Positions 1 to 64,000 of a stretch of DNA of 64,000 nt are shown here, piece after piece. Every line of letters begins with the position of its first letter. Positions within the stretch are counted from its first letter, which is position 1. This DNA comes from Minisyncoccota bacterium (GTDB lineage Bacteria > Patescibacteriota > Minisyncoccia > Phycocordibacterales > Phycocordibacteraceae). Both the position numbers and the translations under genes were made by a program. The stretch lies in contig DASPLI010000001.1 in NCBI GenBank assembly GCA_035627655.1, positions 523,509 through 587,508 on the forward strand, read 5' to 3'. The notes below the pieces were generated by a model. That model was given only the letters and a program-made list of their open reading frames with translations, was not told the origin of the DNA and made no database searches.

Positions 1-70
1 GATCTCGTTCTTCCTTATCCTGCTTGAACCGATACGGTTCTGGTACCTCCTCAAGAACTTCTTCTACGAC

Positions 71-433
71 ATGCCAGTCGTAGGGAAGTATCTGCTCCTG
101 CCTCAGCTGCGGAAGATCGTACCCACGCTCACGGCTAAGGAACTCCAATTTGCGAAAGGGTATGGAGGTATGCGCCTGCAACGTGTCGATACCAACAGTC
201 GGCAGCTCCTGCTGGGCGAAGGGAAGATCGTGGGAGAACGAATTATATTCAATATGACACCGTCGCCCGGCGCGTCCGTTGCGCTCTACAACGCCATGCG
301 TGATGCGGCGCAGATAATGGCGTTCGAGCCAAGGTATGAATTCGATAAGCAGCGGATGCTTGCTGAACTCTGTATAAATCGTACGCCTCCGACAGGCAAA
401 GACCCGTCCCTCGAAGATTCGTACGCTTCCTAG
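71..433 (+). CDS. hypothetical protein; the frame is open back to the window edge, so it may be 5'-partial
   Basis: 120-aa ORF; in-frame translation from nt 2 has no stop; no recognisable motif. Confidence 0.3.
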   Translation: MPVVGKYLLLPQLRKIVPTLTAKELQFAKGYGGMRLQRVDTNSRQLLLGEGKIVGERIIFNMTPSPGASVALYNAMRDAAQIMAFEPRYEFDKQRMLAELCINRTPPTGKDPSLEDSYAS

Positions 434-481
434 TACGGTTCCCACGAACGGATGTTAACCTAATAGTAATATTGAACTTAT

Positions 482-1174
482 ATGAAATACATACTCGCAC
501 TTATAGTCCTCACGATGATTGGCGTCGGCGTATATGCGCTTTCCCAAGAACGCATGGCTCCTGCATCTCAAGATTCAGTAGAGTCAGCAAACAGCCTTCC
601 TGAAGGAGCTTCAGTTGTTACTGATGGCGTTTACAGCGTTATTCCTGGAGAGAGCCGCGTAGAGTGGGCAGGCAAGAAGCCCCTCCTCGACGGCTACATA
701 AATACCGGATCGATTGCGGTATCAACGGGAGTGATTACGGTTGCGCAAAAGGTGGCTACAGCTGAGTTCACCATGGATATGGACACCCTTTCCGTTTCGG
801 CGACTCCAACCAAGCCAGGTCAGGAGAACGCGCTCGAGGGGCACCTCAAAGGGGAGCGCTGGTTTAATGTCGCTGCACACCCTACAGCAACCTTCGCTAT
901 CACGAAGGTTGCGGAGCGTGCAGATAGCGGAGAAACGTTTGTGTATGACATTACCGGCGACCTCACGCTCAAAGGGCAGACACACCAGGTGACGTTCCCT
1001 GCAACCATTTATCAGACCTCCGACGGTCGCGTACGTGCCGCCGGATCATTCGAGATCGATCGTACTCAATGGGGTATTACCTCTGGCTCAGCGTCCTTCT
1101 TCGATAATCTTGCCGACAACGCAATCGATGACATAGTTGCGCTGTCGTTCTCGCTCGTAGCGGCTACGCAGTAG
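482..1174 (+). CDS. YceI-like periplasmic/polyisoprenoid-binding family protein with N-terminal signal anchor
   Basis: N-terminal hydrophobic segment; YceI-like beta-barrel pattern (TGDLTLKGQTHQVTF ... GSFEIDRTQWGI). Confidence 0.5.
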   Translation: MKYILALIVLTMIGVGVYALSQERMAPASQDSVESANSLPEGASVVTDGVYSVIPGESRVEWAGKKPLLDGYINTGSIAVSTGVITVAQKVATAEFTMDMDTLSVSATPTKPGQENALEGHLKGERWFNVAAHPTATFAITKVAERADSGETFVYDITGDLTLKGQTHQVTFPATIYQTSDGRVRAAGSFEIDRTQWGITSGSASFFDNLADNAIDDIVALSFSLVAATQ

Positions 1175-1550
1175 TTCTAGTGATATCGTAGGCACAATAA
1201 AAGAGTACGACACGAAGCAAATTCCATGGAGTCGAATTAGAACATTAGCCAATAAAGCACAGAAATCATCTTGGAAACTGTACGATCAAATTAGGAAAGA
1301 GAAAGAAAAGCCAGAGAGTAAAGAACCTCTTAATCCAGAAGAACCTCACACATATCCAAGGTCAAACTCGGACACGTTCAATTCTGATTTACACGACATA
1401 TCAGAAGTACAAAAAGAGCTTAGATTTTTTATTGACTTCAGCAACGGTACATCAGCAAAAATTTCAAATCGACCGCTTTTAATGGTTAAGGGATTGGCTG
1501 GTTCTGGCAAGACCCATTTACTTTGTTCTGTGGAGACAAGCTCGTCTTAG
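1161..1550 (+). pseudogene. remnant of a P-loop NTPase gene: 130-codon open frame with no start codon for about 110 codons, Walker A GLAGSGKTH, stop 22 codons later
   Basis: Translation ...ELRFFIDFSNGTSAKISNRPLLMVKGLAGSGKTHLLCSVETSSS*; locally AT-rich; not in the ORF track because it lacks a start. Confidence 0.3.
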
Positions 1551-1918
1551 TATATTCGGATTCAAAAGGATATTGGACTCCGCCAGGTGGTGGGGTGGAA
1601 GAGGGCGAGGATGTTCGGACTGCTGTCCGGCGCGAAGTACAGGAGGAGACGAATATGAAGGTGCTCAAACAGCGCTTCATTGGTTGCCAGGATATATCTG
1701 AGCCAAAAGGAGTTGTCTCGCAGGCTCGATCAGTTTGTATTGTTGAACCCTATGGCCCGTTCGTCAGCGATCCGGATGGTGAGGCAACCAAGATTGAATT
1801 GATTGATCCGAAGGACTATAAAAAATATTTTGACTGGGGAGAGATCGGGGACCACATCATGCAACGTGCTTTAGAATTGAAAGCACAAATGGATTCGGAA
1901 ACGAATTACGTAAACTAA
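1523..1918 (+). CDS. Nudix hydrolase, N-terminally short (TTG start), possibly truncated
   Basis: Nudix box GGGVEEGEDVRTAVRREVQEETN only about 20 aa from the N-terminus; TTG start; in a different frame from the upstream NTPase fragment. Confidence 0.55.
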   Translation: MFCGDKLVLVYSDSKGYWTPPGGGVEEGEDVRTAVRREVQEETNMKVLKQRFIGCQDISEPKGVVSQARSVCIVEPYGPFVSDPDGEATKIELIDPKDYKKYFDWGEIGDHIMQRALELKAQMDSETNYVN

Positions 1919-2041
1919 GTCCGCACGAGACGCGTCGTTTAGAAATAGAAATCACCAGCCATACGGACTAAGCAGGGCTTGACTGGCCACGGTTCTGGCC
2001 CAAGACGGCCAGCAATTAACCCCCCATGTTCTAATAGGGGC

Positions 2042-2524
2042 ATGATCGAAAGAAGAGAAAAGGGCCCAACGCCGAAACCGTTTACTTTACGTCAGGCAAC
2101 TGAAGAAGATTTGCCTTTCCTTTATCGCGTCTCTACTGAGGCGATGAGGCCTGTCTCGAAACTTTCTGGCTCATCATTTAAACCAGAGGAGGAAAGATTC
2201 AAAGACTACAAAACAAGATTCGTTCCAGAAGCGATACAAGTAATCCAGCATAATGGAGAAGATGTAGGCAGACTCCGTGTCGTGCGTTCACCCGAATCTA
2301 TTTACGTGGGCGGTATTCAGTTACTCCCCGAGCATCAGGGTAAGGGAATTGGAACCGCGCTGTTTGCTGAGCTGATCGAAGAATCGAATCAGACATCTAT
2401 CCCCATACTGCTCGAGGTACATGAGGTGAATGCCCGGGCGATCGCGTTCTATAAGAGTCTGGGGTTCGAAGAGGGCGAGAAGGTCGGGAATCAAACTGTC
2501 ATGAGGTACCTGCCTAGTAAGTAG
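2042..2524 (+). CDS. GNAT family N-acetyltransferase
   Basis: GNAT motifs (RLRVVRS..., QGKGIGTALF, AIAFYKSLGF); ATG 2042 sits 5 nt after TAATAG; terminator hairpin follows. Confidence 0.8.
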   Translation: MIERREKGPTPKPFTLRQATEEDLPFLYRVSTEAMRPVSKLSGSSFKPEEERFKDYKTRFVPEAIQVIQHNGEDVGRLRVVRSPESIYVGGIQLLPEHQGKGIGTALFAELIEESNQTSIPILLEVHEVNARAIAFYKSLGFEEGEKVGNQTVMRYLPSK

Positions 2525-2556
2525 ATTCCAACAAGGTCCCAGACAGCCAAAAGGGA

Positions 2557-2583
2557 AGCGCGGCTCATTTGCCGCGCTTTTTG
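2557..2583. terminator. rho-independent terminator hairpin (AGCGCGGC-loop-GCCGCGCT + T5), bidirectional for the GNAT gene and the convergent minus gene
   Basis: GC stem plus T-run read directly. Confidence 0.55.
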
Positions 2584-2894
2584 CGCTCTCTCGGAAAACG
2601 CTCGTAGTACAAGTCCCACCACGCTTCGGTTGCGTCATCCAAACATTCGCGCAGGACCGTGTCCTTCTCGTTGTCGAACATCTGGGTTGTCTGACGAATC
2701 ACTTCCTCGTGGTCGCCTTCCCGCACCGCCCTTACGAGAAGGGGGTGGTTTGGGAAAAGTGTTTCGAATTGGATAATGATATCGATAGGTACTCGTTTTA
2801 TCTTCTTTCCCATTTGTTCCCTCCAGAGAACCAGTGCTTCGTTATGTTCAGGCAGAACTCTGTCAGGAAGTCTAGAGAAGACCCTTTGGATCAA
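2565..2894 (-). CDS. hypothetical protein; possible HEPN-like partner of the upstream gene
   Basis: 109 aa; R-x6-H arrangement (RAVREGDH); overlaps the upstream gene by 23 nt. Confidence 0.3.
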   Translation of the reverse strand: MIQRVFSRLPDRVLPEHNEALVLWREQMGKKIKRVPIDIIIQFETLFPNHPLLVRAVREGDHEEVIRQTTQMFDNEKDTVLRECLDDATEAWWDLYYERFPRERKKRGK

Positions 2895-3324
2895 ATGGCA
2901 TCACCATATGGAATCCACTTCCATCTGCCTTTGGCTTGTAGCACGCCACAAGGATACAGGCGACTTCTGGGTCGATGGTCCCATCCGGCTTCATCAGCGG
3001 GTACCGCTGGATAAAGGCGCGATCCATATCCGATATAGATTTCGCCTCGCCAGACCCGAGAAGTACGAGACGACTGTCTTCTGACATTTCATTCATGTCT
3101 TTGAAGCCACAACAGACCTGTGCTAGCTCGAATACAGCCTGGATCATTGTGGTCCTACCGTCTTCGTATGCATCGGTCAGGAAGGCCAGCTGAAGTGCAA
3201 GCGACTTACTGACCGTAACGCCGGTCCGCAAGCGTATTCTGGGTTTTCTAAACATCTCTTCCCTCCGTAGGCGAGATCCTGCTTCCAAGGGCACAGTATC
3301 ACCAGAACAGAATGGTTCCAACAT
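2872..3324 (-). CDS. hypothetical protein; possible minimal nucleotidyltransferase-like (GS-x7-DMD) protein
   Basis: 150 aa; LLGSGEAKSISDMD resembles the MNT hG[GS]...DxD motif but is not N-terminal. Confidence 0.3.
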   Translation of the reverse strand: MLEPFCSGDTVPLEAGSRLRREEMFRKPRIRLRTGVTVSKSLALQLAFLTDAYEDGRTTMIQAVFELAQVCCGFKDMNEMSEDSRLVLLGSGEAKSISDMDRAFIQRYPLMKPDGTIDPEVACILVACYKPKADGSGFHMVMPFDPKGLL

Positions 3325-3360
3325 CGTCCCAGACAGTCAGCAACGAGATATACTGGCCAT

Positions 3361-3609
3361 ATGGATAACATTGTAGCCATAGCTTTCCTCGCCTTCATGG
3401 TAGCTATGATTTCTTATGTGCTTTTCGCGATGCATCGCCTTAAGAGGAAGAGGAAAGCAGTTGGATTAAAAACACCTTTCCTAACGTCAGACAACGCAGC
3501 TATTGCCGATCATATGAACTCACTACCACCGTTCGTTCGGCTAGTAATCTTAGTCCTTGTAGTTTTATTTGTTGGAGGGGTATTCCTATACGCTTTTTTC
3601 CGTCCCTAG
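3361..3609 (+). CDS. small membrane protein (2 TM)
   Basis: 82 aa with two hydrophobic helices; TATACT 6 nt upstream of the ATG, no SD. Confidence 0.4.
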   Translation: MDNIVAIAFLAFMVAMISYVLFAMHRLKRKRKAVGLKTPFLTSDNAAIADHMNSLPPFVRLVILVLVVLFVGGVFLYAFFRP

Positions 3610-3665
3610 CAAATATAAAACTCCAACATCATCCCTGATAGCCAGCTCGGTTTATACTTTTTATT

Positions 3666-3884
3666 ATGTGGTACATAAAACTAATTCTCATAAGCCTGAT
3701 CGAAATCATGCTCGCATATAGTCTTTGGAATTCGCTAAAGACTAGGATTGGCATGAATGATCAAGTAACTGCACCTATCCGCGAGAAATATCAACCCGTT
3801 TCTTATTGGCTGTGGATCTTTATTATGGCATCCGGAGTTTTCTTCCTAGTGCCGCTTATAGGTATAACGCTATTAGCGGAGTAA
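3666..3884 (+). CDS. small membrane protein (2 TM)
   Basis: 72 aa hydrophobic; TATACT 7 nt upstream of the ATG. Confidence 0.4.
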   Translation: MWYIKLILISLIEIMLAYSLWNSLKTRIGMNDQVTAPIREKYQPVSYWLWIFIMASGVFFLVPLIGITLLAE

Positions 3885-3962
3885 CAAAGTTCCAACACCG
3901 TCCCAAACAACCAGCAAGAAATGGTAGGATGAGGCTTTGGAATAGTTCCTCAGGAGGTACAG

Positions 3963-4214
3963 ATGAACGACCTTGCTTCTCTTGGTCTTCTGATGCGTAG
4001 TGGTACTTCAGGCGAGTCAAGTGAGCAGCGCCTTGAGTTGCGTATTGCGTCTACGGACGCATTCGTCGCATGGTTTCAGAGAGTCACGCGAATGAGTGCC
4101 GCCGAGGAGGTTGTCAGCACGAACACGCAGATTGTTCGTCGCAGCGAACTTAGCGATGAGCAGTTTTCTGCGGCACAAAGCTGGCTTCGCGAGCAACTAC
4201 TCGCTACTTACTAA
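3963..4214 (+). CDS. hypothetical protein
   Basis: 83 aa; AGGAGG RBS 7 nt upstream; terminator downstream. Confidence 0.35.
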   Translation: MNDLASLGLLMRSGTSGESSEQRLELRIASTDAFVAWFQRVTRMSAAEEVVSTNTQIVRRSELSDEQFSAAQSWLREQLLATY

Positions 4215-4221
4215 TACCTAA

Positions 4222-4253
4222 AGACGGCTCTTGGAGAGCCGTCTCTCCCTTTT
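4222..4253 (+). terminator. rho-independent terminator (GACGGCTCT-TGG-AGAGCCGTC + T-rich tail)
   Basis: perfect 9-bp stem followed by a CTCCCTTTT run. Confidence 0.6.
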
Positions 4254-4309
4254 AGGGTTACTACAGTTCCGATAATGTTCCAGGCAGTCAACTAAGGTAA
4301 AATGATTAC

Positions 4310-4717
4310 ATGCAGAAAACAACCACGTTCTTAATGTTTGTTGGAGAACAGTGCGGCAAGGCGAAAGAAGCCATCGAATGGTATACGTCACTTTTTAAGA
4401 ATTCTGAGATTAAAAATATCGAATATCTAAGTGCAGAGGAGACCGGTGGAAAAGAGAATTTTGTAAAAATTGCAACGTTTACTTTAGATGGACAGGAATA
4501 TATAGCGAACAATAGTCCAGCGCCACATCAATTCACATTCACACCTGCTATATCAATTTTTGTCTCTTGTAACTCCGAAGAAGAATTAGAGAACTTGTTT
4601 ATGGCACTATCGGCCAATGGAAAAGTGCTTATGCCAATCGACAACTACGGTTTTAGTAAAAAGTTCGCGTGGATCAATGACAAGTACGGGGTTTCATGGC
4701 AATTGAACTTCGCATAA
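4310..4717 (+). CDS. VOC/PhnB-like protein (3-demethylubiquinone-9 3-methyltransferase-domain family), AT-rich copy
   Basis: C-terminal KYGVSWQLNF signature; low-GC codon usage compared with neighbours. Confidence 0.65.
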   Translation: MQKTTTFLMFVGEQCGKAKEAIEWYTSLFKNSEIKNIEYLSAEETGGKENFVKIATFTLDGQEYIANNSPAPHQFTFTPAISIFVSCNSEEELENLFMALSANGKVLMPIDNYGFSKKFAWINDKYGVSWQLNFA

Positions 4718-4796
4718 GGGAGCAAAGAACCGTTATTTTTCAGATAAACAGCAAGACGAAAAGCCGCCCAGTAGGACTGGGCGGCTCGTAGGAGGT

Positions 4797-5087
4797 TCAG
4801 CTTCTTTCGAAGTAGACGTACGTCTGGTTCTGTCTGCGGAAGTGATAGCAGTCCGAGTACTCACCCGTGAATGCTATATCAGGGTCGTCGGTAGGTGTGC
4901 CATTCACTGGCGCATCGCGTACGCGCTCGATTGAGTAGTTGCCCTTGTAGAAACCGCATCGCCGGACGCGATATTCTCCTGGATACAATACGTTGCGTAT
5001 CATATCCAAGAGGGACTTCTTTTGAGGAGTGAATGATTCCTCAATTTTCCCATCGACGAGATGGTTGGTGTGGAAGCTCAGTGTCAT
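4797..5087 (-). CDS. hypothetical protein
   Basis: 96 aa ORF divergent from the 5175 gene; no motif recognised. Confidence 0.3.
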   Translation of the reverse strand: MTLSFHTNHLVDGKIEESFTPQKKSLLDMIRNVLYPGEYRVRRCGFYKGNYSIERVRDAPVNGTPTDDPDIAFTGEYSDCYHFRRQNQTYVYFERS

Positions 5088-5174
5088 CGTCTTTACTCCG
5101 CTGCTCCAACGGAGACTCTATAGCGATTGATCCAGAAGTCAATGTGAGAACTGGCGCGAGGTATACTGGTTTAT

Positions 5175-5660
5175 ATGAATACAACACCCAAGAATACGAT
5201 TTGCCTCTGGTTCGAAAAGGATGCGCTTGCTGCAGCAGAGTTTTACGCTGCTACGTTTCCTGATAGTAAAGTAGGCTCTATTTTCTACGCACCTTCTGAT
5301 TTTCCAGATGGAAAGGCAGGAGACATTCTCACGGTTGAATTTACCGTTTGCGGTGTTCCGTGTGTTGGTCTCAATGGCGGTCCTACGTTCAAGCAGAGCG
5401 AAGCATTTTCCTTCCAGATCGCAACGGATGACCAAGAAGAAACAGACCGTTACTGGAATGCAATTGTTGAGAACGGCGGCCAGGAAAGCGCCTGTGGTTG
5501 GTGCAAGGATCGTTGGGGCGTGTCGTGGCAGATTACTCCGCGAGTACTGCTTGAGGCTCTTGCAGTTGGAGGTGAAGAAGCAAAACGCGCATTCAATGCG
5601 ATGATGACTATGCAAAAGATTGACGTTGCCGCTATTGAAGCTGCGCGACGTGGAGAATAA
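5175..5660 (+). CDS. VOC/PhnB-like protein (3-demethylubiquinone-9 3-methyltransferase-domain family), GC-rich paralog
   Basis: CGWCKDRWGVSWQI signature; TATACT 7 nt upstream of the ATG. Confidence 0.7.
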   Translation: MNTTPKNTICLWFEKDALAAAEFYAATFPDSKVGSIFYAPSDFPDGKAGDILTVEFTVCGVPCVGLNGGPTFKQSEAFSFQIATDDQEETDRYWNAIVENGGQESACGWCKDRWGVSWQITPRVLLEALAVGGEEAKRAFNAMMTMQKIDVAAIEAARRGE

Positions 5661-5730
5661 AAACGAACACGTTTCCAGTGGACAGTGAATAGAAGAGGAG
5701 CCAGCAATACGCTGGCTCCTTGTGCTGAGG

Positions 5731-6138
5731 TTATAGATCGCGACCGGTGTAGATGTCTTTCTTGCAGACGAGCTCAAGAAAAGAGCGATACTCCTTCTTT
5801 GGTGGGAAACTGTCGTTGTCGACAAACTCCCCAAGCGTCCGAAAGACGGGATAATCGAATACCTGTCCGCGCAGCAGGGGTACGACTTCCGACATTGGTT
5901 TGCTTGCAATTATGTCCCATCGATTGAGAGCTGGTTTTGCAAGTTCGCCACCGCGATGTCTGAGCAAGTCGAGCAACAGAGAAAGTCGCATTTGGGTAGG
6001 AAGTCGCTCGTCTTTTACCCACGATTCGATGTCTGCCTCCGTTGTGCGGAAGAAGTATCCCCATTCGAAGCGACTATAGAAGCCGGTGTCGTCCAAGAGG
6101 GCTTTCAAAACGCTCCCAGCAGTTTCTGATTCGTTCAT
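5731..6138 (-). CDS. hypothetical protein
   Basis: 135 aa; GGAGG RBS 6 nt upstream on the minus strand. Confidence 0.4.
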   Translation of the reverse strand: MNESETAGSVLKALLDDTGFYSRFEWGYFFRTTEADIESWVKDERLPTQMRLSLLLDLLRHRGGELAKPALNRWDIIASKPMSEVVPLLRGQVFDYPVFRTLGEFVDNDSFPPKKEYRSFLELVCKKDIYTGRDL

Positions 6139-6227
6139 TGGAACCTCCGTCTGTCCTTATACTAAACCTGACCATAAAGCACAAACGGAATAGTAGTGAA
6201 GTAAGAAAAATCTGATAGCTTTGTACA

Positions 6228-7217
6228 ATGTCCGTCGCAAGAGTTTCACGAGAGAATAAAACAAACTATTTGATTACCGATTCTGGCAAGGAAATGATCG
6301 CCGTAGTGCGCGGCAAATTCCACCTGTCAGATCAGGGGTTTCCTAAGGTAGGAGACTACGTAGAGTACGCTCAAACAACAGACACTGAGGCGGTTATTGA
6401 AGAGGTGCTTCCACGCAGGACCGAAATTGTCAGGAAGTCGGCGGGAGAAACGACTGAGCGACAAGTCATCGTGGCAAATGTCGACCTTATCTATATCGTC
6501 ATGGGGTTGGATGACGACTTCAACCTTAAGCGGCTTGAACGCTACGTGCTCCTCGCAGAACAGAGCGGCGTAAAGCCGGTTATCGTTCTCAACAAATGTG
6601 ACATACCGTCTCATCCCGAACAGATGCTGAAGGAAGTGCAAGAACGGTTTGCACATGTAGATTGCCATCTTGTCGGTGCTGCTCGTGGCACGAATATGGA
6701 TTCAATTATGAGCTACGTGCATGACGACGTTACCGCAGTTCTTTTGGGTTCTTCAGGAGCAGGAAAGTCGACCATTACAAACTGGCTCCTTAGGCAAGAC
6801 ATACAAGATACGCAGGAAGTGCGGAAAGATGATGGGCGCGGTCGTCACACGACGACTGCACGGCAACTGTTCTCTCTTCCGAGGGGCGGCTACCTGATTG
6901 ATACTCCCGGGATGCGTGAACTTGGAGTGGTTGGTGAAATCGGCGGTGAAGTATTTACAAATATCGAAGAACTCAGTCGCTTGTGTAAATTTCGAGACTG
7001 CGACCATGAGCGCAGTGCGGGCTGTGCGGTACAAAAGGCGATTGCAGAAGGTAAGTTGGACTATCAACAACTCGCCAGCTTCCAAAAGCTAGGCCGAGAA
7101 AAAGCGTTTCTTGAAAGTCGCGGGGATCAGGAGGCGGAATGGAAACACAATTTAGCAAATCGAAAACTGCATAAGAAGTATAGTCAGATTCAGCGCGAGA
7201 AGTACGATAGACAATAG
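6228..7217 (+). CDS. rsgA: ribosome small-subunit-dependent GTPase A
   Basis: Circularly permuted GTPase motifs (VLNKCDI, LLGSSGAGKSTI, DTPGMRE) and C-terminal zinc finger CKFRDCDHERSAGC. Confidence 0.85.
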   Translation: MSVARVSRENKTNYLITDSGKEMIAVVRGKFHLSDQGFPKVGDYVEYAQTTDTEAVIEEVLPRRTEIVRKSAGETTERQVIVANVDLIYIVMGLDDDFNLKRLERYVLLAEQSGVKPVIVLNKCDIPSHPEQMLKEVQERFAHVDCHLVGAARGTNMDSIMSYVHDDVTAVLLGSSGAGKSTITNWLLRQDIQDTQEVRKDDGRGRHTTTARQLFSLPRGGYLIDTPGMRELGVVGEIGGEVFTNIEELSRLCKFRDCDHERSAGCAVQKAIAEGKLDYQQLASFQKLGREKAFLESRGDQEAEWKHNLANRKLHKKYSQIQREKYDRQ

Positions 7218-7238
7218 ATCCCAATGCAGCTCAAACAA

Positions 7239-7262
7239 AACGGCCCTCAGAGAGGGCCGTTA
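7239..7262. terminator. bidirectional terminator hairpin between convergent rsgA and the lipoprotein gene
   Basis: CGGCCCT-CAGAG-AGGGCCG stem-loop. Confidence 0.5.
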
Positions 7263-7270
7263 GTCGGCAT

Positions 7271-7693
7271 TTATCCGCCGTACGTCTCAAGCGTCGCTGC
7301 GGCGTAGAGTAGCGAGACGGAAGCGTTATTTCTCCTGGCGCTGTTTTCCAGTGTCGCGTATGTGGCTGGATAGGCCGCTAGCACAAATGACAAACGATCT
7401 TCGTCGACAACTTCGCCAGCAAGCACAACCTGTACGCATACGTCGTTTGTGATCTGGAAAGCTTCGAATTCGTTCTGTCTAAAGTAAGACCGCACGGTTT
7501 CGTCTTGCAGAAGCGTTCGTGCAAGTTCACGCTCCCGCTCGCCGATACACTGATCGGGAGTCCAGCTCAGAGCTTGTTCGATCTTTTGCTCGCCGATCTC
7601 TTCGGGGGTCGGTGCCTGACCGGTAGAACGCTCCGATCTTTCCCCGCATGAGGAGACTAGTACGGCTAAAACACAAAGAACCACTAAACGCAT
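7271..7693 (-). CDS. putative lipoprotein
   Basis: Signal peptide with lipobox (LVSSCGE). Confidence 0.5.
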   Translation of the reverse strand: MRLVVLCVLAVLVSSCGERSERSTGQAPTPEEIGEQKIEQALSWTPDQCIGERERELARTLLQDETVRSYFRQNEFEAFQITNDVCVQVVLAGEVVDEDRLSFVLAAYPATYATLENSARRNNASVSLLYAAATLETYGG

Positions 7694-7770
7694 GGTTATC
7701 TCCTTCAGTTCTGGTCAGACCCTATCATACGTGCCTGCAAGGTTCTACTGCCTAGGATACATTTGCTATA

Positions 7771-8109
7771 GTGCGTCTCATGAAAACGCTCAAGTTTGCG
7801 CCTCATCTCGTGCCGAAGATTCTCTCAGGCGAAAAGACCTCAACCTGGAGACTGTTTGACGATAAAGATCTTCGCGAAGGAGACCGAGTGCTTTTCTTGA
7901 ATAAAGAGACCGGGGAAGAGTTTGGTACTGCCCATATAACAAACCTGCGGACCAAAACACTAGGCACGCTGACCGATAGTGATTGGGAGGGACACGAGCG
8001 ATTTCCGTCTGAAGAGGAAATGTATGCAACGTATCGGAAATATTATGGCGATTCGGTAGATGAGCATTCGGAGGTAAAGATACTCTCATTCGATTTTGAG
8101 CCTGCCTAG
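7771..8109 (+). CDS. ASCH (PUA-like) domain protein
   Basis: N-terminal KFAPHLVPKILSGEKTSTWR pattern typical of ASCH domains. Confidence 0.55.
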   Translation: MRLMKTLKFAPHLVPKILSGEKTSTWRLFDDKDLREGDRVLFLNKETGEEFGTAHITNLRTKTLGTLTDSDWEGHERFPSEEEMYATYRKYYGDSVDEHSEVKILSFDFEPA

Positions 8110-8179
8110 ATTTGGGTGCGTATTATGCGAGCTTGGTAAAAACTTGCCAAACTATTCTTGAAATGCCATAATTATCCTA

Positions 8180-8581
8180 ATGCCTGAATACAACGCTCGT
8201 TTCTCCCGCAAACCATTCGCGAAAGGCGGCTCAAGCCGCTTCAGCTCTGGTCCTAAGACCCTCTATAAAGCTAACTGTGCCAAGTGCAGTGAGGTGTGTG
8301 AAGTGCCGTTTCGACCGAATGGTAAGAAGCCGGTTTATTGCAGCAATTGCTTCGTAAAAGACGAAGGGTATGCGCCGCGCCCAGCATATCCAGCAAAACG
8401 CGAATTCTCCCCACGCCCATCGTTTGACAAGCCACCTCGCGAGGACCGATCTCTTGCAGAGGTAAAGCGTGAACTTCAGGGAGTGAATGAAAAGCTTGAA
8501 CGTCTTATTTCACTTATGACCCCTGCGCCAACGCCTGTAAAAAAGGCGGCTAAGAAAGCAGTCGCTAAGAAGAACAAATAA
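8180..8581 (+). CDS. CxxC-x17-CxxC zinc-ribbon domain protein with lysine-rich tail
   Basis: CAKC followed by exactly 17 residues then CSNC; basic KKAAKKAVAKKNK C-terminus. Confidence 0.6.
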   Translation: MPEYNARFSRKPFAKGGSSRFSSGPKTLYKANCAKCSEVCEVPFRPNGKKPVYCSNCFVKDEGYAPRPAYPAKREFSPRPSFDKPPREDRSLAEVKRELQGVNEKLERLISLMTPAPTPVKKAAKKAVAKKNK

Positions 8582-8587
8582 CCGCTC

Positions 8588-10078
8588 ATGAAGGGAGCTG
8601 CGAACCGTACGAATGGAGACGGAGGACCGCGCGATGCGGTCCTGCGTTTTGAAGGTGTTTCTTTCGGGTATGGTTATAACTATCCGATTCTTGATGAGGT
8701 GAACTTTTCGCTCAAGCGCGGCATGAAGGTTACCCTGATGGGCCAAAATGGCGCGGGCAAGTCGACCATATTCAAACTCATTACCGGTATGATGGCCCCT
8801 GAAGGCGGGAAGATTCAAAAGCAGCATGGACTTACGGTTGCAATGGCTGCGCAGGCCATAACAACGAAAGAACGTGAGCTATCGGTGCGTGAGTATTTCG
8901 AAAACTGTTTTAGCGAGAAAGTCTACGATATTGACCCCAAGATTGACGCGGTGCTAGAAGTTGTGAATTTGCGAGCACCAAAAGAAAAGAAACTAAAAGA
9001 TTTCTCCGGCGGGCAGCAGGCGCGCCTCCTCCTTGCTTCGGCCCTTATACAAAATCCAGATCTTCTACTGTTGGACGAACCAACAAACAACCTCGACCAT
9101 GACGGTATTGAACATCTAACGCGATTTCTCAAGGAGTATACGAAGAGCTGCATGGTTATTTCGCATGATGCCGACTTCCTTAACTCATTTACCGACGGCG
9201 TTCTCTATCTGGACGTGCATACGCATAAAGTCGAGCAGTACGTAGGCGATTATTTCTCGCTTCTGAAGGAGATTTCCGCACGTATTGAGAAGGAAAATCG
9301 CAAGAATGCTCAGCTGGAAAAAAAGATCCAAGATAACAAGGATAAGGCGAACTTTTTTGCGCAAAAGGGCGGCAAGATGCGTCTCGTTGCAAAGAAAATG
9401 CGTACGGAGATTGAAGAAATGGAAGAGGAAAAAGTTGACGTTCGAAAAGAAGACAAAACCATCCGTCCGTTTACCATTCCTGCGCAACCGGAGATTATAG
9501 GGCAGTTGCTTTCGATTTCATCGGTATCGATCGTGGACCCGAAGACGCACAAGGAGAAGCGGAAGCCGGCGAGTGTGGCATTGAAGAAAAACACGCACCT
9601 TTTGCTGAAGGGTCCGAACGGAATCGGCAAATCAACACTGTTGGAGTCTCTTGCGCGTGGCACGGCTGAAGGGGCGTCAATCGCTCCTGGAGTGCGGGTT
9701 GGCTACTATCGCCAAGACTTCTCAACCTTGAACTTCGAGGATACGGTCTACGATTCCTTGCTAAGTGCCATGGATAAGCCAAACGAGCAGAACATGCGCG
9801 CAGTCGCTGCTGGTTTCTTGCTGACGGCTGATCATATGCATAAAAAGATCGGCGTCTTGTCGGAAGGCCAGAAGGGGCTCGTCGCCTTTGCACGCCTCGT
9901 GCTTGAACGTCCAGGACTCCTGTTTCTTGATGAGCCAACCAATCATATAAACTTCCGCCACCTTCCAGTTATTGCCAAAGCGCTTGATGAATATCAGGGC
10001 GCTATGGTGCTGGTCTCCCACGTGCCGGAATTTGTCGCACAGATACGCATCGACGAGATACTCGACTTGGAACGATAG
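8588..10078 (+). CDS. ABC-F family ATPase (tandem ABC domains, no transmembrane domain)
   Basis: Two Walker A sites (GQNGAGKST, GPNGIGKST), two signature motifs (FSGGQQ, LSEGQK), and a charged linker between the domains. Confidence 0.85.
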   Translation: MKGAANRTNGDGGPRDAVLRFEGVSFGYGYNYPILDEVNFSLKRGMKVTLMGQNGAGKSTIFKLITGMMAPEGGKIQKQHGLTVAMAAQAITTKERELSVREYFENCFSEKVYDIDPKIDAVLEVVNLRAPKEKKLKDFSGGQQARLLLASALIQNPDLLLLDEPTNNLDHDGIEHLTRFLKEYTKSCMVISHDADFLNSFTDGVLYLDVHTHKVEQYVGDYFSLLKEISARIEKENRKNAQLEKKIQDNKDKANFFAQKGGKMRLVAKKMRTEIEEMEEEKVDVRKEDKTIRPFTIPAQPEIIGQLLSISSVSIVDPKTHKEKRKPASVALKKNTHLLLKGPNGIGKSTLLESLARGTAEGASIAPGVRVGYYRQDFSTLNFEDTVYDSLLSAMDKPNEQNMRAVAAGFLLTADHMHKKIGVLSEGQKGLVAFARLVLERPGLLFLDEPTNHINFRHLPVIAKALDEYQGAMVLVSHVPEFVAQIRIDEILDLER

Positions 10079-10104
10079 CGGATGTAGGGAGTAAAATAGG
10101 GTAG

Positions 10105-10353
10105 ATGTACTTCGTCTATCTTGTTGAATGCAGCGACCGGTCGCTCTATACGGGCATTACAACTGATGTTGCTCGTCGTATGCGCGAGCATGCAGCTGGA
10201 ACAGGAGCGCGGTATACGCGAGCACGAAAGATTCGCAAGCTTCTCTATAGTGAACGGCACGCTAATAGAAGTTCTGCTTCCAAGCGCGAAGCCGAGATAA
10301 AAAGATGGCCACGAGCTAAGAAACTCGCACTGGTTGATCGGTTTGAAATGTAG
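10105..10353 (+). CDS. GIY-YIG nuclease superfamily protein (UPF0213-like)
   Basis: YFVYLVEC...LYTGITTD...R...EH GIY-YIG pattern. Confidence 0.7.
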   Translation: MYFVYLVECSDRSLYTGITTDVARRMREHAAGTGARYTRARKIRKLLYSERHANRSSASKREAEIKRWPRAKKLALVDRFEM

Positions 10354-10363
10354 AGCTGAGCTT

Positions 10364-10666
10364 CTAGATACCTCGTTTTGCCAGCACTGCTCGGACAGAG
10401 GGGCTTACTGTCTTATCTTTGCGATGAATACACCCAAGCCAGCAGCACGGTCGGCGCGCACCGTCTCTCAACTCTTGTATGAGCCGTTTAAGATGCTCTC
10501 TCCTCGTCTGATCTTTCTTAACGAACGTAACCCAGCAAATCCATTCGTTGCGAGCGAGCGGCGTAAGGTTTTGCCATGCTGCCAGTGCCTTTCGGTTGGA
10601 GGTGAGTGCCGTCCGCATATCTTGCGGCAGTCTATGCACGGTACCGCCTGAAATATCGTTGGCCAT
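10364..10666 (-). CDS. YdeI/OmpD-associated family protein
   Basis: LAAWQNLTPLARNEWICWVTFVKKDQTRREHLKRLIQEL matches the OmdA-like pattern. Confidence 0.55.
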   Translation of the reverse strand: MANDISGGTVHRLPQDMRTALTSNRKALAAWQNLTPLARNEWICWVTFVKKDQTRREHLKRLIQELRDGARRPCCWLGCIHRKDKTVSPSVRAVLAKRGI

Positions 10667-10713
10667 AACAAAATCTTACCTCATTGTTACGTGTATTCGA
10701 CAGTATGCACTTT

Positions 10714-13143
10714 TTATCCTTCGTTCCCTTCGTTTTCGCGTCGGCGCTTCCGCATGAAGAAGAGCCACCAGATAAATCCAGCTCCGACCGCCGCAGCTGT
10801 CAGACCCAGCAGGTATGGATACGAAGCTCGAGCGGTAGCGGCCCCGGCAACCAAACCTTCGGATGCGTGTGCAGTTGGGATAAGGGTGTCTAGCAGTCCC
10901 TGTTCGCGAACCTCCTCAGTTCCGAGGATCATGGAAGGCATTGCTGACTCCTCTGACACGAAATCCACCGTAACGGTTCCGTTGTTCTCGTAGACCGCAT
11001 CATTATCTTCGGGCCCATCCACGTATGTTGAGAGCGTATACGTACCATCTACGGCGGAGTCGGAAAACACAACGTCATAGGAAACCGTAATTTCCTCTCC
11101 TGGATAGACCGAGCCAAGTACCCATGGCTCCTCGCGAACAACGGCTCCTGATGGATCGCGAAGTACATCACGAAGCGTGATCGGAAGCGACGCGCGTGAG
11201 TTGGTGTTCGTGAGCACGATTGTCTGATGAACAGAGGAGTTCGGACTTGTAACGGTAGTTTGCGGTGTTGTGCGGGTTACCGTTAGTTCTCGCGGACTGA
11301 GCGTTCCAGTCGGGCGTTCAAGTACACGCGTCTCGTTTCGTTCAGATCCAGACGACGATCGAGAATCGGTACGGACCGTTGCTGTGTCGGTGTTATCGCT
11401 CAGGTTGTTATCCGTTTCTCGTTCTGTCACGGTTACGGTGTTGGTTATATCCGTGTCATATCCGACGCTCACGACCCGTGCTCGATAGGAGACTTCGGTT
11501 GCGGCACCCGGCGGCAGCTCACCCAGCGCGAAGGTAAGCACGTCGCCGTCAGTCGTGTATGGATAATCAGCCTCAATGATCTCCAGATAGTTTTCTTCGT
11601 AGTCATCTACAAGCATGGTTTCCGTCGCTACTGAGTCTCCGTTATTGATCACCGTAAACGTGTAGGTGAGGACGCTGTCGTTTATGACCGAGGAAGGAAC
11701 ATCAACCTGCTCGCCGACCCACAGATCGGGGCGGCCGAAAGCAATGTTACCGTTGAAGTTGCCGAAGATGTTTACGACGGCAAGAATCCAGTTACGACCG
11801 ACCACGGTTCCGTTTGCAATGTTCACGATATTTGCGCCGGCATACGCGTCCCCGGTGGAGATGAGGGCGGTATCTGCCCCGGAAATATGGTTGTCTCCGG
11901 TAAGCGCTACGACGCTTACGTCGTTTTCAATCAATGCTGTTGACGAAGCGGTCATATCTACAGCATTTCCGATCCCGCCCCCTGGTCCGGCTGAGGCGGT
12001 ATCAAACAGAAACACGCTGCCGTCTGGTCCTTCCATCCACGACAGCTCGTCTGGTGCGCCAAATACGTCACCAACCCAGTCTCCGTGTACACGGAAGAGG
12101 ATAGTTACGCTTCGGTCTCCAACCAGTGACGTGTTGAGTTGATTGAATACGTTTGTGACTGCGTGAGAGTCTCCGGAGGTAATCGACGAGTTTTCGGTAC
12201 TGTCGGTAGTGTTGCCACCTGATTCAGCATCTACCGAAACAGTATTTTCAACCGTGGCGGTACTGGTTATATCGACAGTTCGAGGGGAGGAAGCCCCTTC
12301 CGCGATTGAATTGAAGAATGACTGGAGGCTCGGAAAGACAATATCGCCGTCGACCCCGGCAAATGCGTTGAGGGTCACCAAGAGATATGACGAATCAACA
12401 ACCGAGGTATTTGCCATATTGATCAGATTTAGCCCTGCGTAGGCGTCCCCCGTCTCAATAGTTCCGCTCTCCGCACCCGTGATTTCGTTTTCGCCTGATG
12501 ATGCTCGAACAACGATATCGTTCTCAATCCGCGCGTCGTTGCTGAGCCGAACTTCAACTGAGTCGCCGTGTGTGCATGGTGCTCCGTCGCACAGGCCCGC
12601 GAGCGACTCGTAGTAGTTTCTAAAATCAAGCGTTCCGCTTATGTGGTCGAAGAAGTTGGAGAAAACGAACACTCCGTTTGAGTTCACGAAGTTGCTGTTT
12701 ACCAGGTTCAGAATGTTTGCAAGGGCAATGGCACGGCCAGATTCGATTTTCGGTTCTTCGATAACTGATTCAGTTGTCGTGGCTAGAGGGTCAGTACTGC
12801 TCGCCATAGTAGTTTCAACAGTAGATTCTTCAACGACAGCATCGGTTGTTGTTGTGGTGGAGACTGCACTTTCTTCAACCGTCGGGGTGGATGTTGCGAC
12901 CTCTGCTGGCGCCAGTGTTTCCTCAGCAACTGGCTCTTCTGTTGTTTGCGTTTCCTCACTTGTTTCCGCTGGAGACTCTTCCATTCCCTGATCAGCTTCA
13001 GGTGCAACTTCCGTTGACTCTGTCTGCTCGGGTTCAGAAGGTGGGGAAGCTGACTCCTGCGCAGAAACCCGAATGCTCGGAATAAGTAGGGCGACAGCAA
13101 GCAGAACTGCAATGCTGCGGGTGGGAAGTGAGGAGGTGCTCAT
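10714..13143 (-). CDS. large secreted surface protein: signal peptide, E/T-rich linker, three copies of an SG-x-N-x-I-[ST]-G...TGDA-x-AG repeat, DUF11/CARDB-like region, C-terminal TM plus basic tail
   Basis: N-terminal signal peptide (VSAQES); repeats read in the translation; C-terminal hydrophobic helix followed by RKRRRENEGNEG. Confidence 0.65.
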   Translation of the reverse strand: MSTSSLPTRSIAVLLAVALLIPSIRVSAQESASPPSEPEQTESTEVAPEADQGMEESPAETSEETQTTEEPVAEETLAPAEVATSTPTVEESAVSTTTTTDAVVEESTVETTMASSTDPLATTTESVIEEPKIESGRAIALANILNLVNSNFVNSNGVFVFSNFFDHISGTLDFRNYYESLAGLCDGAPCTHGDSVEVRLSNDARIENDIVVRASSGENEITGAESGTIETGDAYAGLNLINMANTSVVDSSYLLVTLNAFAGVDGDIVFPSLQSFFNSIAEGASSPRTVDITSTATVENTVSVDAESGGNTTDSTENSSITSGDSHAVTNVFNQLNTSLVGDRSVTILFRVHGDWVGDVFGAPDELSWMEGPDGSVFLFDTASAGPGGGIGNAVDMTASSTALIENDVSVVALTGDNHISGADTALISTGDAYAGANIVNIANGTVVGRNWILAVVNIFGNFNGNIAFGRPDLWVGEQVDVPSSVINDSVLTYTFTVINNGDSVATETMLVDDYEENYLEIIEADYPYTTDGDVLTFALGELPPGAATEVSYRARVVSVGYDTDITNTVTVTERETDNNLSDNTDTATVRTDSRSSSGSERNETRVLERPTGTLSPRELTVTRTTPQTTVTSPNSSVHQTIVLTNTNSRASLPITLRDVLRDPSGAVVREEPWVLGSVYPGEEITVSYDVVFSDSAVDGTYTLSTYVDGPEDNDAVYENNGTVTVDFVSEESAMPSMILGTEEVREQGLLDTLIPTAHASEGLVAGAATARASYPYLLGLTAAAVGAGFIWWLFFMRKRRRENEGNEG

Positions 13144-13250
13144 GGGATAAAACTAGATGGGTAAGATAGTCTCCCGCTCTCGCATAAACTCTCGAAGTTC
13201 GAGAACTTATCCGAGAACAGGAATATATTCCTGTTCTCAAGACGATGCGC

Positions 13251-14237
13251 TTAGTTGCCTCGAGTCACACGTACAACGCTGCGTCCAACAACGTTTACGA
13301 CTTCAGCAAGCGAGTCAGAGGTACCAGTTGAAACTGAACCACCGTTGCCGCCATTGCCGCCGTCACCGCCTGAACCAGCAGAGTTTGCTGTGTCATTGCC
13401 AGAGACGCTGCCGCCAGAGTTGCCGCGCGCACCACGTGCACCGCGAGACTCGTTGTTGCCGCTGTCAGCGCTTACGGCAACGCCGTTTGCGATTGCAGCA
13501 GTGTTGGTGTTGGAGACTTCGGTCTCGTCATCACCGCCAACATAGGTGCGGGTGTAATCGAGATCAAAGTTGTCATGCTCTTCTTCAGACGAAGTAGAAG
13601 ACGAGCTCTCTGACTGCGTTGAAGCATCAACCGTCATGTGGAACTCGTCATGGTTTTCGTTTGAGCTTTCCGATGAGCTTTCTTCAGAGCTTGACCAGGT
13701 ATCATCGTCGCCGCTGGTTGAAGACTCGTCGTCATCAGATGATGAACTTGAAGACGAGCTCGTATGTTCTTCGTCATCGACGGTCATAGAGAAATCTGAG
13801 GACTCAGAAGCTGATTCCTCAGAGGTGTCTCGTGATGAGCCGGTGCGAGAGCGGATGCTGAGCGACTCGTTGTACTGATCTTCTTCGCAGCCGCAACCTT
13901 CAATAGTTGTGTCGGTTGTGTTGACGTCGTTCTCAACCATTGCAGTTGCAATAGCGTCGCCGGTGGTGATAGATCCGCCATTGCCGCCGTTACCACCGCT
14001 GCCGCCCGAGCCTGCGGTATTGCTCGAATCGCTGCCTGATGCGCTGCCGCCAGAGCCGCCGCGTGCTGCGCGACCACCGTGTGAGGTGTTGCTGCCGGAA
14101 GATGCGGAAACGCTCACCGAGTTGGTAATGGTTGCTGAGTTGTCATTCGTAACGCTGATGGTGCTTGCGGATGCTGCTGGTGCTCCTGCGATCAGAAGCG
14201 CAAACATTGCCACAAGTGCAGTTAGTTTTGCTGTCAT
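13251..14237 (-). CDS. secreted repeat protein (signal peptide; two copies of the same SGGSGGNGGNGGS-x-TGDA module; acidic Ser/Asp/Glu-rich core)
   Basis: Signal peptide ending AASAS; internal duplication; long poly-S/D/E stretches. Confidence 0.55.
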   Translation of the reverse strand: MTAKLTALVAMFALLIAGAPAASASTISVTNDNSATITNSVSVSASSGSNTSHGGRAARGGSGGSASGSDSSNTAGSGGSGGNGGNGGSITTGDAIATAMVENDVNTTDTTIEGCGCEEDQYNESLSIRSRTGSSRDTSEESASESSDFSMTVDDEEHTSSSSSSSSDDDESSTSGDDDTWSSSEESSSESSNENHDEFHMTVDASTQSESSSSTSSEEEHDNFDLDYTRTYVGGDDETEVSNTNTAAIANGVAVSADSGNNESRGARGARGNSGGSVSGNDTANSAGSGGDGGNGGNGGSVSTGTSDSLAEVVNVVGRSVVRVTRGN

Positions 14238-14486
14238 AGATGTTAGTTGCCCGTTAGTTACTGGGTAAGTGAGTGAATAATGGGTGTTGTCCGAGGGTCA
14301 ACGATAGTGTGAATGGGAAATGCGCATCGACCGCAGGTCGCACTCCACAGGGCCTAATTCTTTATGAATCGTAGTGAACAAGAAGTGAATTCAGAAGTTG
14401 TAAATATTCACTGCGTTCTCACATGTGATACACACGAATTACACAATGCGCTCATTACATATAAATTACGCGTCAATTTCTGTGTT

Positions 14487-15347
14487 CTAACGTTCAGAAA
14501 CGACAACCGAGTCGAATTCGACATCCATAAAATCAGTGCGAATGCCGATAAACCCAGGTTCACTAATCGTCGGGACATCATGTACGCCTTTATCTATTGC
14601 CGAGAGAATTTCGCGCCAACTTCCTTCTTCAAACAGAGAGAGGCGGAGCAGCACGCCCTCGGGCACGTCTGTAACTTCAAGTCGGAGGCGCAGCCACTCC
14701 TGGTGCGGAAGGAGGTTGGAAGTACCGCTGCGGTTATAGGAGCCTTCGTAGATTTGTGTGTAGCCGAGCTGGTAATACGTTCCGTATCGCTTTTTCTTTA
14801 TAACGGCGGCACCATCGACCCGTAATCCGGCGTAGTACAAGTTATCGTCATCAAGGTAGCGAGCCATCAATAAAAGTCCATTTGATTCGTTTCGATTCGG
14901 GCTTTCTGAAAGATTGTCGTTTTGAATGCGAAAACTCGCTTCAACCGAAACGTCGTTCCAGGTATGCCGAGATATGAGCCGGAACAGATTTTGCGGATAA
15001 AAGCCGTTATCCGTATCAAGTGGGTCAGCAGTCGCATACTTCTTATGCCATCGGTGCTGCTCGGGAAGCGGTCCTTGGATAGTCATGCCAACGCCGTCTC
15101 TGAGGATCATGTGCCCCCCGGAATTCAGCCACCAGTAGGGACTCGTGCTTTCCTCAGGTGAACCGGCTTCATAGAGAGTGCCTGGTATTGCAAACGTGTA
15201 GTGCAGATAGTCGTCGTGCATTGCGACGCTTGCAGGGACATGGGGTGCCAAATACGACCAATAGCCAAGACGAGTACCCAGTCCCACTGCGCCAACACTG
15301 AGTATGACCAGGAGTACCCCGTAGAGCGCTGCGCGTCGCTTGGTCAT
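14487..15347 (-). CDS. membrane-anchored secreted protein, paralog A of 19648..20514 (concanavalin-A-like/glucanase-like fold inferred)
   Basis: Shares SPYWWLNSGG, NPLDTDNGFYPQNLFRL, NLYYAGLRVDGAAVIKKK and GFIGIRTDFMDVEFD blocks with the other paralog; 4-nt overlap with the deacetylase stop. Confidence 0.6.
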   Translation of the reverse strand: MTKRRAALYGVLLVILSVGAVGLGTRLGYWSYLAPHVPASVAMHDDYLHYTFAIPGTLYEAGSPEESTSPYWWLNSGGHMILRDGVGMTIQGPLPEQHRWHKKYATADPLDTDNGFYPQNLFRLISRHTWNDVSVEASFRIQNDNLSESPNRNESNGLLLMARYLDDDNLYYAGLRVDGAAVIKKKRYGTYYQLGYTQIYEGSYNRSGTSNLLPHQEWLRLRLEVTDVPEGVLLRLSLFEEGSWREILSAIDKGVHDVPTISEPGFIGIRTDFMDVEFDSVVVSER

Positions 15348-16909
15348 GGCGCCGCTTCAACGCGAAGACTCGTAATACTTGTTCGCGCAGTCGCCAGAGG
15401 CTCGCTCCATACGCGAAGACCAATACCGCCCGCCTGTTCGTCAATAGTGGCAGAGATGCTCTCGGTTCCCACGCCGCAGGTAAGTACCGAACCTTGCGCT
15501 TCAAGCGTAAATGTACCGGAAACGGGAACAGAAGCAGCGACTTCCCGGAGTGTTTGCGTCGTGCCGTTGACGCGTTGTTCAAGCGACAGAATGCCGTCAC
15601 CAAAAGTACAGGAAGCGTAGCTTTCTGCGTTCGTATAGCGGGCGATAAGCGAGAAGCTGGTGCCAGGCCGCCGTTCAGCTCCAACCACCAGTCGATAGTC
15701 GCTCCAGGTACGGGTTCCGTCGAGGAATGCAAACGCGCCGGCGCTATTCTCGTCTGCGGCAAGAATGAGGGTATCGTTTTCGGATCGAATTTCGCCCCAG
15801 TTATATTTCCAGCCTATTGTGCTGGTCAGCGGGTCTTCGTAGGGAAGCGGTTTTGGAAGTGCGCCTTCGAGAAACGCAAGCAATTCTCGGCCACTCATGT
15901 CAGTTGCAACTTCGACGCGCTTGAGCCGATGCATCTCTTCTCCGGGATAGTTATACGTATACTCAGGATCAAGCGGCCATACCTGACGGAAAGAAAGATC
16001 GTAGGTTTCAGATACAACATCGCGAATGACGCTCCCTGCTAGCTCGTAATTTTCCGTTTGCTGCCCATAGTCCCCAAAGGGATACGAAAACGCGATAATG
16101 GGTGCGGAGAGCTCTTCGAGCGCGGTCTTTGATTCCTGCAGCTCTCGCTCTACGCGGTCTGCATACTCTGTGTCAGTTTCAAGCCGTCCAGCATCAACAA
16201 GCCATCGTTTGCTACTGAGGAAATTGCCGCGACGCTGATCTGCGGTTGTTGGAACATAGCCGCCCGTCTCTTGTTTGGCATGGGATGCAAGTTCCCAGCG
16301 CCCGCTTGCCACCATACGGTGCAAATCATCCTCATTGAGATAATACGATTTGTGATCCGTTGGCGTACCAAGCGAGCTTTGCGTTGCAACGAACATAACT
16401 GCGGTGTAATCAAGCACGTCGAGTAGCGGATCGGCGTTCTGGTAGCTGTCTCGACGTCCGTCGTCGAAGGTCAGTAAGAACGAGCGTTCGGGCAGGCTCT
16501 TCTCGCCCGCCATAAATGCACGGAAATCTTCCAAGGAAACAGTCTGATACCCGGCTCGCTTGAGCGCAAAAAGCTGATCTTTGAACGTTTCTTCGCGAAG
16601 ACTGAAACGGTCAGCCTGCGGAACAATGCCGTGATACAGGAGAACAGGAATCGCCTGCGCTTCGCCTGCGCTCGTGGCCTCCGGTACCGCAAGCGCGAAG
16701 CCAGAGCCCGCAACAGAGCGGTTTCCGCCCGCGAAGAGTGCGTACTGTAGGCTGTAACCAACCGTGCTCGTAAAGCGATCGAGTGCCGCCAGGAACGCGA
16801 CTTCTTGTTGGCGAAAGGTAATGCCAAGCGTAAAGAAGACGACGAACACAACCAACATCGTACTGACGAAGACAGTTTTTACCTTTGGAATAACGGGAGT
16901 TGCGGTATC
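15344..16909 (-). CDS. polysaccharide deacetylase (NodB homology domain) with N-terminal TM and extra C-terminal domain
   Basis: LLTFDDGRRDSY NodB motif; start MDTATP lies 4 nt after the GT2 stop. Confidence 0.8.
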   Translation of the reverse strand, partial: DTATPVIPKVKTVFVSTMLVVFVVFFTLGITFRQQEVAFLAALDRFTSTVGYSLQYALFAGGNRSVAGSGFALAVPEATSAGEAQAIPVLLYHGIVPQADRFSLREETFKDQLFALKRAGYQTVSLEDFRAFMAGEKSLPERSFLLTFDDGRRDSYQNADPLLDVLDYTAVMFVATQSSLGTPTDHKSYYLNEDDLHRMVASGRWELASHAKQETGGYVPTTADQRRGNFLSSKRWLVDAGRLETDTEYADRVERELQESKTALEELSAPIIAFSYPFGDYGQQTENYELAGSVIRDVVSETYDLSFRQVWPLDPEYTYNYPGEEMHRLKRVEVATDMSGRELLAFLEGALPKPLPYEDPLTSTIGWKYNWGEIRSENDTLILAADENSAGAFAFLDGTRTWSDYRLVVGAERRPGTSFSLIARYTNAESYASCTFGDGILSLEQRVNGTTQTLREVAASVPVSGTFTLEAQGSVLTCGVGTESISATIDEQAGGIGLRVWSEPLATARTSITSLRVEAAP

Positions 16910-16916
16910 CATAGCG

Positions 16917-18245
16917 CTAGCGTGTTCCCCACGCGCGATTTTGAATGGTTGCGAGTGCGTAGAAGAGCATGAAGGAGAGTACGGCGAGATTGAGCGTGGA
17001 CCAAGCAAAGAGGTACGGCCAGTACGCGTTATCACGGGCTACGTAGCGGTAATAGAGCGCAATAATGGTAGTGATCAGGAACACGCCGGCAATGTAGAAG
17101 ACCGGAACGGTACCGGTGAGAAGCGGGTAAATGATAAGCGCAAGCGCAGCCATAAACGGCGTCATGAGCGTGATGACGACGAGCGGGAAGAAGTACGTAA
17201 GCGCGATAAACGGCTCACGCTTCAAGATGAACTTCGACGCAAATATCGAGTTTACGAGCCAGCCCTTCTTCCAGCGTGCCTGTTGCTTCAGGAGCTGCTT
17301 AAGGTTGTCAGGGCAGATGGTATAGGCCTGCACACGGTCCGTGTAGATGGTTCGCTGGCCCTGTCGAAGTACCCAGTTAGTGAGTGCTCGATCGTCACCC
17401 CAGGTCACTGGAAGACCCAAGAATCGCTCAGAAAGCCACGTATCGAGAATGGGAATAATGGTCGATCGTCGGTAGGCGGATGAGCAGCCGCTGCAGCAGA
17501 AAACAGTAAAGAATGCAGATTCTGCCGCCTTGAGAATACGGAAGGAGAGAAAGTAGTAGGCTGCCTGCATTTTCGTCAGGAAGTTTTGATCAGCGTTTGC
17601 CGGGTCGGCGTGCGCGCATACGGCGCCAATCGTATGGTCGGCAAACGGAGCGATCAATTCTGGAAACGTCTTTGGATCAATGTAGCTGTCTGAATCAAGT
17701 TGCACCACGATCTCACCCGTTGCTCTACGGAATCCTTCAGCCATGCCATGGCGCTTCCCGCGATTCTCCTTCCAATCAACGATGATAAGTTCGGGATATT
17801 TTTTCTGCGTCTCGTAGAGGACGTCGCGTGTTCCGTCGGTCGAGCCGTCGTTGATGACGATTACTTCCAGGAGTTCTTTCGGATAGTCTGCAGCAAAACA
17901 CTGCTCAATAGAATGTGCGATGGCGCCCTCTTCGTTTTTGCAGGGAATAACAAACGACACTTTCGGCTGATACCGGACGGTTGCCGTGCTTGGAACTGCT
18001 TTCGAGCTTATGTTGCCGTAAATGATTGCCCCTAAAACACGCGACAATTCAAAGGTCGTTACCAGAATGGTGTAGACGAAAATAATCGGCGCAGCCCAGA
18101 AGTCCGCCCATGCTTCTGATTTTACGAGGGCAAGAATAAAGAGGATAACAATACCCGCGCCAAGCAGAATCGCTCGGAACGTTCGGTCATCCAGCCGGGG
18201 AGTGCGCGGGCGAGCCGGCGCGTACGTTGCTGCGGTTGCTTTCAT
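16917..18245 (-). CDS. processive family-2 glycosyltransferase of the hyaluronan/chitin synthase/NodC type
   Basis: DSD, GDDRALTN, GCSSAYRR and QQARWKKGW motifs plus multiple TM helices. Confidence 0.85.
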   Translation of the reverse strand: MKATAATYAPARPRTPRLDDRTFRAILLGAGIVILFILALVKSEAWADFWAAPIIFVYTILVTTFELSRVLGAIIYGNISSKAVPSTATVRYQPKVSFVIPCKNEEGAIAHSIEQCFAADYPKELLEVIVINDGSTDGTRDVLYETQKKYPELIIVDWKENRGKRHGMAEGFRRATGEIVVQLDSDSYIDPKTFPELIAPFADHTIGAVCAHADPANADQNFLTKMQAAYYFLSFRILKAAESAFFTVFCCSGCSSAYRRSTIIPILDTWLSERFLGLPVTWGDDRALTNWVLRQGQRTIYTDRVQAYTICPDNLKQLLKQQARWKKGWLVNSIFASKFILKREPFIALTYFFPLVVITLMTPFMAALALIIYPLLTGTVPVFYIAGVFLITTIIALYYRYVARDNAYWPYLFAWSTLNLAVLSFMLFYALATIQNRAWGTR

Positions 18246-18250
18246 AAGGG

Positions 18251-19630
18251 TTAGCGGCCGATACCGCGGTAAATGAGACCTTCTGCAAGAAACTGCTCTT
18301 TAGATAAACAGTTGCGACCATCAACAACGAATCGAACGCCACGCTTTGAAAATGAGTTCGGCGTGAGTTTTCGAAACGCCGTATGGTCAGTAGCAACAAC
18401 TGCGGCAGTCGCGCCTTGGAGCGCTTTTATTAAAGACGAGGCACTGCGATCGTTGGTTACATACGGATCAAACGTGCGTACGAGGGCGCCACGACGCTCA
18501 AGCTCGTGCTGTATTTCAAGTGCTGGACTCTCCCGCAAATCTGGAATGTCTCGTTTGTATGACAAACCAAGAAGGGCAACCGTTGCACCGCGAAGCGGAC
18601 GACCCTCTTCGCCAAGCGCACGTTCAAGAAGATCAGCGGTAAAGATGGGCATGTTGCTATTGATCTCCCGGGCAATCGCGAGGAATCGGTGCTCGAATCC
18701 GTTATCTCGCCCGTAGCGAATCAGATAGTAAGGATCGACCGGAATACAGTGCCCACCGACACCGCAGCCAGGGTAGTGGGCCATAAAACCAAACGGCTTG
18801 GTTGAGGCTCCGTCTATGACATTCGTGACGTCGATGCCTGCATGCTCGAAGGCCATCGCGAGCTCGTTTACAAAAGCAATATTGATATCGCGGAATGCAT
18901 TCTCCACCATTTTTACCGCCTCTGCCTCCTTGATAGAGGCCATGATTTTGATTGGAGCATCGGTGATTTTGCTATAGAGACGTTCTGCTCGTTTGACGCT
19001 TTGTTCATCTATCCCGCCAAGCACGCGCGGAATCGTGCGCACGCTCCACTGCCGGTCTCCCGGATTCACACGTTCTGGACAGTGGGCGAATGAGAAATCG
19101 GCTCCACCACGCAGTCCCGATGCTCGCTCAAGCTCAGAAAGAGCAATGGTCTCGCAAACTCCAGGAGAAACGGTCGATTCAACGACCACCAATGCACCTG
19201 GTGCAAGGCGTCGCCCGACCGCTTCCGCAGCGCTTCGAAGCGGTTCAAGGTCCGGGGTTCGGTCGTCATGCACGGGCGTTGGAACGCAGATGATGTAGAC
19301 ATCGGCGCCTGTCAGTACCTGTTCGTCTGCGCGGATCCGCATCTTGCTCTTGCGGAAGAGACGCACCTCCTCGCCCGAAAGATACTCTGCGCGACGTTCG
19401 CGCAGCAGAGAGACTTTTTCTGGGCTGCTATCAAAACCACGAACAGCATACCCGCGCGATTCCGCGAGAAGCGCCAAGGGGAGGCCGACATAGCCAAGGC
19501 CAATAACTGCCACCTTCCGATCGTGGAGCACGCGTCGACGTTCACGCGCCCGCGTCGGGGTCGTCTTAGTACGGGTTGTTCGCATAACGAACAAGCGTAG
19601 AGAAATAGTCGTGAATCGGGGCTGAATCAT
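18251..19630 (-). CDS. nucleotide-sugar 6-dehydrogenase (UDP-glucose/UDP-GlcNAc dehydrogenase family)
   Basis: Rossmann VIGLGYVGLP N-terminus; family-typical central and C-terminal domains. Confidence 0.85.
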   Translation of the reverse strand: MIQPRFTTISLRLFVMRTTRTKTTPTRARERRRVLHDRKVAVIGLGYVGLPLALLAESRGYAVRGFDSSPEKVSLLRERRAEYLSGEEVRLFRKSKMRIRADEQVLTGADVYIICVPTPVHDDRTPDLEPLRSAAEAVGRRLAPGALVVVESTVSPGVCETIALSELERASGLRGGADFSFAHCPERVNPGDRQWSVRTIPRVLGGIDEQSVKRAERLYSKITDAPIKIMASIKEAEAVKMVENAFRDINIAFVNELAMAFEHAGIDVTNVIDGASTKPFGFMAHYPGCGVGGHCIPVDPYYLIRYGRDNGFEHRFLAIAREINSNMPIFTADLLERALGEEGRPLRGATVALLGLSYKRDIPDLRESPALEIQHELERRGALVRTFDPYVTNDRSASSLIKALQGATAAVVATDHTAFRKLTPNSFSKRGVRFVVDGRNCLSKEQFLAEGLIYRGIGR

Positions 19631-19647
19631 CCCCGGCTCATGTTGGA

Positions 19648-20514
19648 TTAGAGCTTGGTTGCGACGAAGTTATCAAACCGCACATCCATGTAATCAGTAC
19701 GAATGCCGATGGAGCCAGAGGAGCGTAGGGCCTTGCCTTGTGTGCCTGTGTCTGTTGCAGAGAGAATCTTTGCGTAGCTTCCGTCGTTTTCTCGATCAAG
19801 ATAGAGATCTACGGTGACGCTCCCGTCACTCTGGTTCACGGTGCGTACTTTGATACGCATCCAGCGATCTTCAGGGATAAGGTTCGGGTTCGTATCGCGG
19901 TCGTACTCGCTTGCGTTTCCAAATACCTGCGCGCTGGCGAGGGTGTAGTACGTGCCGTTGTACTTCTTCTTAATAACTGCGCTTCCGTCGTGGCGAATAC
20001 CAGCGTAGTACAGGTTGTTGTTGTCGGTGTATCGAGAGAAGAGCAGAATGCCGCTATAGCCGTCGCGGTTCGGCGTGTCGGTCGTATGTACCGCATCGAT
20101 GCGGAAGGAGAGCTTCTGTTCGACGTTTCTCCAGGTGCTGCGCGTAAGGAGGCGGAAGAGGTTTTGCGGATGCGCGCCGTCGTCCGTATCAAGAGGATTG
20201 GCGGCCGCATACAGGCGATGCCAAAGGTCCGTCAAAGGGAGGCTTCCAGCTACAGTCGAACCAGTACCGTCTTGGAGAACGAATTTTCCGCCGGAGTTGA
20301 GCCAAAAATACGGACTCGAGCTCTCATCCATGGAGCCGGTCTCATGCAGTGTGCCGTTCGTACTAAACGAGTACGAAAAAATCGAACCGACGGGAAGTGC
20401 TTCAGCTGCGTATACGGAAGAAAGGGGACTCAGAAACGCAAACGTGCACAAAACGATTAAGCAGTTCTTCATGCTGACTACACAAAAGTATAATCGTGCG
20501 AAAATCGTCGTCAA
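19648..20514 (-). CDS. secreted protein, paralog B of 14487..15347
   Basis: Signal peptide; shares the conserved blocks listed for paralog A. Confidence 0.6.
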   Translation of the reverse strand: MTTIFARLYFCVVSMKNCLIVLCTFAFLSPLSSVYAAEALPVGSIFSYSFSTNGTLHETGSMDESSSPYFWLNSGGKFVLQDGTGSTVAGSLPLTDLWHRLYAAANPLDTDDGAHPQNLFRLLTRSTWRNVEQKLSFRIDAVHTTDTPNRDGYSGILLFSRYTDNNNLYYAGIRHDGSAVIKKKYNGTYYTLASAQVFGNASEYDRDTNPNLIPEDRWMRIKVRTVNQSDGSVTVDLYLDRENDGSYAKILSATDTGTQGKALRSSGSIGIRTDYMDVRFDNFVATKL

Positions 20515-20591
20515 TTTTTATGAATTCCTTCATCTGGCATGTGGTCTAACTTTGTTATACTTGCTGCATAACCACTAATTTTCACTCGCGT

Positions 20592-21113
20592 ATGAGTCTC
20601 CAAACAATTATCGGTACGGTGATCGCCATTGTTGTTGTCGGCGCAGGCGCCTGGTATTTCACCTCGCGTCCGGCCACGTCGCCACAGGTCGTCGAGCAGC
20701 AGTCAACGGGAAATGCGGAGTCGGGATCAGCAACCTTTGCGTCGTTTCTAGCACAGGGAGGATCTCGCTCCTGCGATGTAACGGTTGAAAATGAAAGTGC
20801 GCCAGCAAGCGGCGTTGTGTTTGTAAACGGAGATCAGATCCGCGCTGATATCACGGCACGTCCGACGACGTTTGGTGGTGTAGAAGTCCGTGCACACATG
20901 ATCCAGACGGGAGGATATGTCTATAGCTGGAGTGATCTTATTCCCCGAGGAGTGAAAATTGCGGTGAGTCAGGGCATCTCTGCAGCGGCACAGCAGGGCT
21001 TTGATGCAAATGCCCAGGTTTCCTATACCTGCTCGCCATGGGTACCAGACCCAAGTAAGTTTGTGGTCCCAGCAACGGTGACCTTTATGGAGCTTGAGGC
21101 GCAGCCGCAGTAA
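20592..21113 (+). CDS. membrane-anchored hypothetical protein
   Basis: N-terminal TM helix, then a soluble domain. Confidence 0.4.
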   Translation: MSLQTIIGTVIAIVVVGAGAWYFTSRPATSPQVVEQQSTGNAESGSATFASFLAQGGSRSCDVTVENESAPASGVVFVNGDQIRADITARPTTFGGVEVRAHMIQTGGYVYSWSDLIPRGVKIAVSQGISAAAQQGFDANAQVSYTCSPWVPDPSKFVVPATVTFMELEAQPQ

Positions 21114-21116
21114 AAC

Positions 21117-21380
21117 TTAGAGTTTCTGGAAGCGGGGGACCACACCGTTCTCGCTTTCTACGGTCTCAAGAAAACTGGTGAGCGGACGAATAAACGTAAG
21201 ATCTGTTCCTTCCTGTTCGTACACGACAGCAACTGACTCATCTGCTTCAAGTAATGCAAGCGTGACGACTCGGTAGCTCTGTTCCGGGTGCTTGTAGTGT
21301 GCGTAGCGGCCGCCGATCTCTATCTGAGTAGCGGCTGCAGTAAGACGCTCCTTGAGTTCTGCTGCGGGTGTATGTGCCAT
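21117..21380 (-). CDS. DUF1653-like small protein
   Basis: GRYAHYKHPEQSYRVV motif. Confidence 0.45.
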   Translation of the reverse strand: MAHTPAAELKERLTAAATQIEIGGRYAHYKHPEQSYRVVTLALLEADESVAVVYEQEGTDLTFIRPLTSFLETVESENGVVPRFQKL

Positions 21381-21459
21381 ATAGCCTTACCATAGCGCAT
21401 CAGATGCAATTCGGGTGTCGCGGTATACTGGATAGCGATTATTCTCTAACGAATTCGAT

Positions 21460-21948
21460 ATGAAAAATCCCCTTATATGGATTGTTCTGGTCATTATTCT
21501 GGTCGGTCTTGGCTGGTGGATCTACACCGTGTCGAATGCTCCGGCGGGCCAGGCTCTCGAAAACGACCCTGGATCGGTAGCAGGGGAGTTTATCGATGAC
21601 TCCAAAGACGGCGGTGCTGGCCAGGGACCTGCAGCAGGAAACGTGACGATCACCTACACCGACGCAGGTTTTTCTCCGGAAACTATCACGGTGCGCAAGG
21701 GCGCGACCATCACCTTTGTTGATGAGAGTCCCACGAACGAGATGTGGGTCGGCGCTGACGAGCATCCGTCGCATACCGGCTACGACGGCACCAGCAAGGA
21801 TGAGCATTGTCCGAACACCGATAACACCTCCTTTGATCAGTGCGGTGTCGGCAGCACCTACAGCTTTACCTTCACCAAAGTTGGTGTCTTCACGTATCAC
21901 AATCATCGCGAAGACGATCATCACGGTCACGTAGTCGTTGTTGAGTAA
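21460..21948 (+). CDS. membrane-anchored cupredoxin-like (putative copper-binding) protein with His-rich C-terminus
   Basis: N-terminal TM; ITVRKGATITFVDES beta pattern; Cys/His ligand candidates; HNHREDDHHGH tail. Confidence 0.4.
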   Translation: MKNPLIWIVLVIILVGLGWWIYTVSNAPAGQALENDPGSVAGEFIDDSKDGGAGQGPAAGNVTITYTDAGFSPETITVRKGATITFVDESPTNEMWVGADEHPSHTGYDGTSKDEHCPNTDNTSFDQCGVGSTYSFTFTKVGVFTYHNHREDDHHGHVVVVE

Positions 21949-21950
21949 CC

Positions 21951-22301
21951 ATGCGTACCGCACAACTGCTTCTGCGTCTGGGGGTTGCGTTCGCGTTTCT
22001 CTTTCCGCCGGTCAACGCCCTCATCGATCCGTATTCCTGGATCGGCTATTTCCCAACCTTCATGCGAGGCATGATGCCGGAAATGGTGCTGCTTCATCTC
22101 TTCGGCATCATCGAGATCATCATCGGCCTCTGGCTTATTTGGGGGAAACGCATCTTTATTCCGTCGGTTGCGGCAACTGTTCTCTTGGTATTGATCGTCA
22201 TCTTCAATCTCGGGGACTTCCAGGTGCTCTTCCGCGACCTCTCCATTGCTGCTATGGCGCTTGCGCTTGCGGTCTTGAATCGCCCCGAGCGTACCACCTG
22301 A
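21951..22301 (+). CDS. small integral membrane protein (DoxX-like)
   Basis: Three to four hydrophobic helices. Confidence 0.35.
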   Translation: MRTAQLLLRLGVAFAFLFPPVNALIDPYSWIGYFPTFMRGMMPEMVLLHLFGIIEIIIGLWLIWGKRIFIPSVAATVLLVLIVIFNLGDFQVLFRDLSIAAMALALAVLNRPERTT

Positions 22302-22365
22302 TCGCTCATTCGACTTTCAGCATGTCTGTGGTATAGGGAAGGCGGAGTAGACAACGGGGAAGGTC

Positions 22366-22962
22366 ATGGACCTCATACTTTCGACTCGAAATCCCAGCAA
22401 GGCGAATCAGATTCGCGCCGTATTCGACGGTTCCTTCATCTCTATTCGTTCACTTGATGAAGCAGATATTGAAGGAGAAGCAATCGAAGACGGAAGCACG
22501 CTTGAAGAAAACGCGCTGAAAAAAGCTTGTTTTGCCTGGGAGCGTTCCAATAAATGGAGCGTTGCCGATGACACTGGTCTCTTTATTGATGCGCTTAACG
22601 GCGAACCGGGCATATTTTCTGCTCGGTGGGCTGGGGAGCACGCGTCGACCGAAGAGATCATGCAGTACACGCTGGAACGCCTTCGGGACGTTCCGCCGGA
22701 AAAGCGAACAGGCGCCTTTCGAACGTATGCGGTCCTCGTATCGCCGCTTGGAAATAGTATGACGTTTGTCGGGGAAGTGCGCGGCAGGCTCTTAGAAGCG
22801 CCACGTGTTCCCTGTCAGCCGAAGATGCCGTATAGCGCAATCTTCGTTCCCGACGGTCAGCCAAAAGTATGGGCTGAAATGTCGACGGACGAAGAAAACG
22901 CCATCAGCCATCGTGGCCAAGCGTTCAGGAAAGTCCGAGCGTTCATCGAACAGCATGCCTAG
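22366..22962 (+). CDS. rdgB: non-canonical purine NTP pyrophosphatase (RdgB/HAM1 family)
   Basis: ADDTGLFIDALNGEPGIFSARWAGE and ISHRGQA motifs. Confidence 0.85.
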   Translation: MDLILSTRNPSKANQIRAVFDGSFISIRSLDEADIEGEAIEDGSTLEENALKKACFAWERSNKWSVADDTGLFIDALNGEPGIFSARWAGEHASTEEIMQYTLERLRDVPPEKRTGAFRTYAVLVSPLGNSMTFVGEVRGRLLEAPRVPCQPKMPYSAIFVPDGQPKVWAEMSTDEENAISHRGQAFRKVRAFIEQHA

Positions 22963-23037
22963 AAATACTAAGCGGCCTCGAAAGGGGCCGCTTCTTCATA
23001 TGTGTCTCTCGCTGCGCGGTGTATACTTCGCGCGTAT

Positions 23038-24705
23038 ATGACGCAAGCTGAAGCGCTTTCCATACTGCAGACAGGCGCGAATGCTTTTCTGACTGGCGAG
23101 CCAGGCAGTGGCAAGACGCACACCGTCAATACATATGTTGCGTGGCTGCGTGCTCGTGGTATTGAACCGGCAATCACTGCTTCAACCGGCATTGCGGCAA
23201 CCCATGTTGGTGGCATGACGATTCATTCCTGGAGCGGTATCGGCATACGCGACTACTTGTCGGAAGCGGATGTCGACATGATCGCCTCTAAAGAGCATGT
23301 CGCTCGCAGAATCAATCGAACGAACGTTCTGATTATTGACGAGATTTCTATGCTCTCGGGGAATGTGCTCTCCATGGTCGATCGTATTGTGCGCGAGGTG
23401 CGCAGAACGCATCTGCCTTTTGGCGGCATGCAGGTTGTTGCGGTTGGTGACTTCTTTCAGTTGCCGCCGGTTACGAAGGGAAGCGCAAGTCCGTTATTTG
23501 CCTTTGAGTCCCCTTCTTGGCGCGCCCTCAACCCGTTGGTGCTGTATCTCACCGAGCAGCATCGACACGATGATCCAAAATTTGCCGCTGTGCTTGGCAG
23601 TATTCGTCGCGGTGAGAGCGATCAGGGAGACGTAGCACGCATTGTTTCAAAAGAAGCGTCCTTGGAAGATGTTGCAGATGACGTTCCGCGCCTCTATACG
23701 CATAATGCTGACGTTGATAAGGAAAATGCAGAGAAGCTTGAAGGACTCAAGGGATCTTCAAAGCGCTTTACTATGGAATCAAACGGGTCGGAGGTGCTGG
23801 TGGAAGCGCTCAAGCGTGGCTGTCTCTCGCCTGAAGCGCTTGAGCTGAAGGTCGGAGCGGTAGTCATGTTTACAAAAAACAATCCGCTTGCCGGCTACGT
23901 CAACGGAACGCTTGGCGTCGTGCTTGGCTTTGAGCGCGGAACGAATTGGCCGCTTGTGGAAACCCGCGATGGACGCACTATCACGGCCGCTCCGCAGGAG
24001 TGGGTGGTGGAGGAGCAGGGAAAGATCAGAGCGAAAGTCATACAGGTGCCGCTCAAGCTTGCATGGGCCATCACCATTCACAAGAGCCAGGGACAAAGCT
24101 TGGATGCTGCTGCCGTTGATCTGTCGCGCGCCTTTGAGTACGGGCAGGGATATGTCGCGCTTTCACGCCTGCGGACCCTCGAAGGACTCCACCTGCTTGG
24201 CTGGAGCGAAAACGCGCTTCGTATACATCCGACAGTGCAGCAGATAGATAAAGAATTTCGTGCGGCGTCTGAGGCGGCACAAGCGGCGTTCGGCGAGCTT
24301 GAGCGAACAGGAGAGCGCACGAAGCTCGAAGAAAACTTCCTGCGTGCCTGTGGTGGCAGTCTCACGCCAACCAAAGATGGCGAACCTCGGGGCAAGCGAA
24401 CCACGCATGACGAAACGCTCTCCTATATCCAAGAAGGCAAGCCACTTGCTGCAATCGCTGATGCTCGGTCGCTGACATTTGGCACGATCGCCGAACATGT
24501 CGAAGAACTTATTAAAAACGATCGCCTGACGCGCGAGGAGGTCGAGCCGCTCATCCCTGCAGAGCTTTTGCGCGCCTTGCCGCAGATATTTGATGTATTT
24601 GAACAGGTGGGTACCGAACGGTTGACGCCGGTCTTTGCTCGGTTGGGAAAGAAATATCCGTTTGAATATCTAAAAATTGCTCGAGCACTATACCGCACTG
24701 AATGA
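23038..24705 (+). CDS. PIF1-family ATP-dependent DNA helicase
   Basis: Q-motif region LSILQTGANAFLTGEPGSGKTH; full set of SF1B helicase motifs. Confidence 0.8.
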   Translation: MTQAEALSILQTGANAFLTGEPGSGKTHTVNTYVAWLRARGIEPAITASTGIAATHVGGMTIHSWSGIGIRDYLSEADVDMIASKEHVARRINRTNVLIIDEISMLSGNVLSMVDRIVREVRRTHLPFGGMQVVAVGDFFQLPPVTKGSASPLFAFESPSWRALNPLVLYLTEQHRHDDPKFAAVLGSIRRGESDQGDVARIVSKEASLEDVADDVPRLYTHNADVDKENAEKLEGLKGSSKRFTMESNGSEVLVEALKRGCLSPEALELKVGAVVMFTKNNPLAGYVNGTLGVVLGFERGTNWPLVETRDGRTITAAPQEWVVEEQGKIRAKVIQVPLKLAWAITIHKSQGQSLDAAAVDLSRAFEYGQGYVALSRLRTLEGLHLLGWSENALRIHPTVQQIDKEFRAASEAAQAAFGELERTGERTKLEENFLRACGGSLTPTKDGEPRGKRTTHDETLSYIQEGKPLAAIADARSLTFGTIAEHVEELIKNDRLTREEVEPLIPAELLRALPQIFDVFEQVGTERLTPVFARLGKKYPFEYLKIARALYRTE

Positions 24706-24764
24706 TTCATACGGTGTTCATGGCGCGGTAGTATGGTAAAGGCGTTATACATAACGTATTTGTC

Positions 24765-25097
24765 ATGACCATCATTCACTGGATTGTCTCGGCCGTAGCG
24801 ATTCTTATCGCTGCGTACCTTATTCCGGGCATTAATGTGACCTTGATCGGCGCCTTGGTGCTTGCCGTAGTGCTTGCGCTCATCAACGTGTTCCTGAAGC
24901 CCATTATTACGGCACTCACGCTTCCGTTGAACCTAGTGACGCTCGGTCTCTTCTCGCTGGTCGTCAACGCGCTTCTCATCATGCTTGCCGGCATGATTGT
25001 GCCGGGATTCACGGTGGATGGCTTCTGGCCAGCATTCTTCTTCTCCATCATTGTCGCTCTCGTCACAGCGCTCTTCGGTGGACTGGCAAAGAAGTAG
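24765..25097 (+). CDS. 4-TM membrane protein of the phage-holin-family 4_2 type (YvlD-like)
   Basis: PGI(N)V...LVLAVVLALINVFLKPII...LGLFSLVVNALLIMLA pattern. Confidence 0.65.
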   Translation: MTIIHWIVSAVAILIAAYLIPGINVTLIGALVLAVVLALINVFLKPIITALTLPLNLVTLGLFSLVVNALLIMLAGMIVPGFTVDGFWPAFFFSIIVALVTALFGGLAKK

Positions 25098-25170
25098 CCA
25101 AGAAAAACAACTGGTGCTACGGTAGCGCGCAGAACGGGTTCTTTGACCGTTCGCAACTAGGGAGGCAGTA

Positions 25171-26064
25171 ATGCCAAACGTTGTTGAAGGGAAGACTAAG
25201 AAGGTCATCCCGATACGTGCCGCCCGGTTCGTCTCCAAAGATGATCTGACGGCAGGTGACGGTAAGAAACACGACATTCTTCCAGGAAAGGGAGAGCTTG
25301 CCACGCGAACGACGGTTCATGTGTTTGAGCTTCTGCGCCATTGCGGCCTTCCGGTCGCCTACATAGCGCAAGACTCGCCCACGTCGTTCATCGGCTATGA
25401 GTGCACGATGGTGCCGCTTGAGGTTGTAGTTCGTCGCGAAGCCCACGGCTCATTCTTGAAGCGCTCTCTGGCGCATACCAAAGGCGACCGTTTCGAGACC
25501 CCGAAGGTTGAGTTCTATCTCAAAACGAAAGGGCGTCGCTTCCGAGAGCACGATCTTCCGTGCGACGACCCGTACATGGTTATTGTGCGGGACGAGGTGC
25601 GACTCTATCGACCCGACGAGACTATTGTGCCGGAGGCACCATTCCTGACGGTTCGGTATGTGGACGTGTTTGGCGAATTCGAGAACGACTACAACCTCTG
25701 GTCGCCGGACGACCTTGCGGGCGAAGCGGTTCGTGCGTTCCTGATTCTTGAAACCGCCTGGCAGAAGCTTGAGCGACGCCTTGTCGACTTTAAGCTCGAG
25801 TTTGGTGTTCTTGATGATGGAACGAGCGACCCGCCAACGCTGATTGCCGACGTGATCGACAACGATTCGTGGCGACTCATGCAGGGTGACGACTATGTCG
25901 ATAAACAGGTGTATCGCGATGGCGGGGATCTTGAGAAGGTGCTCAAGAACTATCGCCGGGTTGCCGACATGACTGGTCGATTCCGAACGCTTCGTGAATC
26001 GATTCGTACAGCAACGATGGATGCCATCGTGCGTCCGACGTACGAACCGTGCTACCGCACCTAA
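25171..26064 (+). CDS. purC: SAICAR synthetase (PurC)-like protein
   Basis: EGKTKKV N-terminal block and RLVDFKLEFG block. Confidence 0.6.
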   Translation: MPNVVEGKTKKVIPIRAARFVSKDDLTAGDGKKHDILPGKGELATRTTVHVFELLRHCGLPVAYIAQDSPTSFIGYECTMVPLEVVVRREAHGSFLKRSLAHTKGDRFETPKVEFYLKTKGRRFREHDLPCDDPYMVIVRDEVRLYRPDETIVPEAPFLTVRYVDVFGEFENDYNLWSPDDLAGEAVRAFLILETAWQKLERRLVDFKLEFGVLDDGTSDPPTLIADVIDNDSWRLMQGDDYVDKQVYRDGGDLEKVLKNYRRVADMTGRFRTLRESIRTATMDAIVRPTYEPCYRT

Positions 26065-26147
26065 CTGAAACGGCGCTTCCTCTTGGGGAGCGCCGTTTTC
26101 CCATTTCTCCGTATTCGCACCTTGCCCATACCGTATACTAGGAAGCA

Positions 26148-28877
26148 ATGGCAATGACCTACGAAGGTCCGGTGCAACCGTTGTCCTCGCCTGAGGAGGA
26201 GCTTGCACATTTGCGCGCACAGATTGAGGCGAAGGAGCGCGAGCTTGCAAGCCTTAAGAAGGAGCGTCCGCGCGAGGATGTGGTTCGGGAACGTATTACA
26301 CGCCACGTGGCGATGCCGGCAGGACATGTGCTCCATCCGGAGTATCAGATGTCGGAACCAGAGGCACGGGAAATTGCCCTCAACCTGGAGCCCGAGAGCG
26401 ACGACGCCACCATGGAGGAGCTCCGCACGCTCATGGATACGCGCGGCATCCATAACGCATTTCAGGTTCTCGACAAGCTCAAGAACCCGCATCTTGAAGA
26501 TGATTTCCATCGCTATCTCGTTGCCTATGTGACCGCCGGCATGCCCATCAAGGGCCTCAATGAGAGCGAGCCGACCTGGAAGGCGCTTCATATGACCCTG
26601 TATGACATTGCGCTTCCAGAAATGGCGAATGACGAGGATCGCAACCGTTCCTTCAAGGAGCTGGTGTCTTCCATGGAGCAGTTTTATGGCGGCATGCGCG
26701 CTGTTGAGGATGCGTATGCGGGAGAGCCGGCTTATTTCTCGATGGAGCTTGCGATTCCTGCGGATAAGCCGCACCTGCGCTTTTATGCAGCCGTTCCAAA
26801 CGGTCGTCGTGATCTGTTTGAAAAACAGGTACTCGCTATTTTCCCGAACGCGGTTATCACGCCCGAACCAAACGACTACAACCTCTTCGTACAGGATGGT
26901 GAATCGGTTGGCTCCGTTGCAAAGCTTGCCAAGCGCCATCCGTATGCACTCAAGGACTATCCCGAGTTTGACTACGATCCGCTGAACTCTCTATTGAATG
27001 CGTTTGCCAAGCTTGAAGCGGAAGGAGAAGGAGCAGCGCTCCAGATCCTCATTCGTCCGAAGGGGGACCAATATCTCTCGCTGTACCGCCGAATGATGAA
27101 GGAGTTGCAAAAGGGGGAACCATCCAAGGAAGTGTTTCAGATGTCAGATGATTTCGCTGCGGAGATGTTCCGAGAGACGAAAGAAATATTCAAAGGAGAG
27201 AAAAAAAAGACGTCCGGTCCAGACCAAATGGCGATTGAGTCCTTGGAGCGAAAGATGTCTTCGCCAGTCGTGGAGACGAATATCCGTCTCGTTGCTTCGT
27301 CTCGTACGCAAGGGCGTGCGCAGCAGATTCTCCACGAGATGGAAGCATCGTTCAACCAGTATGAAAACACCAAGGGAAACCGGTTTGAATTCAAGCGACT
27401 TTCTGGCGGTGCGCTTCGTGGTCTCTTGAAGCAGGTATCTTACCGGCTCTTCTCGCATGACGGCCTGATCCCGCTCTCGCTTCGCGAGCTTACCACCCTG
27501 TATCACTTCCCACCGAAAGGCATTACATCGTCGCCACACTTGAAGCAGTCGCGCTTTACGGCTGGTCCTGCGCCCGTGGACCTTGCTCAAGATGGCATTC
27601 TGCTTGGCACGAACTCGTTCCGCGGCACGGAGACAAAGGTGCATTTCAGTCAGGCAGATCGTGCACGCCACCTCTATGTAATCGGACAGACGGGTACCGG
27701 TAAGACGTCGTTCATGAAGACGCTTATTGAGCAGGACATTAAAAATGGCGAAGGTGTCTGTTTCATTGATCCGCACGGTAACGACATTCTCGACATTCTC
27801 GCTTCTGTCCCGCCTGAGCGATACGACGACGTCATCTACTTTGATCCGGCAAACCTCAGCCGGCCATTCGGTCTCAACATGCTCGAATACGATCCGGCGC
27901 GTCCGGAACAAAAGACGTTCATCGTCAACGAACTGCTTGCTATATTCCGACGCCTCTATGGCGACGTGCCAGAGTCCATGGGTCCTGCGTTCGAGCAGTA
28001 CTTCCGTAACGCAACAATGCTGGTGATGGAGGATCCGGCGTCCGGTTCAACGATGATGGACATTGCGCGTGTGCTCTCCGATGCCATGTTCCGCAATATG
28101 AAGCTTGCGCGCAGCAATAACCCGGTTGTGAATCAGTTCTGGACGAAGATCGCGACCCAGGCTGGCGGCGAAGCTTCGCTTGAAAACATCGTGCCGTACA
28201 TCACCAACAAGTTCGATGACTTCACCGCAAACGACTTCATTCGCCCGATCGTCGGCCAGCAGAATTCCTCGTTCAAGTTCCGAGACATCATGGATCAGCG
28301 AAAGATCCTGCTCGTGAACCTCTCCAAGGGTCGTCTCGGAGAGCGAAACGCAAACCTGCTCGGCCTCGTGCTCGTGGGCAAGATTTTCATGGCAGCACTC
28401 TCACGCGCAGATAATCCAGGCGCGGAATTCCCGCCGTTCTATCTCTATATCGATGAATTCCAGAACATTACGACCGACTCCATTCCCGGCATTCTTTCTG
28501 AGGCGCGTAAATACAAACTCTCGCTCACGATCGCGCATCAGTTCCTCAAGCAGGTGGACGAGAAGATCAAGGATGCGGTATTTGGTAACGTAGGCTCCAT
28601 GGCCGTGTTCCGTGTCGGCGAAGAGGACGCGGAATACTTCGCCAAGCAGTTTGCACCGGTGTTCTCCGCGCTTGATTTCGTGAATATTGAAAACTACAAC
28701 GCGTATCTGAAAATGCTTTCGCGCGGCGTGCCGCAAAAACCATTCAATATTCGCACACTCGCTCCGTCAGTGGGGAATAAGTCGCAGATCGACGACCTGC
28801 GTCAACTCTCGGCACTCACGTATGGTCGAGACCGAGAGACCGTGGAGCAAGAGATTCGCCAGCGCTACCTTACGTAA
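26148..28877 (+). CDS. TraD/TraG/VirD4 (TrwB)-like P-loop ATPase, soluble, with ~450-aa N-terminal extension of unknown function
   Basis: HLYVIGQTGTGKTS Walker A, LYIDEFQNI Walker B, LTIAHQ; no TM helices; N-terminal coiled-coil. Confidence 0.65.
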   Translation: MAMTYEGPVQPLSSPEEELAHLRAQIEAKERELASLKKERPREDVVRERITRHVAMPAGHVLHPEYQMSEPEAREIALNLEPESDDATMEELRTLMDTRGIHNAFQVLDKLKNPHLEDDFHRYLVAYVTAGMPIKGLNESEPTWKALHMTLYDIALPEMANDEDRNRSFKELVSSMEQFYGGMRAVEDAYAGEPAYFSMELAIPADKPHLRFYAAVPNGRRDLFEKQVLAIFPNAVITPEPNDYNLFVQDGESVGSVAKLAKRHPYALKDYPEFDYDPLNSLLNAFAKLEAEGEGAALQILIRPKGDQYLSLYRRMMKELQKGEPSKEVFQMSDDFAAEMFRETKEIFKGEKKKTSGPDQMAIESLERKMSSPVVETNIRLVASSRTQGRAQQILHEMEASFNQYENTKGNRFEFKRLSGGALRGLLKQVSYRLFSHDGLIPLSLRELTTLYHFPPKGITSSPHLKQSRFTAGPAPVDLAQDGILLGTNSFRGTETKVHFSQADRARHLYVIGQTGTGKTSFMKTLIEQDIKNGEGVCFIDPHGNDILDILASVPPERYDDVIYFDPANLSRPFGLNMLEYDPARPEQKTFIVNELLAIFRRLYGDVPESMGPAFEQYFRNATMLVMEDPASGSTMMDIARVLSDAMFRNMKLARSNNPVVNQFWTKIATQAGGEASLENIVPYITNKFDDFTANDFIRPIVGQQNSSFKFRDIMDQRKILLVNLSKGRLGERNANLLGLVLVGKIFMAALSRADNPGAEFPPFYLYIDEFQNITTDSIPGILSEARKYKLSLTIAHQFLKQVDEKIKDAVFGNVGSMAVFRVGEEDAEYFAKQFAPVFSALDFVNIENYNAYLKMLSRGVPQKPFNIRTLAPSVGNKSQIDDLRQLSALTYGRDRETVEQEIRQRYLT

Positions 28878-28881
28878 AAAA

Positions 28882-28904
28882 GCCCCCGCAGTGCGGGGGC
28901 TTTT
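28882..28904. terminator. bidirectional rho-independent terminator (GCCCCCGC-AGT-GCGGGGGC + T4) between convergent genes
   Basis: perfect stem with a flanking A-run and T-run. Confidence 0.7.
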
Positions 28905-28907
28905 CAG

Positions 28908-29420
28908 TTAGTGGCCGTAGTGCGTCGAGAAGAACATGTAGAGATTGTTGAACTCGATGGTGTTCAGCGCTCGATGCGTCTCGCCGGTTCCCGGCGACGT
29001 GCGACTCCACGGTTCTCCGGTCACCATGATGCTGTACGTGTATTCGTCAGATAGAGGACGAACATAGTGCCAGGCATCTGGGTCCGTCATTTCGTACGCC
29101 GAACCAGGTTTCAGATGAAAGGTTGCGGCAATGGGCGGAGGTTCAGATCCTGCGCCGTAACCGACCGCCATCTCATAGTTTCCTTTGAGCACCCGCATGG
29201 CCGATGGCCAGGGGTGTGGATGGAATAGCGCGTCTCGCTTTGAGCACGCATGAATCCGATGCAGATACAGGCGGTACCGATCTTCAAACGGCCGCCAGAG
29301 TCGATCCACGAAGGGCGGATGGTAACGAACCGCAAGGCTCGACCAGGATCCTTTCGGGTCTAGAAGCTCGGGTATGAGCTCTGGCAAGGCCGCCTCTGCA
29401 CGCATAAGAACGTCTAGCAC
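28908..29420 (-). CDS. hypothetical protein
   Basis: 170 aa; His-rich segments (HPHPW); no family recognised. Confidence 0.35.
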   Translation of the reverse strand: MLDVLMRAEAALPELIPELLDPKGSWSSLAVRYHPPFVDRLWRPFEDRYRLYLHRIHACSKRDALFHPHPWPSAMRVLKGNYEMAVGYGAGSEPPPIAATFHLKPGSAYEMTDPDAWHYVRPLSDEYTYSIMVTGEPWSRTSPGTGETHRALNTIEFNNLYMFFSTHYGH

Positions 29421-29460
29421 ATAGATCTCCTGTGGCTATCCGCTTCTCGGTATACCACTC

Positions 29461-29497
29461 TTTTATAAAAAAAGAACTGCCCGTTGCCAGGCAGTTC
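29461..29497 (-). terminator. rho-independent terminator for the Gly-rich gene (GAACTGCC-loop-GGCAGTTC with a T-run on the minus strand)
   Basis: 8-bp stem and rc TTTTTTTATAAAA. Confidence 0.6.
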
Positions 29498-29531
29498 AAG
29501 TTGTTTGGGAGAGGAAGATGCTGGGGAGGGG

Positions 29532-29843
29532 TTATTCGCCCCCGCCCCCGCCGCCCGAATCGCCGCCACCGCCACCACCGGAGTCACCGCCGCCGCTGTA
29601 GCCGCCGCCGTAATCGGACGACGAGCCGCCGCCGCTGTAGTCGCTGCCGCCACCGCCGCTGAAGGACGAATAGTCGGAGCTGACGGTGGAGTCGTGGTCG
29701 TTGCCGGAAAGGGCGCTTGCGACGAGCGCGGCGTCGAGGATCGTGCCGTTGTCGCTCGAGTAGCGATCACCGCCGCGGTGATAATAGGTTTTGCCGCCAC
29801 GCCGGATGCTTTTCGGTTTGCGCTTATCTTTCAAACGAGACAT
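29532..29843 (-). CDS. glycine/serine/tyrosine-rich low-complexity protein with basic N-terminus
   Basis: SDYSGGG-type repeats x4 and poly-G; AGGAGA RBS 5 nt upstream; own terminator. Confidence 0.45.
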   Translation of the reverse strand: MSRLKDKRKPKSIRRGGKTYYHRGGDRYSSDNGTILDAALVASALSGNDHDSTVSSDYSSFSGGGGSDYSGGGSSSDYGGGYSGGGDSGGGGGGDSGGGGGGE

Positions 29844-29976
29844 TCGTTTCTCCTGTGTTAAACAACTGGGTCTGAAAACCCGGATCCTTATAGCACATAT
29901 GATCTATAGAGTCAATAGACGGGTCGTTGTCCCCGGTTGTTGCTATACGCGGGGTAACCGTTGCTATACTTGCGGC

Positions 29977-30453
29977 ATGACTACCAATACGACTGTTACC
30001 CCGACGGGCATTGCAATCGCGATAGCGGTTGTTGTCGCCCTTGGATTCTTGTTCTTTGGAAGTGGCGTCTTCAGTTTCTTTTCAGGAGCTGGCACGGATA
30101 CTCCGTTTACTACTAGCGAAACTGAAACTGCACTTATGATCACTGATACCACGGTTGGAACAGGCGTTGAGGCAGCGGCTGGCTCACGCGTTACCGTCAA
30201 TTACGTCGGTATGTTTGAAAACGGACAGGTCTTCGACACGTCTGCAAACCGCGGCCCGTTCTCCTTCGTTCTTGGCGCAGGAGAGGTGATTCCTGGTTGG
30301 GATCAGGGCCTTATCGGTATGAAAGAGGGTGGCGTTCGCCGTCTCGTCATTCCGTCTGATCTTGCCTATGGAGATGCGGGTTATGGGCCGATTCCTGGCG
30401 GCGCGACACTCATCTTCGACGTTGAGCTCGTTGATGTAGAAGAGGTGCAATAA
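29977..30453 (+). CDS. FKBP-type peptidyl-prolyl cis-trans isomerase with N-terminal membrane anchor
   Basis: VTVNYVGMFENGQVFDTS...GWDQGLIGMKEGGVRRLVIPSDLAYG FKBP domain. Confidence 0.85.
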   Translation: MTTNTTVTPTGIAIAIAVVVALGFLFFGSGVFSFFSGAGTDTPFTTSETETALMITDTTVGTGVEAAAGSRVTVNYVGMFENGQVFDTSANRGPFSFVLGAGEVIPGWDQGLIGMKEGGVRRLVIPSDLAYGDAGYGPIPGGATLIFDVELVDVEEVQ

Positions 30454-30497
30454 GAAGACGCCTTGCGCGAACTGGCTCCCCTCGCTACGGTAGAGCG

Positions 30498-31712
30498 ATG
30501 GGGGCCATTTCGTTTTCTCTTGAAAAGCGCGACGGACGGGCGCGGACCGGCGTGCTCACTACGCCGCACGGCACTATTGAGACGCCAGCATTTGTGCCGG
30601 TGGGCACTAAGGCAAACGTCAAAGGTGTGCTTCCAGGCATGCTCAAGAACCTGGGCGCACAGGTCGTGCTTGCCAATACGTACCACCTCTACCTGCAGCC
30701 GGGAGAGAAGATTGTAGAAGCTGCCGGTGGACTCGGGAAGTTTATGGACTGGAGTGGACCGACCATGACGGATTCTGGCGGATTCCAGGTCTTTTCTCTC
30801 GGCGCTGCGTTTGGTCGAACAATCACGAAAATTGCGAAAGGCGAGGAGGCGCCACGCGAGCATGGTGTTTCAGTCTTCGATGAAGACGTGGCAAGCCAGC
30901 ACGGACAGCTTGCGGTTATCGACGACGAGGGCGTGACCTTTACCTCGCACCTTGATGGTTCACTGCATCGTTTTACACCGGAGCGCTCGATTGAAATCCA
31001 GCACGCGCTTGGCGCAGACATGTTTTTCGCGTTTGACGAATGCACTGCGCCGACCGAGTCATACGAGTATCAGAAAGAAGCAATGCATCGCACGCATCGT
31101 TGGGCAGACCGATCCCTCAAAGCGCATCGTCGCAATTTGAAAGCGAATAAGGAGCAGGGAATCTTCGGTATTGTGCAGGGCGGCCGGCACGAAGATTTGC
31201 GCCAAGAGTCCGCACGCGAAATTGCCTCCATGGACTTTGATGGTTTTGGTATCGGCGGCTCATTCAGCAAAGAAGACATGCAAGGAGCACTCCAGGCAGC
31301 GATTCCAGAGTTGCCGGAAGAGAAGCCGCGGCACTTCCTGGGGATTGGTGAGCCGGGAGATCTCTTGCTTGGCATTCAAGAAGGCATGGACCTCTTTGAC
31401 TGTGTTGCTGCCACAAGAATCGCGCGACACGGCTCTATCTACACCAGGCGAGGCATTCTGCATTTGCGAAACGAGCAGTATCGCACCGATATGAGCCCGC
31501 TTGATCCGGAAACGGTCGTTCCTGGTACAGAAGGATTTTCACGTGCATACGTTTCGCACTTGCTTCGTTCTGGCGAAATACTCGGCGCAACCATCGCATC
31601 CATGCATAATCTCGGGTTTATCTTGCAGCTCGTTGATGGTGCACGAGCAGCGCTCCGGGAAGGACGGTTTGCCGCATACCGAGAAGATTTTTGCCGGGAT
31701 TACTACGCATAG
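30498..31712 (+). CDS. tgt: queuine tRNA-ribosyltransferase
   Basis: RTGVLTTPHGTIETPAFVPVGT, YHLYLQPG and DCVAATR motifs. Confidence 0.9.
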   Translation: MGAISFSLEKRDGRARTGVLTTPHGTIETPAFVPVGTKANVKGVLPGMLKNLGAQVVLANTYHLYLQPGEKIVEAAGGLGKFMDWSGPTMTDSGGFQVFSLGAAFGRTITKIAKGEEAPREHGVSVFDEDVASQHGQLAVIDDEGVTFTSHLDGSLHRFTPERSIEIQHALGADMFFAFDECTAPTESYEYQKEAMHRTHRWADRSLKAHRRNLKANKEQGIFGIVQGGRHEDLRQESAREIASMDFDGFGIGGSFSKEDMQGALQAAIPELPEEKPRHFLGIGEPGDLLLGIQEGMDLFDCVAATRIARHGSIYTRRGILHLRNEQYRTDMSPLDPETVVPGTEGFSRAYVSHLLRSGEILGATIASMHNLGFILQLVDGARAALREGRFAAYREDFCRDYYA

Positions 31713-31766
31713 ATTGACGAACGGTAACTCGAGGAGCATAGTCTCCGCCAGGAAAGGAGGTGTAAT

Positions 31767-32027
31767 GTGAACATATTTGAGCTCCTGCTTGCTGCTATCT
31801 TCATCTCATCGCTGGCGATGGTGGTATGCAGTACGCGTGTTGTTTCGATCGAGTCGCAGCTTCCGTATGTTGCGGAGCGGTGCGATGCAAGTCCGGATGC
31901 ACGGGTGTTGCGCGAGAATCTCTTGCGTGCTCGCGCTCGCTGGAAGCTTATCTGCATCTGCGTCGGATTCCTCAATATCGGCGCGCTTGTTTCGACGATG
32001 TTCTACCTGCTCACGCACACGAGCTAA
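31767..32027 (+). CDS. small hydrophobic hypothetical protein
   Basis: 86 aa with two hydrophobic segments. Confidence 0.3.
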   Translation: MNIFELLLAAIFISSLAMVVCSTRVVSIESQLPYVAERCDASPDARVLRENLLRARARWKLICICVGFLNIGALVSTMFYLLTHTS

Positions 32028-32037
32028 GAATGCAAAA

Positions 32038-32058
32038 GGGCCCCCAATATGGGGGCCC
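32038..32058. terminator. bidirectional terminator hairpin GGGCCCCC-AATAT-GGGGGCCC
   Basis: perfect 8-bp GC stem between convergent genes; T-run on the minus side. Confidence 0.65.
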
Positions 32059-32064
32059 TGATGT

Positions 32065-32451
32065 TTATGTGACAATGGCGTCTCTTGCCGATTTTGCTAC
32101 TGCAAAGGGCTTGGGGCTGACGCCGGTCGCACGCATCTCTTTAACGACTTCATCGAAGCCTTCTTCGAATCTGCGTAGGAGGCGCTTGCGTTTGCAGATA
32201 TCTTGCTCAGCAAACGCAAGGCCGACCAGATCGAGCACGCTCGAGAACAGTTCGTCTCGGGTTTGCTCAATGCGCTCGATGGATTCGCGCACCTTGCCAA
32301 CCTTATACGCATCCATGATGTCCTGGATCCATCGCGGCCGCTCGCTCTCTGAGGCGCATGCGGCGACGAAGTAGCGCAGGTTGGGTAATGTTCGAAACAG
32401 GCGCCGGTACTCACTGAGGAGTTCCTTGGCACGAGTCGCGGTCTTTTTCAT
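32065..32451 (-). CDS. hypothetical protein
   Basis: start MKKTATRAKE with AAAGGAG RBS; 128 aa. Confidence 0.4.
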   Translation of the reverse strand: MKKTATRAKELLSEYRRLFRTLPNLRYFVAACASESERPRWIQDIMDAYKVGKVRESIERIEQTRDELFSSVLDLVGLAFAEQDICKRKRLLRRFEEGFDEVVKEMRATGVSPKPFAVAKSARDAIVT

Positions 32452-32497
32452 CGTGTACTCCTTTCTCTGTAGAAAATATGACCATAGATGGTCTGTA

Positions 32498-32526
32498 TTG
32501 ACAAGTATTGAAAGCTTTCGTACTAT
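32498..32526 (+). promoter_or_regulatory. sigma70-like promoter TTGACA-N17-TACTAT in the divergent intergenic region
   Basis: consensus -35, 17-nt spacer, near-consensus -10; ACCAT-AG-ATGGT inverted repeat just upstream. Confidence 0.55.
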
Positions 32527-32570
32527 CCCGATCCCGCATCTGTCGCGGATGTACAACAAAAGGATCACCA

Positions 32571-32846
32571 ATGTCTCCACAGTCGATCGGTCAGCTGATC
32601 GCGATCACGTCCTGCTTCACGCTCGAGCAAATCGAGCGCTTGCGGCCGGAATTCGGGCAGCGTCTGCGTGCCGTATATGAGAAGGACGACGAAGACGATT
32701 TCATCGATCTTCCGACCTTCCTGCAGGATATTGCGGACACCTGTGAGCAGCTCATCGAGATCTCGCGCGACTACACGCGCGACATCGCTTGGCTGCATGA
32801 TCAGCTGGTGCGGATTGCGGCGGAAGCCGAATCCTTCGGACGATAG
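32571..32846 (+). CDS. hypothetical protein
   Basis: 91 aa from MSPQSIGQ; RBS AAAGGA. Confidence 0.4.
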   Translation: MSPQSIGQLIAITSCFTLEQIERLRPEFGQRLRAVYEKDDEDDFIDLPTFLQDIADTCEQLIEISRDYTRDIAWLHDQLVRIAAEAESFGR

Positions 32847-32954
32847 GAGCGTTGGTGTGGTGGGTGGGGACAAGCTGCGGCTTGTCCCCGAAACCCATCT
32901 TTGGATAACAAAAAGGGGTCCCGTGTGGGGACCCCTTTCGTTTTTAATGACGCG

Positions 32955-33959
32955 TTAGGCACGCATCGAAGTGATGAACGTTTGGACCGTGTCCATGTTG
33001 CTCGCCAGCCAGCTGCCGCCATAGACGGCGCCGATGCCAAGTCCAACAGTGATGACGCCGTACGCGATCGCGCTCTTGGGCGAGATCTCGTAGATCTTCT
33101 CGACAATGTAGAGGAGCGAGAAGATCGCCGCGATATAGAGCAGCGTTCCTTCGTTGGCCATGACGCCAGCGTAGAGACCGCCGCCAAAAACCGCGATGGC
33201 GAAGACTTGGCGCAAGGCGTAGTGCATGGAGCGCTTTCCGTCGTTCCCGTACCAGCGACTTGCGATGATCAGCATGCCCACGCCCGCGCACAGCGTACCC
33301 ATCCAGAATGCGCCAGATTCGAAGACCTGGAGCACGGGGACGGAGACGTTGTACACCTGGAGCGTCGCGAACGTTCCTGCAAGCAGGATCGACGCGACGG
33401 TTGCCGCCGGAATCTTGTCCTCGCTGTCCCAGCCGATGGCATAGGATAATCCGCCGCCGATGGCCGAGAAGCCAAGCAGGTGGAGGAAGGCGAGAACGGC
33501 CAAAAAGCCGATCGACACGCTCGTGAGCGTCATCGCGAGAATGCCCCAGACGATCAACAAGATCGCCGAGTACACCCACGCCGGGCCGTCGCTGTCTCCA
33601 AGCAGTGCAAGCAGCGCCGGCGCGAAGATGACCGCGCCAATGAAGCTTGCGACTGCGCCGGGGAACAGGTTCGTTGCCCAGTCAGGCGCCAGGAAGCCGT
33701 AAGCAACCAGGAGACCGCTGAGGACGAGACCGATGAAGCCAAGCATCTGCTTCGACCAGTCAAGGGCGAAGAGACGGCTCAAGAGAACGCCGGTGCCGCC
33801 CAAAATGAGGACGCCGCCGAGGAACCAGAGGACCCCCGGACCGTCGACATAGCCGACCAGCTGTTGGGCTGGCGACAATTCGGGGCAGACCGTATCAGCA
33901 AAAGCGAGACTGGGGGCGAAAACCCCAAGCATCGCTAAGAAGGCAAATAACCTTCCCAT
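32955..33959 (-). CDS. polytopic membrane protein with signal peptide
   Basis: Signal peptide LAFADT, then about 10 hydrophobic helices. Confidence 0.45.
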   Translation of the reverse strand: MGRLFAFLAMLGVFAPSLAFADTVCPELSPAQQLVGYVDGPGVLWFLGGVLILGGTGVLLSRLFALDWSKQMLGFIGLVLSGLLVAYGFLAPDWATNLFPGAVASFIGAVIFAPALLALLGDSDGPAWVYSAILLIVWGILAMTLTSVSIGFLAVLAFLHLLGFSAIGGGLSYAIGWDSEDKIPAATVASILLAGTFATLQVYNVSVPVLQVFESGAFWMGTLCAGVGMLIIASRWYGNDGKRSMHYALRQVFAIAVFGGGLYAGVMANEGTLLYIAAIFSLLYIVEKIYEISPKSAIAYGVITVGLGIGAVYGGSWLASNMDTVQTFITSMRA

Positions 33960-34069
33960 ATCGTTCCTTTCACTCAAAAGAACTTCCGTGTGTGGAAGCC
34001 GGGGAATATGAAGCCATATATACAGTGAATAGTCAAGGAATGGGATCATGCATTTGCTATACTCCGCAC

Positions 34070-36133
34070 ATGGCGAATTTCAAGCTCCATGTGCCGTTCC
34101 CGCCGGCAGGCGATCAGCCAGAAGCAATCAAGAAACTGACCGAAGGCCTCAAGCAGGGTCTGCGGCATCAGACGCTACTTGGAGCGACCGGTACTGGTAA
34201 GACATATACGGCAGCTAACGTCATTGCGGCGTTTGATAAGCCAACCTTGGTTTTAGCGCACAACAAGACCTTGGCCGCACAGCTTGCGCAGGAGTACCGG
34301 GAGTTTTTCCCGGAGAACGCGGTGCATTATTTCGTTTCCTACTACGACTACTATCAGCCGGAGGCATATATCGCGCATTCGGATACCTATATTGAAAAGG
34401 AGGCCCAGATCAACGCGGAGATTGATCGGTTGCGGCATGCAGCAACCCAGGCGCTTCTTACCCGTCGCGACGTTATTATTGTTGCTTCCGTCTCTGCCAT
34501 TTACGGTCTTGGTTCTCCTGAGCAGTACGAGAAGGTGCATGTAAAGCTTCTCAAAGGTGGGAAAGAGGATCGAGCGTCGCTTATCCGTCGTTTGATCAGC
34601 ATCTACTTTGAGCGTACGAATGCCGATCTTGAGCCAGGCAAGATTCGTGCGGTGGGGAACGCGATTGAATTCATGCCGGTCAACGAGCGATCCATCTACC
34701 GCGTTCGTTTTGATGGGGAAGTTATTGCTTCGATTGAGTGCTTGGATCCGGTGTCGCGCGCGCTCACAAAGGAAGTCGATTCAGCATTCATCTTCCCTGC
34801 CAAACACTTCGTAACAAGCGAGGACGAACGCAATCGCGCCCTAGAAGATATTCGCGCCGAGCTCGACGAGCAGCTAGAGAAATTCAAACGGGAGGAGAAG
34901 TTGCTTGAAGCGGAACGCATCAAGCGCCGCACACTCCATGACATCGCGCTGATCCGAGAACTCGGCTACACCTCAGGCATTGAAAACTACTCGCGTCACT
35001 TTGATGGTCGTTCTCCGGGACAGCCGCCGCACACGCTCCTTTCGTATTTTCCGCATAAGCGCGATGGGTCGGCCGATTTCCTTACGGTGATCGATGAGTC
35101 GCACGTCACGGTGCCACAGATTGGCGGCATGTATGCCGGAGATCGCTCTCGCAAAGACACGCTTATTGAGCATGGCTTCCGGCTGCCGTCTGCGCGCGAT
35201 AACCGTCCGCTTACCTTCGAAGAATTTGAAGCGCGCGTGGACCAGGTGATCTACACCTCAGCAACGCCCGGTCCGTACGAGAAAGAACATAGTGTTCCGC
35301 CAGGCGGTCAGGTGGTCGAGCAGATCATTCGCCCGACGGGTCTTGTGGATCCTGAGCTTGTCGTGCGCCCCATTGCGCAAGCAGGCGAATACATCGGACA
35401 GGTAGCAGACTTTATCGCAGAGACAGAAATGGTGATTGAGCGTGGTGGTCGCGCAATCGCAACTACGCTCACGAAGCAGATGGCGGAAGATCTTGCAGAT
35501 TTCCTCAAAGAACGGAAGATCAAAGCGGAATACCTCCATTCGGACATCAAGACGATTGAACGTATTGAGATTCTGACCGCGTTTCGTAAGGGTGAGTTCG
35601 ATATCTTGGTCGGCGTGAACCTGCTTCGCGAAGGACTCGACCTTCCTGAGGTTGAGCTCGTAGGCATTCTGGACGCCGATAAAGAAGGCTTCCTGCGTTC
35701 AGAAACATCGCTTATTCAGACGATAGGGCGCGCAGCACGCAACGTGCTTGGGCGCGTGATTCTTTATGCGGACGTCATGACCGGGTCGCTTGAGCGCGCA
35801 ATTTCAGAGACAAATCGTCGACGCGCGATCCAGCTTGCCTATAACGAGAAGCACGGCATTACGCCAGAGACAATCCGCAAAGAAATCAAGGACATTGCCG
35901 CGTCGATGCGTACCGAGCATCAGAAGACGGTAGACGAGCTACTTATGCTTGATGCGCGCCTGTATAAGGAAGATCCGAAAGAGTTCATCAAACAAAAGCG
36001 ACAGCAGATGGCAGAAGCGGTCGAGGCGCTCGACTTTGAAACAGCTGCACTCATCCGCGATGAGATTTACGCGCTTGAGGGAAACGGACCGGCTAAAAAA
36101 CCGAAGCGCACGCGAAAACCCCTCAAGGGGTAG
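34070..36133 (+). CDS. uvrB: excinuclease ABC subunit B
   Basis: GATGTGKT Walker A, DESH, helicase motifs, C-terminal UVR domain; TATACT 6 nt upstream of the ATG. Confidence 0.9.
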   Translation: MANFKLHVPFPPAGDQPEAIKKLTEGLKQGLRHQTLLGATGTGKTYTAANVIAAFDKPTLVLAHNKTLAAQLAQEYREFFPENAVHYFVSYYDYYQPEAYIAHSDTYIEKEAQINAEIDRLRHAATQALLTRRDVIIVASVSAIYGLGSPEQYEKVHVKLLKGGKEDRASLIRRLISIYFERTNADLEPGKIRAVGNAIEFMPVNERSIYRVRFDGEVIASIECLDPVSRALTKEVDSAFIFPAKHFVTSEDERNRALEDIRAELDEQLEKFKREEKLLEAERIKRRTLHDIALIRELGYTSGIENYSRHFDGRSPGQPPHTLLSYFPHKRDGSADFLTVIDESHVTVPQIGGMYAGDRSRKDTLIEHGFRLPSARDNRPLTFEEFEARVDQVIYTSATPGPYEKEHSVPPGGQVVEQIIRPTGLVDPELVVRPIAQAGEYIGQVADFIAETEMVIERGGRAIATTLTKQMAEDLADFLKERKIKAEYLHSDIKTIERIEILTAFRKGEFDILVGVNLLREGLDLPEVELVGILDADKEGFLRSETSLIQTIGRAARNVLGRVILYADVMTGSLERAISETNRRRAIQLAYNEKHGITPETIRKEIKDIAASMRTEHQKTVDELLMLDARLYKEDPKEFIKQKRQQMAEAVEALDFETAALIRDEIYALEGNGPAKKPKRTRKPLKG

Positions 36134-36148
36134 GGTATACTGAAGCGC

Positions 36149-37684
36149 ATGTCGGCAGAGAAGCCTCCGCGCAAAAAGACAACGGATCCGTTGGCGAAGC
36201 AGGTGGTGCTTGGTATTGGCATTGCAGCTGCAGCGGGCGGCGCAGATGCGCTCCACGATCATTTTGAAGTGCAAAAAGAAGAAGCGCTTGTACAGCAGTC
36301 CGCGCTTGAGCGCCCGGGGGAATTGCTCCAGTTCTACACACAGCATCCGTATGCCATGCAACGGCAAGACATACCGATGGTAATTGAGGCGATGCAGCGA
36401 CATAAGCCGCACGAAGCTGATCAGGGCGAAGAGTTGGGTGTCTATATTCCGCTCCGGCTTGAGGTCTTCCAAAGCCTTGTAGAGCGGGCTCGGTTTGATG
36501 AGGCAGCGCGGGAGATTCTCTCTGCACTAGAAGAGCAGGCACCGCTTTCTGCCCGGGAGATTCTCATGCTGCATCGGAGCTCATTTCTCCTAGACGCAAG
36601 ATTTGCTCTTGAGAACTATACGAATGCAACAAACTGGGCTGAAGGTCCTGAACGATATACCGATGAGGTATTCGAGCTTATCCGAGGAAATACAGCTCTG
36701 GGTACAATCGAGCAGCGCGCTCATCTCTCGATGCTTGCCAGCCACTTTATTTACTACGAAAACAGTGTCTATCAACCAAGTCGCACCGGAACTGACGCCT
36801 TTGGCGAATGGTACAGATCTGGATACTACTCCCATAACGTTGTTTCCATTACACCCGAACTTGTAAATTCTGTGCTTGAGTGGCTCCAAGAGCGTCGAGA
36901 AGAACTTGGCGGACAGGAGGTGTTCAACCCTACCATCATCGCGTTTTATGGAAACGAACGAAATGAAGACGGCAGCCAACGGTTTGGTAATGAATACTTC
37001 CATAACGAACTTCAAGCGCGCTCCACAACACTGCATGAGTTTCGAGGTGCGGACAGCGAAGAAGATCGACAGCAGCTTGAGCGGCATCTGCAGCACATTG
37101 AGACAGCAACGACACCAATCACCGTGGTTTTTGACTCGCACGGCGGGACCACCGGCATTTGGCTTACGGGAGATTTCAGCTCTGTTAAAGAGGCATCGGG
37201 GAATGAGTTAGTAGTTAGGGCAGAAATGATTGCACAGTCATTTATTCAGCGATATCGAAACCCAGAACTGCGCGCGCAAGCAAATGCACATCCAGATGTG
37301 GTGGTTTTCGATAACTGCTTCGGCGGCGACATTATTCGCCTTGTGAGCAGGCAGCTCATGGAAGCGGGTCTTCCGATCCCTGCATTCGTGAGCACTTCAG
37401 AAGCTGGTACGTATGGGTATGGAAATTTGTCCGCACCGACTGGCTCGCAAATGGAAAACATCCTCTTCGATAAAGACCATCCAACACTTAGTGATGTGGC
37501 GGACGCAGATCTTGCGCCACGAGATCTCACCAATCCCAACCGGCTCATGGGAGATTTTGTCGTCATCCCTGCTCGGCAAGCGCATGAAATTCCCGATACT
37601 GAGGATCGAAACGGTCAGCGTATGACCGTCGTGGACGAGTCGGTACAGATTTCGGAAAACGAGTCAGACACCGCTCTTGGATAA
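36149..37684 (+). CDS. hypothetical protein (511 aa) between uvrB and uvrA
   Basis: no recognised family; internal TVVFDSHGG / VVVFDNCFGG paired motifs. Confidence 0.4.
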   Translation: MSAEKPPRKKTTDPLAKQVVLGIGIAAAAGGADALHDHFEVQKEEALVQQSALERPGELLQFYTQHPYAMQRQDIPMVIEAMQRHKPHEADQGEELGVYIPLRLEVFQSLVERARFDEAAREILSALEEQAPLSAREILMLHRSSFLLDARFALENYTNATNWAEGPERYTDEVFELIRGNTALGTIEQRAHLSMLASHFIYYENSVYQPSRTGTDAFGEWYRSGYYSHNVVSITPELVNSVLEWLQERREELGGQEVFNPTIIAFYGNERNEDGSQRFGNEYFHNELQARSTTLHEFRGADSEEDRQQLERHLQHIETATTPITVVFDSHGGTTGIWLTGDFSSVKEASGNELVVRAEMIAQSFIQRYRNPELRAQANAHPDVVVFDNCFGGDIIRLVSRQLMEAGLPIPAFVSTSEAGTYGYGNLSAPTGSQMENILFDKDHPTLSDVADADLAPRDLTNPNRLMGDFVVIPARQAHEIPDTEDRNGQRMTVVDESVQISENESDTALG

Positions 37685-37741
37685 TGCTACTTGAAGGGAG
37701 GGCAAGAGCCTGCTAGCGTTGCAGGTAGAAAGGAACAGCTC

Positions 37742-37990
37742 ATGTCTAGCACCCTGTTCGTGTTCGCACCGTTTATCGCGGTGACGATCGTGTTTATCCT
37801 TGCTAAGAAAGCCAGCCCGCTTGGCGCTATGGTTCTGGGCGCTGCTGGCGTACTGGTGGGTGGCGCTCTCGGCTCGTACGGCTGGATGCAGCTCGGTTAT
37901 AGCGAGACGCATGCGTACGCGCTTGGCTATCTGACGACGTTCGCTTATGCCTTCATCTTGGCTATATTGCGGCGCCGGTACAACTTATAA
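37742..37990 (+). CDS. small membrane protein
   Basis: 82 aa with three hydrophobic segments. Confidence 0.3.
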   Translation: MSSTLFVFAPFIAVTIVFILAKKASPLGAMVLGAAGVLVGGALGSYGWMQLGYSETHAYALGYLTTFAYAFILAILRRRYNL

Positions 37991-38083
37991 GCGGAGTCAC
38001 TAACTCCGCTTTTTGTTTGGAAAACTTGTGTAGTCGCGGGGGAGAACCCTGTTTGCTATACTCCATACTGTACCTGTCCCGCC

Positions 38084-40735
38084 ATGGGCAGGGCATTTCC
38101 GTACATGGCAAAATCGAAGAAAACACACGAACACTATACGGGCGAAGACTGGATCCGGATCAAGGGCGCCCGGACCCACAATTTGAAGAACCTCTCGGTC
38201 GATTTGCCGCGTGGGACTATGACCGTACTTACCGGCCTATCAGGCTCAGGCAAGTCCTCGCTTGCATTCGATACTATTTTTGCCGAAGGACAGCGACGGT
38301 ATGTCGAATCGCTTTCGGCATACGCCCGCCAGTTCCTGAATCAAATGCAGAAGCCGGATGTAGATGAGATCTCCGGTCTTTCCCCGGCTATTTCCATAGA
38401 TCAGAAATCCCGCTCGAACAATCCGCGCTCCACGGTTGCTACCGTCACGGAAATCTATGACTACCTGCGCGTCCTTTATGCGCGCGCCGGTCAGCCGTAC
38501 TGCGTCAACCACGACGTACCCATTTCCAAGCTTTCCAAAGAAGAAATGATCGGAATGGTCATGAAGCGCATCAGCGCCCGTTCAGCAAGCAAAAAAGAGG
38601 AGGTTGCAGGTGTGGTTATCGATAAAAGCCAGGTGGTTATTTATGCGCCAGTTGTTGTTGGCCGCAAGGGCGAGTATTACCAACTCCTCTATGACCTGCT
38701 TGGTAAGGGGTACGAGCGGGTGGTCGTGGACGGTAAAATGCAGTCGCTTCGCGAAAAGGTAACGCTGGATCGCAATAAGAGGCACGATATTGATGCCGTC
38801 GTAGACTCTATTTTCGTTTCCGAATTCGAACGCAGTCCAGATGCAGCTCGAGAGCGCCTTTCAGAAGCACTTGAGCTTGCGCTCAAGGAAAGCGACGGGC
38901 TCGTAAAGATTCAGCATGCGGATGGTTCTGTTGAGACATTGTCCGCCCGCTTTATTTGTCCGGAGGACGGCGCTTCGTTCCCCGAAGTAGAGCCACGCCT
39001 GTTTTCGTTCAACAGCCCCTATGGCGCTTGTCCAACTTGTAACGGCCTTGGCACTGAATCCCTGTTCTCAGACAAGGTATGTCCGGTCTGTAATGGCCAG
39101 CGGCTTCGTCCGGAAGCACTGCGCGTTTACTTGCGCGATACCAAAGATAAGACGCTGGGGAAAAACATTGTTTCGGTTGCGAGCATGTCGATTCGCGACG
39201 CCAAGGACTTCATGGATAACCTCCATCTCTCAGAGATGCGTGCCGAGATTGCCGCGCCTATCATTCGCGAAATCACGAGCCGGCTTGAGTTCATGTTGAA
39301 CGTCGGTCTTGATTACCTCACGCTTGATCGCTCTGCTGCAACGCTCTCCGGCGGCGAGGCACAGCGCATTCGCCTTGCGTCCCAGCTTGGTACGGGGCTT
39401 GTTGGCGCTCTCTACGTGCTTGATGAGCCGACCATTGGACTGCATCAGCGCGATAACGATCGCTTGATCAAGACACTCCTTTCTTTGAAAGAGCTCGGAA
39501 ACACCATTCTGGTGGTCGAGCACGACGAGGACACCATTTTCTCTTCAGACTACATTGTCGACATTGGCCCAGGTGCTGGCGTGCATGGCGGCAGTGTTGT
39601 TGCTGCAGGATGGCTCGATGAACTCCTGACTGCGCCGAAGAATGATTCTGGTTCGCTCACGCTGTCCTACTTGCGTGGCGAGAAGGAGATTGCCGTTCCG
39701 GAGGAGCGTCGTACGAGTGAAAAGGGAGCGATCAAGATCAAGGGCGCAACGCTACATAACATCAAGAATCAGAACGTGGATGTGCCACTGGGGAAGTTGG
39801 TATGCATTACCGGTGTCTCTGGATCGGGAAAGTCCACCTTCCTCTATGACATTCTCCATAAGAATGCTGCGGCACGCTTTGCATCTCGTACCGCAACTCC
39901 AGAACACATCGCCAGCATGACCGGGACGGAATATCTGTCTCGCACTGTGCTTATCGATCAGTCTCCGATTGGTCGCACGCCGCGCAGTAACCCGGCCACG
40001 TACACCGGTGCGTTTACGCATATTCGAGACTTGTTTGCCTCTACCGCAGAGGCGCGTGCACGCGGCTGGAAACCGGGGCGCTTCTCCTTCAACGTTGCCG
40101 GCGGACGCTGCGAGGCGTGCCAGGGCAATGGCATGATCGCGGTAGAGATGCACTTCCTGCCCACCGTATACGTCACCTGTGATGTTTGTAACGGCAAGCG
40201 CTTTATGAAGGAAACGCTTGAGGTCACCTATCGCGGTAAGAATATCTACGAGGTGCTCCAGATGACCATAGAAGAAGCGGAAAAGTTTTTTGAAGACATT
40301 CCTGCCATTTCCGAGCGGTTGCAGACCCTCAACTCGACTGGTCTTGAATATCTGACACTCGGACAGTCTGCAACCACGCTCTCCGGCGGCGAGGCGCAGC
40401 GCGTGAAGATTGCATCAGAGCTATATCGTCCAACAACGATGAAAACCCTCTATCTGCTTGATGAGCCGACGGTTGGTCTCCACTACGAGGATGTACGCAA
40501 GCTTATCGAGATTCTCCAGGAACTCGTACGGCGCGGAAATACCGTTGTCGTGATCGAACACAATCTTGATCTCATCAAGTGCGCTGACTACATCATTGAT
40601 TTTGGTCCTGAGGGTGGTACGGGCGGTGGGAAGGTGGTTGCAAAGGGTACGCCGGAAGAAGTTGCAGAAGTGGATGGCTCACACACTGCGCTATACCTGC
40701 GCAAGGTGTTGCGCAAGCGCAAGACTAAGAAATAA
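38084..40735 (+). CDS. uvrA: excinuclease ABC subunit A
   Basis: Two ABC ATPase modules, zinc fingers CPEDG...CPTC and C..C...C..C, LSGGE signatures; alternative start at 38105. Confidence 0.9.
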
Positions 40736-40743
40736 TAGAGTGC

Positions 40744-41136
40744 ATGGAGGGGAAACCCGACAACACAGAGCGCGGGCCTGCTGCGCCGGATGTACGGCTT
40801 GATCTTGGTTCAGGCGACTTGGGTGGCCAAGGAAAATACATTCTTGCGGAAGTAGTACACCAACAGGGAGGAAAGACGTTGGCGCTCCGGGCAGACAGCT
40901 CCTGCACACAGCACTATCAAATAGCGGAGAAGCTCAAGGTTGAGTATCCCGATGCAGAGATCAAGGTGCTCGGTGGAGGATTTCTGGCATATTTTGGTCC
41001 AGAGATTGGAAACGAGATTGAGGTATTTGACGTAAGTACCAAATACGGAAAAGAAGATCGTGAGGTTACCAAACAACTTCTTGCTGAAGCGTTTCCAGAT
41101 CGGACGATTACGGAGCTTCCGACCAGTACGCAGTGA
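40744..41136 (+). CDS. hypothetical protein
   Basis: 130-aa ORF immediately after uvrA. Confidence 0.35.
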   Translation: MEGKPDNTERGPAAPDVRLDLGSGDLGGQGKYILAEVVHQQGGKTLALRADSSCTQHYQIAEKLKVEYPDAEIKVLGGGFLAYFGPEIGNEIEVFDVSTKYGKEDREVTKQLLAEAFPDRTITELPTSTQ

Positions 41137-41166
41137 CGGCCGCCCAGGGAGGAGCGGCCGTTTTCA

Positions 41167-41418
41167 TTAGTTCTTGTTATGCGCGCGCAGTGCGATGTGG
41201 GATCCGATCAGGGTTGCAACCATGATCGTGATTCCGACGTACAGCAGGGGAATGAATTCCTTCCCGATGTACAGGAGCGGAATCGATACCGCGAGCGTCG
41301 CAAAGATGGTTCCCCAAAAGTAGAGAACGGTTCCTTTGCGGAGCCAGATGCCGCACGCAATCCGCGTGACAGCACCCACTGTTAGCGCAATCAGAATGAG
41401 CAAGAGAAACTGCTGCAT
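41167..41418 (-). CDS. small membrane protein
   Basis: 83 aa, three TM. Confidence 0.35.
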   Translation of the reverse strand: MQQFLLLILIALTVGAVTRIACGIWLRKGTVLYFWGTIFATLAVSIPLLYIGKEFIPLLYVGITIMVATLIGSHIALRAHNKN

Positions 41419-41856
41419 TTCAACCTCTCTGTCTTATGCCGAATATAAAAGTGACACACGTGGTATAAAAAGTCAAAAGAAACATGAGCGGCAGTTGCCG
41501 CTCATGTTCATCGACGTAGAGCCTGAGTTCGCTTGCGCAAGATCGGGTACCCCTCCTTGAAGAGCGCATCCCAACGCGTGTCGTCTGGCCCGTGTGGCGC
41601 TTCGCCATGGTGCCGGATAAATACGTCTCGCCAAAAAACTGGACTCGTGGTCAGTCCATAAAGTCCATGCGGCTTGAAGCGACGAATCGCTTTACGTATT
41701 ACTCGTTCTAACGTCGGAGGTCCAAAAAACCAGACCATATTCCCTCCTCTTAGTACACTCCAAAGCCTCAGTATAGCAGGGCGAGGTAGTCCACGGTTGC
41801 CGTTGTCCACGGAAGGGTCTATAACAAGAGGTAGAGGCAAAAGAAGGAGAGTAGTT

Positions 41857-42669
41857 ATGATGCCACGTACCTTGACCTGGGTGCGTCACGGGGAATCCGA
41901 GGGAAATTGGGCTCGCACGCTTGCAGAAGCAGGCCAGGCCCATGCGCGGGAAGCCGATCTTATGAGCGTCCATACCTGCGAACGCCGTTTGACCGAGAAA
42001 GGAGTCGAACAGGCAAAGCGCGCCGGAGCATGGCTGCGCAAGCATTGGGACGGCAACACTGCCTCGCCGGAAGATCGACAATTCATTGTCTCGCCCTATG
42101 TTCGCGCGATTGAAACCGCGGGACACTTGGGACTTGATGGTCGGTGGATCCAGGATACGCGCGTTGTTGAGCGCAACTGGGGCACCATCGACAGCCATAC
42201 GTACGAACAACGTATCGCGCTCTTTGGCGAGCAGCTTGAAGACCGCAAAAGTGAAGCGTTCTTCTGGCGCCCGGCAGACGGCGAAACGCTACAGGATGTG
42301 TTCAACCGCATCCGTGCGTTTCTCGACACGATGCGTCGTAAGTGCACCAACAAGCACGTCCTGGTGGTATGCCACGGCGAAACCATGTGGGCAGTCCGGT
42401 ATTTGCTTGAATACTGGACGCCGCAGAAGCTCGCCGACGAGATGCAGACCCGCAACAACCAGACTCGTCTCATCAATTGCCGCATCGTCCAGTACGTGCG
42501 CGATAACGATGACGAGTTTGGGCCGAAGTTCGACCGTGTCCGCTTCATCGACCCTTCGAATCCGGATGATCCGGAACGAAATCGTGATTGGAAGCGGATC
42601 ACGCGCCCGACCTATTCGAGTGAAGAACTCATCGATATGGCCGAATCGCGCCAACGATTCCTCGTGTAA
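41857..42669 (+). CDS. histidine phosphatase family protein (phosphoglycerate mutase-like)
   Basis: LTWVRHGESEGN RHG motif; AAGGAGA RBS; ATG at 41857 inside the longer track ORF. Confidence 0.7.
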   Translation: MMPRTLTWVRHGESEGNWARTLAEAGQAHAREADLMSVHTCERRLTEKGVEQAKRAGAWLRKHWDGNTASPEDRQFIVSPYVRAIETAGHLGLDGRWIQDTRVVERNWGTIDSHTYEQRIALFGEQLEDRKSEAFFWRPADGETLQDVFNRIRAFLDTMRRKCTNKHVLVVCHGETMWAVRYLLEYWTPQKLADEMQTRNNQTRLINCRIVQYVRDNDDEFGPKFDRVRFIDPSNPDDPERNRDWKRITRPTYSSEELIDMAESRQRFLV

Positions 42670-42741
42670 AGCTCTTTTCGCCCCGAAGCAACGCGCTTCG
42701 GGGCGCTTTCTTTGCCCTGTTGGTTTCTGTAGGATAGGTAT

Positions 42742-43998
42742 ATGGAACGCGCTCAGCTTGCGGCTCTTGATCTTCCTGACTGCCCGGGCGTGTATTTGTT
42801 TACCGCTGGAAAAGGCAGGAAGAAAGAAATTCTGTATGTCGGGAAAGCGACTTCGCTTCGCGATCGCGTGCGCTCGTATTTCGATATTGACCTTATTTCG
42901 ACGCGTGGTCCACGGATCGTCGACATGGTCACCAAGGCAGAAACCGTGACGTATGAGACGGCACCGACGGTACTTGAAGCCCTGGTGCGGGAAGCAGCGC
43001 TCATTCGGCAGTATCGCCCGAAGGCAAACGTCGAAGGGAAGGACGATAAAACCTTTTTGTACGCAGTGATTACCAAGGAGGAGATTCCGCGCGTGCTTGC
43101 CATACGCGGCAAGGATATCGATTTCACGCATATGTGGATGGAGGGCGATGTAAAGCTTGCAGCAACGTATGGACCGTTTACCTCAGGGTATCAGCTGCGC
43201 GAGGCACTCCGTCTCATTCGTCGTATCTTCCCGTTTTACGACACGCCTCGGCCGGTCGGCGAAGGAAATAAGCATCTTCTTGCGAAAGTCGAATTCAATC
43301 GACAGATCGGCCAGTATCCCAAAGACATGAGCCGGAGCGAATACATGCGCTCGATCAGAAATGTCGGCCTCTTTCTCTCTGGCCGGGTAAAGACGCTTCG
43401 CGCGACTCTGGAGCGGGATATGAAGAAGGCGGCCAAAGAGGAACGGTTTGAGGACGCGGCGGTCTGTCGTCGTCAGCTGTTTGCACTTGATCATGTGCAG
43501 GATGTATCTCTGATTCGCGAAGATCGTGACACGGAAACGGAAGCGCCGCGAATTGAAGGCTATGACACTGCGCATATTTCCGGCACGAACGCTATTGGCG
43601 TCATGACCGTTATCGAGGGCAGCCAGCCGCAAAAGAAGGAATATCGCACCTTTCGTATTCGCGGCTATGGCGGCAAGTCGCTCAACGACGACATTGCCTC
43701 TTTGAAGGAAATTCTTCGACGACGCTTTGGACACCCGGAATGGCCGTACCCAAAGGCGATCGTGGTGGACGGCGGCTCAACGCATAAGAAGGCGGCCGAG
43801 TCCGTGCTCGAGGAGCTCGGTATTCAGATTCCGGTCGCAGCAGTCGTTAAAGATGAAAAACATCGCCCACGAGAGGTGATTGGTTCGCTACGAGCCAAAG
43901 TGTCAGACGCGGACGCGGTGTTGGTAAATGCGGAGGCACACCGCTTTGCCCTCCAGCGGCACCGTTTTGCTCGCCGCAAAAGCATGCGTACCTACTAG
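42742..43998 (+). CDS. uvrC: excinuclease ABC subunit C, short form lacking the C-terminal HhH domain
   Basis: GIY-YIG N-terminus (GVYLF...ILYVGKA), UVR motif, RNase-H-like endonuclease block (IEGYDTAHISG); only 418 aa. Confidence 0.75.
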   Translation: MERAQLAALDLPDCPGVYLFTAGKGRKKEILYVGKATSLRDRVRSYFDIDLISTRGPRIVDMVTKAETVTYETAPTVLEALVREAALIRQYRPKANVEGKDDKTFLYAVITKEEIPRVLAIRGKDIDFTHMWMEGDVKLAATYGPFTSGYQLREALRLIRRIFPFYDTPRPVGEGNKHLLAKVEFNRQIGQYPKDMSRSEYMRSIRNVGLFLSGRVKTLRATLERDMKKAAKEERFEDAAVCRRQLFALDHVQDVSLIREDRDTETEAPRIEGYDTAHISGTNAIGVMTVIEGSQPQKKEYRTFRIRGYGGKSLNDDIASLKEILRRRFGHPEWPYPKAIVVDGGSTHKKAAESVLEELGIQIPVAAVVKDEKHRPREVIGSLRAKVSDADAVLVNAEAHRFALQRHRFARRKSMRTY

Positions 43999-44016
43999 TT
44001 GTTATACTGGCTGCAT

Positions 44017-44979
44017 ATGCGCGGCACGATCGTCGGGGTACTTCGAGGAGGTCCGTCACGGGAGCACGAGGTGTCTCTCAAGACAGGACATGCGATTTTG
44101 ACCAATCTGCCGGCCGAGCGCTACACCGTGCGCGATATTTACATCGACAAAAAAGGGAATTGGCATGTGTTTGGGCGCCCGGCGACTCCTGAGGCCGCAC
44201 TTCGGTCTTTGGACGTAGCAGTAATTGGATTGCATGGGGAGTACGGCGAGGATGGCGAGGTGCAGCGCCTTCTGGAGCGTTTTGGCGTGCCGTATACAGG
44301 GTCTGAATCCTTCCCTTCCTATCTCGCCATGCATAAGGTTATGGCGAAGGAGAAGGCGATTGAGCATGGGGTGCTGACGCCGCGCTACACCTACATTGAG
44401 CCGGGAGTAGATGTTGATGCAATTGCGACTGAAATTGTCCGAACATTTCATCAGCCGGTAGTGGTAAAGGCAGTACGTTGGGGTTCATCCGTTGGCGTCT
44501 CCATTGTTGGCGGGTATGAAGACATCAAGAAATCTATTTACACCTTGTTGCCAGACGCGGGTGGCGTACTGATTGAAGAGCTGATTCGCGGACGGGAGGC
44601 GACCGCGGGCGTTGTTGAGGGTCTCCGGGGCGAATCGCTGTATGCGCTGCCCGCTATTGAGATCGTGCCGCCCTCTGAAGATTTCTTTTCATACGACGCG
44701 AAGTACTCCGGGAAGACGCGGGAGATTTGTCCGGGACGTTTCTCGACCGCAGAGAAGCGCGAGCTTGAGCGGCTTGCTCGGGTGATGCACCAGGCGCTTG
44801 GATTGCGCCACTATTCGCGCTCTGACTTCATCGTCTCCTCGCGCGGCATCTATTACCTTGAGACCAATACGCTTCCTGGTATGACGACGGAGTCGCTCCT
44901 ACCCAAATCGCTTGCTGCAGTCGGCGTGCAGTTCCCAGATTTCCTCGAACACCTTATCGGCCTTGCACGACGCCCATGA
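44017..44979 (+). CDS. ddl: D-alanine--D-alanine ligase
   Basis: ATP-grasp motifs; VLRGGPSREHEVSL N-terminus. Confidence 0.85.
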   Translation: MRGTIVGVLRGGPSREHEVSLKTGHAILTNLPAERYTVRDIYIDKKGNWHVFGRPATPEAALRSLDVAVIGLHGEYGEDGEVQRLLERFGVPYTGSESFPSYLAMHKVMAKEKAIEHGVLTPRYTYIEPGVDVDAIATEIVRTFHQPVVVKAVRWGSSVGVSIVGGYEDIKKSIYTLLPDAGGVLIEELIRGREATAGVVEGLRGESLYALPAIEIVPPSEDFFSYDAKYSGKTREICPGRFSTAEKRELERLARVMHQALGLRHYSRSDFIVSSRGIYYLETNTLPGMTTESLLPKSLAAVGVQFPDFLEHLIGLARRP

Positions 44980-45305
44980 GTCTCGCGCACAAGAAATGCA
45001 AACCGTGTGATGGCGAGATAGAGAAGCTTTCGCCGGAGATGGTTATAGAGATGATGGCGCAAGTGCCGGAGTGGACGCTCTCAGAAGACGGAGTTCGGAT
45101 CAGCCGGAAATTCGCCTTCAAGGATTTTGCCCGGGCGCTCGCGTTTACGGACGCGGTAGGGAAGCTCGCCGAGGAGGAGTGGCACCATCCAGACATACAT
45201 CTGTCTTGGGGGCAGGTGGAAGTGACCTTCTATACCCACTCCATTCGGGGTCTAGCTGAGAACGACTTTATTATGGCTGCCAAGGTCGACCAAATTCCAC
45301 GGTAG
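44976..45305 (+). CDS. 4a-hydroxytetrahydrobiopterin dehydratase (PCD/DCoH)
   Basis: EEEWHHPDI motif; 4-nt overlap with the ddl stop. Confidence 0.8.
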   Translation: MSLAHKKCKPCDGEIEKLSPEMVIEMMAQVPEWTLSEDGVRISRKFAFKDFARALAFTDAVGKLAEEEWHHPDIHLSWGQVEVTFYTHSIRGLAENDFIMAAKVDQIPR

Positions 45306-45324
45306 TGCTATACTCCCCGGCATT

Positions 45325-45397
45325 GGGCCCATAGCTCAGTTGGTAGAGCACCTCATTTGCAATGAGGGGGTCAGGAGTTCGAATCTCCTTGGGTCCA
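45325..45397 (+). tRNA. tRNA-Ala (anticodon TGC)
   Basis: Cloverleaf folded by hand; G3:U70; anticodon loop TTTGCAA; CCA not encoded. Confidence 0.85.
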
Positions 45398-45408
45398 CCC
45401 CAGAAAAC

Positions 45409-45438
45409 AAAAGACGCCGCACAGGCGTCTTTTGTTTT
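45409..45438 (+). terminator. rho-independent terminator after tRNA-Ala (GACGCC-GCACA-GGCGTC + TTTTGTTTT)
   Basis: hairpin plus T-run. Confidence 0.7.
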
Positions 45439-45505
45439 AGATACCCTCTCATTGACTTCGTGCCGCATCTGTAATTTACTCTCCTTTGGTCAACGGGAGG
45501 TAAGC

Positions 45506-45694
45506 ATGCAATACGGCATGGTCATGTGTTCTTCGCACGTTCCGTGCGGGGACGGTTCTGTTACGGTTGCTCGCAACCGCAAGCATCGTAAGCGCCGGCA
45601 ACACAAGATTCGTCACAACTTCTGGAAGCGCTCGCTCGACCGCATGATTAGCAAGCGGTTGTGGCAGGCGCGTCGCAAGCGGCTTGTGACGTAA
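45506..45694 (+). CDS. small highly basic Cys-containing protein
   Basis: GGGAGG RBS 5 nt upstream; 62 aa; about 35% Arg/Lys/His. Confidence 0.35.
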   Translation: MQYGMVMCSSHVPCGDGSVTVARNRKHRKRRQHKIRHNFWKRSLDRMISKRLWQARRKRLVT

Positions 45695-45748
45695 CCACCG
45701 AAGTACAAGACCGCCTGACTCTCTAGGAGTTGGGCGGTTTTTCATATA

Positions 45749-45777
45749 TTGACAATAATACATATATTATGCATAAT
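45749..45777 (+). promoter_or_regulatory. sigma70-like promoter TTGACA-N17-CATAAT upstream of the lipoprotein gene
   Basis: consensus -35 and a good -10 about 30 nt before the RBS. Confidence 0.5.
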
Positions 45778-45808
45778 AGTGAGCGAGTTGAACCTTGGGA
45801 GGTGCTCT

Positions 45809-46117
45809 ATGAAAAAGTTGTGGTTTGCTGTTTGCAGTCTCTTCGTGCTTGCTGCCTGCGGTTCGCCGCCAGTGCAGACTGCCGAGGAGATCGCTGCTGA
45901 AGAAGCGGAGACCGTGGAAACGGATATGAACTTCGCACAGCAGGTCGTCGACGAGCTGATCTATGTTCGCAGCTCGACGGCGAATCTCTGCTACGCCGTT
46001 TCTGCGCGGTTTTCGCGCCAAAGCACCTACGACTATGATGAAAACGGCCGCGTTCGTGCGTACGCAGACATCAGAGCTGTGGTGCCGTGCGACAGCGTCC
46101 CCACTCTCGCAAACTAA
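45809..46117 (+). CDS. lipoprotein
   Basis: MKKLWFAVCSLFVLAACGS lipobox; GGGAGG RBS. Confidence 0.55.
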   Translation: MKKLWFAVCSLFVLAACGSPPVQTAEEIAAEEAETVETDMNFAQQVVDELIYVRSSTANLCYAVSARFSRQSTYDYDENGRVRAYADIRAVVPCDSVPTLAN

Positions 46118-46176
46118 CCGCCCGACTCACGAGGATCGTCCGATCTTCACAGGTCGGGCGGTTCTCTTATATATCC

Positions 46177-46205
46177 TTGACAGATATTTTGATTTACCGA
46201 ATAAT
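46177..46205 (+). promoter_or_regulatory. sigma70-like promoter TTGACA-N17-AATAAT upstream of the CPBP gene
   Basis: preceded by an 11-bp inverted repeat AACCGCCCGAC...GTCGGGCGGTT (46116-46163). Confidence 0.45.
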
Positions 46206-46241
46206 CTTCGCTAGTCCAACTGTAACCGAAAGGAGGTTGCA

Positions 46242-47129
46242 TTGCGTACCTTATACGACGAAGACGAGCTCACGCTGCGCATTATTGCCAGCCAGTTTCT
46301 GCTTGCGGGCTTTATCGCAGTAGGACTGATTGGTGTGGCGATCAGCGAGCACTTTTGGCCCAACTTCTTCCAGTATCGCTACTTCTACGTGTCTCCGAAC
46401 TTTTTGGAGGATGTAGGTCGATACTGGCCGCTGTTCGCCTACGCCGGCGTATTCGCCGTTCTTACCATTCTTGCGGGTCGAAACTCCGACCACCGAGATG
46501 GGGAGCGGTTTATCATCGGCATTGGCACATCGGTTGGCGCCGGAGTGCTTGAGGAGGGTTGGTATCGCTGGGTTGGCGTGTTTTACAGCATGCTCTTCCT
46601 GGTGTTGCTGAACTTCCTCTTCTCGGCGTTTGGCTGGGGGATCGTTGTTGCGGCCGGCATTGCAATTCTGTTCACGATCGCGTCCTTCTTCATCGGTGAT
46701 GTGGATCTCAATCCCGCTACCGTGATCGGCCGCATCCTGCTCATCGCGCTCTTTGCGCTTGCGGGCTGGGGAGTCATGGCCATCAACCATGACCCTGTGT
46801 ACTGGGTGTACCTGCACATCTTCGTGCCGGTCATCGACTTTGCGACGTTCGGCCTCATGCATTCGGCCCTCCACGCCAACCACCAACCACTCCTGGTCAT
46901 GGGTCTCATCGCGGCGAACTTTGCGTTTCGCGATGGACACAAGTACCAAGGACTCTACGGCTGGGTGAACTCGTGGTACATCGGCTGCGCTATGACCTAT
47001 GCGACCCTCACCTACGGTCTTGCGGTTGCAGTTGCGGTGCACGCCCTCTACGACATCATCTTCGATGTTGCTCAGTACATCGCTGCCAAGCGCAGCATGC
47101 CTCGTCTTAGGCGCATCTCACGCATTTGA
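46242..47129 (+). CDS. CPBP-family intramembrane metalloprotease (CAAX protease-like), TTG start
   Basis: LEEGWYRW (EExxxR), FGLMHSALH (FxxxH) and HALYD motifs; AAGGAGG RBS 5 nt before the TTG. Confidence 0.6.
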   Translation: MRTLYDEDELTLRIIASQFLLAGFIAVGLIGVAISEHFWPNFFQYRYFYVSPNFLEDVGRYWPLFAYAGVFAVLTILAGRNSDHRDGERFIIGIGTSVGAGVLEEGWYRWVGVFYSMLFLVLLNFLFSAFGWGIVVAAGIAILFTIASFFIGDVDLNPATVIGRILLIALFALAGWGVMAINHDPVYWVYLHIFVPVIDFATFGLMHSALHANHQPLLVMGLIAANFAFRDGHKYQGLYGWVNSWYIGCAMTYATLTYGLAVAVAVHALYDIIFDVAQYIAAKRSMPRLRRISRI

Positions 47130-47217
47130 GACGACACACGGGCGGTCCTACCAAGGATCGCCCGTGCTCTGTTTAATTAAAGAAGAAGCGTCACGGAAAA
47201 TCCGTGACGCTTTTCGC

Positions 47218-48363
47218 TTATCGAGCTGAGATGTAGCCGCCGTCTACGCCGTCCGGGGAAAGGACGGTCTGTGCAACGCCGATTCCGTTTGACCGGAATC
47301 CGCCTGCACACTGCAGGAGGTAGTACTCCCACATGCGCGCAACGCGTTCGCCGTACTTAGCGACCACCTCCTCCCGCCGGCTCTGAAAGTTATCGTTCCA
47401 GGCCATAAGGGTGAGGTCGTAGTGCGGACCGATGTTTTGCACATCCTCGACGACAAAGAGTCCTTCCACTGCGGTCATGATCTGACCGATGGTGGGGAGC
47501 TCGCCGCGCGGGAAGATGTACTTATCGAGCCAGGGATCAATGGTCTTGGAGCGCTTCCGGCCCGTGATGGTGTGGTGCATGAAACGACTGTGGCGTCCGC
47601 GCATGGCTCGGCGTGCCGCCGCGAAATAGTCGCGGTAGTTGTCGCTGCCCACATGTTCGAACATGCCCATCGATACCACGTGGTCCACTGTGCCTTTGAA
47701 TTCACGGTAGTCCTGGAATCGAAACTCAAGATGGCCGCTATCGACGTACGGGCGATACCGCTCAGTCGCATACGCCACCTGGTCCTGGGAAATCGTGACG
47801 CCGATGCATCGCGCGCCATAGTGTTCTGCAGCGAAGCCCATAAAGGCGCCCCAGCCGCAGCCGATATCCAGCACCGTCTGGCCGGGTTTCAATTCAATCT
47901 TCCGGCAGACCAAATCGAGCTTGCGCTCCTGCGCCTCGTCTACGTCCGCCGCATCTACCCAATACGCACAGCTGCCAGTGAGGCGTTGATCGTACGTGGA
48001 TTCATGCAGCATGCGTTCGTCATAGTGCATTTTGCCGACGTAACGAGCGCGCTCGATCGTCTGGCGGTTAATGAACTTGGCACCGAGCGCAAAGACACCC
48101 GCTTTGAGAGCGATCTGCGGAAACGACTTTACCGCCTCCTGGACGTTGTGACGCACGACCCGCTCAAAGAGCTGGTCAAGCGCTTGGCACGTCCAGAGGC
48201 CGTCCATATAGGCCTCTCCAAGTCCGATGGAGCCGCCGGAGAGGAGGCGAGAGTAGAACTCGTCATCTCGAACCTGCGGATCCCACGGATTGGGACCGTT
48301 GATAACGATCCCGGAACCTGTCTCATCGAGCAGGCTCTGGATCGTCTTCTGTACGTTACTCAT
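47218..48363 (-). CDS. cfa: cyclopropane-fatty-acyl-phospholipid synthase family SAM-dependent methyltransferase
   Basis: VLDIGCGWG SAM motif and CFA synthase blocks; start MSNVQK with GGAG RBS. Confidence 0.8.
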   Translation of the reverse strand: MSNVQKTIQSLLDETGSGIVINGPNPWDPQVRDDEFYSRLLSGGSIGLGEAYMDGLWTCQALDQLFERVVRHNVQEAVKSFPQIALKAGVFALGAKFINRQTIERARYVGKMHYDERMLHESTYDQRLTGSCAYWVDAADVDEAQERKLDLVCRKIELKPGQTVLDIGCGWGAFMGFAAEHYGARCIGVTISQDQVAYATERYRPYVDSGHLEFRFQDYREFKGTVDHVVSMGMFEHVGSDNYRDYFAAARRAMRGRHSRFMHHTITGRKRSKTIDPWLDKYIFPRGELPTIGQIMTAVEGLFVVEDVQNIGPHYDLTLMAWNDNFQSRREEVVAKYGERVARMWEYYLLQCAGGFRSNGIGVAQTVLSPDGVDGGYISAR

Positions 48364-48424
48364 TGAAGGATCTCCTGTATCCCGAGGTAATGGATAACGT
48401 AGTTGTATTCTTTTGTCTAGGAGA

Positions 48425-48814
48425 TCAGTTGCGCCCGAAATCGTCTTCGTAACGAATAATATCGTCCTCGCCAAAATAGTCGCCGAGCTGCACCTCAATA
48501 ATCACCAAAAGCTCTTCGCCAGGATTCATGACCCGGTGTTTTGTTCCTTGTGGGATAGAGATGTGGTCGGCAGGGGAGAGTCGTGATTGTTGCCCATCGA
48601 GCTCCACCTGTGCGACTCCAGATACAACACTCCACAGTTCGTGCCGACGCGCATGACTTTGCAAGGAAAGACGCTTCCCGGGTTCTATTTCAAGCCGCTT
48701 TACCTTGTGCGTAGGCGTATCCGAAAGAATGCAGAAACGCCCCCAGGGCCGCTCTTCAATGTATCCATCCTGGGACGGCATATGCATGAGAAAAGTATAG
48801 CTCTCGGGCTTCAT
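48425..48814 (-). CDS. cupin-domain protein (mannose-6-phosphate isomerase type II C-terminal-like)
   Basis: RPWGRF...LEI.PG...SLQSH..R.E.W.VV.G cupin motifs. Confidence 0.6.
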   Translation of the reverse strand: MKPESYTFLMHMPSQDGYIEERPWGRFCILSDTPTHKVKRLEIEPGKRLSLQSHARRHELWSVVSGVAQVELDGQQSRLSPADHISIPQGTKHRVMNPGEELLVIIEVQLGDYFGEDDIIRYEDDFGRN

Positions 48815-48820
48815 ATAAAA

Positions 48821-48855
48821 AACTTGTGTATGTTGTGTGAACAACTACACAACTT
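48821..48855. promoter_or_regulatory. candidate LexA operator: nested inverted repeats AACTTGTGTA...TACACAACTT and GTTGTGT-N8-ACACAAC overlapping the lexA -35 region
   Basis: palindrome read directly; -35 TGAACA / -10 TACACT follow, with the ATG 6 nt after the -10. Confidence 0.5.
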
Positions 48856-48873
48856 TTCTGGTACACTAGGCAT

Positions 48874-49563
48874 ATGTCGAGAAACGAGAGTCTAACCAGA
48901 GCCCAAGAAGAGACCCTTTTCCTTATCAAGCGTTACATCGCCCGCCATGGACAGTCACCAACCATCACCGAGCTACAAAAAGAGCTGGCTCTCCGCTCTA
49001 TTCGGAGTGTTACGCAACGTCTGGAAGCCCTGGAGAAGAAAGGCTTCATTGCTCGAGATCGATTTCAGCACCGAAGCATCAAAGTTCTGGCGTCAGTAAA
49101 GAACGAATACATCCCGTCGGACTTCGTTGCCGTTCCGGTCATCGCCTCAGCTGGCTGTGATGCGATGGAGGTGTACGCACAGGACGAGTTTGGTGAATTC
49201 ATTGCAGTTGATCGCACGCTTCTTGGTCGCGCTACTTCAGTCGCTGCCATCAAGGCCATTGGCGACAGTATGCAGGATGCAGGGATTATGGACGGCGACT
49301 ACGTCATTGTTGAAGTTACCGACCAGGTGAATGACGGAGATCGTGTCGTTGCCATCATTGGCAATATGGCGGTCATTAAGCGCCTTACGCATGTAAAAGG
49401 CACTGCGGTCTTGTGCCCGGAAAACGAAGCAGCAAACTATCAACCGATCGTTGTTTCGCAGGAGGATTCGAAGATTTTCGGTAAGGTGCTCTCTGTCATT
49501 CCCAATACGGAGTGGGTAGACGACGTAAAGATCGAGTACTACGACGGATTCGGGCCGAAATAG
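48874..49563 (+). CDS. lexA: LexA repressor
   Basis: N-terminal winged HTH; S24 peptidase Ser (GDSM) and Lys dyad. Confidence 0.85.
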   Translation: MSRNESLTRAQEETLFLIKRYIARHGQSPTITELQKELALRSIRSVTQRLEALEKKGFIARDRFQHRSIKVLASVKNEYIPSDFVAVPVIASAGCDAMEVYAQDEFGEFIAVDRTLLGRATSVAAIKAIGDSMQDAGIMDGDYVIVEVTDQVNDGDRVVAIIGNMAVIKRLTHVKGTAVLCPENEAANYQPIVVSQEDSKIFGKVLSVIPNTEWVDDVKIEYYDGFGPK

Positions 49564-49608
49564 CAAAAGGGCGCCGATCGGATGACCGGCGCCCTGAGGT
49601 AGAACGTG

Positions 49609-50844
49609 TTAGCGAGCATACTGGCGTGGTTTGCAGACCGCGCGCTTGATGCCGCTCCAAAAGAGTTCGACTGTGCCGCGTTCTTCCGCGGCGCCGCAGA
49701 GCACGTAGCGCTCGACGCGATCGATCACCTGATTGTGCTTACGCTGCTTGTCTTCTTCGGCAGATTTCTCAAGCGCTTGTGACAGCGGACCGAGAATCAG
49801 CGCGAAGATGCCGATAAGAACGGCGATGCAGAGATAGACGGAGATGATCATCCAGCCAACGGACGCGCTGAACATGAAGCCGATTGCCGGGATGCCGAAG
49901 AGGGCGAACGGAATACCAGGAACAAGCAAGATATTCTTTTCGTCCTCATAGAACGGCATGGCACGGAAGTCGTGGATGGCGAACCAGTGGCTCATCTTGC
50001 GCGGCAGGATAGTCGCCGAGCTGAAGATGTGCCGCCAGGCCCGCAATGGATCGCCGCCGAGCAGAAAGTGCACGATGCCGACGAAGAGCACATAGGCGCG
50101 CGTGATCGGAGTGAGGGGAATGTAGAGGATAGCGTAGAGGAGCGGCATCAGCGTAAACGCTAAACCGATCCGCCAGCGACCCGCACATTCGTCCTCGCCG
50201 ACGCCGAGCTTGAAGAACTTGAGATAGTTCCGCAGCCACGGCTTCATCTCGGCGGCGAAGATGCCGTCGGGAATGAGTACGCGTTGTTCTTCGCGAGCGA
50301 AGACCTCGGCAACGAATCGGTTTACCGGCTTGTCGTCTTCGGCATCGGCATCGAACCGGTGCTTATACACCCGTTCGTCGCGATAGCGAGTTTTGAGTCC
50401 GCGCACCTCTCGCCAGAAGCCTGACTTATGGTCCTCATTCAGCGAGTGCACGAGATAGGCGACCAGGTAGTAGGCGCCGGCGCCGCGGAACGTAAAGAAT
50501 CCGCGGCCGACCGAGATATCGCCGAAGCCTTCGATGATTTCCCGGCTTTCCGCTCGAGGATCGCTACCGCGCGTGACGCCGGCGATTTCGTCTCGGATGC
50601 CGACCTTCTGCGCAACGATGATGAGCGCCCAGTCGTATTCCGGATGCGCTCGCATATAGGCGGTGGTCTCGGGTGAGAGACACCACCGGATCGGCACAAC
50701 CGGGTGGTCGATGACCCGCTCGTCAAAGTGGATCTCGACTCTCTTTGGTGGCGGGGGAGCCAGAAGCTCGCCCTCGGGTTCTTCAAGGGACATAGAGTCC
50801 TCCTCTGTATCCCCATGCAACGGCGCATGGGTCTGGCAGGACAA
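49609..50844 (-). CDS. hypothetical membrane protein (soluble N-terminal domain plus C-terminal polytopic region)
   Basis: 411 aa; five or more C-terminal TM helices. Confidence 0.4.
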   Translation of the reverse strand: MSCQTHAPLHGDTEEDSMSLEEPEGELLAPPPPKRVEIHFDERVIDHPVVPIRWCLSPETTAYMRAHPEYDWALIIVAQKVGIRDEIAGVTRGSDPRAESREIIEGFGDISVGRGFFTFRGAGAYYLVAYLVHSLNEDHKSGFWREVRGLKTRYRDERVYKHRFDADAEDDKPVNRFVAEVFAREEQRVLIPDGIFAAEMKPWLRNYLKFFKLGVGEDECAGRWRIGLAFTLMPLLYAILYIPLTPITRAYVLFVGIVHFLLGGDPLRAWRHIFSSATILPRKMSHWFAIHDFRAMPFYEDEKNILLVPGIPFALFGIPAIGFMFSASVGWMIISVYLCIAVLIGIFALILGPLSQALEKSAEEDKQRKHNQVIDRVERYVLCGAAEERGTVELFWSGIKRAVCKPRQYAR

Positions 50845-50917
50845 TTACACATATTTACGAATATGTCTATAGCGCAAAACGACCCGCGCAAGGCGGGTCG
50901 TTTTGAGAAGGAGGGTA

Positions 50918-51175
50918 TTAGCTAAGGTGTGCCGAGACGAGTTTCGTCATCTCGAACATGGTTACCTCGCTTTTGCCGTTGAAGACCTTCTTGAGCTTGT
51001 CGTCTGCAAGAATGTTGCGCTTGTTAGCGGGATTCTGCAGGTTGTTCTTCTTGATATAAGCCCAAATCTGCTTCACGACCTCGGAGCGAGGCATTGGACC
51101 CTTGCCTACGACTTCCTCCAGATCGGCGGAAAGGTTCATAGGCTTAGTAAGGGCCGGGTTGAGTGCTCTTGGCAT
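50918..51175 (-). CDS. SWIB/MDM2-domain protein
   Basis: PRSEVVKQIWAYIKKNNLQNP...KLKKVFNGK...MFEMTKLVSAHL SWIB pattern. Confidence 0.7.
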   Translation of the reverse strand: MPRALNPALTKPMNLSADLEEVVGKGPMPRSEVVKQIWAYIKKNNLQNPANKRNILADDKLKKVFNGKSEVTMFEMTKLVSAHLS

Positions 51176-51276
51176 AGAGATAAGTTTACGTAATGGTCAA
51201 TGGTTGTTGACCCGCGGATTATACCACAAACCGGGGATTTGTGGGGCTGCAAGCGGGTCCTGGGGAGAGCACAGAA

Positions 51277-51350
51277 TGGTCGGGCCGCCGGGAATCGAAC
51301 CCGGTCTTCACGCACCCGAAGCGTACGTACTACCGGTATACTACGGCCCG
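51277..51350 (-). tRNA. tRNA-Pro (anticodon CGG), CCA encoded
   Basis: C1:G72; anticodon loop TTCGGGT; 74 nt including CCA. Confidence 0.85.
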
Positions 51351-51351
51351 G

Positions 51352-51424
51352 TGGGCGATACAGGACTTGAACCTGTGACCCCACCCGTGTGAGGGGTGTG
51401 CTCTACCAACTGAGCTAATCGCCC
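51352..51424 (-). tRNA. tRNA-Val (anticodon CAC)
   Basis: cloverleaf; anticodon loop CTCACAC; 1 nt from the tRNA-Pro gene. Confidence 0.85.
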
Positions 51425-51460
51425 GAACAATTGGCACACTAACACATTTTTGTTCGGTAG

Positions 51461-51531
51461 TCGGGCCGCCGGGAATCGAACCCGGTCTACATCCACCCCA
51501 TGGACGCGTACTACCGGTATACTACGGCCCG
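51461..51531 (-). tRNA. tRNA-Pro (anticodon GGG), no encoded CCA
   Basis: acceptor, D and T arms identical to the CGG copy; anticodon loop ATGGGGT. Confidence 0.8.
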
Positions 51532-51590
51532 CAATAGGGTGGAGAATACCTTAAGATCACTTTTTACGCGTGATATAACGTCGGCAGTAT

Positions 51591-51663
51591 GGGCCCGTAG
51601 CTCAGTTGGTAGAGCGCTGCATTCGCATTGCAGAGGTCAGGGATTCGAATTCCCTCGGGTCCA
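51591..51663 (+). tRNA. tRNA-Ala (anticodon CGC)
   Basis: G3:U70; anticodon loop TTCGCAT. Confidence 0.85.
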
Positions 51664-51718
51664 CAAATATTGACTAATTTGTCCGTGTGTCGTAATACAG
51701 TATATAGGAGGTACAACG

Positions 51719-52105
51719 ATGCGTGTGTATCACGCAACTAAGACCGAATGTTCTCTCACGAATATTCTGGAGGAGAAAATCCTGCTTCCGGGCAGGAATG
51801 TGGTCTGCGAGGACACCTACGTCCACCTGTCGCTCAATCCCTTCCATCAAGGCTCGTATGCGCTCGATGTTATCGGCGAAGATACGAACCGTGCATGGGT
51901 GATTGAGTGCGAGATTCCGGACGATACGCCGCTTGCACCAGATCCGGCAGATAATGCTGGGGCTGCCTACAACGGCGGCTGGGTGATCCACGGCGGACCG
52001 CTCTCCATCACAGAAGTTATCTCAGTGCTCTACATTCAAAATGTGCAGCGCTGGGAGATGGGCGATAAGAAACAAGCCCGTTACGTTCTCGGAGGCTCCT
52101 CGTGA
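51719..52105 (+). CDS. hypothetical protein with ADP-ribosyltransferase-fold-like motifs (RVYHAT...ECE); KptA/Tpt1-like or ART-like, uncertain
   Basis: GGAGG RBS; N-terminal RVYHATKT, SLT, VHLS and ECE spacing. Confidence 0.35.
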   Translation: MRVYHATKTECSLTNILEEKILLPGRNVVCEDTYVHLSLNPFHQGSYALDVIGEDTNRAWVIECEIPDDTPLAPDPADNAGAAYNGGWVIHGGPLSITEVISVLYIQNVQRWEMGDKKQARYVLGGSS

Positions 52106-52140
52106 GCCTCCGTTTCGTTTAATCGTGTTAGGATTTTTTT

Positions 52141-52572
52141 ATGGGACAAAATCTCGTTGAGCGCATCACGTCCTGGGTCGGCTCCGTCGCATCCCTGATC
52201 GTCCACACCATTATCTTCGCCGGAGCCTTCTTGCTCGGCGTTTTTGGCATTGCAACCTGGGAAATCATCCTGCTGACGGTCACCACGGTAGTGTCTCTCG
52301 AGGCGATTTATCTTGCCATTTTCATTCAAATGACGGTCAACCGGAACACTGAGTCGCTCCGAGAGGTTGAAGAAGATATCGACGAGATTCAGGAAGACGT
52401 TGAGGAGCTTGGCGAAGATATTGACGAGATTCAGGAGGACATCGAGGAGATTCAGGAAGACGTGGAAGACATGACGGAGGAGGACGCGGCAGACGATGTG
52501 ACCCTCGACAAGCTCACAGCGGATGTACGAAAGATTCTCGAAGATCTTGAGCAGTTGAAAGGGAAGCAGTAA
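52141..52572 (+). CDS. membrane protein (DUF1003-like) with acidic tandem repeat tail
   Basis: two TM plus a QMTVNRN block; (EDIDEIQEDVEE)-like repeats encoded by about 24-nt tandem DNA repeats. Confidence 0.45.
   Translation: MGQNLVERITSWVGSVASLIVHTIIFAGAFLLGVFGIATWEIILLTVTTVVSLEAIYLAIFIQMTVNRNTESLREVEEDIDEIQEDVEELGEDIDEIQEDIEEIQEDVEDMTEEDAADDVTLDKLTADVRKILEDLEQLKGKQ
52375..52470 (+). repeat. in-frame tandem repeat (about 24 nt x 3-4; GATATTGACGAGATTCAGGAAGAC-like)
   Basis: read directly in the coding sequence of the 52141 gene. Confidence 0.6.
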
Positions 52573-52587
52573 AGTCTCTCCTATATT

Positions 52588-52660
52588 GGGCCCATAGCTC
52601 ATCTGGTAGAGCGCATCCATGGCATGGATGAGGTGAGGGGTTCGAGTCCCCTTGGGTCCA
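52588..52660 (+). tRNA. tRNA-Ala (anticodon GGC)
   Basis: G3:U70; anticodon loop ATGGCAT; two hairpins follow (52696-52726). Confidence 0.85.
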
Positions 52661-52749
52661 CCACTTGCTTTTTTCTATAAATATAGCATTATAGTACCGG
52701 ACCTTTGTCCGGCTGGGCAACCAGCCCTTCAACAGAAAGGAGGATACTC

Positions 52750-53544
52750 GTGACGACCGCATTGGAAGCTCACGAACAACGTCCCTATCGACTCTTCAGC
52801 GGCATCAATGGAATCATGGCGATGCTGGCATTCTTTGCCGTTATCGTCCTGGTTCTCGCCGCTGACTACGTGTGGTGGCGGCTTCTGATCACCGAAGTAA
52901 CGGAAACTGATCCGTTCCTCATGTATGTATTCGGGGCTCTGATGGCATTCGCTGCCTTGAGCATTGTCGGTACAGCGTTCAACGTGCTGGCCGAAGAAAA
53001 TGCGCCCCCGACGACATTCCTGTGGTTTGTCGGCGGCGGTACCGCGATCGCGTACGTGCTGCTTGGCCTCTACTTTCTTCTCGTGGGATCCACGTTCGAC
53101 GTGTATTCACATGAGTTGCGAGTTGGCCGAGATGGCACGGTGTATCAAAGCGAAAGCGAAGCACCGCGAAGCTACTGGAACGTGGGCACGGTTCGACTGC
53201 CAACCCACTACACCTTCACCTACGAGACGACACGCGACGATCGGACCCAAAACGGTACGCCGATTAAAACGAGGCACACCGCGACGGTTCTTGTCACTTT
53301 GGCGCAAAACGATGCGCTCGGCGAGCGCGTGAGCAACTACTTCGCTCAAGGCGCTTCCGGGGACTCGATTCGCAACACGCTGCAAAACCGCGCTTCGGCC
53401 ATCACGCACGGCGTCCAGCGCTGGCTTGATGAGACAGACGTCGAAGACATCCACTCGGGAGTTTCGTTTCGGCCCACTGAACCCTGGATCGAGAGCATCA
53501 CGCTCACCCAGGTTAGCAATTCAGCTGAGCGTGCGGAAAACTAA
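52750..53544 (+). CDS. membrane protein (4 TM N-terminal, soluble C-terminal), GTG start
   Basis: AAGGAGG RBS 6 nt before the GTG; hydrophobic helices. Confidence 0.4.
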   Translation: MTTALEAHEQRPYRLFSGINGIMAMLAFFAVIVLVLAADYVWWRLLITEVTETDPFLMYVFGALMAFAALSIVGTAFNVLAEENAPPTTFLWFVGGGTAIAYVLLGLYFLLVGSTFDVYSHELRVGRDGTVYQSESEAPRSYWNVGTVRLPTHYTFTYETTRDDRTQNGTPIKTRHTATVLVTLAQNDALGERVSNYFAQGASGDSIRNTLQNRASAITHGVQRWLDETDVEDIHSGVSFRPTEPWIESITLTQVSNSAERAEN

Positions 53545-53696
53545 CCGACCATCCTCATCCTCTGGACCGCCTGGCACTTCGCCGGGCGGTCTTTTTTATA
53601 AGAAACAGGGGAGACTTGCAAAAGTATGAAATTGATGGGATTATAATTTTATGTACGGAATCCGCCGTGCATGTTCCTTAGGAAGGAGACCGTGCG

Positions 53697-54755
53697 ATGA
53701 CTCGCACCAATCTTGCCTACTTGGATCGCGCTGCTGATGAAGCAGTCACGATTCAATTGCAGAACCCTGGTCAGTACGTGGACCGCTCGAGCGTGAAGCA
53801 CGTTCGCATCGCAGGCATCGCCTGCCGCGATGGCGACCCGATCGAGAAACGGCGCCAGGCGCTCGCGGACTATCGCGAAGATGCCGCTGCGCTCAAGACG
53901 CAACTCACCGACGCTGGCGTTTCGTATCTCGCCATCCTCCCAACTCGGGCCTGGAACGAGATCTCGAAACAAACCGGCCTCTATCGGTTCCGACCGAACG
54001 AGGAAGGCGAAGTGCTCGCAAGCGATCGTCTCATCACTGAGGCGACGGCGCGTGCACATCGAGCAGTTGCGTGGCGGCCGCTTGCCGCTCTTGCGGTGGG
54101 TCTCATGATCGGTGGGCTGGTTGGGTTTGCGCTTGCAAGCTTCATCAATGCTCCGCTGTTCGTCGTGATCGGCGCCGTGCTGACGTTCGCAATCCTGGGC
54201 GGGTATGCGTATTCGACTGTGGTGAACAGCCGCTATTTCTTCAAGGGCACGGCGCGTCCCGCGTCTCTCGCCACGATGGAAGAACGTTTCATCCGGTCGA
54301 GCGTCCCGAAGAAACGGAAAGCGCTGTTTGATCGCCTCTGGCCGCAAGGTCAGGAGCTTGAAGACGGCGTCCGAATCGCCATCGAGCTGCCGCCGGCGCC
54401 CGAAGACGCACAGCACAACCTGCTGCGCGCCAAGGACGCAGGCCTGAAGCTCACCGTTGACGCCGTCATGGATGCTGTCCAGCTTCCCCATGATGTCGGC
54501 GACGTGCTCGTTGCCTCTCGTGCGGCTCACTGGCTGACCGAGAAGACGGCGATGGATAAGCGGGAAGAACAACAGCGGCGTGATCGCGAAGAACGTCGGC
54601 GTCGGCAGATCCAGAATTTCTGGGACTCGCTCGCGCTCGACCCGATCGTCATCACGCAGTGCGGCAGCGCGACCGCGATTATCGTCCAATACGGCGATTT
54701 CCCGGTCGAGCAAGCCGCGGTTGACCGCGTCCTGCATTCCACCAGCCTGATCTAA
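53697..54755 (+). CDS. hypothetical protein with central 2-TM hairpin and charged C-terminal region
   Basis: GGAGA RBS; central helices AALAVGLMIGGLVGFALASFINAPLFVVIGAVLTFAILGG; terminator downstream. Confidence 0.4.
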   Translation: MTRTNLAYLDRAADEAVTIQLQNPGQYVDRSSVKHVRIAGIACRDGDPIEKRRQALADYREDAAALKTQLTDAGVSYLAILPTRAWNEISKQTGLYRFRPNEEGEVLASDRLITEATARAHRAVAWRPLAALAVGLMIGGLVGFALASFINAPLFVVIGAVLTFAILGGYAYSTVVNSRYFFKGTARPASLATMEERFIRSSVPKKRKALFDRLWPQGQELEDGVRIAIELPPAPEDAQHNLLRAKDAGLKLTVDAVMDAVQLPHDVGDVLVASRAAHWLTEKTAMDKREEQQRRDREERRRRQIQNFWDSLALDPIVITQCGSATAIIVQYGDFPVEQAAVDRVLHSTSLI

Positions 54756-54762
54756 CGGCTCT

Positions 54763-54806
54763 AACGCCGGATCCTCACTACTTGGATCCGGCGTTTTGCG
54801 TTTTTG
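54763..54806 (+). terminator. rho-independent terminator (AACGCCGGATCC-loop-GGATCCGGCGTT + T-run)
   Basis: 12-bp perfect stem. Confidence 0.7.
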
Positions 54807-54832
54807 CTGTGGGGTAGCAGGTCTGCTAGAAT
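54804..54832 (+). promoter_or_regulatory. candidate atp operon promoter TTGCTG-N17-TAGAAT
   Basis: good -10 and acceptable -35 about 50 nt upstream of the atpB ATG. Confidence 0.5.
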
Positions 54833-54881
54833 TTCCTCATATGCGGCAACGTCCCGCCCCTCATACGGGCATTTTTTAGTT

Positions 54882-55658
54882 ATGGCTGTTGAGCAGCACG
54901 CAGCTGAGGCTACCGAACACGCAAGCGCCATTCACGTGGTCTTGAAGGCTGAGCCGATCTTCTCCATTGGCGGTTTTGACATCACCAATGCGCTCCTGTT
55001 GACCTGGATCACCATGGCCGTGCTCGTGCTCTTTGCGTATTTCTTCGGTAAGTCTCTGAAGGTCGTACCGGGGAAGTTGCAAGCAGGAATCGAATGGGCG
55101 TTTGAAGGCGTGCTTTCGTTTATGGAAGAAACACTCGGGAGTCGTGCGCTTGCCGAGCGATTCTTCCCGCTCATCGCTACCATCTTCCTTTTTGTATTCA
55201 TTGCAAACGAGCTTGCGTTTATTCCGGGCGTTGGTTCGCTTATGGTCGGCGACGTCCCGCTGTTTCGCGCGCCCGCAGCAGACCTTAACTTCACACTAGC
55301 GCTTGCCATCATCTCGTTTTTGACGATTGAAGTCACCGGTATCCTCACCCTCGGTCTTTTGAAGTACGGAGGGAAATTTGTTAATCTGAAATCACCGGTT
55401 GATTTTGCGGTCGGTATTATCGAGCTTATCTCGAACCTGGGACGGCTCATCTCGTTCTCCTTCCGTCTCTTCGGAAACATCTTTGCAGGGGAGGTGATGA
55501 TTCTGGTCGCCATCTTTTTCCTGCCCTACGTCCTTCCCGTGCCGCTTATGGCATTTGAAGTGTTCGTAGGCCTTATCCAGGCGGTCGTGTTCTCGATGCT
55601 GACCCTGTTCTTTATCAAGCTGGCGATCATGGAACCGCACGGGGAGGAAGCGCATTAG
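54882..55658 (+). CDS. atpB: F0F1 ATP synthase subunit a
   Basis: conserved R in LISFSFRLFGNIFAGE; five TM. Confidence 0.85.
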   Translation: MAVEQHAAEATEHASAIHVVLKAEPIFSIGGFDITNALLLTWITMAVLVLFAYFFGKSLKVVPGKLQAGIEWAFEGVLSFMEETLGSRALAERFFPLIATIFLFVFIANELAFIPGVGSLMVGDVPLFRAPAADLNFTLALAIISFLTIEVTGILTLGLLKYGGKFVNLKSPVDFAVGIIELISNLGRLISFSFRLFGNIFAGEVMILVAIFFLPYVLPVPLMAFEVFVGLIQAVVFSMLTLFFIKLAIMEPHGEEAH

Positions 55659-55715
55659 CGCTTTTACTCCGTGCGGCTCCGGGATGGAGCATTTAGCAAA
55701 CCTTTAATTACCTCT

Positions 55716-55943
55716 ATGGAAGTAGAAGCAGCAACACAGCTTGGTATGGCGATTGCCGCGGCACTCGGCGTTCTTGGTCCGGGTATCGGCATCGGTATTA
55801 TCGGCGGCAACGCAATGCAGGCAATCGGTCGCAATCCGGAAGCATCCGGCAAGATCGTTTCGAACATGATTCTCGCAATCGTGTTCACCGAAGCACTCGG
55901 TATTCTTGCACTCGTGGTCGCGTTCATCATTAAGTTCGTCTAA
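55716..55943 (+). CDS. atpE: ATP synthase subunit c
   Basis: GIGIGIIGGNAMQAIGRNPE and the conserved carboxylate helix. Confidence 0.85.
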   Translation: MEVEAATQLGMAIAAALGVLGPGIGIGIIGGNAMQAIGRNPEASGKIVSNMILAIVFTEALGILALVVAFIIKFV

Positions 55944-55945
55944 CA

Positions 55946-56392
55946 ATGGAAGGGCTTGTCGGTGCATTCGGTCTTGATTGGAAACTCCTGCTCGTGCAGG
56001 TGGTCAACTTCGCTATCCTGATCCTCCTGCTCCGACAATTCCTCTATAAGCCAGTCGTGAAGATTCTCGCTGAGCGCCGGGCACTGGTCGCCAAGGGGGT
56101 TGAAGAAGCGAAGGCTGCGGAAGAGAAGCTTGCAGTTGCTGATACTGAGGCGGCAGCAAAGGTTCGTTCCGCATCCGAAGAGGCAGAAGGCATTGTTGCT
56201 GCTGCTCGCGATACAGCTACCGAAGAGCGTCAGCGCATCATTAAAGAAGCCGAAGCGCGCGCTGAGGCAGCTCTCAAGGACGCGGAGGCACGCGCAAAAG
56301 AGGCATCTGCAAAGGCACTTCGCGAAAGTGAGAAGGAAGTTGCACGGTTGGCCGTTCTTGCTGCAGAAAAGGTGCTCCGTAAACGCGCATGA
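55946..56392 (+). CDS. atpF: ATP synthase subunit b
   Basis: N-terminal TM plus a long Ala/Glu-rich coiled coil. Confidence 0.75.
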   Translation: MEGLVGAFGLDWKLLLVQVVNFAILILLLRQFLYKPVVKILAERRALVAKGVEEAKAAEEKLAVADTEAAAKVRSASEEAEGIVAAARDTATEERQRIIKEAEARAEAALKDAEARAKEASAKALRESEKEVARLAVLAAEKVLRKRA

Positions 56393-56760
56393 TGGACACC
56401 TATACACGGGTGCTTGAGATTGCTGCGGAGACGGCAGACGAAGCTGTTGCAGAAACTGCCGTTACGAAGCTCATAACACACCTGAAGAGCGCAGGCCGGG
56501 AGAAACTGCTGCCGTCTATTGCTGCAGAGCTACGAAAGATCGCTGCTCGCCGACGCGCCCTTCGTCCGGTTGTCGAGGTTGCTCATGCGGACGATGAGCG
56601 TGCGGCGCTTCTGGAAGCGAAAGAAGCGGGAATCGATGCGAGACATGCAGTGGTGAATCCGTCGCTCATTTCCGGATGGCGCGGACGAACGGGTAGCGTA
56701 CTCGTGGATCGAAGCGGAAAGCGTGCGCTTATAGATATTTATCGGAATGTTACGTCGTAA
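56389..56760 (+). CDS. atpH: ATP synthase subunit delta (short, 123 aa)
   Basis: operon position between atpF and atpA; OSCP-like C-terminal block. Confidence 0.55.
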   Translation: MMDTYTRVLEIAAETADEAVAETAVTKLITHLKSAGREKLLPSIAAELRKIAARRRALRPVVEVAHADDERAALLEAKEAGIDARHAVVNPSLISGWRGRTGSVLVDRSGKRALIDIYRNVTS

Positions 56761-56763
56761 GGT

Positions 56764-58311
56764 ATGGAGAGCATCATCAAACGAATCGAAAAAGAGCTCG
56801 AGTCGTTCGCACCGGCAGCCGGTGCGGAGGAGACGGGCATCGTGCGTGCGACCGGCGACGGTATCGCTGAAATCGACGGCCTCACCAGTGCCGTGCTTTC
56901 AGAAATGGTGCTCTTTGATCCCACCTTCGACCGCACGCTTGAAGACGCGCTTAAAGATCCTGAACCGATTTTCGGTCTTCTCCTGAACCTCGAAGAAGAC
57001 GGTGTGCGTGCCGCAGTCCTTGGCGATGCTTCTAAGGTATACGAGGGTATGTTGGTACGCCGTCTTGGTCGCCTCCTTTCCATCCCAGTAGGCGATTCTC
57101 TTATCGGTCGTGTCGTAAACCCGCTTGGCGAAGCAGTAGACGGCAAGGGTCCAACCGGCGCAACCAAGCAAGTTCCAATCGAACGCGAGGCGTATGGCGT
57201 TATCGATCGCGCACCAGTGAACACGCCGCTCCATACCGGCATCAAGGCTATCGACGCCATGATTCCAATTGGTCGTGGACAGCGCGAACTTATTATCGGT
57301 GACCGTGGTACGGGAAAGACGACGATTGCGATTGATACCATCCTCAACCAGAAGTCAGAGTCCCCAGAGACTCGCCCTATCTGTATTTACGTTGCAATCG
57401 GTCAGAAGGAATCGAAGACGGCAAAGATCGTTGCCGAACTCGAAGAGAAGGGAGCAATGGAGTACACGATTGTCGTAACGGCCCCCGCTTCGTCGCCGGC
57501 AGCCTTCCAGTTCCTTGCACCGTTTGCCGGAGCGGCAATCGGCGAACACTTCATGGAGGCAGGAAAGGATGCGCTCGTTATATACGACGATCTTTCAAAG
57601 CAGGCAGTTGCGTATCGCCAGCTCTCACTCCTTCTTCGCCGTCCGCCAGGCCGCGAAGCGTATCCGGGAGACATCTTCTACCTCCACTCACGCTTGCTTG
57701 AGCGCGCTGCAAAGCTTTCCAAAGAGCGCGGCGGGGGCTCATTGACCGCACTTCCGATCATTGAGACCCAGGAAGGTGATGTGTCTGCCTACATTCCGAC
57801 AAACGTAATCTCTATTACGGACGGTCAGATCTTCCTCTTGGCAGACCTCTTCAATAAGGGTATGCGCCCAGCAATCGACGTTGGTATTTCCGTGTCTCGC
57901 GTGGGTTCTTCTGCGCAGACGAAGGCCATGAAGAAAGTGTCCGGCAAAATCAAGCTTGAACTTGCACAGTTCCGCGAACTTGAAGCGTTCATGCAGTTCG
58001 CCTCAGACCTTGATGAGGAAACCAAAAAGCGCATCGATGCTGGTCGTCGAATGACGGAAGTGCTCAAGCAGCCGGATGGAAAGCCACTGCCGTTTGAGCT
58101 TGAAGCAGCGATCATCTTTGCTGCCACCAACGGCTACTTCGACTCATTTGCGCCAGAAGAGACGAGTGCCGTCGAACGAAAGCTTCAGGACTTCTTGGTT
58201 CGCGAAGCGGGTGATGTGCTCGGTGCTATTCGCGAGAAGCGCGAAATCACGGAGGAAACCGAAAGGTTGTATCGCGAGCTTCTTGAGAAGTTCGTCGAGC
58301 GAAGCAAATAA
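56764..58311 (+). CDS. atpA: ATP synthase subunit alpha
   Basis: GDRGTGKT Walker A and full alpha-subunit length. Confidence 0.95.
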
Positions 58312-58313
58312 GC

Positions 58314-60596
<2,283 letters not shown>

Positions 60597-60597
<1 letters not shown>

Positions 60598-60845
60598 TGG
60601 CACGCGCCTTCCACCTCACGATTGCGAAAGTCGGCGAAACCCTCTTTGACGGGCCGATTCAGTCCGTAACCTTGCCGGGGAAAGAAGGTGTTTTTACGGT
60701 TCTTGCTGGCCATGAACCCTTCGTCTCAGAGTTGGGGGAGGGAGAGGCGATTGTCGTTGGAGAAACTGGTGAAAAGGCCACTTTCCCGCTTTCTGGAGGC
60801 GGCATAGCCGAGGTTTCAAGCGGCCAAGCCACGGTATTGTTATAA
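60597..60845 (+). CDS. atpC: ATP synthase subunit epsilon (82 aa, beta-sandwich only)
   Basis: operon position; overlaps the atpD stop. Confidence 0.75.
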
Positions 60846-60908
60846 ATGGGGTAGGTGTGTTATAGTGCTTTCGGAAGTACCACCTGCATCCAGAAAGGAG
60901 CAACCCTC

Positions 60909-61526
60909 GTGTTTTCAACGTCTCGTACGGGGAGACGTCCGGTAAGCGCCATCTTCGTTGATACGCCCAATATCGTCACTCCCAAGTGGCCTGCGGCGAT
61001 CGACTGGAAGCGACTTGCGCAAGGATTTCTTGACGACAAAGTGCTCGTCGGAACTGATGTTATCCACGCTGCCGCGTACGCCAAATCGTCGTCTGACGCT
61101 ACTGGCGCCGCAAATTGGATCGACCGGACGTTCAAAACGTTTGGTCACCATCTCTCGTACGTTACCGACTCTGATGTCACCGTCATGGCCCGATTCGACA
61201 AAGATATCGACGCCTTGATCATCAATGACATTTGGAAGTCGACGTTAGCGCACGAACGCTCGGTACTTGCGGACAAGGGCACACCCTATCCGCTCCATGT
61301 ACGTCACGTGCTGGTCTCGGGAGATGGCGACTATCATGCCACCTATCAAGACCTGCTCGAGGTGTATAAAGGGCAGCTGGAACTCGAAGTCATCGTGTAT
61401 GCGTGGAAAGACTCGCTGCACTCGAAACTTGCTGAGTTCGCTACTGAAGTGCACTATCTGGAAGATCTCGGACCAGGGCTCATGCGGCCCCGGAAACCCC
61501 AGGAAATATTGATCGCCGCCTCGTGA
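60909..61526 (+). CDS. NYN/LabA-like domain protein (GTG start)
   Basis: AIFVDTPNI and LVSGDGDY motifs; AAAGGAG RBS before the GTG. Confidence 0.55.
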   Translation: MFSTSRTGRRPVSAIFVDTPNIVTPKWPAAIDWKRLAQGFLDDKVLVGTDVIHAAAYAKSSSDATGAANWIDRTFKTFGHHLSYVTDSDVTVMARFDKDIDALIINDIWKSTLAHERSVLADKGTPYPLHVRHVLVSGDGDYHATYQDLLEVYKGQLELEVIVYAWKDSLHSKLAEFATEVHYLEDLGPGLMRPRKPQEILIAAS

Positions 61527-61565
61527 GTCTGCTTCGGCAGAACTCCGAGGCGGCGCCTCATTTTA

Positions 61566-61811
61566 ATGCTATACTCCTCCGCAATGAAGAACTTTCTTCT
61601 TCGCCAGGTGGCGAAAATGAAATTAAAGAACCTTCCCGAAGGACAACGGGAACAGATTTTAGGGATGCTTGAGAAAGACCCCGAGCTTATGCGCAAGATC
61701 GGCGAGGAAATTGATCGCCGCGTGAAGAAGGGTGGTGAAAGCCAGGTCAAGGCGACCCTTGAAGTGATGAAAAAATACCGCACAGAGCTCGCAGCATTGA
61801 TGCAGGACTAA
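61566..61811 (+). CDS. hypothetical small protein
   Basis: 81 aa, charged and helical. Confidence 0.3.
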   Translation: MLYSSAMKNFLLRQVAKMKLKNLPEGQREQILGMLEKDPELMRKIGEEIDRRVKKGGESQVKATLEVMKKYRTELAALMQD

Positions 61812-61813
61812 CC

Positions 61814-62401
61814 ATGAAGGTCTATATCCTGATGGGTAATCCGAACGCAGACGGGACGCTCACCAATGCGTTTGCGGACGCGTATCAGGCGGCAGCGGAA
61901 GCTGCAGGACATGAGGTGCGACGGGCAAATGTGGGCGATCTTGCATTCGATCCTATTTTGCATAAGGGATATCGCGCGATTCAGGAACTTGAGCCAGATC
62001 TTTTGACGGTGCAGCAGGATATCAAGTGGTGCGACCACTTCGTGCTTCTGTATCCGCTCTGGTGGTCTTCTGCGCCATCACTTTTGAAAGGTCTGGTGGA
62101 CCGCATGTGGCTTCCTGGATTCGCGTTTCGTTTTATCAAGGGACCTGACGGCAAGTCTACCCTCGGCTGGCACAAGCTCCTCAAGGGTAAGACAGCGCGC
62201 GTTATTGTGCTGCTGAAGAACCATCCGCTTCTTGAGCGCTTTATGTATGGCGACTACACAGCAGAGATCGCAAACGCCGTACTCGGCTTCTCTGGTTTTC
62301 GCGTCAAGATTACGGAAATAGGAAACTCGGAAGGTCTATCAGAATCTGCCAAGGCAGGTTGGATGCGAAAGATTGCAGCATTTGGACGTGCAGCACGATA
62401 G
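61814..62401 (+). CDS. flavodoxin-like fold NAD(P)H-dependent oxidoreductase (Flavodoxin_2 family)
   Basis: MKVYILMGNPNADGTLTNAFADAY N-terminus and WWSSAPSLLKG block. Confidence 0.75.
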   Translation: MKVYILMGNPNADGTLTNAFADAYQAAAEAAGHEVRRANVGDLAFDPILHKGYRAIQELEPDLLTVQQDIKWCDHFVLLYPLWWSSAPSLLKGLVDRMWLPGFAFRFIKGPDGKSTLGWHKLLKGKTARVIVLLKNHPLLERFMYGDYTAEIANAVLGFSGFRVKITEIGNSEGLSESAKAGWMRKIAAFGRAAR

Positions 62402-62440
62402 GAGCGTGCTAAGGTAAATCAGAGAATCGGAGTACCTTCC

Positions 62441-62749
62441 ATGCCCGTACATCTCAAGCGCCTGCTTGGGGTTATCGTTGTGGTGAGTCTTGGATCGCTA
62501 CTGCTAAGCGCTTCAAGTGTCCCGCAGCTTCCGGCAATTACTTTGGAAGCGCACGCACAGACGACTCCCGAGTCTTCGCTCGAAGCAGAAGCGCGCGAAG
62601 CGCTGCTGCATTTTGCGCGCCAAGGATATGCGCGACACTGTCGCCATCTCCTGGAAGACAATCCGAATTTTCAGGGAGCTTCTCTGGAGATTCAGGAACG
62701 AGTCATCGCTGACTGCGTCGCATCACAACGAACACCTGTAGGCCTTTAA
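62441..62749 (+). CDS. secreted hypothetical protein
   Basis: signal peptide; 102 aa. Confidence 0.35.
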   Translation: MPVHLKRLLGVIVVVSLGSLLLSASSVPQLPAITLEAHAQTTPESSLEAEAREALLHFARQGYARHCRHLLEDNPNFQGASLEIQERVIADCVASQRTPVGL

Positions 62750-62866
62750 GCGCCCATAGCCAGTCGGTTATGGGCGCTTCATCATAGACTCACGGCAAAC
62801 ACGTACGCTCCTTGACAGGACCGTCACTGCCAGGAAATATGGCCGAGGGCGGGAAGGAGGTGATGT

Positions 62867-63172
62867 ATGAAAACCTTCCCAGTGGGACTGGCCACGATGG
62901 TGGCCTCGTTCCTTGCTTCACTCGTGATCTACGTCGTGGTGTGCGCGGAACCAGTTGCGCACCCGATTACGCATGAGACGGCCGAGCTGGTTTCAGCTCA
63001 AGGCCTGACCATGTCGATGGTAGATCCCGTTCAAGAAGCGACTGCGTTCTTTCGACCTGCCGCGCTTCGGCGGCTGTGTGAGGAATATTACGAAGAGCGA
63101 AAACAATACTCGAGTACACCTCCGCGCGAGGAGTACGTGAGAATGTGTCTCGAACTGCAACGTCGACACTGA
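62867..63172 (+). CDS. membrane-anchored hypothetical protein
   Basis: N-terminal TM; 101 aa. Confidence 0.35.
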   Translation: MKTFPVGLATMVASFLASLVIYVVVCAEPVAHPITHETAELVSAQGLTMSMVDPVQEATAFFRPAALRRLCEEYYEERKQYSSTPPREEYVRMCLELQRRH

Positions 63173-63178
63173 CGTTCG

Positions 63179-63211
63179 AGCCCGCGGCCCCCTCCGCGGG
63201 CTCTTTGTTTT
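63179..63211 (+). terminator. rho-independent terminator (AGCCCGCGG-CCCCCT-CCGCGGGCT + TTTGTTTT)
   Basis: 9-bp GC stem plus T-run. Confidence 0.7.
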
Positions 63212-63238
63212 AAGCGGACTTTCCGCTATGGTGGTGGG

Positions 63239-64000
63239 ATGTTGAAGATTGGTATCGTGGGACTCCCCAACGTCGGCAAGTCGACGCTTTTTAATGCGCT
63301 TACGAAAGCGGCGGTTCCCGCTGAAAACTATCCCTTTTGTACGATCGATCCTTCGGTCGGCGTTGTTGGCGTTCCGGATGAACGCCTGGGGAAGCTCGCA
63401 GTATTCTCAGGATCCGAGAAGGTTGTTCCCGCCGCAATTGAATTCGTGGATATTGCCGGCCTCGTAAAGGGAGCTTCGGAGGGCGAAGGGTTGGGGAATC
63501 AGTTCCTGTCGCATATCCGTGAAGTGGACGCCATTTTGGAAATGGTTCGCTTCTTCGACGATCCGGATATTACCCACGTGCATGGGGAAGTGGATCCGGT
63601 TCGAGACATTGAGGTTATCAACCTCGAACTCGTGCTCGCAGACCGCGAGCAGGTCGGCAAGCGCCGCGAAAAACTTGTTCGCGATATCCGCGCAGGCCTC
63701 AAAGAAGCTGTTGCAGAGGAAGCTGTGCTCGTAAAGATTGAACAGGCTCTCAATGCCGGACATCTTGCACGCACGGTTTCTCTAACGCCTGAAGAGCAGA
63801 AGCTCGTAAAGCACCTAAACCTCCTCACTCTGAAGCCGATTCTGTACTGCTTCAACGGCAAGGCAGGTGGCCACAATCTCACCGAGCTCAATGATGGACG
63901 GGCAGAGCGGGCATATGAATATGTTGAGTCGCTTGGCGGCCGCTACGTGCATGTGGATGCACGAACCGAGCACGAGCTCAATGATGTCGCCGAAGGAGAC
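63239..64000 (+). CDS. ychF: redox-regulated ATPase YchF (Obg-like), 3'-partial at the window end
   Basis: MLKIGIVGLPNVGKSTLFNALT, DIAGLVKGAS; open to the window edge, so absent from the ORF track. Confidence 0.85.
   Translation, partial: MLKIGIVGLPNVGKSTLFNALTKAAVPAENYPFCTIDPSVGVVGVPDERLGKLAVFSGSEKVVPAAIEFVDIAGLVKGASEGEGLGNQFLSHIREVDAILEMVRFFDDPDITHVHGEVDPVRDIEVINLELVLADREQVGKRREKLVRDIRAGLKEAVAEEAVLVKIEQALNAGHLARTVSLTPEEQKLVKHLNLLTLKPILYCFNGKAGGHNLTELNDGRAERAYEYVESLGGRYVHVDARTEHELNDVAEGD

What the first reader, a model, noticed from the sequence alone, without database searches (positions are those of the whole stretch)
437..5177. Recurring ~25-nt intergenic motif placed just upstream of -10 hexamers that sit 6-7 nt before start codons
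A motif approximating GTTCCAACAnCGTCCCAGACAGyCAGCAA occurs at least seven times. Clear copies are at 2526-2550, 3316-3343, 3621-3646, 3889-3917, 4266-4292 and 5104-5130. A degenerate copy is at 1991-2015 and a weaker one at 437-460. In five cases the motif ends 5-6 nt before a TATACT, TAATAG or TAAAAT hexamer. That hexamer lies only 5-7 nt before the ATG of an accessory gene, with no Shine-Dalgarno sequence. The genes are the GNAT gene at 2042, the small membrane proteins at 3361 and 3666, and the PhnB-like paralogs at 4310 and 5175. The motif therefore occupies the -35 region of apparent leaderless promoters and does not resemble TTGACA. One copy (2526) sits between a stop codon and its terminator instead. 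It could be the site of a dedicated sigma or transcription factor controlling a small accessory regulon, or a dispersed repeat family.
Basis: seen in the sequence. Interest (0 to 1): 0.7.

Follow-up and report, generated by a model that had tools for sequence, protein, structure and literature searches.

The report
Boundary repeat of gene-cassette arrays
The repeated 30-35-nt motif is most likely not a promoter signal but the boundary (attachment-type) site separating small single-gene cassettes in arrays that start at a tRNA-Gln gene, an integron-like gene-capture layout found in many ultra-small Patescibacteria genomes and apparently not yet described.

Summary
The motif is real. Four copies are firm (idx0 at 2524, 3314, 3619, 3888) and one is probable (4265). 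One is a borderline relic (2001-2015). The copies claimed at 437 and 5104 are not supported.

It is not local. The consensus A-R-AAA-GGTTCCAACATCGTCCCAGACAGCCAGCAA occurs 481 times in 173 Patescibacteria loci. Copies always lie in one orientation per locus. They form arrays of up to 13 copies, with units of median 529 nt that usually hold one ORF in either orientation.

Arrays start just downstream of a tRNA-Gln gene, or of a bare tRNA-Gln-like 3' fragment (T site) that shares the motif's outer and inner blocks. This holds for the window's own genome.

Three results show modular recombination at the motif. Identical DNA follows tRNA-Gln ...CAGC and motif ...CAGC. A whole cassette is shared between genomes with unrelated flanks. 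An 877-bp unit is present in one strain and absent in another, with breakpoints inside the motif.

Large serine recombinase + Rep elements sit at the tRNA-Gln end in several loci, and tyrosine recombinases in two. The recombinase remains unproven.

The -10 box 6-7 nt before ATG is the genome-wide leaderless style and does not need the motif. The sigma/TF-regulon reading is not supported. "Repeat family" is closer.

The parts
1991..2015 (+). Possible decayed M-site relic upstream of the GNAT gene
   Evidence: Only the 3' half (2001-2015...GGCCAGCAA) aligns to the family HMM, E=5.4. A relic of the hairpin element GCACGAGACGCGT lies just upstream at about 1923-1935.
2042..2524 (+). GNAT acetyltransferase cassette gene, ending directly at an M site
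   Evidence: Pfam Acetyltransf_1 1.3e-13. The M site begins directly after the stop codon.
2524..2553 (+). M site copy 1 (GATTCCAACAAGGTCCCAGACAGCCAAAAG), 6 mismatches to the consensus
   Evidence: PWM 29.5; E=2e-4. It is followed by a hairpin terminator and a reversed unit, not by a co-oriented gene.
2554..3313 (-). Reversed unit: hairpin terminator (2561-2580) and two minus-strand ORFs (2565-2813, 82 aa; 2872-3255, 127 aa)
   Evidence: Gene calls in L002 and ORFs. No Pfam match. The layout (terminator next to the left M) is the same as in reversed units elsewhere.
3314..3343 (+). M site copy 2 (GGTTCCAACATCGTCCCAGACAGTCAGCAA), 1 mismatch; best copy in the window
   Evidence: PWM 55.4; E=8.5e-12.
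3349..3609 (+). Unit: -10 TATACT (3349-3354), leaderless ORF 3361-3609 (82-aa membrane protein)
   Evidence: The ORF stop lies 9 nt before the next M.
3619..3648 (+). M site copy 3 (AACTCCAACATCATCCCTGATAGCCAGCTC), 8 mismatches
   Evidence: PWM 21.2; E=0.033.
3653..3884 (+). Unit: -10 TATACT (3653-3658), leaderless ORF 3666-3884 (72 aa)
   Evidence: stop 3 nt before the next M.
3888..3917 (+). M site copy 4 (AGTTCCAACACCGTCCCAAACAACCAGCAA), 4 mismatches
   Evidence: PWM 42.8; E=1.5e-5.
3918..4264 (+). Unit: TAGGAT -10, leader with GGAGG, ORF 3963-4214 (83 aa), hairpin terminator at about 4218-4247
   Evidence: The whole unit, from the left M to the right M, is homologous to unit 33-411 of L095 in another genome, while the flanks are unrelated.
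4265..4294 (+). M site copy 5, degenerate (AGTTCCGATAATGTTCCAGGCAGTCAACTA)
   Evidence: PWM 11.3 against a null maximum of -1.6. Not found by nhmmer. It aligns with the right-hand M of the homologous L095 unit.
4298..4717 (+). Unit: -10 TAAAAT (4298-4303), leaderless PhnB-like gene 4310-4717
   Evidence: Pfam 3-dmu-9_3-mt 4.5e-32.
4797..6138 (.). Probable older units whose boundary sites have decayed: reversed 96-aa ORF (4797-5087), PhnB-like 5175-5660, reversed 135-aa ORF (5731-6138)
   Evidence: No supported M here. The 5175 gene has GGTATACT plus 7 nt plus ATG, as cassettes elsewhere do. It is 75% identical in DNA to a gene in the L012 array. An unverified relic GTTTCCA...AGCCAGCAA lies at 5671-5707 (read).

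Best explanation
The motif ('M site', about 35 nt, asymmetric, unstructured) is the repeated boundary site of a gene-cassette array. It works as an attachment or recombination site, not as a promoter element.

**Layout.** In this clade of Patescibacteria, arrays begin at the 3' end of a tRNA-Gln gene, or at a bare tRNA-Gln-like 3' fragment ('T site'). The arrays consist of units of about 0.3-1 kb, each usually one gene, separated by co-oriented M sites.

**Proposed mechanism.** A circular or incoming unit carries one M site. It recombines with ...CAGC at the end of tRNA-Gln, a T site or another M site. The bulk of M therefore ends up at the 3' end of each unit. The next unit starts right after CAGC(AA).

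**Why the motif sits before -10 boxes.** Forward units are maximally compact, with 5-7 nt, then a -10 box, then 6-7 nt, then ATG. That is why M appears to occupy the -35 region of leaderless genes.

**The window.** It holds an old, partly decayed array (5 recognisable sites) inside a low-GC island. The island runs from tRNA-Gln (5.7 kb left of the window) towards rsgA.

**What is shown.** The site family, the array anatomy, tRNA-Gln seeding, junction identity at CAGC, modular cassette sharing, and one presence/absence polymorphism with breakpoints inside M.

**What is inferred.** That a site-specific recombinase does this. The best candidate is the large serine recombinase found in Rep-carrying elements inserted exactly at the tRNA-Gln end. 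M would be an attP-type half-site and T an attB-type half-site.
For: **Site family.** 113 copies with up to 5 mismatches occur in 49 GTDB loci. Conservation is sharp-edged, from -5 to +29. More than 120 further metagenome stretches carry the exact 27-mer. Pooled, there are 481 copies in 173 loci, none on the opposite strand within a locus, up to 13 per locus, and the median unit is 529 nt.

**Unit anatomy.** Forward ORFs start 16-24 nt after M and stop 1-10 nt before the next M. Reversed units have a terminator next to the left M and their own TTGACA promoter next to the right M.

**Cargo.** It is diverse and mostly unknown: NUDIX, cupin, HAD, methyltransferase, HD, CutA1 and others. Most of the 78 proteins have no Pfam match.

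**tRNA-Gln seeding.**
- A full tRNA-Gln or a T site lies within 2 kb upstream on the same strand in 48 of 102 loci where the upstream region is visible. Only 2 T sites lie downstream and none on the other strand.
- In the window's own genome, tRNA-Gln is at L002 3781-3854. An M relic follows the first downstream gene (L002 4412-4436, E=0.03).

**Similarity of T and M.** T = GGTTCGAATCCTAGGCGGCCAGC and M = GGTTCCAACATCGTCCCAGACAGCCAGC. They share the outer block GGTTCnAA and the inner block ..GCCAGC.

**Junctions.** The same DNA follows tRNA-Gln ...CAGC| and M ...CAGC| in L002 versus L026 and within L040.

**Cassette sharing.** Window 3888-4294 matches L095 33-440, while the flanks are unrelated.

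**Indel.** L183 carries an 877-bp unit between two M sites. L187 has a single M at that place. The flanks are 92-95% identical.

**Recombinases.**
- Large serine recombinase genes (Resolvase + Recombinase + Zn_ribbon_recom) paired with a Rep gene occur in 6 M loci. They are always left of the array and on the opposite strand. In L149 and L221 they abut the tRNA-Gln 3' end.
- M and T differ by 5 nt in the linker between the shared blocks. Serine-integrase attP and attB half-sites differ in the same way (PMC3783163).

**Composition.** The island has lower GC, 0.45-0.50 against 0.53-0.57 elsewhere.
Against: - No recombinase gene lies in the window or in the 20 kb around it. Most arrays have none within the 8 kb held.
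- M shows no dyad symmetry and no conserved partner arm to its right. A canonical serine or tyrosine recombinase core site should have one.
- Two different recombinase types occur next to these sites. Tyrosine recombinases are present in L165 and L181. The enzyme is therefore not identified.
- Deletion of a unit between two 30-bp direct repeats could also arise by homologous recombination. The indel alone therefore does not prove site-specific recombination.
- About half of the arrays with visible upstream DNA show no tRNA-Gln or T site within 2 kb.
- No excised circles or empty sites were observed directly.
Confidence: 0.7

Rival explanations
1. Promoter or regulon element. M is the upstream (-35/UP or activator/sigma) part of promoters that drive leaderless accessory genes.
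For: - 138 of 408 strong copies are followed within 45 nt by TAnnnT-N5-8-ATG. The gap from M to the -10 box peaks at 3-7 nt.
- Forward units lack a TTGACA -35 box, whereas reversed units carry one.
- Three window genes show this geometry.
Against: - The same leaderless -10/ATG promoters occur genome-wide without M.
- About two thirds of strong copies have no such -10+ATG within 45 nt, and the gap ranges 0-29 nt.
- Copy 2524 and all reversed units (30 of 84) have no co-oriented gene to drive.
- tRNA-Gln 3' ends and T sites take the same position before -10 boxes.
- 30 consecutive near-invariant, asymmetric positions are unlike a sigma or TF site.
- The window copies decay while the -10 boxes and ATGs stay intact.
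- Copies are clustered, not dispersed.
Confidence: 0.1
2. Portable homology without a dedicated recombinase. The conserved 30-35 bp serve as RecA substrates. DNA taken up by these naturally competent cells is swapped in or out between M copies, and the arrays grow by homologous recombination.
For: - The unit indel has breakpoints anywhere inside M.
- Most arrays have no recombinase gene nearby.
- Copies are near-identical within and between genomes.
- A competence gene (DprA) lies near related loci.
Against: - It does not explain why arrays start at tRNA-Gln or T sites, which share only short blocks with M.
- It does not explain why the same DNA follows tRNA-Gln CAGC and M CAGC, where only 4-7 nt are identical.
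- It does not explain the strict single orientation.
- It does not explain why integrative LSR+Rep elements sit at the same point.
- 30 bp is at the lower limit for RecA-dependent exchange (established knowledge).
Confidence: 0.15
3. RNA-level punctuation. The motif acts in the transcript as a processing, termination or stability signal placed after each stop codon, by analogy with tRNA punctuation.
For: M starts 1-10 nt after stop codons and derives from, or mimics, a tRNA 3' end. The RNA would be C-rich and unstructured.
Against: - It has no structure and matches no Rfam family.
- It lacks a tRNA-like fold, so RNase P or RNase Z recognition is unlikely.
- It is also present next to reversed units, where it need not be transcribed in that sense.
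- It does not explain the indel or the junction data.
Confidence: 0.05

Closest known systems
Integron gene-cassette arrays, in particular sedentary chromosomal integrons and CALINs (attC clusters lacking an integrase)
   Same: - Arrays of compact, mostly single-ORF units of about 0.3-1 kb.
- Diverse cargo, mostly of unknown function, including GNAT, glyoxalase-fold and NUDIX proteins.
- All recombination sites lie in one orientation, with the site at the 3' end of each unit.
- Conservation is one-sided, to the left of the crossover.
- Reversed units carry their own promoters.
- Site sequences are homogeneous within a lineage.
- Many arrays have no adjacent integrase.
   Different: - The site is a conserved, unstructured 30-35-nt sequence, not a 57-141-bp imperfect hairpin with R''/L''-L'/R' boxes.
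- No IntI-type tyrosine recombinase is adjacent.
- The primary site is a tRNA-Gln 3' end, not attI.
- There is no common Pc promoter; forward units bring their own -10 box.
- A genome has several arrays.
Staphylococcal cassette chromosome (SCC/SCCmec) islands mobilised by the large serine recombinases CcrAB
   Same: - Elements integrate at the 3' end of a conserved housekeeping gene without destroying it.
- They accumulate in tandem, separated by short direct att repeats.
- Cassettes without a recombinase are mobilised in trans (PMC11470126).
- Large serine recombinase genes occur here in elements at the same site.
   Different: - The target here is tRNA-Gln, not rlmH.
- Units are about 50 times smaller, typically a single gene.
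- The att repeat is longer (about 30 nt) and differs in form (M) from the primary site (T).
- The organisms are unrelated.
- Recombinase involvement is not demonstrated here.
tRNA-seeded genomic islands built by tandem integration, e.g. tycheposons of Prochlorococcus
   Same: - The island starts at a tRNA gene.
- Partial tRNA copies mark the boundaries of successive integrations.
- Newer elements push older ones outward.
- Degenerate remnants are scattered through the island (10.1101/2020.12.28.424599).
- Partial tRNA-Gln copies are seen here in L040, L122, L146 and L221.
   Different: - Tycheposons are multi-gene elements with their own tyrosine recombinases, and their repeats are true tRNA fragments.
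- Here most units are single genes without a recombinase.
- The repeat (M) is a diverged tRNA-end mimic that differs in its central part from the tRNA-like T site (11 nt against 6).
Serine-integrase attP/attB half-site architecture (A118/LI, Bxb1, phiC31)
   Same: M and T share an inner block next to the presumed crossover and an outer block. The outer block is 5 nt further out in M. This is the relation described between attP and attB half-sites, where the ZD motif is shifted by 5 bp (PMC3783163).
   Different: Only one half-site is recognisable. No inverted partner arm is conserved. Canonical serine integrases do not recombine attP-type sites serially into arrays.

Membership tests
Integron (attC cassette array) | The recombination site folds as an imperfect hairpin (R''-L''...L'-R'), 57-141 bp, conserved in structure rather than in sequence | tested here: not met
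   M is conserved in sequence over 35 nt with sharp edges and no partner arm. Single-stranded DNA folding of either strand gives about 0 kcal/mol, z = +0.7. Forward units leave only about 50 nt between the stop codon and the next ATG.
Integron (attC cassette array) | An adjacent IntI-type tyrosine recombinase with attI and Pc | tested here: not met
   No XerC/D-like ORF (phmmer E<1e-3) in the window, L002, L106, L107 or any GTDB locus. Precomputed Pfam for 84 kb around the window shows none. Only L165 and L181 among the metagenome loci carry a Phage_integrase gene. IntI-specific features were not examined.
Integron (attC cassette array) | Tandem array of compact, mostly single-ORF units separated by co-oriented sites | tested here: met
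   481 copies, 0 on the opposite strand, median unit 529 nt.
tRNA-targeting integrative island (tycheposon-like or classical genomic island) | The island begins at the 3' side of a tRNA gene, and repeats related to the tRNA 3' end delimit the integrated units | tested here: met
   tRNA-Gln or a T site lies upstream on the same strand in 48 of 102 loci and in the window's genome. True partial tRNA-Gln copies occur in L040, L122, L146 and L221.
tRNA-targeting integrative island (tycheposon-like or classical genomic island) | Each element encodes its own integrase | tested here: not met
   Most units are single small genes without a recombinase. Only some loci have an LSR+Rep or tyrosine-recombinase unit.
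Large-serine-recombinase cassette system (SCC-like) | A large serine recombinase (Resolvase + Recombinase + zinc ribbon) is encoded in an element at the integration site | tested here: inconclusive
   Present in 6 of about 170 M loci. In all of them the gene lies left of the array on the opposite strand. It abuts the tRNA-Gln 3' end in L149 and L221. It is absent from the window and from most 8-kb loci. The link to M is positional only.
Large-serine-recombinase cassette system (SCC-like) | att sites consist of two inverted half-sites around a central dinucleotide, and attP half-sites are 5 bp longer than attB half-sites | tested here: inconclusive
   The 5-nt difference between M and T is met. 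Inverted partner half-sites were not found.
Large-serine-recombinase cassette system (SCC-like) | Recombinase-dependent excision and integration at the sites | not testable with these tools
   This needs biochemical or genetic assays, or read-level evidence of circular junctions.
Sigma-factor or transcription-factor regulon motif | Fixed position relative to the -10 box and transcription start, upstream of the regulated genes only | tested here: not met
   The gap ranges 0-29 nt. Only 34% of strong copies have a -10+ATG within 45 nt. Some copies are followed by terminators and reversed genes.
Sigma-factor or transcription-factor regulon motif | Sites dispersed over the genome at unlinked promoters, with a cognate regulator | tested here: not met
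   All window copies lie within 2524-4294, with none in the other 70 kb examined. No sigma or regulator gene is adjacent. Only 84 kb of the 743-kb contig could be read.
REP/BIME, MITE or CRISPR repeats | Palindromic unit (REP), terminal inverted repeats (MITE), or regular 25-40-nt spacers (CRISPR) | tested here: not met
   M has no palindrome and no inverted copies. Spacing is 207-2388 nt and holds ORFs.

The most novel reading that the evidence does not exclude
A clade of Patescibacteria has its own integron-like gene-capture system. Single-gene cassettes carry a 30-nt tRNA-Gln-mimic site, which acts as an attP-type half-site. A large serine recombinase, supplied in trans by small Rep-carrying integrative elements, inserts them serially at tRNA-Gln or at T sites (attB-type). 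The site is placed so that every captured forward gene is immediately expressed as a leaderless mRNA. This would be a second, mechanistically independent solution to the integron problem, in organisms with about 0.7-Mb genomes.
Probability: 0.3. Interest if true: 0.85.

Novelty: new variant of a known kind. Interest (0 to 1): 0.7.

Why it matters
Patescibacteria (CPR) have tiny, streamlined genomes and are thought to be poor in classical mobile elements. How they acquire and exchange accessory genes is largely unknown.

A conserved, easily searchable 30-nt site that delimits single-gene cassettes would give three things:
- a direct handle on their flexible gene pool. Hundreds of cassettes can be harvested from metagenomes with one pattern;
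- a candidate site-specific recombination system with a very short, defined site;
- an independent analogue of integrons and SCC elements for comparing how gene-capture platforms evolve.

For annotation, it also warns against reading the motif as a promoter or regulon signal.

Tried and rejected
- **Rfam.** Gathering threshold on the window, and E-value mode on 1-6500 and on 8 array loci. Nothing matched the motif.
- **tRNA identity.** The motif does not fold as a T-arm or acceptor stem, and ARAGORN finds nothing at M or T sites.
- **attC-like hairpin.** Rejected by folding.
- **Extended upstream block.** GACAGAACnTAnCATATGTTGCAG, seen next to some copies, turned out to be the conserved promoter/5' end of a family of reversed cassettes. 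It is not part of the site.
- **Synteny via RsgA homologues.** The 72% and 64% relatives are not syntenic, so this gave nothing.
- **DnaX homologue look-ups.** One species (P0195, 10 strains) has no M or T site at dnaX. C7867-001 and Ga0172367 have tRNA-Gln islands without M.
- **Homologues of the 83-aa cassette protein.** Only the query itself was found.
- **IMG/VR scan.** 0 hits.
- **Tyrosine recombinase next to arrays.** None in the GTDB loci or the window.
- **Inverted M-like partner arm** next to the LSR genes. Not found.
- **Literature.** No paper holds the sequence or describes such arrays in CPR.
- **16S rRNA resemblance.** The reverse-complemented motif shares two short k-mers (GGCTGTC, GATGTTGG) with a conserved 16S region as I recall it. 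No rRNA was available to test this, and I treat it as probable chance.

Full report
**1. The observation**

The window is part of a 742,731-bp contig (ena:ERZ27252484:k141_498263) that NCBI labels Candidatus Paceibacterota.

The degenerate pattern TCCAACANNNTCCCNRAYARYCA matches without mismatch at 2527, 3317, 3622 and 3891. All four are on the + strand. Chance expectation is 0.10.

I built a PWM and an HMM from copies in other genomes. They confirm these four (nhmmer E = 2e-4, 8.5e-12, 0.033 and 1.5e-5). The PWM adds a degenerate fifth copy at 4265-4294, scoring 11.3 bits against a best shuffle of -1.6.

- The copies at 437 and 5104 have no support.
- There are no further full copies in the 64 kb or in the 10 kb upstream. 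The only other trace is a partial relic after the first gene downstream of tRNA-Gln (L002 4412-4436; section 5).
- The -10 hexamer 6-7 nt before ATG is correct for 3361, 3666, 4310 and 5175.

**2. Leaderless promoters are the genome's general style**

In the rest of the window many housekeeping genes show TAnnnT, often TGnTAnnnT, 6-8 nt before ATG with no Shine-Dalgarno and no motif. Examples are rsgA (6228) and the genes at 8180, 10714, 26148, 36149, 42742 and 48874. A few genes have GGAGG. The -10/ATG geometry therefore does not single out these accessory genes.

**3. The motif is a widespread family**

A scan of one genome per GTDB species gave 98 stretches. About half come from MAGs labelled Patescibacteria, Paceibacterota, Parcubacteria, Wolfebacteria or Saccharibacteria. 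These carry the near-exact 30-mer GGTTCCAACATCGTCCCAGACAGCCAGCAA. The hits from other phyla match only the degenerate pattern inside genes.

- In 113 copies, conservation starts abruptly at -5 (A.AAA) and ends at +29.
- It was not found in IMG/VR.
- The host genomes are related but not close. ABC-F is 62-84% identical to the window's and DnaX 47-72%.
- I treat the differing NCBI phylum labels with caution. This is one broad Patescibacteria clade.

**4. Array anatomy**

Copies form arrays. Pooled, there are 481 copies in 173 loci (974 kb).

- None lies on the opposite strand within a locus.
- 123 loci have at least 2 copies, 77 have at least 3, and the maximum is 13.
- The 308 units have a median of 529 nt, IQR 390-636.
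- In the GTDB set the longest ORF is co-oriented with the motif in 54 units and reversed in 30.

Forward ORFs start mostly 16-24 nt after the motif and stop 1-10 nt before the next one. Reversed units have a hairpin terminator next to the left site. Their own promoter lies next to the right site, either a canonical TTGACA -35 or a conserved block.

Cargo is heterogeneous: NUDIX, cupin, nucleotidyltransferase, HAD, methyltransferase, HD, CutA1, a zinc-ribbon protein and others. Most proteins have no Pfam match.

The window array fits this pattern:
- GNAT | M | reversed two-gene unit with terminator | M | 82-aa gene | M | 72-aa gene | M | 83-aa gene with leader and terminator | M (decayed) | PhnB-like gene.
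- The region has lower GC (0.45-0.50) than the rest of the window (0.53-0.57).

**5. Arrays are seeded by tRNA-Gln**

A tRNA-Gln gene lies between dnaX and the first motif copy, in the motif's orientation, in many loci. The window's own genome has it at L002 3781-3854, 5.7 kb left of the window. There, the first gene after the tRNA is followed by a motif relic (L002 4412-4436, E=0.03).

Other arrays begin with a bare 23-nt 'T site', (A)GGTTCGAATCCTAGGCGGCCAGC. It has no tRNA body, sits right after a stop codon, and is followed by ..GGTATACT-N6-ATG, just as the motif is.

- Overall, 48 of 102 loci with visible upstream DNA have a tRNA-Gln 3' end or a T site within 2 kb upstream on the same strand. 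The median distance is about 500 nt.
- Only 2 T sites lie downstream of a first M, and none is on the other strand.
- T and M share GGTTCnAA at the outside and ..GCCAGC at the inside. They differ in the middle, which is 6 nt in T and 11 nt in M.

**6. Evidence that recombination happens at the site**

(a) The sequence directly after tRNA-Gln ...CAGCCA in the window genome is ACTCGTGCTAGGTTATCGCGCACGAGACGCGT. The same sequence follows two full M sites, and a tRNA-like hybrid site, in L026. Within L040 the same 50 nt follow both tRNA-Gln ...CAGC and an M site ...CAGC. Two further partial tRNA-Gln copies lie nearby.

(b) The window unit 3888-4294 is homologous over its whole length to a unit in L095. 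The match covers the leader, the 83-aa ORF and the terminator. The homology begins in the left M and ends in the right M, and the flanks are unrelated.

(c) L183 and L187 are 92-95% identical on both sides of one site. L183 carries an extra 877-bp unit (M at 4398 to M at 5275, one reversed ORF of about 275 aa) where L187 has a single M.

Together these show modular gain and loss of units with breakpoints in M. They also show that the tRNA-Gln end and M are equivalent as junctions, with the right boundary of exchange at CAGC.

**7. Candidate recombinases**

No recombinase lies in the window or within 20 kb of it.

Among the M-bearing loci, six carry a large serine recombinase of 486-502 aa (Resolvase + Recombinase + Zn_ribbon_recom). 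In L221, L149 and L146 the next gene is homologous, and Pfam (run on L221 and L149) calls it a Rep (REP_ORF2-G2P/RepSA). L151/L166 have a 306-aa ORF in that position with no detected similarity to it.

- After orienting M on +, the gene is always left of the array and on the minus strand.
- In L149 and L221 its 3' end abuts the tRNA-Gln 3' end.
- In L146 and L221 the element's far end is an M followed by a partial tRNA-Gln copy.
- Two other loci carry Phage_integrase tyrosine recombinases. In L165 the gene abuts an M.

The 5-nt linker difference between M and T matches the published relation between serine-integrase attP and attB half-sites, where the ZD motif is shifted 5 bp toward the centre in attB (PMC3783163). 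However, no inverted partner half-site is conserved. The enzyme is therefore a hypothesis, not a result.

**8. Mechanism and rivals**

Best-supported reading: M is the attachment or boundary site of cassettes that integrate at tRNA-Gln, T or M. The bulk of M is carried at the 3' end of each unit.

*Pure promoter/regulon reading.* It fails on five points:
- copy 2524 and the reversed units have no co-oriented gene to drive;
- 66% of strong copies have no -10+ATG within 45 nt;
- the gap ranges 0-29 nt;
- the same leaderless promoters occur without the motif;
- the window copies are decaying.

An auxiliary effect on promoter strength remains possible. Forward units lack TTGACA, whereas reversed ones have it.

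*RecA-mediated exchange between M copies.* This could explain the indel. It does not explain the tRNA-Gln/T seeding or the junctions that share only 4-7 nt.

*An RNA-level role.* It has no support, as there is no structure and no Rfam match.

**9. Comparison with known systems**

The layout works like an integron cassette array or CALIN. It is not a member of that family: the site is unstructured and no IntI is present.

It also resembles two other systems:
- tRNA-seeded islands built by serial integration, such as tycheposons;
- SCC elements, in which large serine recombinases stack cassettes behind the 3' end of rlmH, including cassettes without a recombinase.

It differs from both in unit size (single genes), in the form of the repeat (a tRNA-end mimic with an expanded centre), and in its hosts.

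I found no description of it in the searchable literature. That library is incomplete, so this is absence of evidence only.

**10. Limits**

- Only 84 kb of the source contig could be read.
- Most comparison loci are 8-kb blocks.
- Taxonomic labels are as deposited.
- ORFs in the comparison loci are mechanical calls.
- No experimental or read-level data were available.

Noticed in passing
L002 3781-3854 (contig position about 4255-4328; 5.7 kb left of window position 1): tRNA-Gln(UUG) lies downstream of dus-dnaX-peptidase M10. About 12 kb of accessory-type genes follow, reaching into the window up to rsgA: MatE, HxlR, ADH, glyoxalase, DUF6069, DAO, YceI and others. The motif array is the distal part of this island.
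   Followed up: yes
window 1198-1918: Gene fragments without proper starts. One is a P-loop NTPase piece ending ...GLAGSGKTHLLCSVETSSS*. It runs into a truncated NUDIX ORF (1523-1918, TTG start). This looks like pseudogenised cassette debris.
   Followed up: no
window 5671-5707: 10 nt after the stop codon of the second PhnB-like gene lies GTTTCCAGTGGACAGTGAATAGAAGAGGAGCCAGCAA. It begins and ends like the motif but has a longer middle. Its 3' end is part of the terminator hairpin. It may be a decayed site; the profiles did not detect it.
   Followed up: partly
window, genome-wide (e.g. 6215-6230, 26131-26150, 36132-36151, 48856-48876): Most genes appear leaderless: (TGn)TAnnnT sits 6-8 nt before ATG and there is no Shine-Dalgarno. 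Only a few genes (7693, 25171, 46242, 51719) have GGAGG.
   Followed up: partly
L026 (rc) 3159, 5482, 1721; L002 3855-3886; window about 1923-1935: A second repeated element, the hairpin ACTCGTGCTAGGTTAYCGCGCACGAGACGCGT, follows tRNA-Gln or motif copies in two genomes. A fragment of it survives upstream of the GNAT gene in the window.
   Followed up: partly
L025, L041, L058, L064, L065, L073, L082, L083, L095 (left of several M sites): A conserved block of about 30 nt, CTAGACAGAACnTAnCATATGTTGCAGAAA, abuts the motif in many reversed units. It appears to be a shared promoter/5' region of minus-strand cassette genes whose proteins differ.
   Followed up: partly
window 26148-28877, and 23002-24705: A 909-aa DUF8128/DUF87/TraG-like ATPase lies 1.4 kb from a PIF1-family helicase, with a holin-like gene and SAICAR synthase between them. 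The same gene set recurs near dnaX in related genomes (L110-L119, L122).
   Followed up: no
window 33001-34000: A compositional outlier: GC 0.61 and AT skew +0.27, against about 0.53-0.55 and about 0 elsewhere. It overlaps a 364-aa minus-strand ORF (32955-34049).
   Followed up: no
window 51277-51664: A tight cluster of four tRNA genes (Pro-CGG, Val-CAC, Pro-GGG and Ala-CGC), with Pro-CGG and Val-CAC abutting. Another tRNA-Ala lies at 52588.
   Followed up: no
L040 (rc) 1879-2200; L122 11130-11280: tRNA-Gln is followed within 30 nt by a 44-55-nt duplicate of its own 3' part, with a third short copy in L040. This is the classical att duplication of a different, anticodon-loop-type integration at the same tRNA.
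   Followed up: partly

Follow-up and report, generated by a model that had tools for sequence, protein, structure and literature searches.

Patescibacteria rely on other cells. The window analysed here, a 64-kb stretch of DNA from one of them, contains a gene whose product joins a long N-terminal region to an ATPase half resembling the coupling proteins (T4CPs) of type IV secretion systems (T4SSs), raising the question of what such a protein does in the cell. The sequence-only reading of the locus had hesitated between an orphan coupling-protein homologue, a part of a dispersed type IV system and an ATPase co-opted for another role. According to a recent survey (Quinonero-Coronel et al. 2025, PMC12102498), the T4SS of Patescibacteria is relaxase-less and essential in the single species tested, and the T4CP homologues of the group, nearly universal and unlinked, are a recognized puzzle, 5,713 VirD4-like hits being recorded in 2,918 of 3,035 genomes with only 148 of them near virB4. 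About 600 of these genomes (~20%) have no VirB4. The same survey reports that in Southlakia epibionticum Tn-seq found the T4CP homologue to be non-essential and the remaining T4SS genes essential, and that the authors themselves raise the exaptation of the unlinked homologues. This question extends to our protein, which very probably belongs among their VirD4-like hits. DUF8128, a VirB4-like fold, an absent transmembrane (TM) anchor, the level of conservation and a downstream partner, all described below, were not found mentioned in the passages searched.

Gene and domain organization

The gene is a single open reading frame (26148–28877, + strand) encoding 909 amino acids. Public gene models (P0001) place the start two codons downstream, at ATG 26154, giving 907 amino acids; a Shine-Dalgarno motif, AGGAAG (26138–26143), lies 5 nt 5' of ATG 26148. 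Together with a hairpin and T-run on the purC side, recognized by eye, this motif suggests that the gene may have its own transcription unit; the hairpin is missing from the output of a simple terminator scan and its T-run is interrupted. GC content is even around the gene. The features discussed hereafter are as follows.

24765..25097, + strand: small membrane protein with four TM segments, Phage_holin_4_2 family (PF04020; Pfam and hydropathy)
26071..26099, + strand: hairpin and T-run 3' of purC (sequence inspected by eye)
26148..28877, + strand: whole gene, DUF8128 plus T4CP-like ATPase, 909 aa (alternative start ATG 26154, 907 aa)
26148..26540, + strand: helical N-terminal add-on, residues 1–131 (AF2 model)
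26592..27512, + strand: DUF8128 (PF26449) core, residues ~149–455, alpha/beta, predicted VirB4 N-terminal-domain fold
27513..27587, + strand: interdomain linker, residues 456–480 (low confidence, pLDDT <60)
27588..28766, + strand: T4CP-like P-loop ATPase domain, residues 481–873 (profile, structure and family searches)
27684..27707, + strand: Walker A, GQTGTGKT, residues 513–520 (G513–T520)
27906..28295, + strand: all-helical insertion between Walker A and Walker B, residues 587–716 (AF2 secondary structure)
28440..28457, + strand: Walker B, YLYIDE, residues 765–770
28533..28541, + strand: AHQ motif, residues 796–798, invariant in 32 orthologues
28767..28874, + strand: conserved C-terminal helical tail, residues 874–909

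The N-terminal add-on was modeled as a series of helices (residues 15–35, 42–55, 70–78, 86–99, 101–111 and 114–129). The coiled coil with which the protein had been said to begin is borne out in so far as residues 15–35 are helical, but they form just a single helix and a true coiled coil is not established. A search with representatives showed that the add-on is missing in relatives of ~800 amino acids, many of which match only from about residue 145. A 162-aa ORF that precedes the gene of a distant ~800-aa member was considered as a split-off version of residues 1–140 and rejected, its 3.8 bits being at background, and PDB matches of SPIN-inhibitor type to residues 54–116 (E ~0.05) were treated as chance.

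The ATPase domain shares 80–81% identity between genomes. The three motifs read from the sequence, Walker A HLYVIGQTGTGKTS, Walker B within LYIDEFQNI and LTIAHQ, are all present and invariant in 32 orthologues, at G513, Q514, T515, G516, G518 and K519 for Walker A, Y767, D769 and E770 for Walker B, and H797/Q798 for the third. The helical insertion occupies the position of the T4CP all-alpha domain, with a model pLDDT of just 50–70; in the full-length structure model the ATPase half as a whole is of low confidence. The description of the protein as soluble and lacking TM helices agrees with a simple Kyte-Doolittle scan, which gave no TM-grade segment, the highest 19-residue mean (1.55) falling at residues 734–752, inside the ATPase core.

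Relationship of the two halves to known T4SS ATPases

The assignment of the C-terminal half to TrwB/TraD/VirD4-like proteins is supported by profile and structure-database searches. TraG-D_C scores 25.5 against a Pfam cut-off of 22 and the VirD4-like CD1115 model aligns across residues 483–830, while among PDB sequences the family profile matches TrwB and DotL best; these PDB searches, with the single protein as with the family profile, matched the P-loop alone. Not every profile agreed for the protein itself, as TrwB_AAD_bind stays below its cut-off (17.6 vs 20.5) and the TraD and CD1115 models of NCBIfam remain far under their equivalog cut-offs. Among the 43 family members, matches to TraG-D_C, TrwB_AAD_bind and T4SS-DNA_transf recur, TrwB_AAD_bind being matched by 18 of them at E<=1e-3 (best 1e-10).

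The N-terminal half had been described as devoid of any recognisable domain, which proved incorrect. Precomputed Pfam annotation assigns PF26449 (DUF8128) to the identical public protein and to 120 of the 120 homologues listed, and the region is found again in ~970 clusters formed at 50% identity, with E200, D243, Q299, K369, R433 and E447 invariant in its core. Literature searches returned nothing on PF26449 or DUF8128. Structure prediction, which had been recommended for this half, yielded a fold resembling the N-terminal domain (NTD) of VirB4; full-length VirB4 (TrwK of R388; PDB 7o42 and 8rtd) was the best Foldseek match both for the whole model and for the N-terminal model. The DUF8128 core is predicted to fold like the VirB4 NTD, a resemblance that is structural only, as no sequence similarity to VirB4 outside the P-loop was found in either domain. 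An hhalign comparison of the core with the NTD of TcpF-type VirB4 gave a probability of 0.3%, in a test that is underpowered given that the control between C-terminal domains reached just 39%.

In solved T4SS structures the VirB4 NTD forms dimers and touches two membrane proteins, VirB3 and VirB8. Our protein shares with T4CPs (VirD4/TrwB/TraD/TraG) the P-loop core signatures and, in the low-confidence model, a helical insertion between Walker A and B, but in place of an N-terminal TM anchor it carries a region of ~450 residues that includes the predicted VirB4-NTD-like domain.

Conservation, mobile homologues and gene neighbourhood

The gene belongs to the vertically inherited core of Paceibacteria, a group of ultra-small CPR bacteria, and is under very strong constraint. 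At least 566 species genomes carry it; it is single-copy and syntenic, and its product is conserved at the level of UvrA. The same DUF8128 plus ATPase architecture is found on mobile elements, in phage proteins of PHROG 5156 (SPO1 gp27.4-like) and in DUF87 proteins of Bacillus plasmids, which are 22–27% identical and lack the first ~110–140 residues. The match to phrog_5156 (E 5.6e-73) aligns residues 149–905 with profile positions 28–806 of 824, and an HMM of the DUF8128 core detects the phage protein (E 6e-19) and the Bacillus plasmid protein (E 1e-12). DUF8128, an integral conserved domain, accompanies this ATPase in homologues from plasmids, phages and CPR bacteria alike and defines a widespread, uncharacterised family. 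Its plasmid members recall T4CPs in that the Bacillus homologue adjoins relaxase and T4SS genes, the classical T4CP position; the plasmid encodes a genuine VirB4 alongside the DUF8128 protein, and the DUF8128 HMM gives no match to that VirB4. Other members occur in lytic SPO1-like phages without a T4SS.

Unlike these plasmid genes, ours is chromosomal and has no relaxase or T4SS linkage in the window: as had been noted from the sequence, a Pfam scan of its ~37 large ORFs found no T4SS, relaxase or pilin family. Nor did 80 related loci show a T4SS gene within 10 kb on either side, the VirB4 HMM part of this test being weak, since the TcpF-type VirB4 HMMs that gave 0 matches to the ORFs of these loci represent a different subclass from Patescibacteria VirB4. 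It had been foreseen that a complete T4SS might lie elsewhere with this gene simply displaced; for three relatives with 65–68% identical orthologues, Table S1 of the survey lists a T4SS encoded elsewhere in the genome (PMC12102498).

The neighbours comprise a Pif1-like helicase, UvrB, UvrA and UvrC, but also PurC, FKBP and Tgt, in a synteny that breaks down in a more distant clade. The four-TM protein is encoded upstream, in the same orientation, in 22 of 78 related loci, and in one (L005) directly adjoins the gene; it is a candidate membrane partner only. In a sister clade (orthologues 59–69% identical), ~40 of ~50 loci encode, 2–12 bp past the stop codon, a fast-evolving bitopic protein of 500–1260 amino acids with a single central TM segment, so that the gene is translationally coupled there to a non-T4SS membrane protein. 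This protein has no Pfam match, and the seed sequences are mutually just 17–31% identical. Neither it (cluster 4) nor a DUF5663-like protein was detected in the window by tblastn or by HMM against the six-frame translation, and it is missing from the closest relatives too, which implies that such a partner is not obligatory or is encoded elsewhere. A distant ~800-aa member lies within a row of genes on one strand that encode unannotated membrane proteins.

Possible roles of the protein

We lean, somewhat beyond even chances, towards the view that the protein is a two-domain, membrane-anchor-less member of the T4CP branch (VirD4/TraG/TraD) of the FtsK/HerA/VirB4 P-loop translocases that works with a T4SS. 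It would assemble into a ring and act as a motor driven by ATP, with the VirB4-like domain standing in for the usual N-terminal TM helices and docking the motor onto a membrane platform. The likeliest platform would be the chromosomal VirB3/VirB4/VirB6/TrsD-type T4SS encoded elsewhere in the genomes of relatives, to whose channel the motor would pass a macromolecular substrate (DNA or protein); it would then count as a dispersed part of the non-conjugative T4SS that Patescibacteria have without a relaxase. This yields a concrete hypothesis, namely that the NTD docks to a protein of the VirB3, VirB8 or TrsD type, or else to a membrane protein dedicated to it. Docking to a T4SS is countered by the lack of a linked T4SS, the bitopic partner of the sister clade, the T4SS-free phages and the purely structural likeness of the NTD, as well as by the dispensable T4CP homologue that the survey reports for S. 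epibionticum (PMC12102498).

Possible, although clearly less probable, is an exapted, T4SS-independent motor that works with a membrane partner of its own, for instance the downstream bitopic or the small multi-TM proteins, and moves DNA or protein in housekeeping or host interaction. The closely spaced bitopic gene of the sister clade, the distant member amid membrane-protein genes and the phage homologues are in line with it, UvrA-level conservation suggests a core cellular function, and the survey describes T4CP homologues unlinked to virB4, one of them dispensable, for which exaptation is raised (PMC12102498). Yet the partner is absent from the window and the closest relatives, no function can be read from it as it lacks a Pfam match, and the sole homologues with an interpretable context, those of Bacillus plasmids, occupy the classical T4CP position. 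That the C-terminal half might instead profile as HerA or FtsK had been considered beforehand, and would fit a DNA-repair or chromosome translocase functionally tied to uvrABC and the Pif1-like helicase nearby. The P-loop superfamily and the expected hexameric motor logic are indeed common to both, DUF87 (the HerA central domain) is the top Pfam match, HerA structures appear among the Foldseek matches and the Pif1, UvrB, UvrA and UvrC genes are syntenic. But the DUF87 match covers 41 residues at the P-loop (506–546), HerA_C (E 0.08) and FtsK_SpoIIIE (17.9 bits vs a cut-off of 24, residues 494–527 only) stay below their cut-offs, and no NurA gene, HAS barrel, FtsK gamma domain or TM domain was seen; the synteny, which includes the unrelated PurC, FKBP and Tgt, is lost in the more distant clade, a pattern that shared ancestry by itself would produce. 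We regard this role as very unlikely.

Lower still, and largely refuted, stands the proposal that the protein is a divergent orthologue serving as the genome's own VirB4. Its soluble two-domain architecture and the structural match to full-length VirB4 would agree with this, but its ATPase half is T4CP-like, VirB4 sequence families (AAA_10, CagE_TrbE_VirB) match 0 of the 43 family members, and in the protein itself TIGR00929 matches on the P-loop only (E 0.0024) and AAA_10 has an E of 0.15. Moreover, the family coexists with a genuine VirB4, missed by its HMM, on the Bacillus plasmid, and the gene is not beside VirB3, VirB6 or TrsD, unlike Patescibacteria virB4 as the survey describes it (PMC12102498). 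A role as ATPase in anti-phage defence (MADS mad8-like or HerA-associated), or an origin as the remnant of an integrated mobile element, is just as improbable. The PADLOC mad8 model does match residues 505–852 (E 4e-15), several HerA defence models match the P-loop, and plasmid and phage homologues exist; against this stand the single-copy, vertical inheritance and uniform GC content described above, and the flanking genes, which by Pfam scan of the large window ORFs are housekeeping genes, with no defence or mobile-element genes among them.

Returning to the T4CP-branch assignment, the protein represents a T4CP homologue of Paceibacteria that has no membrane anchor, is about as conserved as core DNA-repair proteins and carries a domain predicted to resemble the docking domain of VirB4. 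A bolder idea, to which we give little credence though more than to the translocase and defence roles above, is that DUF8128-T4CPs form a third, hitherto unrecognised lineage of T4SS-type ATPases linking VirB4 and VirD4, with the anchor-less two-domain layout of the former and a T4CP-type motor; in Paceibacteria it would be near-essential, VirB4-independent and, with a hypervariable surface-exposed partner, engaged in macromolecule exchange with hosts. The family offers a way into the same architecture as it occurs in Bacillus plasmids and SPO1-like phages, and into the divergence of VirB4 and VirD4, and annotations such as 'DUF87', 'hypothetical' or 'VirD4-like' can be replaced by that of a defined two-domain family.

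The ATPase gene and its two halves

The ORF at 26148-28877 (+) is genuine, as the sequence-only reading had assumed, and its product counts 909 amino acids. An AGGAAG Shine-Dalgarno sequence lies 5 nt upstream of ATG 26148; in the public gene models the identical protein is annotated from an ATG two codons further on (907 amino acids). A strong hairpin and T-run are found after purC (~26071-26099) and, because the next gene downstream is convergent, the gene appears to stand alone in the window. The three ATPase motifs noticed in the earlier reading are all present and invariant across 32 orthologues, so that, judged by sequence, the catalytic motifs are intact:

G513-T520, Walker A
D769/E770, Walker B
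796-798, AHQ

That reading also described a protein lacking transmembrane helices, in agreement with a Kyte-Doolittle scan which predicts no TM-grade segment: the maximum (1.55, residues 734-752) falls within the ATPase core, compared with 2.3-2.8 for the neighbouring 4-TM protein.

In Pfam, the protein taken alone gives only short or weak matches, to DUF87 (31.6 bits, residues 506-546) and TraG-D_C (25.5 bits for a cut-off of 22), TrwB_AAD_bind and FtsK_SpoIIIE being below their own cut-offs. The sole long NCBIfam alignment is with the VirD4-like CD1115 family (residues 483-830, E 1.3e-10); TraD models align around the P-loop and the VirB4 model TIGR00929 reaches only E 0.002. The profile of 43 diverse family members retrieved TrwB and DotL as best PDB sequences. 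Among these members, 24 match TraG-D_C, 18 TrwB_AAD_bind (best 1e-10), 6 T4SS-DNA_transf (best 8e-12) and 4 FtsK_SpoIIIE, and none of the 43 matches VirB4 families. Taken together, the single-protein and family-wide results thus point to a type IV coupling protein (T4CP)-like ATPase, upholding the coupling-protein character first proposed; this C-terminal half did not profile as HerA or FtsK, the outcome named at that time as contrary to it.

The N-terminal half had been described as devoid of any recognisable domain, which is contradicted by precomputed annotations assigning it to PF26449 (DUF8128). The protein is a member of a DUF8128-T4CP family. An exhaustive search with residues 1-480 returned 971 clusters at 50% identity, and many full-length matches of ~800 amino acids align only from about residue 145. 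The AlphaFold model of this region, computed from a 43-sequence alignment (mean column identity 29%), is confident (pLDDT 85.6, pTM 0.80); residues 15-129 are helical in it, and residues 149-451 form an alpha/beta domain whose predicted fold resembles the N-terminal domain (NTD) of VirB4. In the same alignment E200, D243, Q299, K369, R433 and E447 are invariant polar residues (window 26745-27488). No sequence-profile similarity to the TcpF-type VirB4 NTD was detected (hhalign probability 0.3%), a comparison of low power because its positive control was weak; the claim is therefore one of shared predicted fold, with homology plausible.

Distribution in Patescibacteria, phages and plasmids

The target has more than 1,400 matching proteins, and each of the best 120 is ~910 amino acids long and aligns end to end at 66-79% identity; named homologues belong to Parcubacteria, Paceibacterota or Minisyncoccia. 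A scan of species-representative genomes confirmed at least 566 relatives, from which 80 loci were retained (Kaiser-, Zambryski-, Taylor-, Campbellbacteria and other Paceibacteria); where a MAG bears the name "Saccharibacteria", this is probably a generic label. Between genomes, identity is 80-81% for the C-terminal and 56-58% for the N-terminal half, and for the same genome pairs 85% for UvrA and UvrB, 69% for Tgt, 62% for Pif1 and 43-53% for FKBP. These figures, together with a partly conserved gene order, therefore indicate a core gene that is passed on vertically and held under strong purifying selection, rather than the cargo of a mobile element.

The architecture also occurs in PHROG 5156 (annotated function unknown; E 5.6e-73 with residues 149-905), which includes ~900-amino-acid proteins of SPO1-like Bacillus phages such as SPO1 gp27.4. 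In Bacillus plasmids, an 885-amino-acid "DUF87" protein aligns with residues 203-873 (26% identity, E 1e-44). Its gene immediately precedes those for a Replic_Relax relaxase, for conjugal-transfer proteins and for a separate AAA_10/TcpF-type VirB4. On the Bacillus subtilis plasmid NZ_CP154917.1 this operon spans 3558-13714. Such operons are found on plasmids that MOB-suite types as "non-mobilizable" and that are probably conjugative or mobilizable elements missed by typing.

Genomic context and possible role

Some 37 large ORFs across the window were scanned with Pfam; no type IV secretion system (T4SS), relaxase or pilin family appeared among them and thus no linked T4SS, only housekeeping or unannotated genes (including RdgB/Ham1, a Pif1-like helicase, PurC, FKBP, Tgt, UvrB, UvrA, UvrC, Ddl, ATP synthase and a Phage_holin_4_2 protein). 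Likewise, no T4SS genes show up within 10 kb on either side of the target in the 78 related loci where its gene was called. Two putative membrane proteins accompany the gene in relatives:

Window 24765-25097 (+), 4-TM protein of the Phage_holin_4_2 family, 110 amino acids
L016:12750-15605 and L047:4169-6766 (two related loci), examples of a candidate partner protein encoded downstream

In 22 of the 78 loci the former lies upstream of the target and shares its strand, directly adjacent in some, and it could be a membrane partner or mere synteny. The latter starts 2-12 bp past the target stop codon in ~40 of ~50 loci of a clade whose orthologue is 59-69% identical; it has 500-1260 amino acids, one central TM segment and no Pfam match, is fast-evolving and rich in low complexity, and is often followed by a ~100-amino-acid DUF5663-like protein. 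Neither the candidate partner nor the DUF5663-like protein occurs at this locus in the window or in the closest relatives (L009, L011, L012, L015), and the window has no copy of them elsewhere.

We propose that the target would act as a hexameric ATP-driven motor docking on a membrane platform through its VirB4-like domain instead of TM helices. The VirB4 NTDs of solved T4SS structures form dimers that insert at the membrane, where they are in contact with VirB3 and VirB8 (PMC12857230). The platform would most likely be a T4SS encoded elsewhere in the relatives' genomes, the target being a dispersed T4SS component, a reading we judge somewhat better than even. A previous study reports 5,713 VirD4-like T4CP homologues, spread over 2,918 of 3,035 Patescibacteria genomes and near virB4 in only 148 cases, with VirB4 in 2,417 genomes and almost no relaxases (PMC12102498). 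Its Table S1 gives Parcubacteria C7867-001, -004 and -007 as VirB4-positive (PMC12102498), and these genomes carry orthologues 65-68% identical to the target. An exapted, T4SS-independent motor with its own membrane partner is the main rival, possible though doubtful. The candidate downstream partner would suit it, as would the Southlakia T4CP homologue, which according to the same study was not essential, the other T4SS genes being so; its authors state that exaptation cannot be excluded (PMC12102498). At L089:7693-16573, a distant ~800-amino-acid DUF8128-T4CP is surrounded by unannotated genes of the same strand (coding for an ArnT-like polytopic membrane protein, an acidic protein of 162 amino acids, four small multi-TM proteins and a secreted protein of 529 amino acids), which may form an uncharacterised membrane apparatus.

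Other readings are unlikely. A VirB4 orthologue would fit the predicted N-terminal fold, not the VirB4 profile results for the ATPase, and for a HerA/FtsK-type repair translocase the DUF87 match is confined to residues 506-546 and FtsK_SpoIIIE stays below its cut-off. Across all libraries, no single model matches the ATPase core better than PADLOC mad8, which belongs to the MADS defence system (window 27660-28703, residues 505-852, E 4e-15), hence T4CP-like motors are found in defence systems too; the surrounding genes argue here against a defence ATPase, and vertical inheritance against a mobile remnant.

Since unlinked T4CP homologues of Patescibacteria have been described before and the N-terminal domain already has its DUF entry, the target is in itself nothing unusual within a large family. 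In the searchable literature, we found no paper on PF26449 or DUF8128, nor any account of the missing membrane anchor, the VirB4-like fold, the unification with PHROG 5156 and plasmid genes in T4CP position, the UvrA/UvrB-level conservation or the translationally coupled hypervariable membrane partner of sister lineages.

Other features of the window

Upstream of the target, the Pif1-like helicase (23002-24705, +) carries a C-terminal HTH_40 domain, and its position is kept in some relatives. The uvrB, uvrA and uvrC genes are grouped; between the first two lies a 511-amino-acid ORF (36149-37684, +) without Pfam match, whose place is taken in a related genome (L005) by a histidine kinase and a response regulator. 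GC content is 0.48-0.50 in positions 1-10000 and 0.52-0.58 elsewhere. An 808-amino-acid protein with a DUF11 repeat domain (10714-13143, -) is probably a surface protein. Six tRNA genes are present (51277-51664, 45324-45400 and 52588-52663), four of them (Pro-CGG, Val-CAC, Pro-GGG, Ala-CGC) within 390 bp on both strands.

Follow-up and report, generated by a model that had tools for sequence, protein, structure and literature searches.

The window, by which we mean the whole 64,000-nucleotide stretch of DNA that was analysed, encodes LexA together with UvrA, UvrB and a UvrC-like protein. Pfam searches confirmed uvrB (34070–36133), uvrA (38105–40735) and the uvrC-like gene (42742–43998), and relatives share the order tgt-uvrB-(kinase, regulator)-uvrA-uvrC-ddl-...-lexA. 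The uvrC-like product has 418 aa, with UVR and UvrC RNase H domains and no GIY-YIG domain at E <= 1e-5 (Pfam), and the genes of relatives are equally short (414–452 aa). The features discussed below are as follows.

14415–14446, minus strand: candidate third operator, TTGTGTAAttcgTGTGTATcacaTGTGAGAAC; three head-to-tail TGTG units with an exact 11-bp period; intergenic
38023–38046, plus strand: candidate LexA site at the uvrA promoter, AACTTGTGTAG-TCGC-GGGGGAGAA; exact 10-mer common to lexA
38054–38062, plus strand: uvrA promoter, extended -10 TGCTATACT; generic promoter type
38105–40735, plus strand: uvrA coding sequence, 876 aa from the annotated start; Pfam UvrA_inter and ABC_tran
48425–48788, minus strand: cupin / mannose-6-phosphate isomerase C-terminal domain gene, divergent from lexA; Pfam MannoseP_isomer, 5e-31
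48821–48831, plus strand: predicted operator unit 1, AACTTGTGTAT; core TGTGTA at 48825–48830; most conserved element upstream of lexA
48832–48844, plus strand: predicted operator unit 2, GTTGTGTGAACAA; overlaps the proposed -35 TGAACA
48846–48855, minus strand: predicted operator unit 3, AAGTTGTGTA on the minus strand; inverted, one mismatch from unit 1
48859–48867, plus strand: lexA promoter, extended -10 TGGTACACT (sequence reading); ends 6 nt before the ATG
48874–49563, plus strand: lexA, 229 aa; Pfam LexA_DNA_bind and Peptidase_S24

The lexA product combines an N-terminal winged-helix domain (PF01726 LexA_DNA_bind, 8.4e-16) with a C-terminal S24 domain (PF00717 Peptidase_S24, 2.8e-22; Pfam search). 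In an alignment with E. coli LexA, the Ala-Gly pair at which LexA cleaves itself (A93-G94) and both residues of the catalytic dyad, S132 in GDSM and K169 in VIKR, fall in invariant columns. The 229-aa protein is 100% identical to one named LexA in a Candidatus Paceibacterota MAG, and its LexA relatives all come from Parcubacteria, Kaiserbacteria or Paceibacterota MAGs. By domain content and catalytic residues, the gene at 48874–49563 is a canonical LexA repressor.

The lexA promoter described in the sequence-only reading is present. Its -10 hexamer, TACACT (48862–48867), carries a TG in front (TGGTACACT) and stops 6 nt short of the ATG, and TGAACA, proposed as the -35, occurs at 48838–48843. 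TG(C/G)TAnnnT is found at the same place in orthologous lexA promoters, 6–7 nt before the ATG. The position of the -10, from which the start was placed, implies that the lexA mRNA would be leaderless. The TACACT hexamer is one mismatch from the inverted operator unit, and several close relatives have TACACA or TGTGTA between the lexA -10 and the ATG. On the other strand, the probable -10 of the divergent cupin gene is TATACT (48795–48800, minus strand; sequence reading), which would place operator unit 1 near the -35 of that gene.

A block shared by uvrA and uvrB, TTTGCTATACTCC, had also been read as SOS related. It does occur at 38052–38064 and 34053–34065, but it is a generic extended -10 element and is specific neither to SOS control nor to uvr genes. 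Within one mismatch, TTGCTATACT is found 11 times in the window against 1.7 expected, and it is not specific to uvr genes because it fronts unrelated genes and a tRNA; TTTGCTATACTCC was therefore rejected as an SOS-specific block. In five cases a promoter of the TTGCTATACT type lies 6–8 nt before an ATG, and, as previously read, 6 nt separate the uvrB -10 (TATACT) from the ATG at 34070. As read from the window, TTTGCTATACT is the general (housekeeping) promoter of the organism, and many of its mRNAs are probably leaderless. Copies of the generic extended -10, (T)TGCTATACT, lie at 7763, 20552, 29961, 34054, 38053, 41770 (minus strand), 43999, 45305 and 61566, and one of these promoters precedes the tRNA at 45325–45397.

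Direct repeats upstream of lexA

The sequence-only reading described a nested palindrome immediately upstream of lexA. Its components are in place, with AACTTGTGTA at 48821–48830 and TACACAACTT at 48846–48855. The inner repeat, GTTGTGT-N8-ACACAAC (48832–48853), is a perfect inverted repeat and occurs once in the 64-kb window, but the outer arms, AAAACTTGTGTA and TACACAACTTTT, are complementary at only 11 of 12 positions, and their AACTT ends form a direct rather than an inverted repeat. The region can also be read as three units, two arranged head-to-tail (48821–48844) and one inverted (48846–48855), which together span about -53 to -19 relative to the inferred leaderless start. Unit 2 is readable either as TGTGTG at +9 from unit 1 (48834–48839) or as TGTGAACAA at +11 (48836–48844). 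This position over the lexA promoter would suit an autoregulatory SOS operator, as had been proposed (sequence reading).

The 10-mer AACTTGTGTA has four matches with at most one mismatch against 1.9 expected, which is not significant alone, and TTGTGTA occurs seven times against 6.6 expected, so that a single TTGTGTA unit is uninformative without its flanks or its conservation. Among relatives, the regions upstream of 79 lexA loci from species-representative genomes were read. In a core set of 45 loci, whose LexA proteins are 55–81% identical to that of the window, 150 nt upstream of lexA were searched. The 15-mer TTGTGTAT(G/A)TTGTGT is present with at most four mismatches in 44 of the 45 and is perfect in 22 loci. 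Upstream of lexA, the first 19 bases, AACTTGTGTATGTTGTGTG, hardly vary in 44 of 45 related genomes, whereas the flanks cannot be aligned; with its A-rich flank, the conserved element across the core loci is aAAgTTGTGTATgTTGTGTg.

A 19-mer matrix (27-bit) was built from the sites of the other genomes, with the window excluded. It scores 34.0 of a possible 34.6 at 48821–48839, and the next-best score in the window is 13.4; in shuffled sequences the best scores average 10.3 and reach at most 19.1. The 13.4 match (13904–13922) lies within a repetitive Ser/Gly-rich gene and inside the shuffle range, and was set aside as noise. Across 598 kb of related loci, nearly every match to the matrix is upstream of lexA, with one strong exception, in L027 (Parcubacteria C7867-008). 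That chance alone produced the palindromes and the shared 10-mer in this intergenic DNA would fit the unremarkable 10-mer count (4 against 1.9) and the uvrB resemblance described below, which is not conserved. This explanation is hardly credible: the score from a matrix made without the window far exceeds the shuffle maximum and the 19-mer is kept in 44 of 45 orthologous promoters, and together the conservation and the matrix scores effectively refute it.

As read from these alignments, the conserved feature is a head-to-tail repeat of (A/G)(G/C)TTGTGTAT units and not a palindrome. Across 49 lexA promoters the consensus of unit 1 is aAAgTTGTGTAT, and a TGTGTA-like hexamer (at most one mismatch) follows at +9 in 41 and at +11 in 30 of them. 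Periods of 9 and 11 bp thus both fit the sequence for the second unit, and the pairing of units within a dimer is likewise ambiguous. Relatives carry further units downstream, either TGTGTA or TGTGGATAA at +21/22 or GTTGTGTATT at +30. Two or more half-sites in the same orientation and about one helical turn apart are therefore present, as in LexA sites of the direct-repeat class. The inverted copy, TACACAAC (TACACA), is found in close relatives only, where the gap between TGTGTA and TACACA is -2, 2, 2, 5, 6, 6, 6 or 14 nt. Because the inverted arm is limited to the closest relatives and its spacing varies, the palindrome appears to be a local arrangement of units and not, as had been suggested, the recognition geometry; the GTTGTGT-N8-ACACAAC geometry is peculiar to the window genome.

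The distance between unit 1 and the ATG differs among relatives (about 50, 60, 72 or 84 nt), while each promoter keeps its own extended -10, which argues for an operator rather than a fixed or core promoter element. The gene upstream of lexA also differs: the cupin gene occupies this place in the window, and other genomes have a small ORF, a pterin dehydratase or a photolyase gene there, so that the predicted operator travels with lexA and not with the cupin gene. The repeat also changes with LexA lineage. A LexA clade only 41–46% identical to the window protein has the same repeat, 45–54 nt upstream of lexA, and the Lipton- and Harrisonbacteria clade carries GTATATAtTGTATATA in place of the TGTGTA-type repeat. 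The LexA recognition helix reads SPR(S/A)(I/V)(S/T)QYL versus S(I/L)RSVTQRL, differing for the Lipton- and Harrisonbacteria proteins. The suggestion of a lineage-specific SOS box held up, in that the element is unlike the E. coli and Gram-positive boxes.

A metagenome scan for STTGTGTATRTTGTGT gave at least 120 matching stretches, and four of the matches listed have a LexA gene downstream while the others resemble background. As a route to the regulon the scan was useless, since the matches listed were mostly background; among them, it revealed the second LexA clade that uses the motif.

Candidate sites at uvrA and elsewhere

Within the window, the regulon could be assessed at uvrA, uvrB and uvrC; recA and the polymerase genes lie outside it. 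The 10-mer AACTTGTGTA recurs exactly at 38023–38032 upstream of uvrA, as originally noticed, and is conserved in lexA-bearing relatives. Counted from the predicted start (near 38069), the candidate site covers roughly positions -46 to -23, with its TGTGTA core at about -42 to -37, over the -35 region. Eleven uvrA loci from relatives were compared. A bipartite element, TGTGTA(G/T)-N4-(K)G(K)GGA(T)A(A) with a gap of 4–5 nt, is uvrA-proximal in six of them (L080, L081, L084, L085, L207 and L209), L208 has a one-base variant, and among the 11 loci the element was not found in L082, L083, L086 and L210. The lexA operators of L003, L005 and L208 have this bipartite form too (TGTGTAK-N4-TGGGGAWAA).

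All relatives with the uvrA element that could be checked carry lexA. In L082, L083 and L086 the syntenic site, lying between the pterin dehydratase gene and the SWIB gene, has no lexA, and none of their contigs came up among the LexA matches. Their UvrA proteins are 86–88% identical and form a single clade in the UvrA tree. Because these three genomes belong to one clade, the correlation between uvrA site and lexA amounts to about one joint loss, in the direction that LexA control would predict, and it suggests that a sister clade lost the SOS repressor and its uvrA target site together.

The uvrA start had been placed at 38084. The annotated start is 38105, and the corresponding database protein (P0121, 876 aa) is 100% identical. 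The leader contains a 7-bp stem with the loop CGCCA(C/T) (38073–38092), conserved in 11 of 11 genomes and with compensatory changes at one base pair (UA, GC, AU); it has no Rfam match, and an Rfam scan of 33800–49000 found tRNA only. The ATG at 38084 sits in the loop of this hairpin, and we therefore take 38105 as the true start.

The element AACTTCCGTGTGTGG, which had been linked to SOS control of uvrB, is present upstream of that gene, though one base from where it was first placed (33981–33995, not 33982–33996). It is absent upstream of uvrB in 11 of 11 relatives and was rejected as a regulon site, being conserved in none of them. The resemblance is probably due to chance, and uvrB appears to lie outside the regulon. 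In several relatives uvrB overlaps or abuts tgt. The core of the element is a small inverted repeat, CTTCC-GTGTGT-GGAAG (33984–33999), which lies between uvrB and a divergent 334-aa ORF without a Pfam match and is not conserved in relatives. In the regions read upstream of uvrC, no TGTGTA-type unit was found.

The pattern TGTGTA-N4-6-TGTGN[AG] occurs three times in the window against 0.185 expected (about 16-fold), once at lexA and twice at 14415–14446, and, apart from these, is seen almost exclusively at lexA and uvrA promoters. The architecture at 14415–14446 is that of the L207 uvrA site. This array lies 178 nt upstream of a gene for a 328-aa Ser/Gly-rich protein with a signal peptide (13251–14237) and no Pfam match.

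The strong matrix match outside lexA promoters, in L027, is a second tandem repeat (1776–1803, minus strand; score 23.7) over the promoter of a small HTH-regulator-like ORF, 2 kb from lexA. Together with the repeat in front of a C5 DNA methylase gene in L116 and the intergenic array at 14415–14446, it might indicate that the conserved repeat is bound by another transcription factor, or is an element of an alternative-sigma promoter, and that the link to lexA is regulatory without being autoregulatory. SOS regulons commonly include regulators and mobile-element genes, which speaks against this reading. The variable distance to the ATG (about 50–84 nt) argues against a core promoter element, as does the extended -10 that every lexA promoter already has. 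The motif is also found at nearly every lexA across three LexA clades, shifting with the lineage, and the uvrA site appears to have been lost together with lexA. We consider another factor improbable, and favour autoregulation by LexA, because the repeat fronts nearly every lexA in three clades, varies with LexA lineage, and has a uvrA counterpart that apparently disappeared with lexA.

DnaA boxes at lexA promoters

The second element of the lexA array resembles a DnaA box (TGTGNATAA), so that another protein might be involved at the site. The LexA unit TGTGTAT is itself close to this relaxed consensus. Perfect copies of the DnaA box TTATCCACA were found in the 150 nt preceding lexA at 18 of 45 and 22 of 30 related loci, compared with eight copies elsewhere in 570 kb. 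At the lexA promoters of relatives such boxes, which occur in either orientation, are about 250-fold enriched. In 23 of 49 lexA promoters, the sequence at +11 from unit 1 differs by at most one base from TGTGGATAA, which is TTATCCACA read on the other strand. In the window itself, TGTGAACAA (48836–48844) matches the relaxed DnaA-box consensus only, and with one mismatch, and the box TTATNCACA is absent from all 64 kb. In the literature searched, no description of a DnaA box at a lexA promoter came up.

In most Parcubacteria relatives the perfect box adjoins the LexA array or is fused with it. The DnaA box adjoins the LexA repeats in L009–L018, L035 and L044, about 50 nt upstream of lexA, and in L046–L078. 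The combination of box and repeat also occurs in L116 (1980–2020 and 6670–6700) and in L212 (535–565), and in L116 the composite precedes the C5 DNA methylase gene as well. In the clade of GW2011_GWC1_45_13 type, lexA is directly followed by a C5 DNA methylase gene and then an HNH nuclease gene (L211 2787–4873; L212 1305–3391), which suggests a restriction-modification-like pair within the lexA operon of this clade.

These boxes could mean that DnaA binds the array as a cluster of DnaA-box-like 9-mers, that lexA and uvrA respond to replication initiation, and that the site is not, or not only, a LexA operator. The frequency of TGTGGATAA-like elements at +11 and the enrichment of TTATCCACA both point in this direction, and the head-to-tail layout of 9-mers spaced by 2 bp is reminiscent of the low-affinity DnaA arrays in E. 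coli oriC. This reading is weakened by the absence of TTATNCACA from the window, which offers only the imperfect relaxed match at TGTGAACAA. The best conserved unit, AAgTTGTGTATg, differs consistently from the DnaA box and shows no drift in that direction. The repeat also differs by LexA clade (TGTGTAT versus TGTATAT) while the perfect box is constant and flips orientation, which points to two proteins. Finally, the uvrA unit is gone in the clade that appears to have lost lexA, whereas DnaA is, to our knowledge, expected in all bacteria. A site for DnaA in place of, or in addition to, the LexA operator is unlikely here. A further variant, which we hold to be doubtful but somewhat less so, is that a single control region serves both DnaA and LexA in these tiny genomes, either jointly or in competition, with TGTGAACAA in the window as a decayed remnant of that arrangement.

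Known LexA motifs and the proposed operator

According to PMC7739468, LexA has repeatedly evolved direct-repeat motifs, with a study in Patescibacteria as an instance (Sanchez-Osuna, Barbe and Erill 2017, Environ Microbiol 19:3465, PMID 28618189, as cited there). Table S2 of PMC8565304 counts the LexA of Parcubacteria GW2011_GWA2_48_9 among the experimentally validated LexA proteins, and a protein search for it recovered only a sister genome from the data set it belongs to. The 2017 motif concerns the same superphylum and the same regulator as the site described here, and belongs to the direct-repeat class according to PMC7739468. In GW2011_GWC1_45_13 (L212), from the same groundwater data set as the validated strain, ACTTGTGTATATTGTGTA lies upstream of lexA; we assume that the published consensus is TTGTGTATGTTGTGT, and the window LexA clade is only 41–46% identical to the L212-type clade. 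As far as the citing papers convey the 2017 study, a direct-repeat LexA site of this kind has already been reported for the superphylum, and the window operator would add little as an SOS box.

The Balneolaeota motif TTACACATATTTTWTACATA, validated by EMSA (PMC7739468), is likewise a direct repeat, and its half-sites on the other strand, TGTGTAA and TATGTA, have the same kind of core as the TGTGTA units here. It differs from the window operator in phylum, in spacing and in its AT-rich linker, and, as presented in PMC7739468, it heads a regulon centred on translesion polymerases, which were not seen in the window. The Alphaproteobacterial box GTTC-N7-GTTC (PMC8565304) shares the head-to-tail arrangement, the 11-bp period and a canonical LexA with the present site, where the +11 reading gives TGTG-N7-TGTG. 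It has a different half-site, whereas here there are more than two units, and an inverted unit in close relatives.

The E. coli box CTGT-N8-ACAG and the Gram-positive Cheo box GAAC-N4-GTTC offer a functional analogy in LexA autoregulation, control of uvrA and position over the promoter. Both are palindromes of fixed spacing, and neither is near lexA or uvrA in the window. In agreement with the sequence-only reading, a scan of the 64 kb found no CTGT-N8-ACAG and three copies of GAAC-N4-GTTC (16478, 23318 and 25307), which are tens of kb from lexA and uvrA, and neither box at the lexA promoter.

Taken together, it is likely that 48821–48855 is a self-repression operator of lexA, of the direct-repeat kind and placed over the promoter, in a Parcubacteria (Candidatus Paceibacterota) genome, with uvrA as a putative second target. 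The sequence itself shows what the gene encodes, that the catalytic residues are kept, how conserved and specific the motif is, and how the promoter is laid out; LexA binding, repression and induction by damage are what we infer. LexA dimers bound to the TGTGTA units would obstruct RNA polymerase over the -35 and the spacer of lexA. Upon DNA damage, RecA would stimulate LexA to cut itself at Ala93-Gly94 by means of Ser132 and Lys169, and repression would be lifted. A weaker bipartite copy over the uvrA -35, TGTGTAG-N4-GGGGGAGAA (38023–38046), could bring uvrA under the same control, and uvrB would stay outside the LexA regulon.

For this uncultured, genome-reduced lineage, the analysis provides an operator model with TGTGTA direct repeats, a leaderless extended -10 promoter and uvrA, but not uvrB, as a predicted further target. 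The comparison also indicates that the recognition element could not be read from the palindromes of a single genome. Potentially weightier are the group-wide association of a DnaA box with lexA promoters and the sister clade that appears to have lost lexA and its uvrA site together. If DnaA and LexA do share the control region, the SOS switch would be coupled directly to the status of replication initiation.
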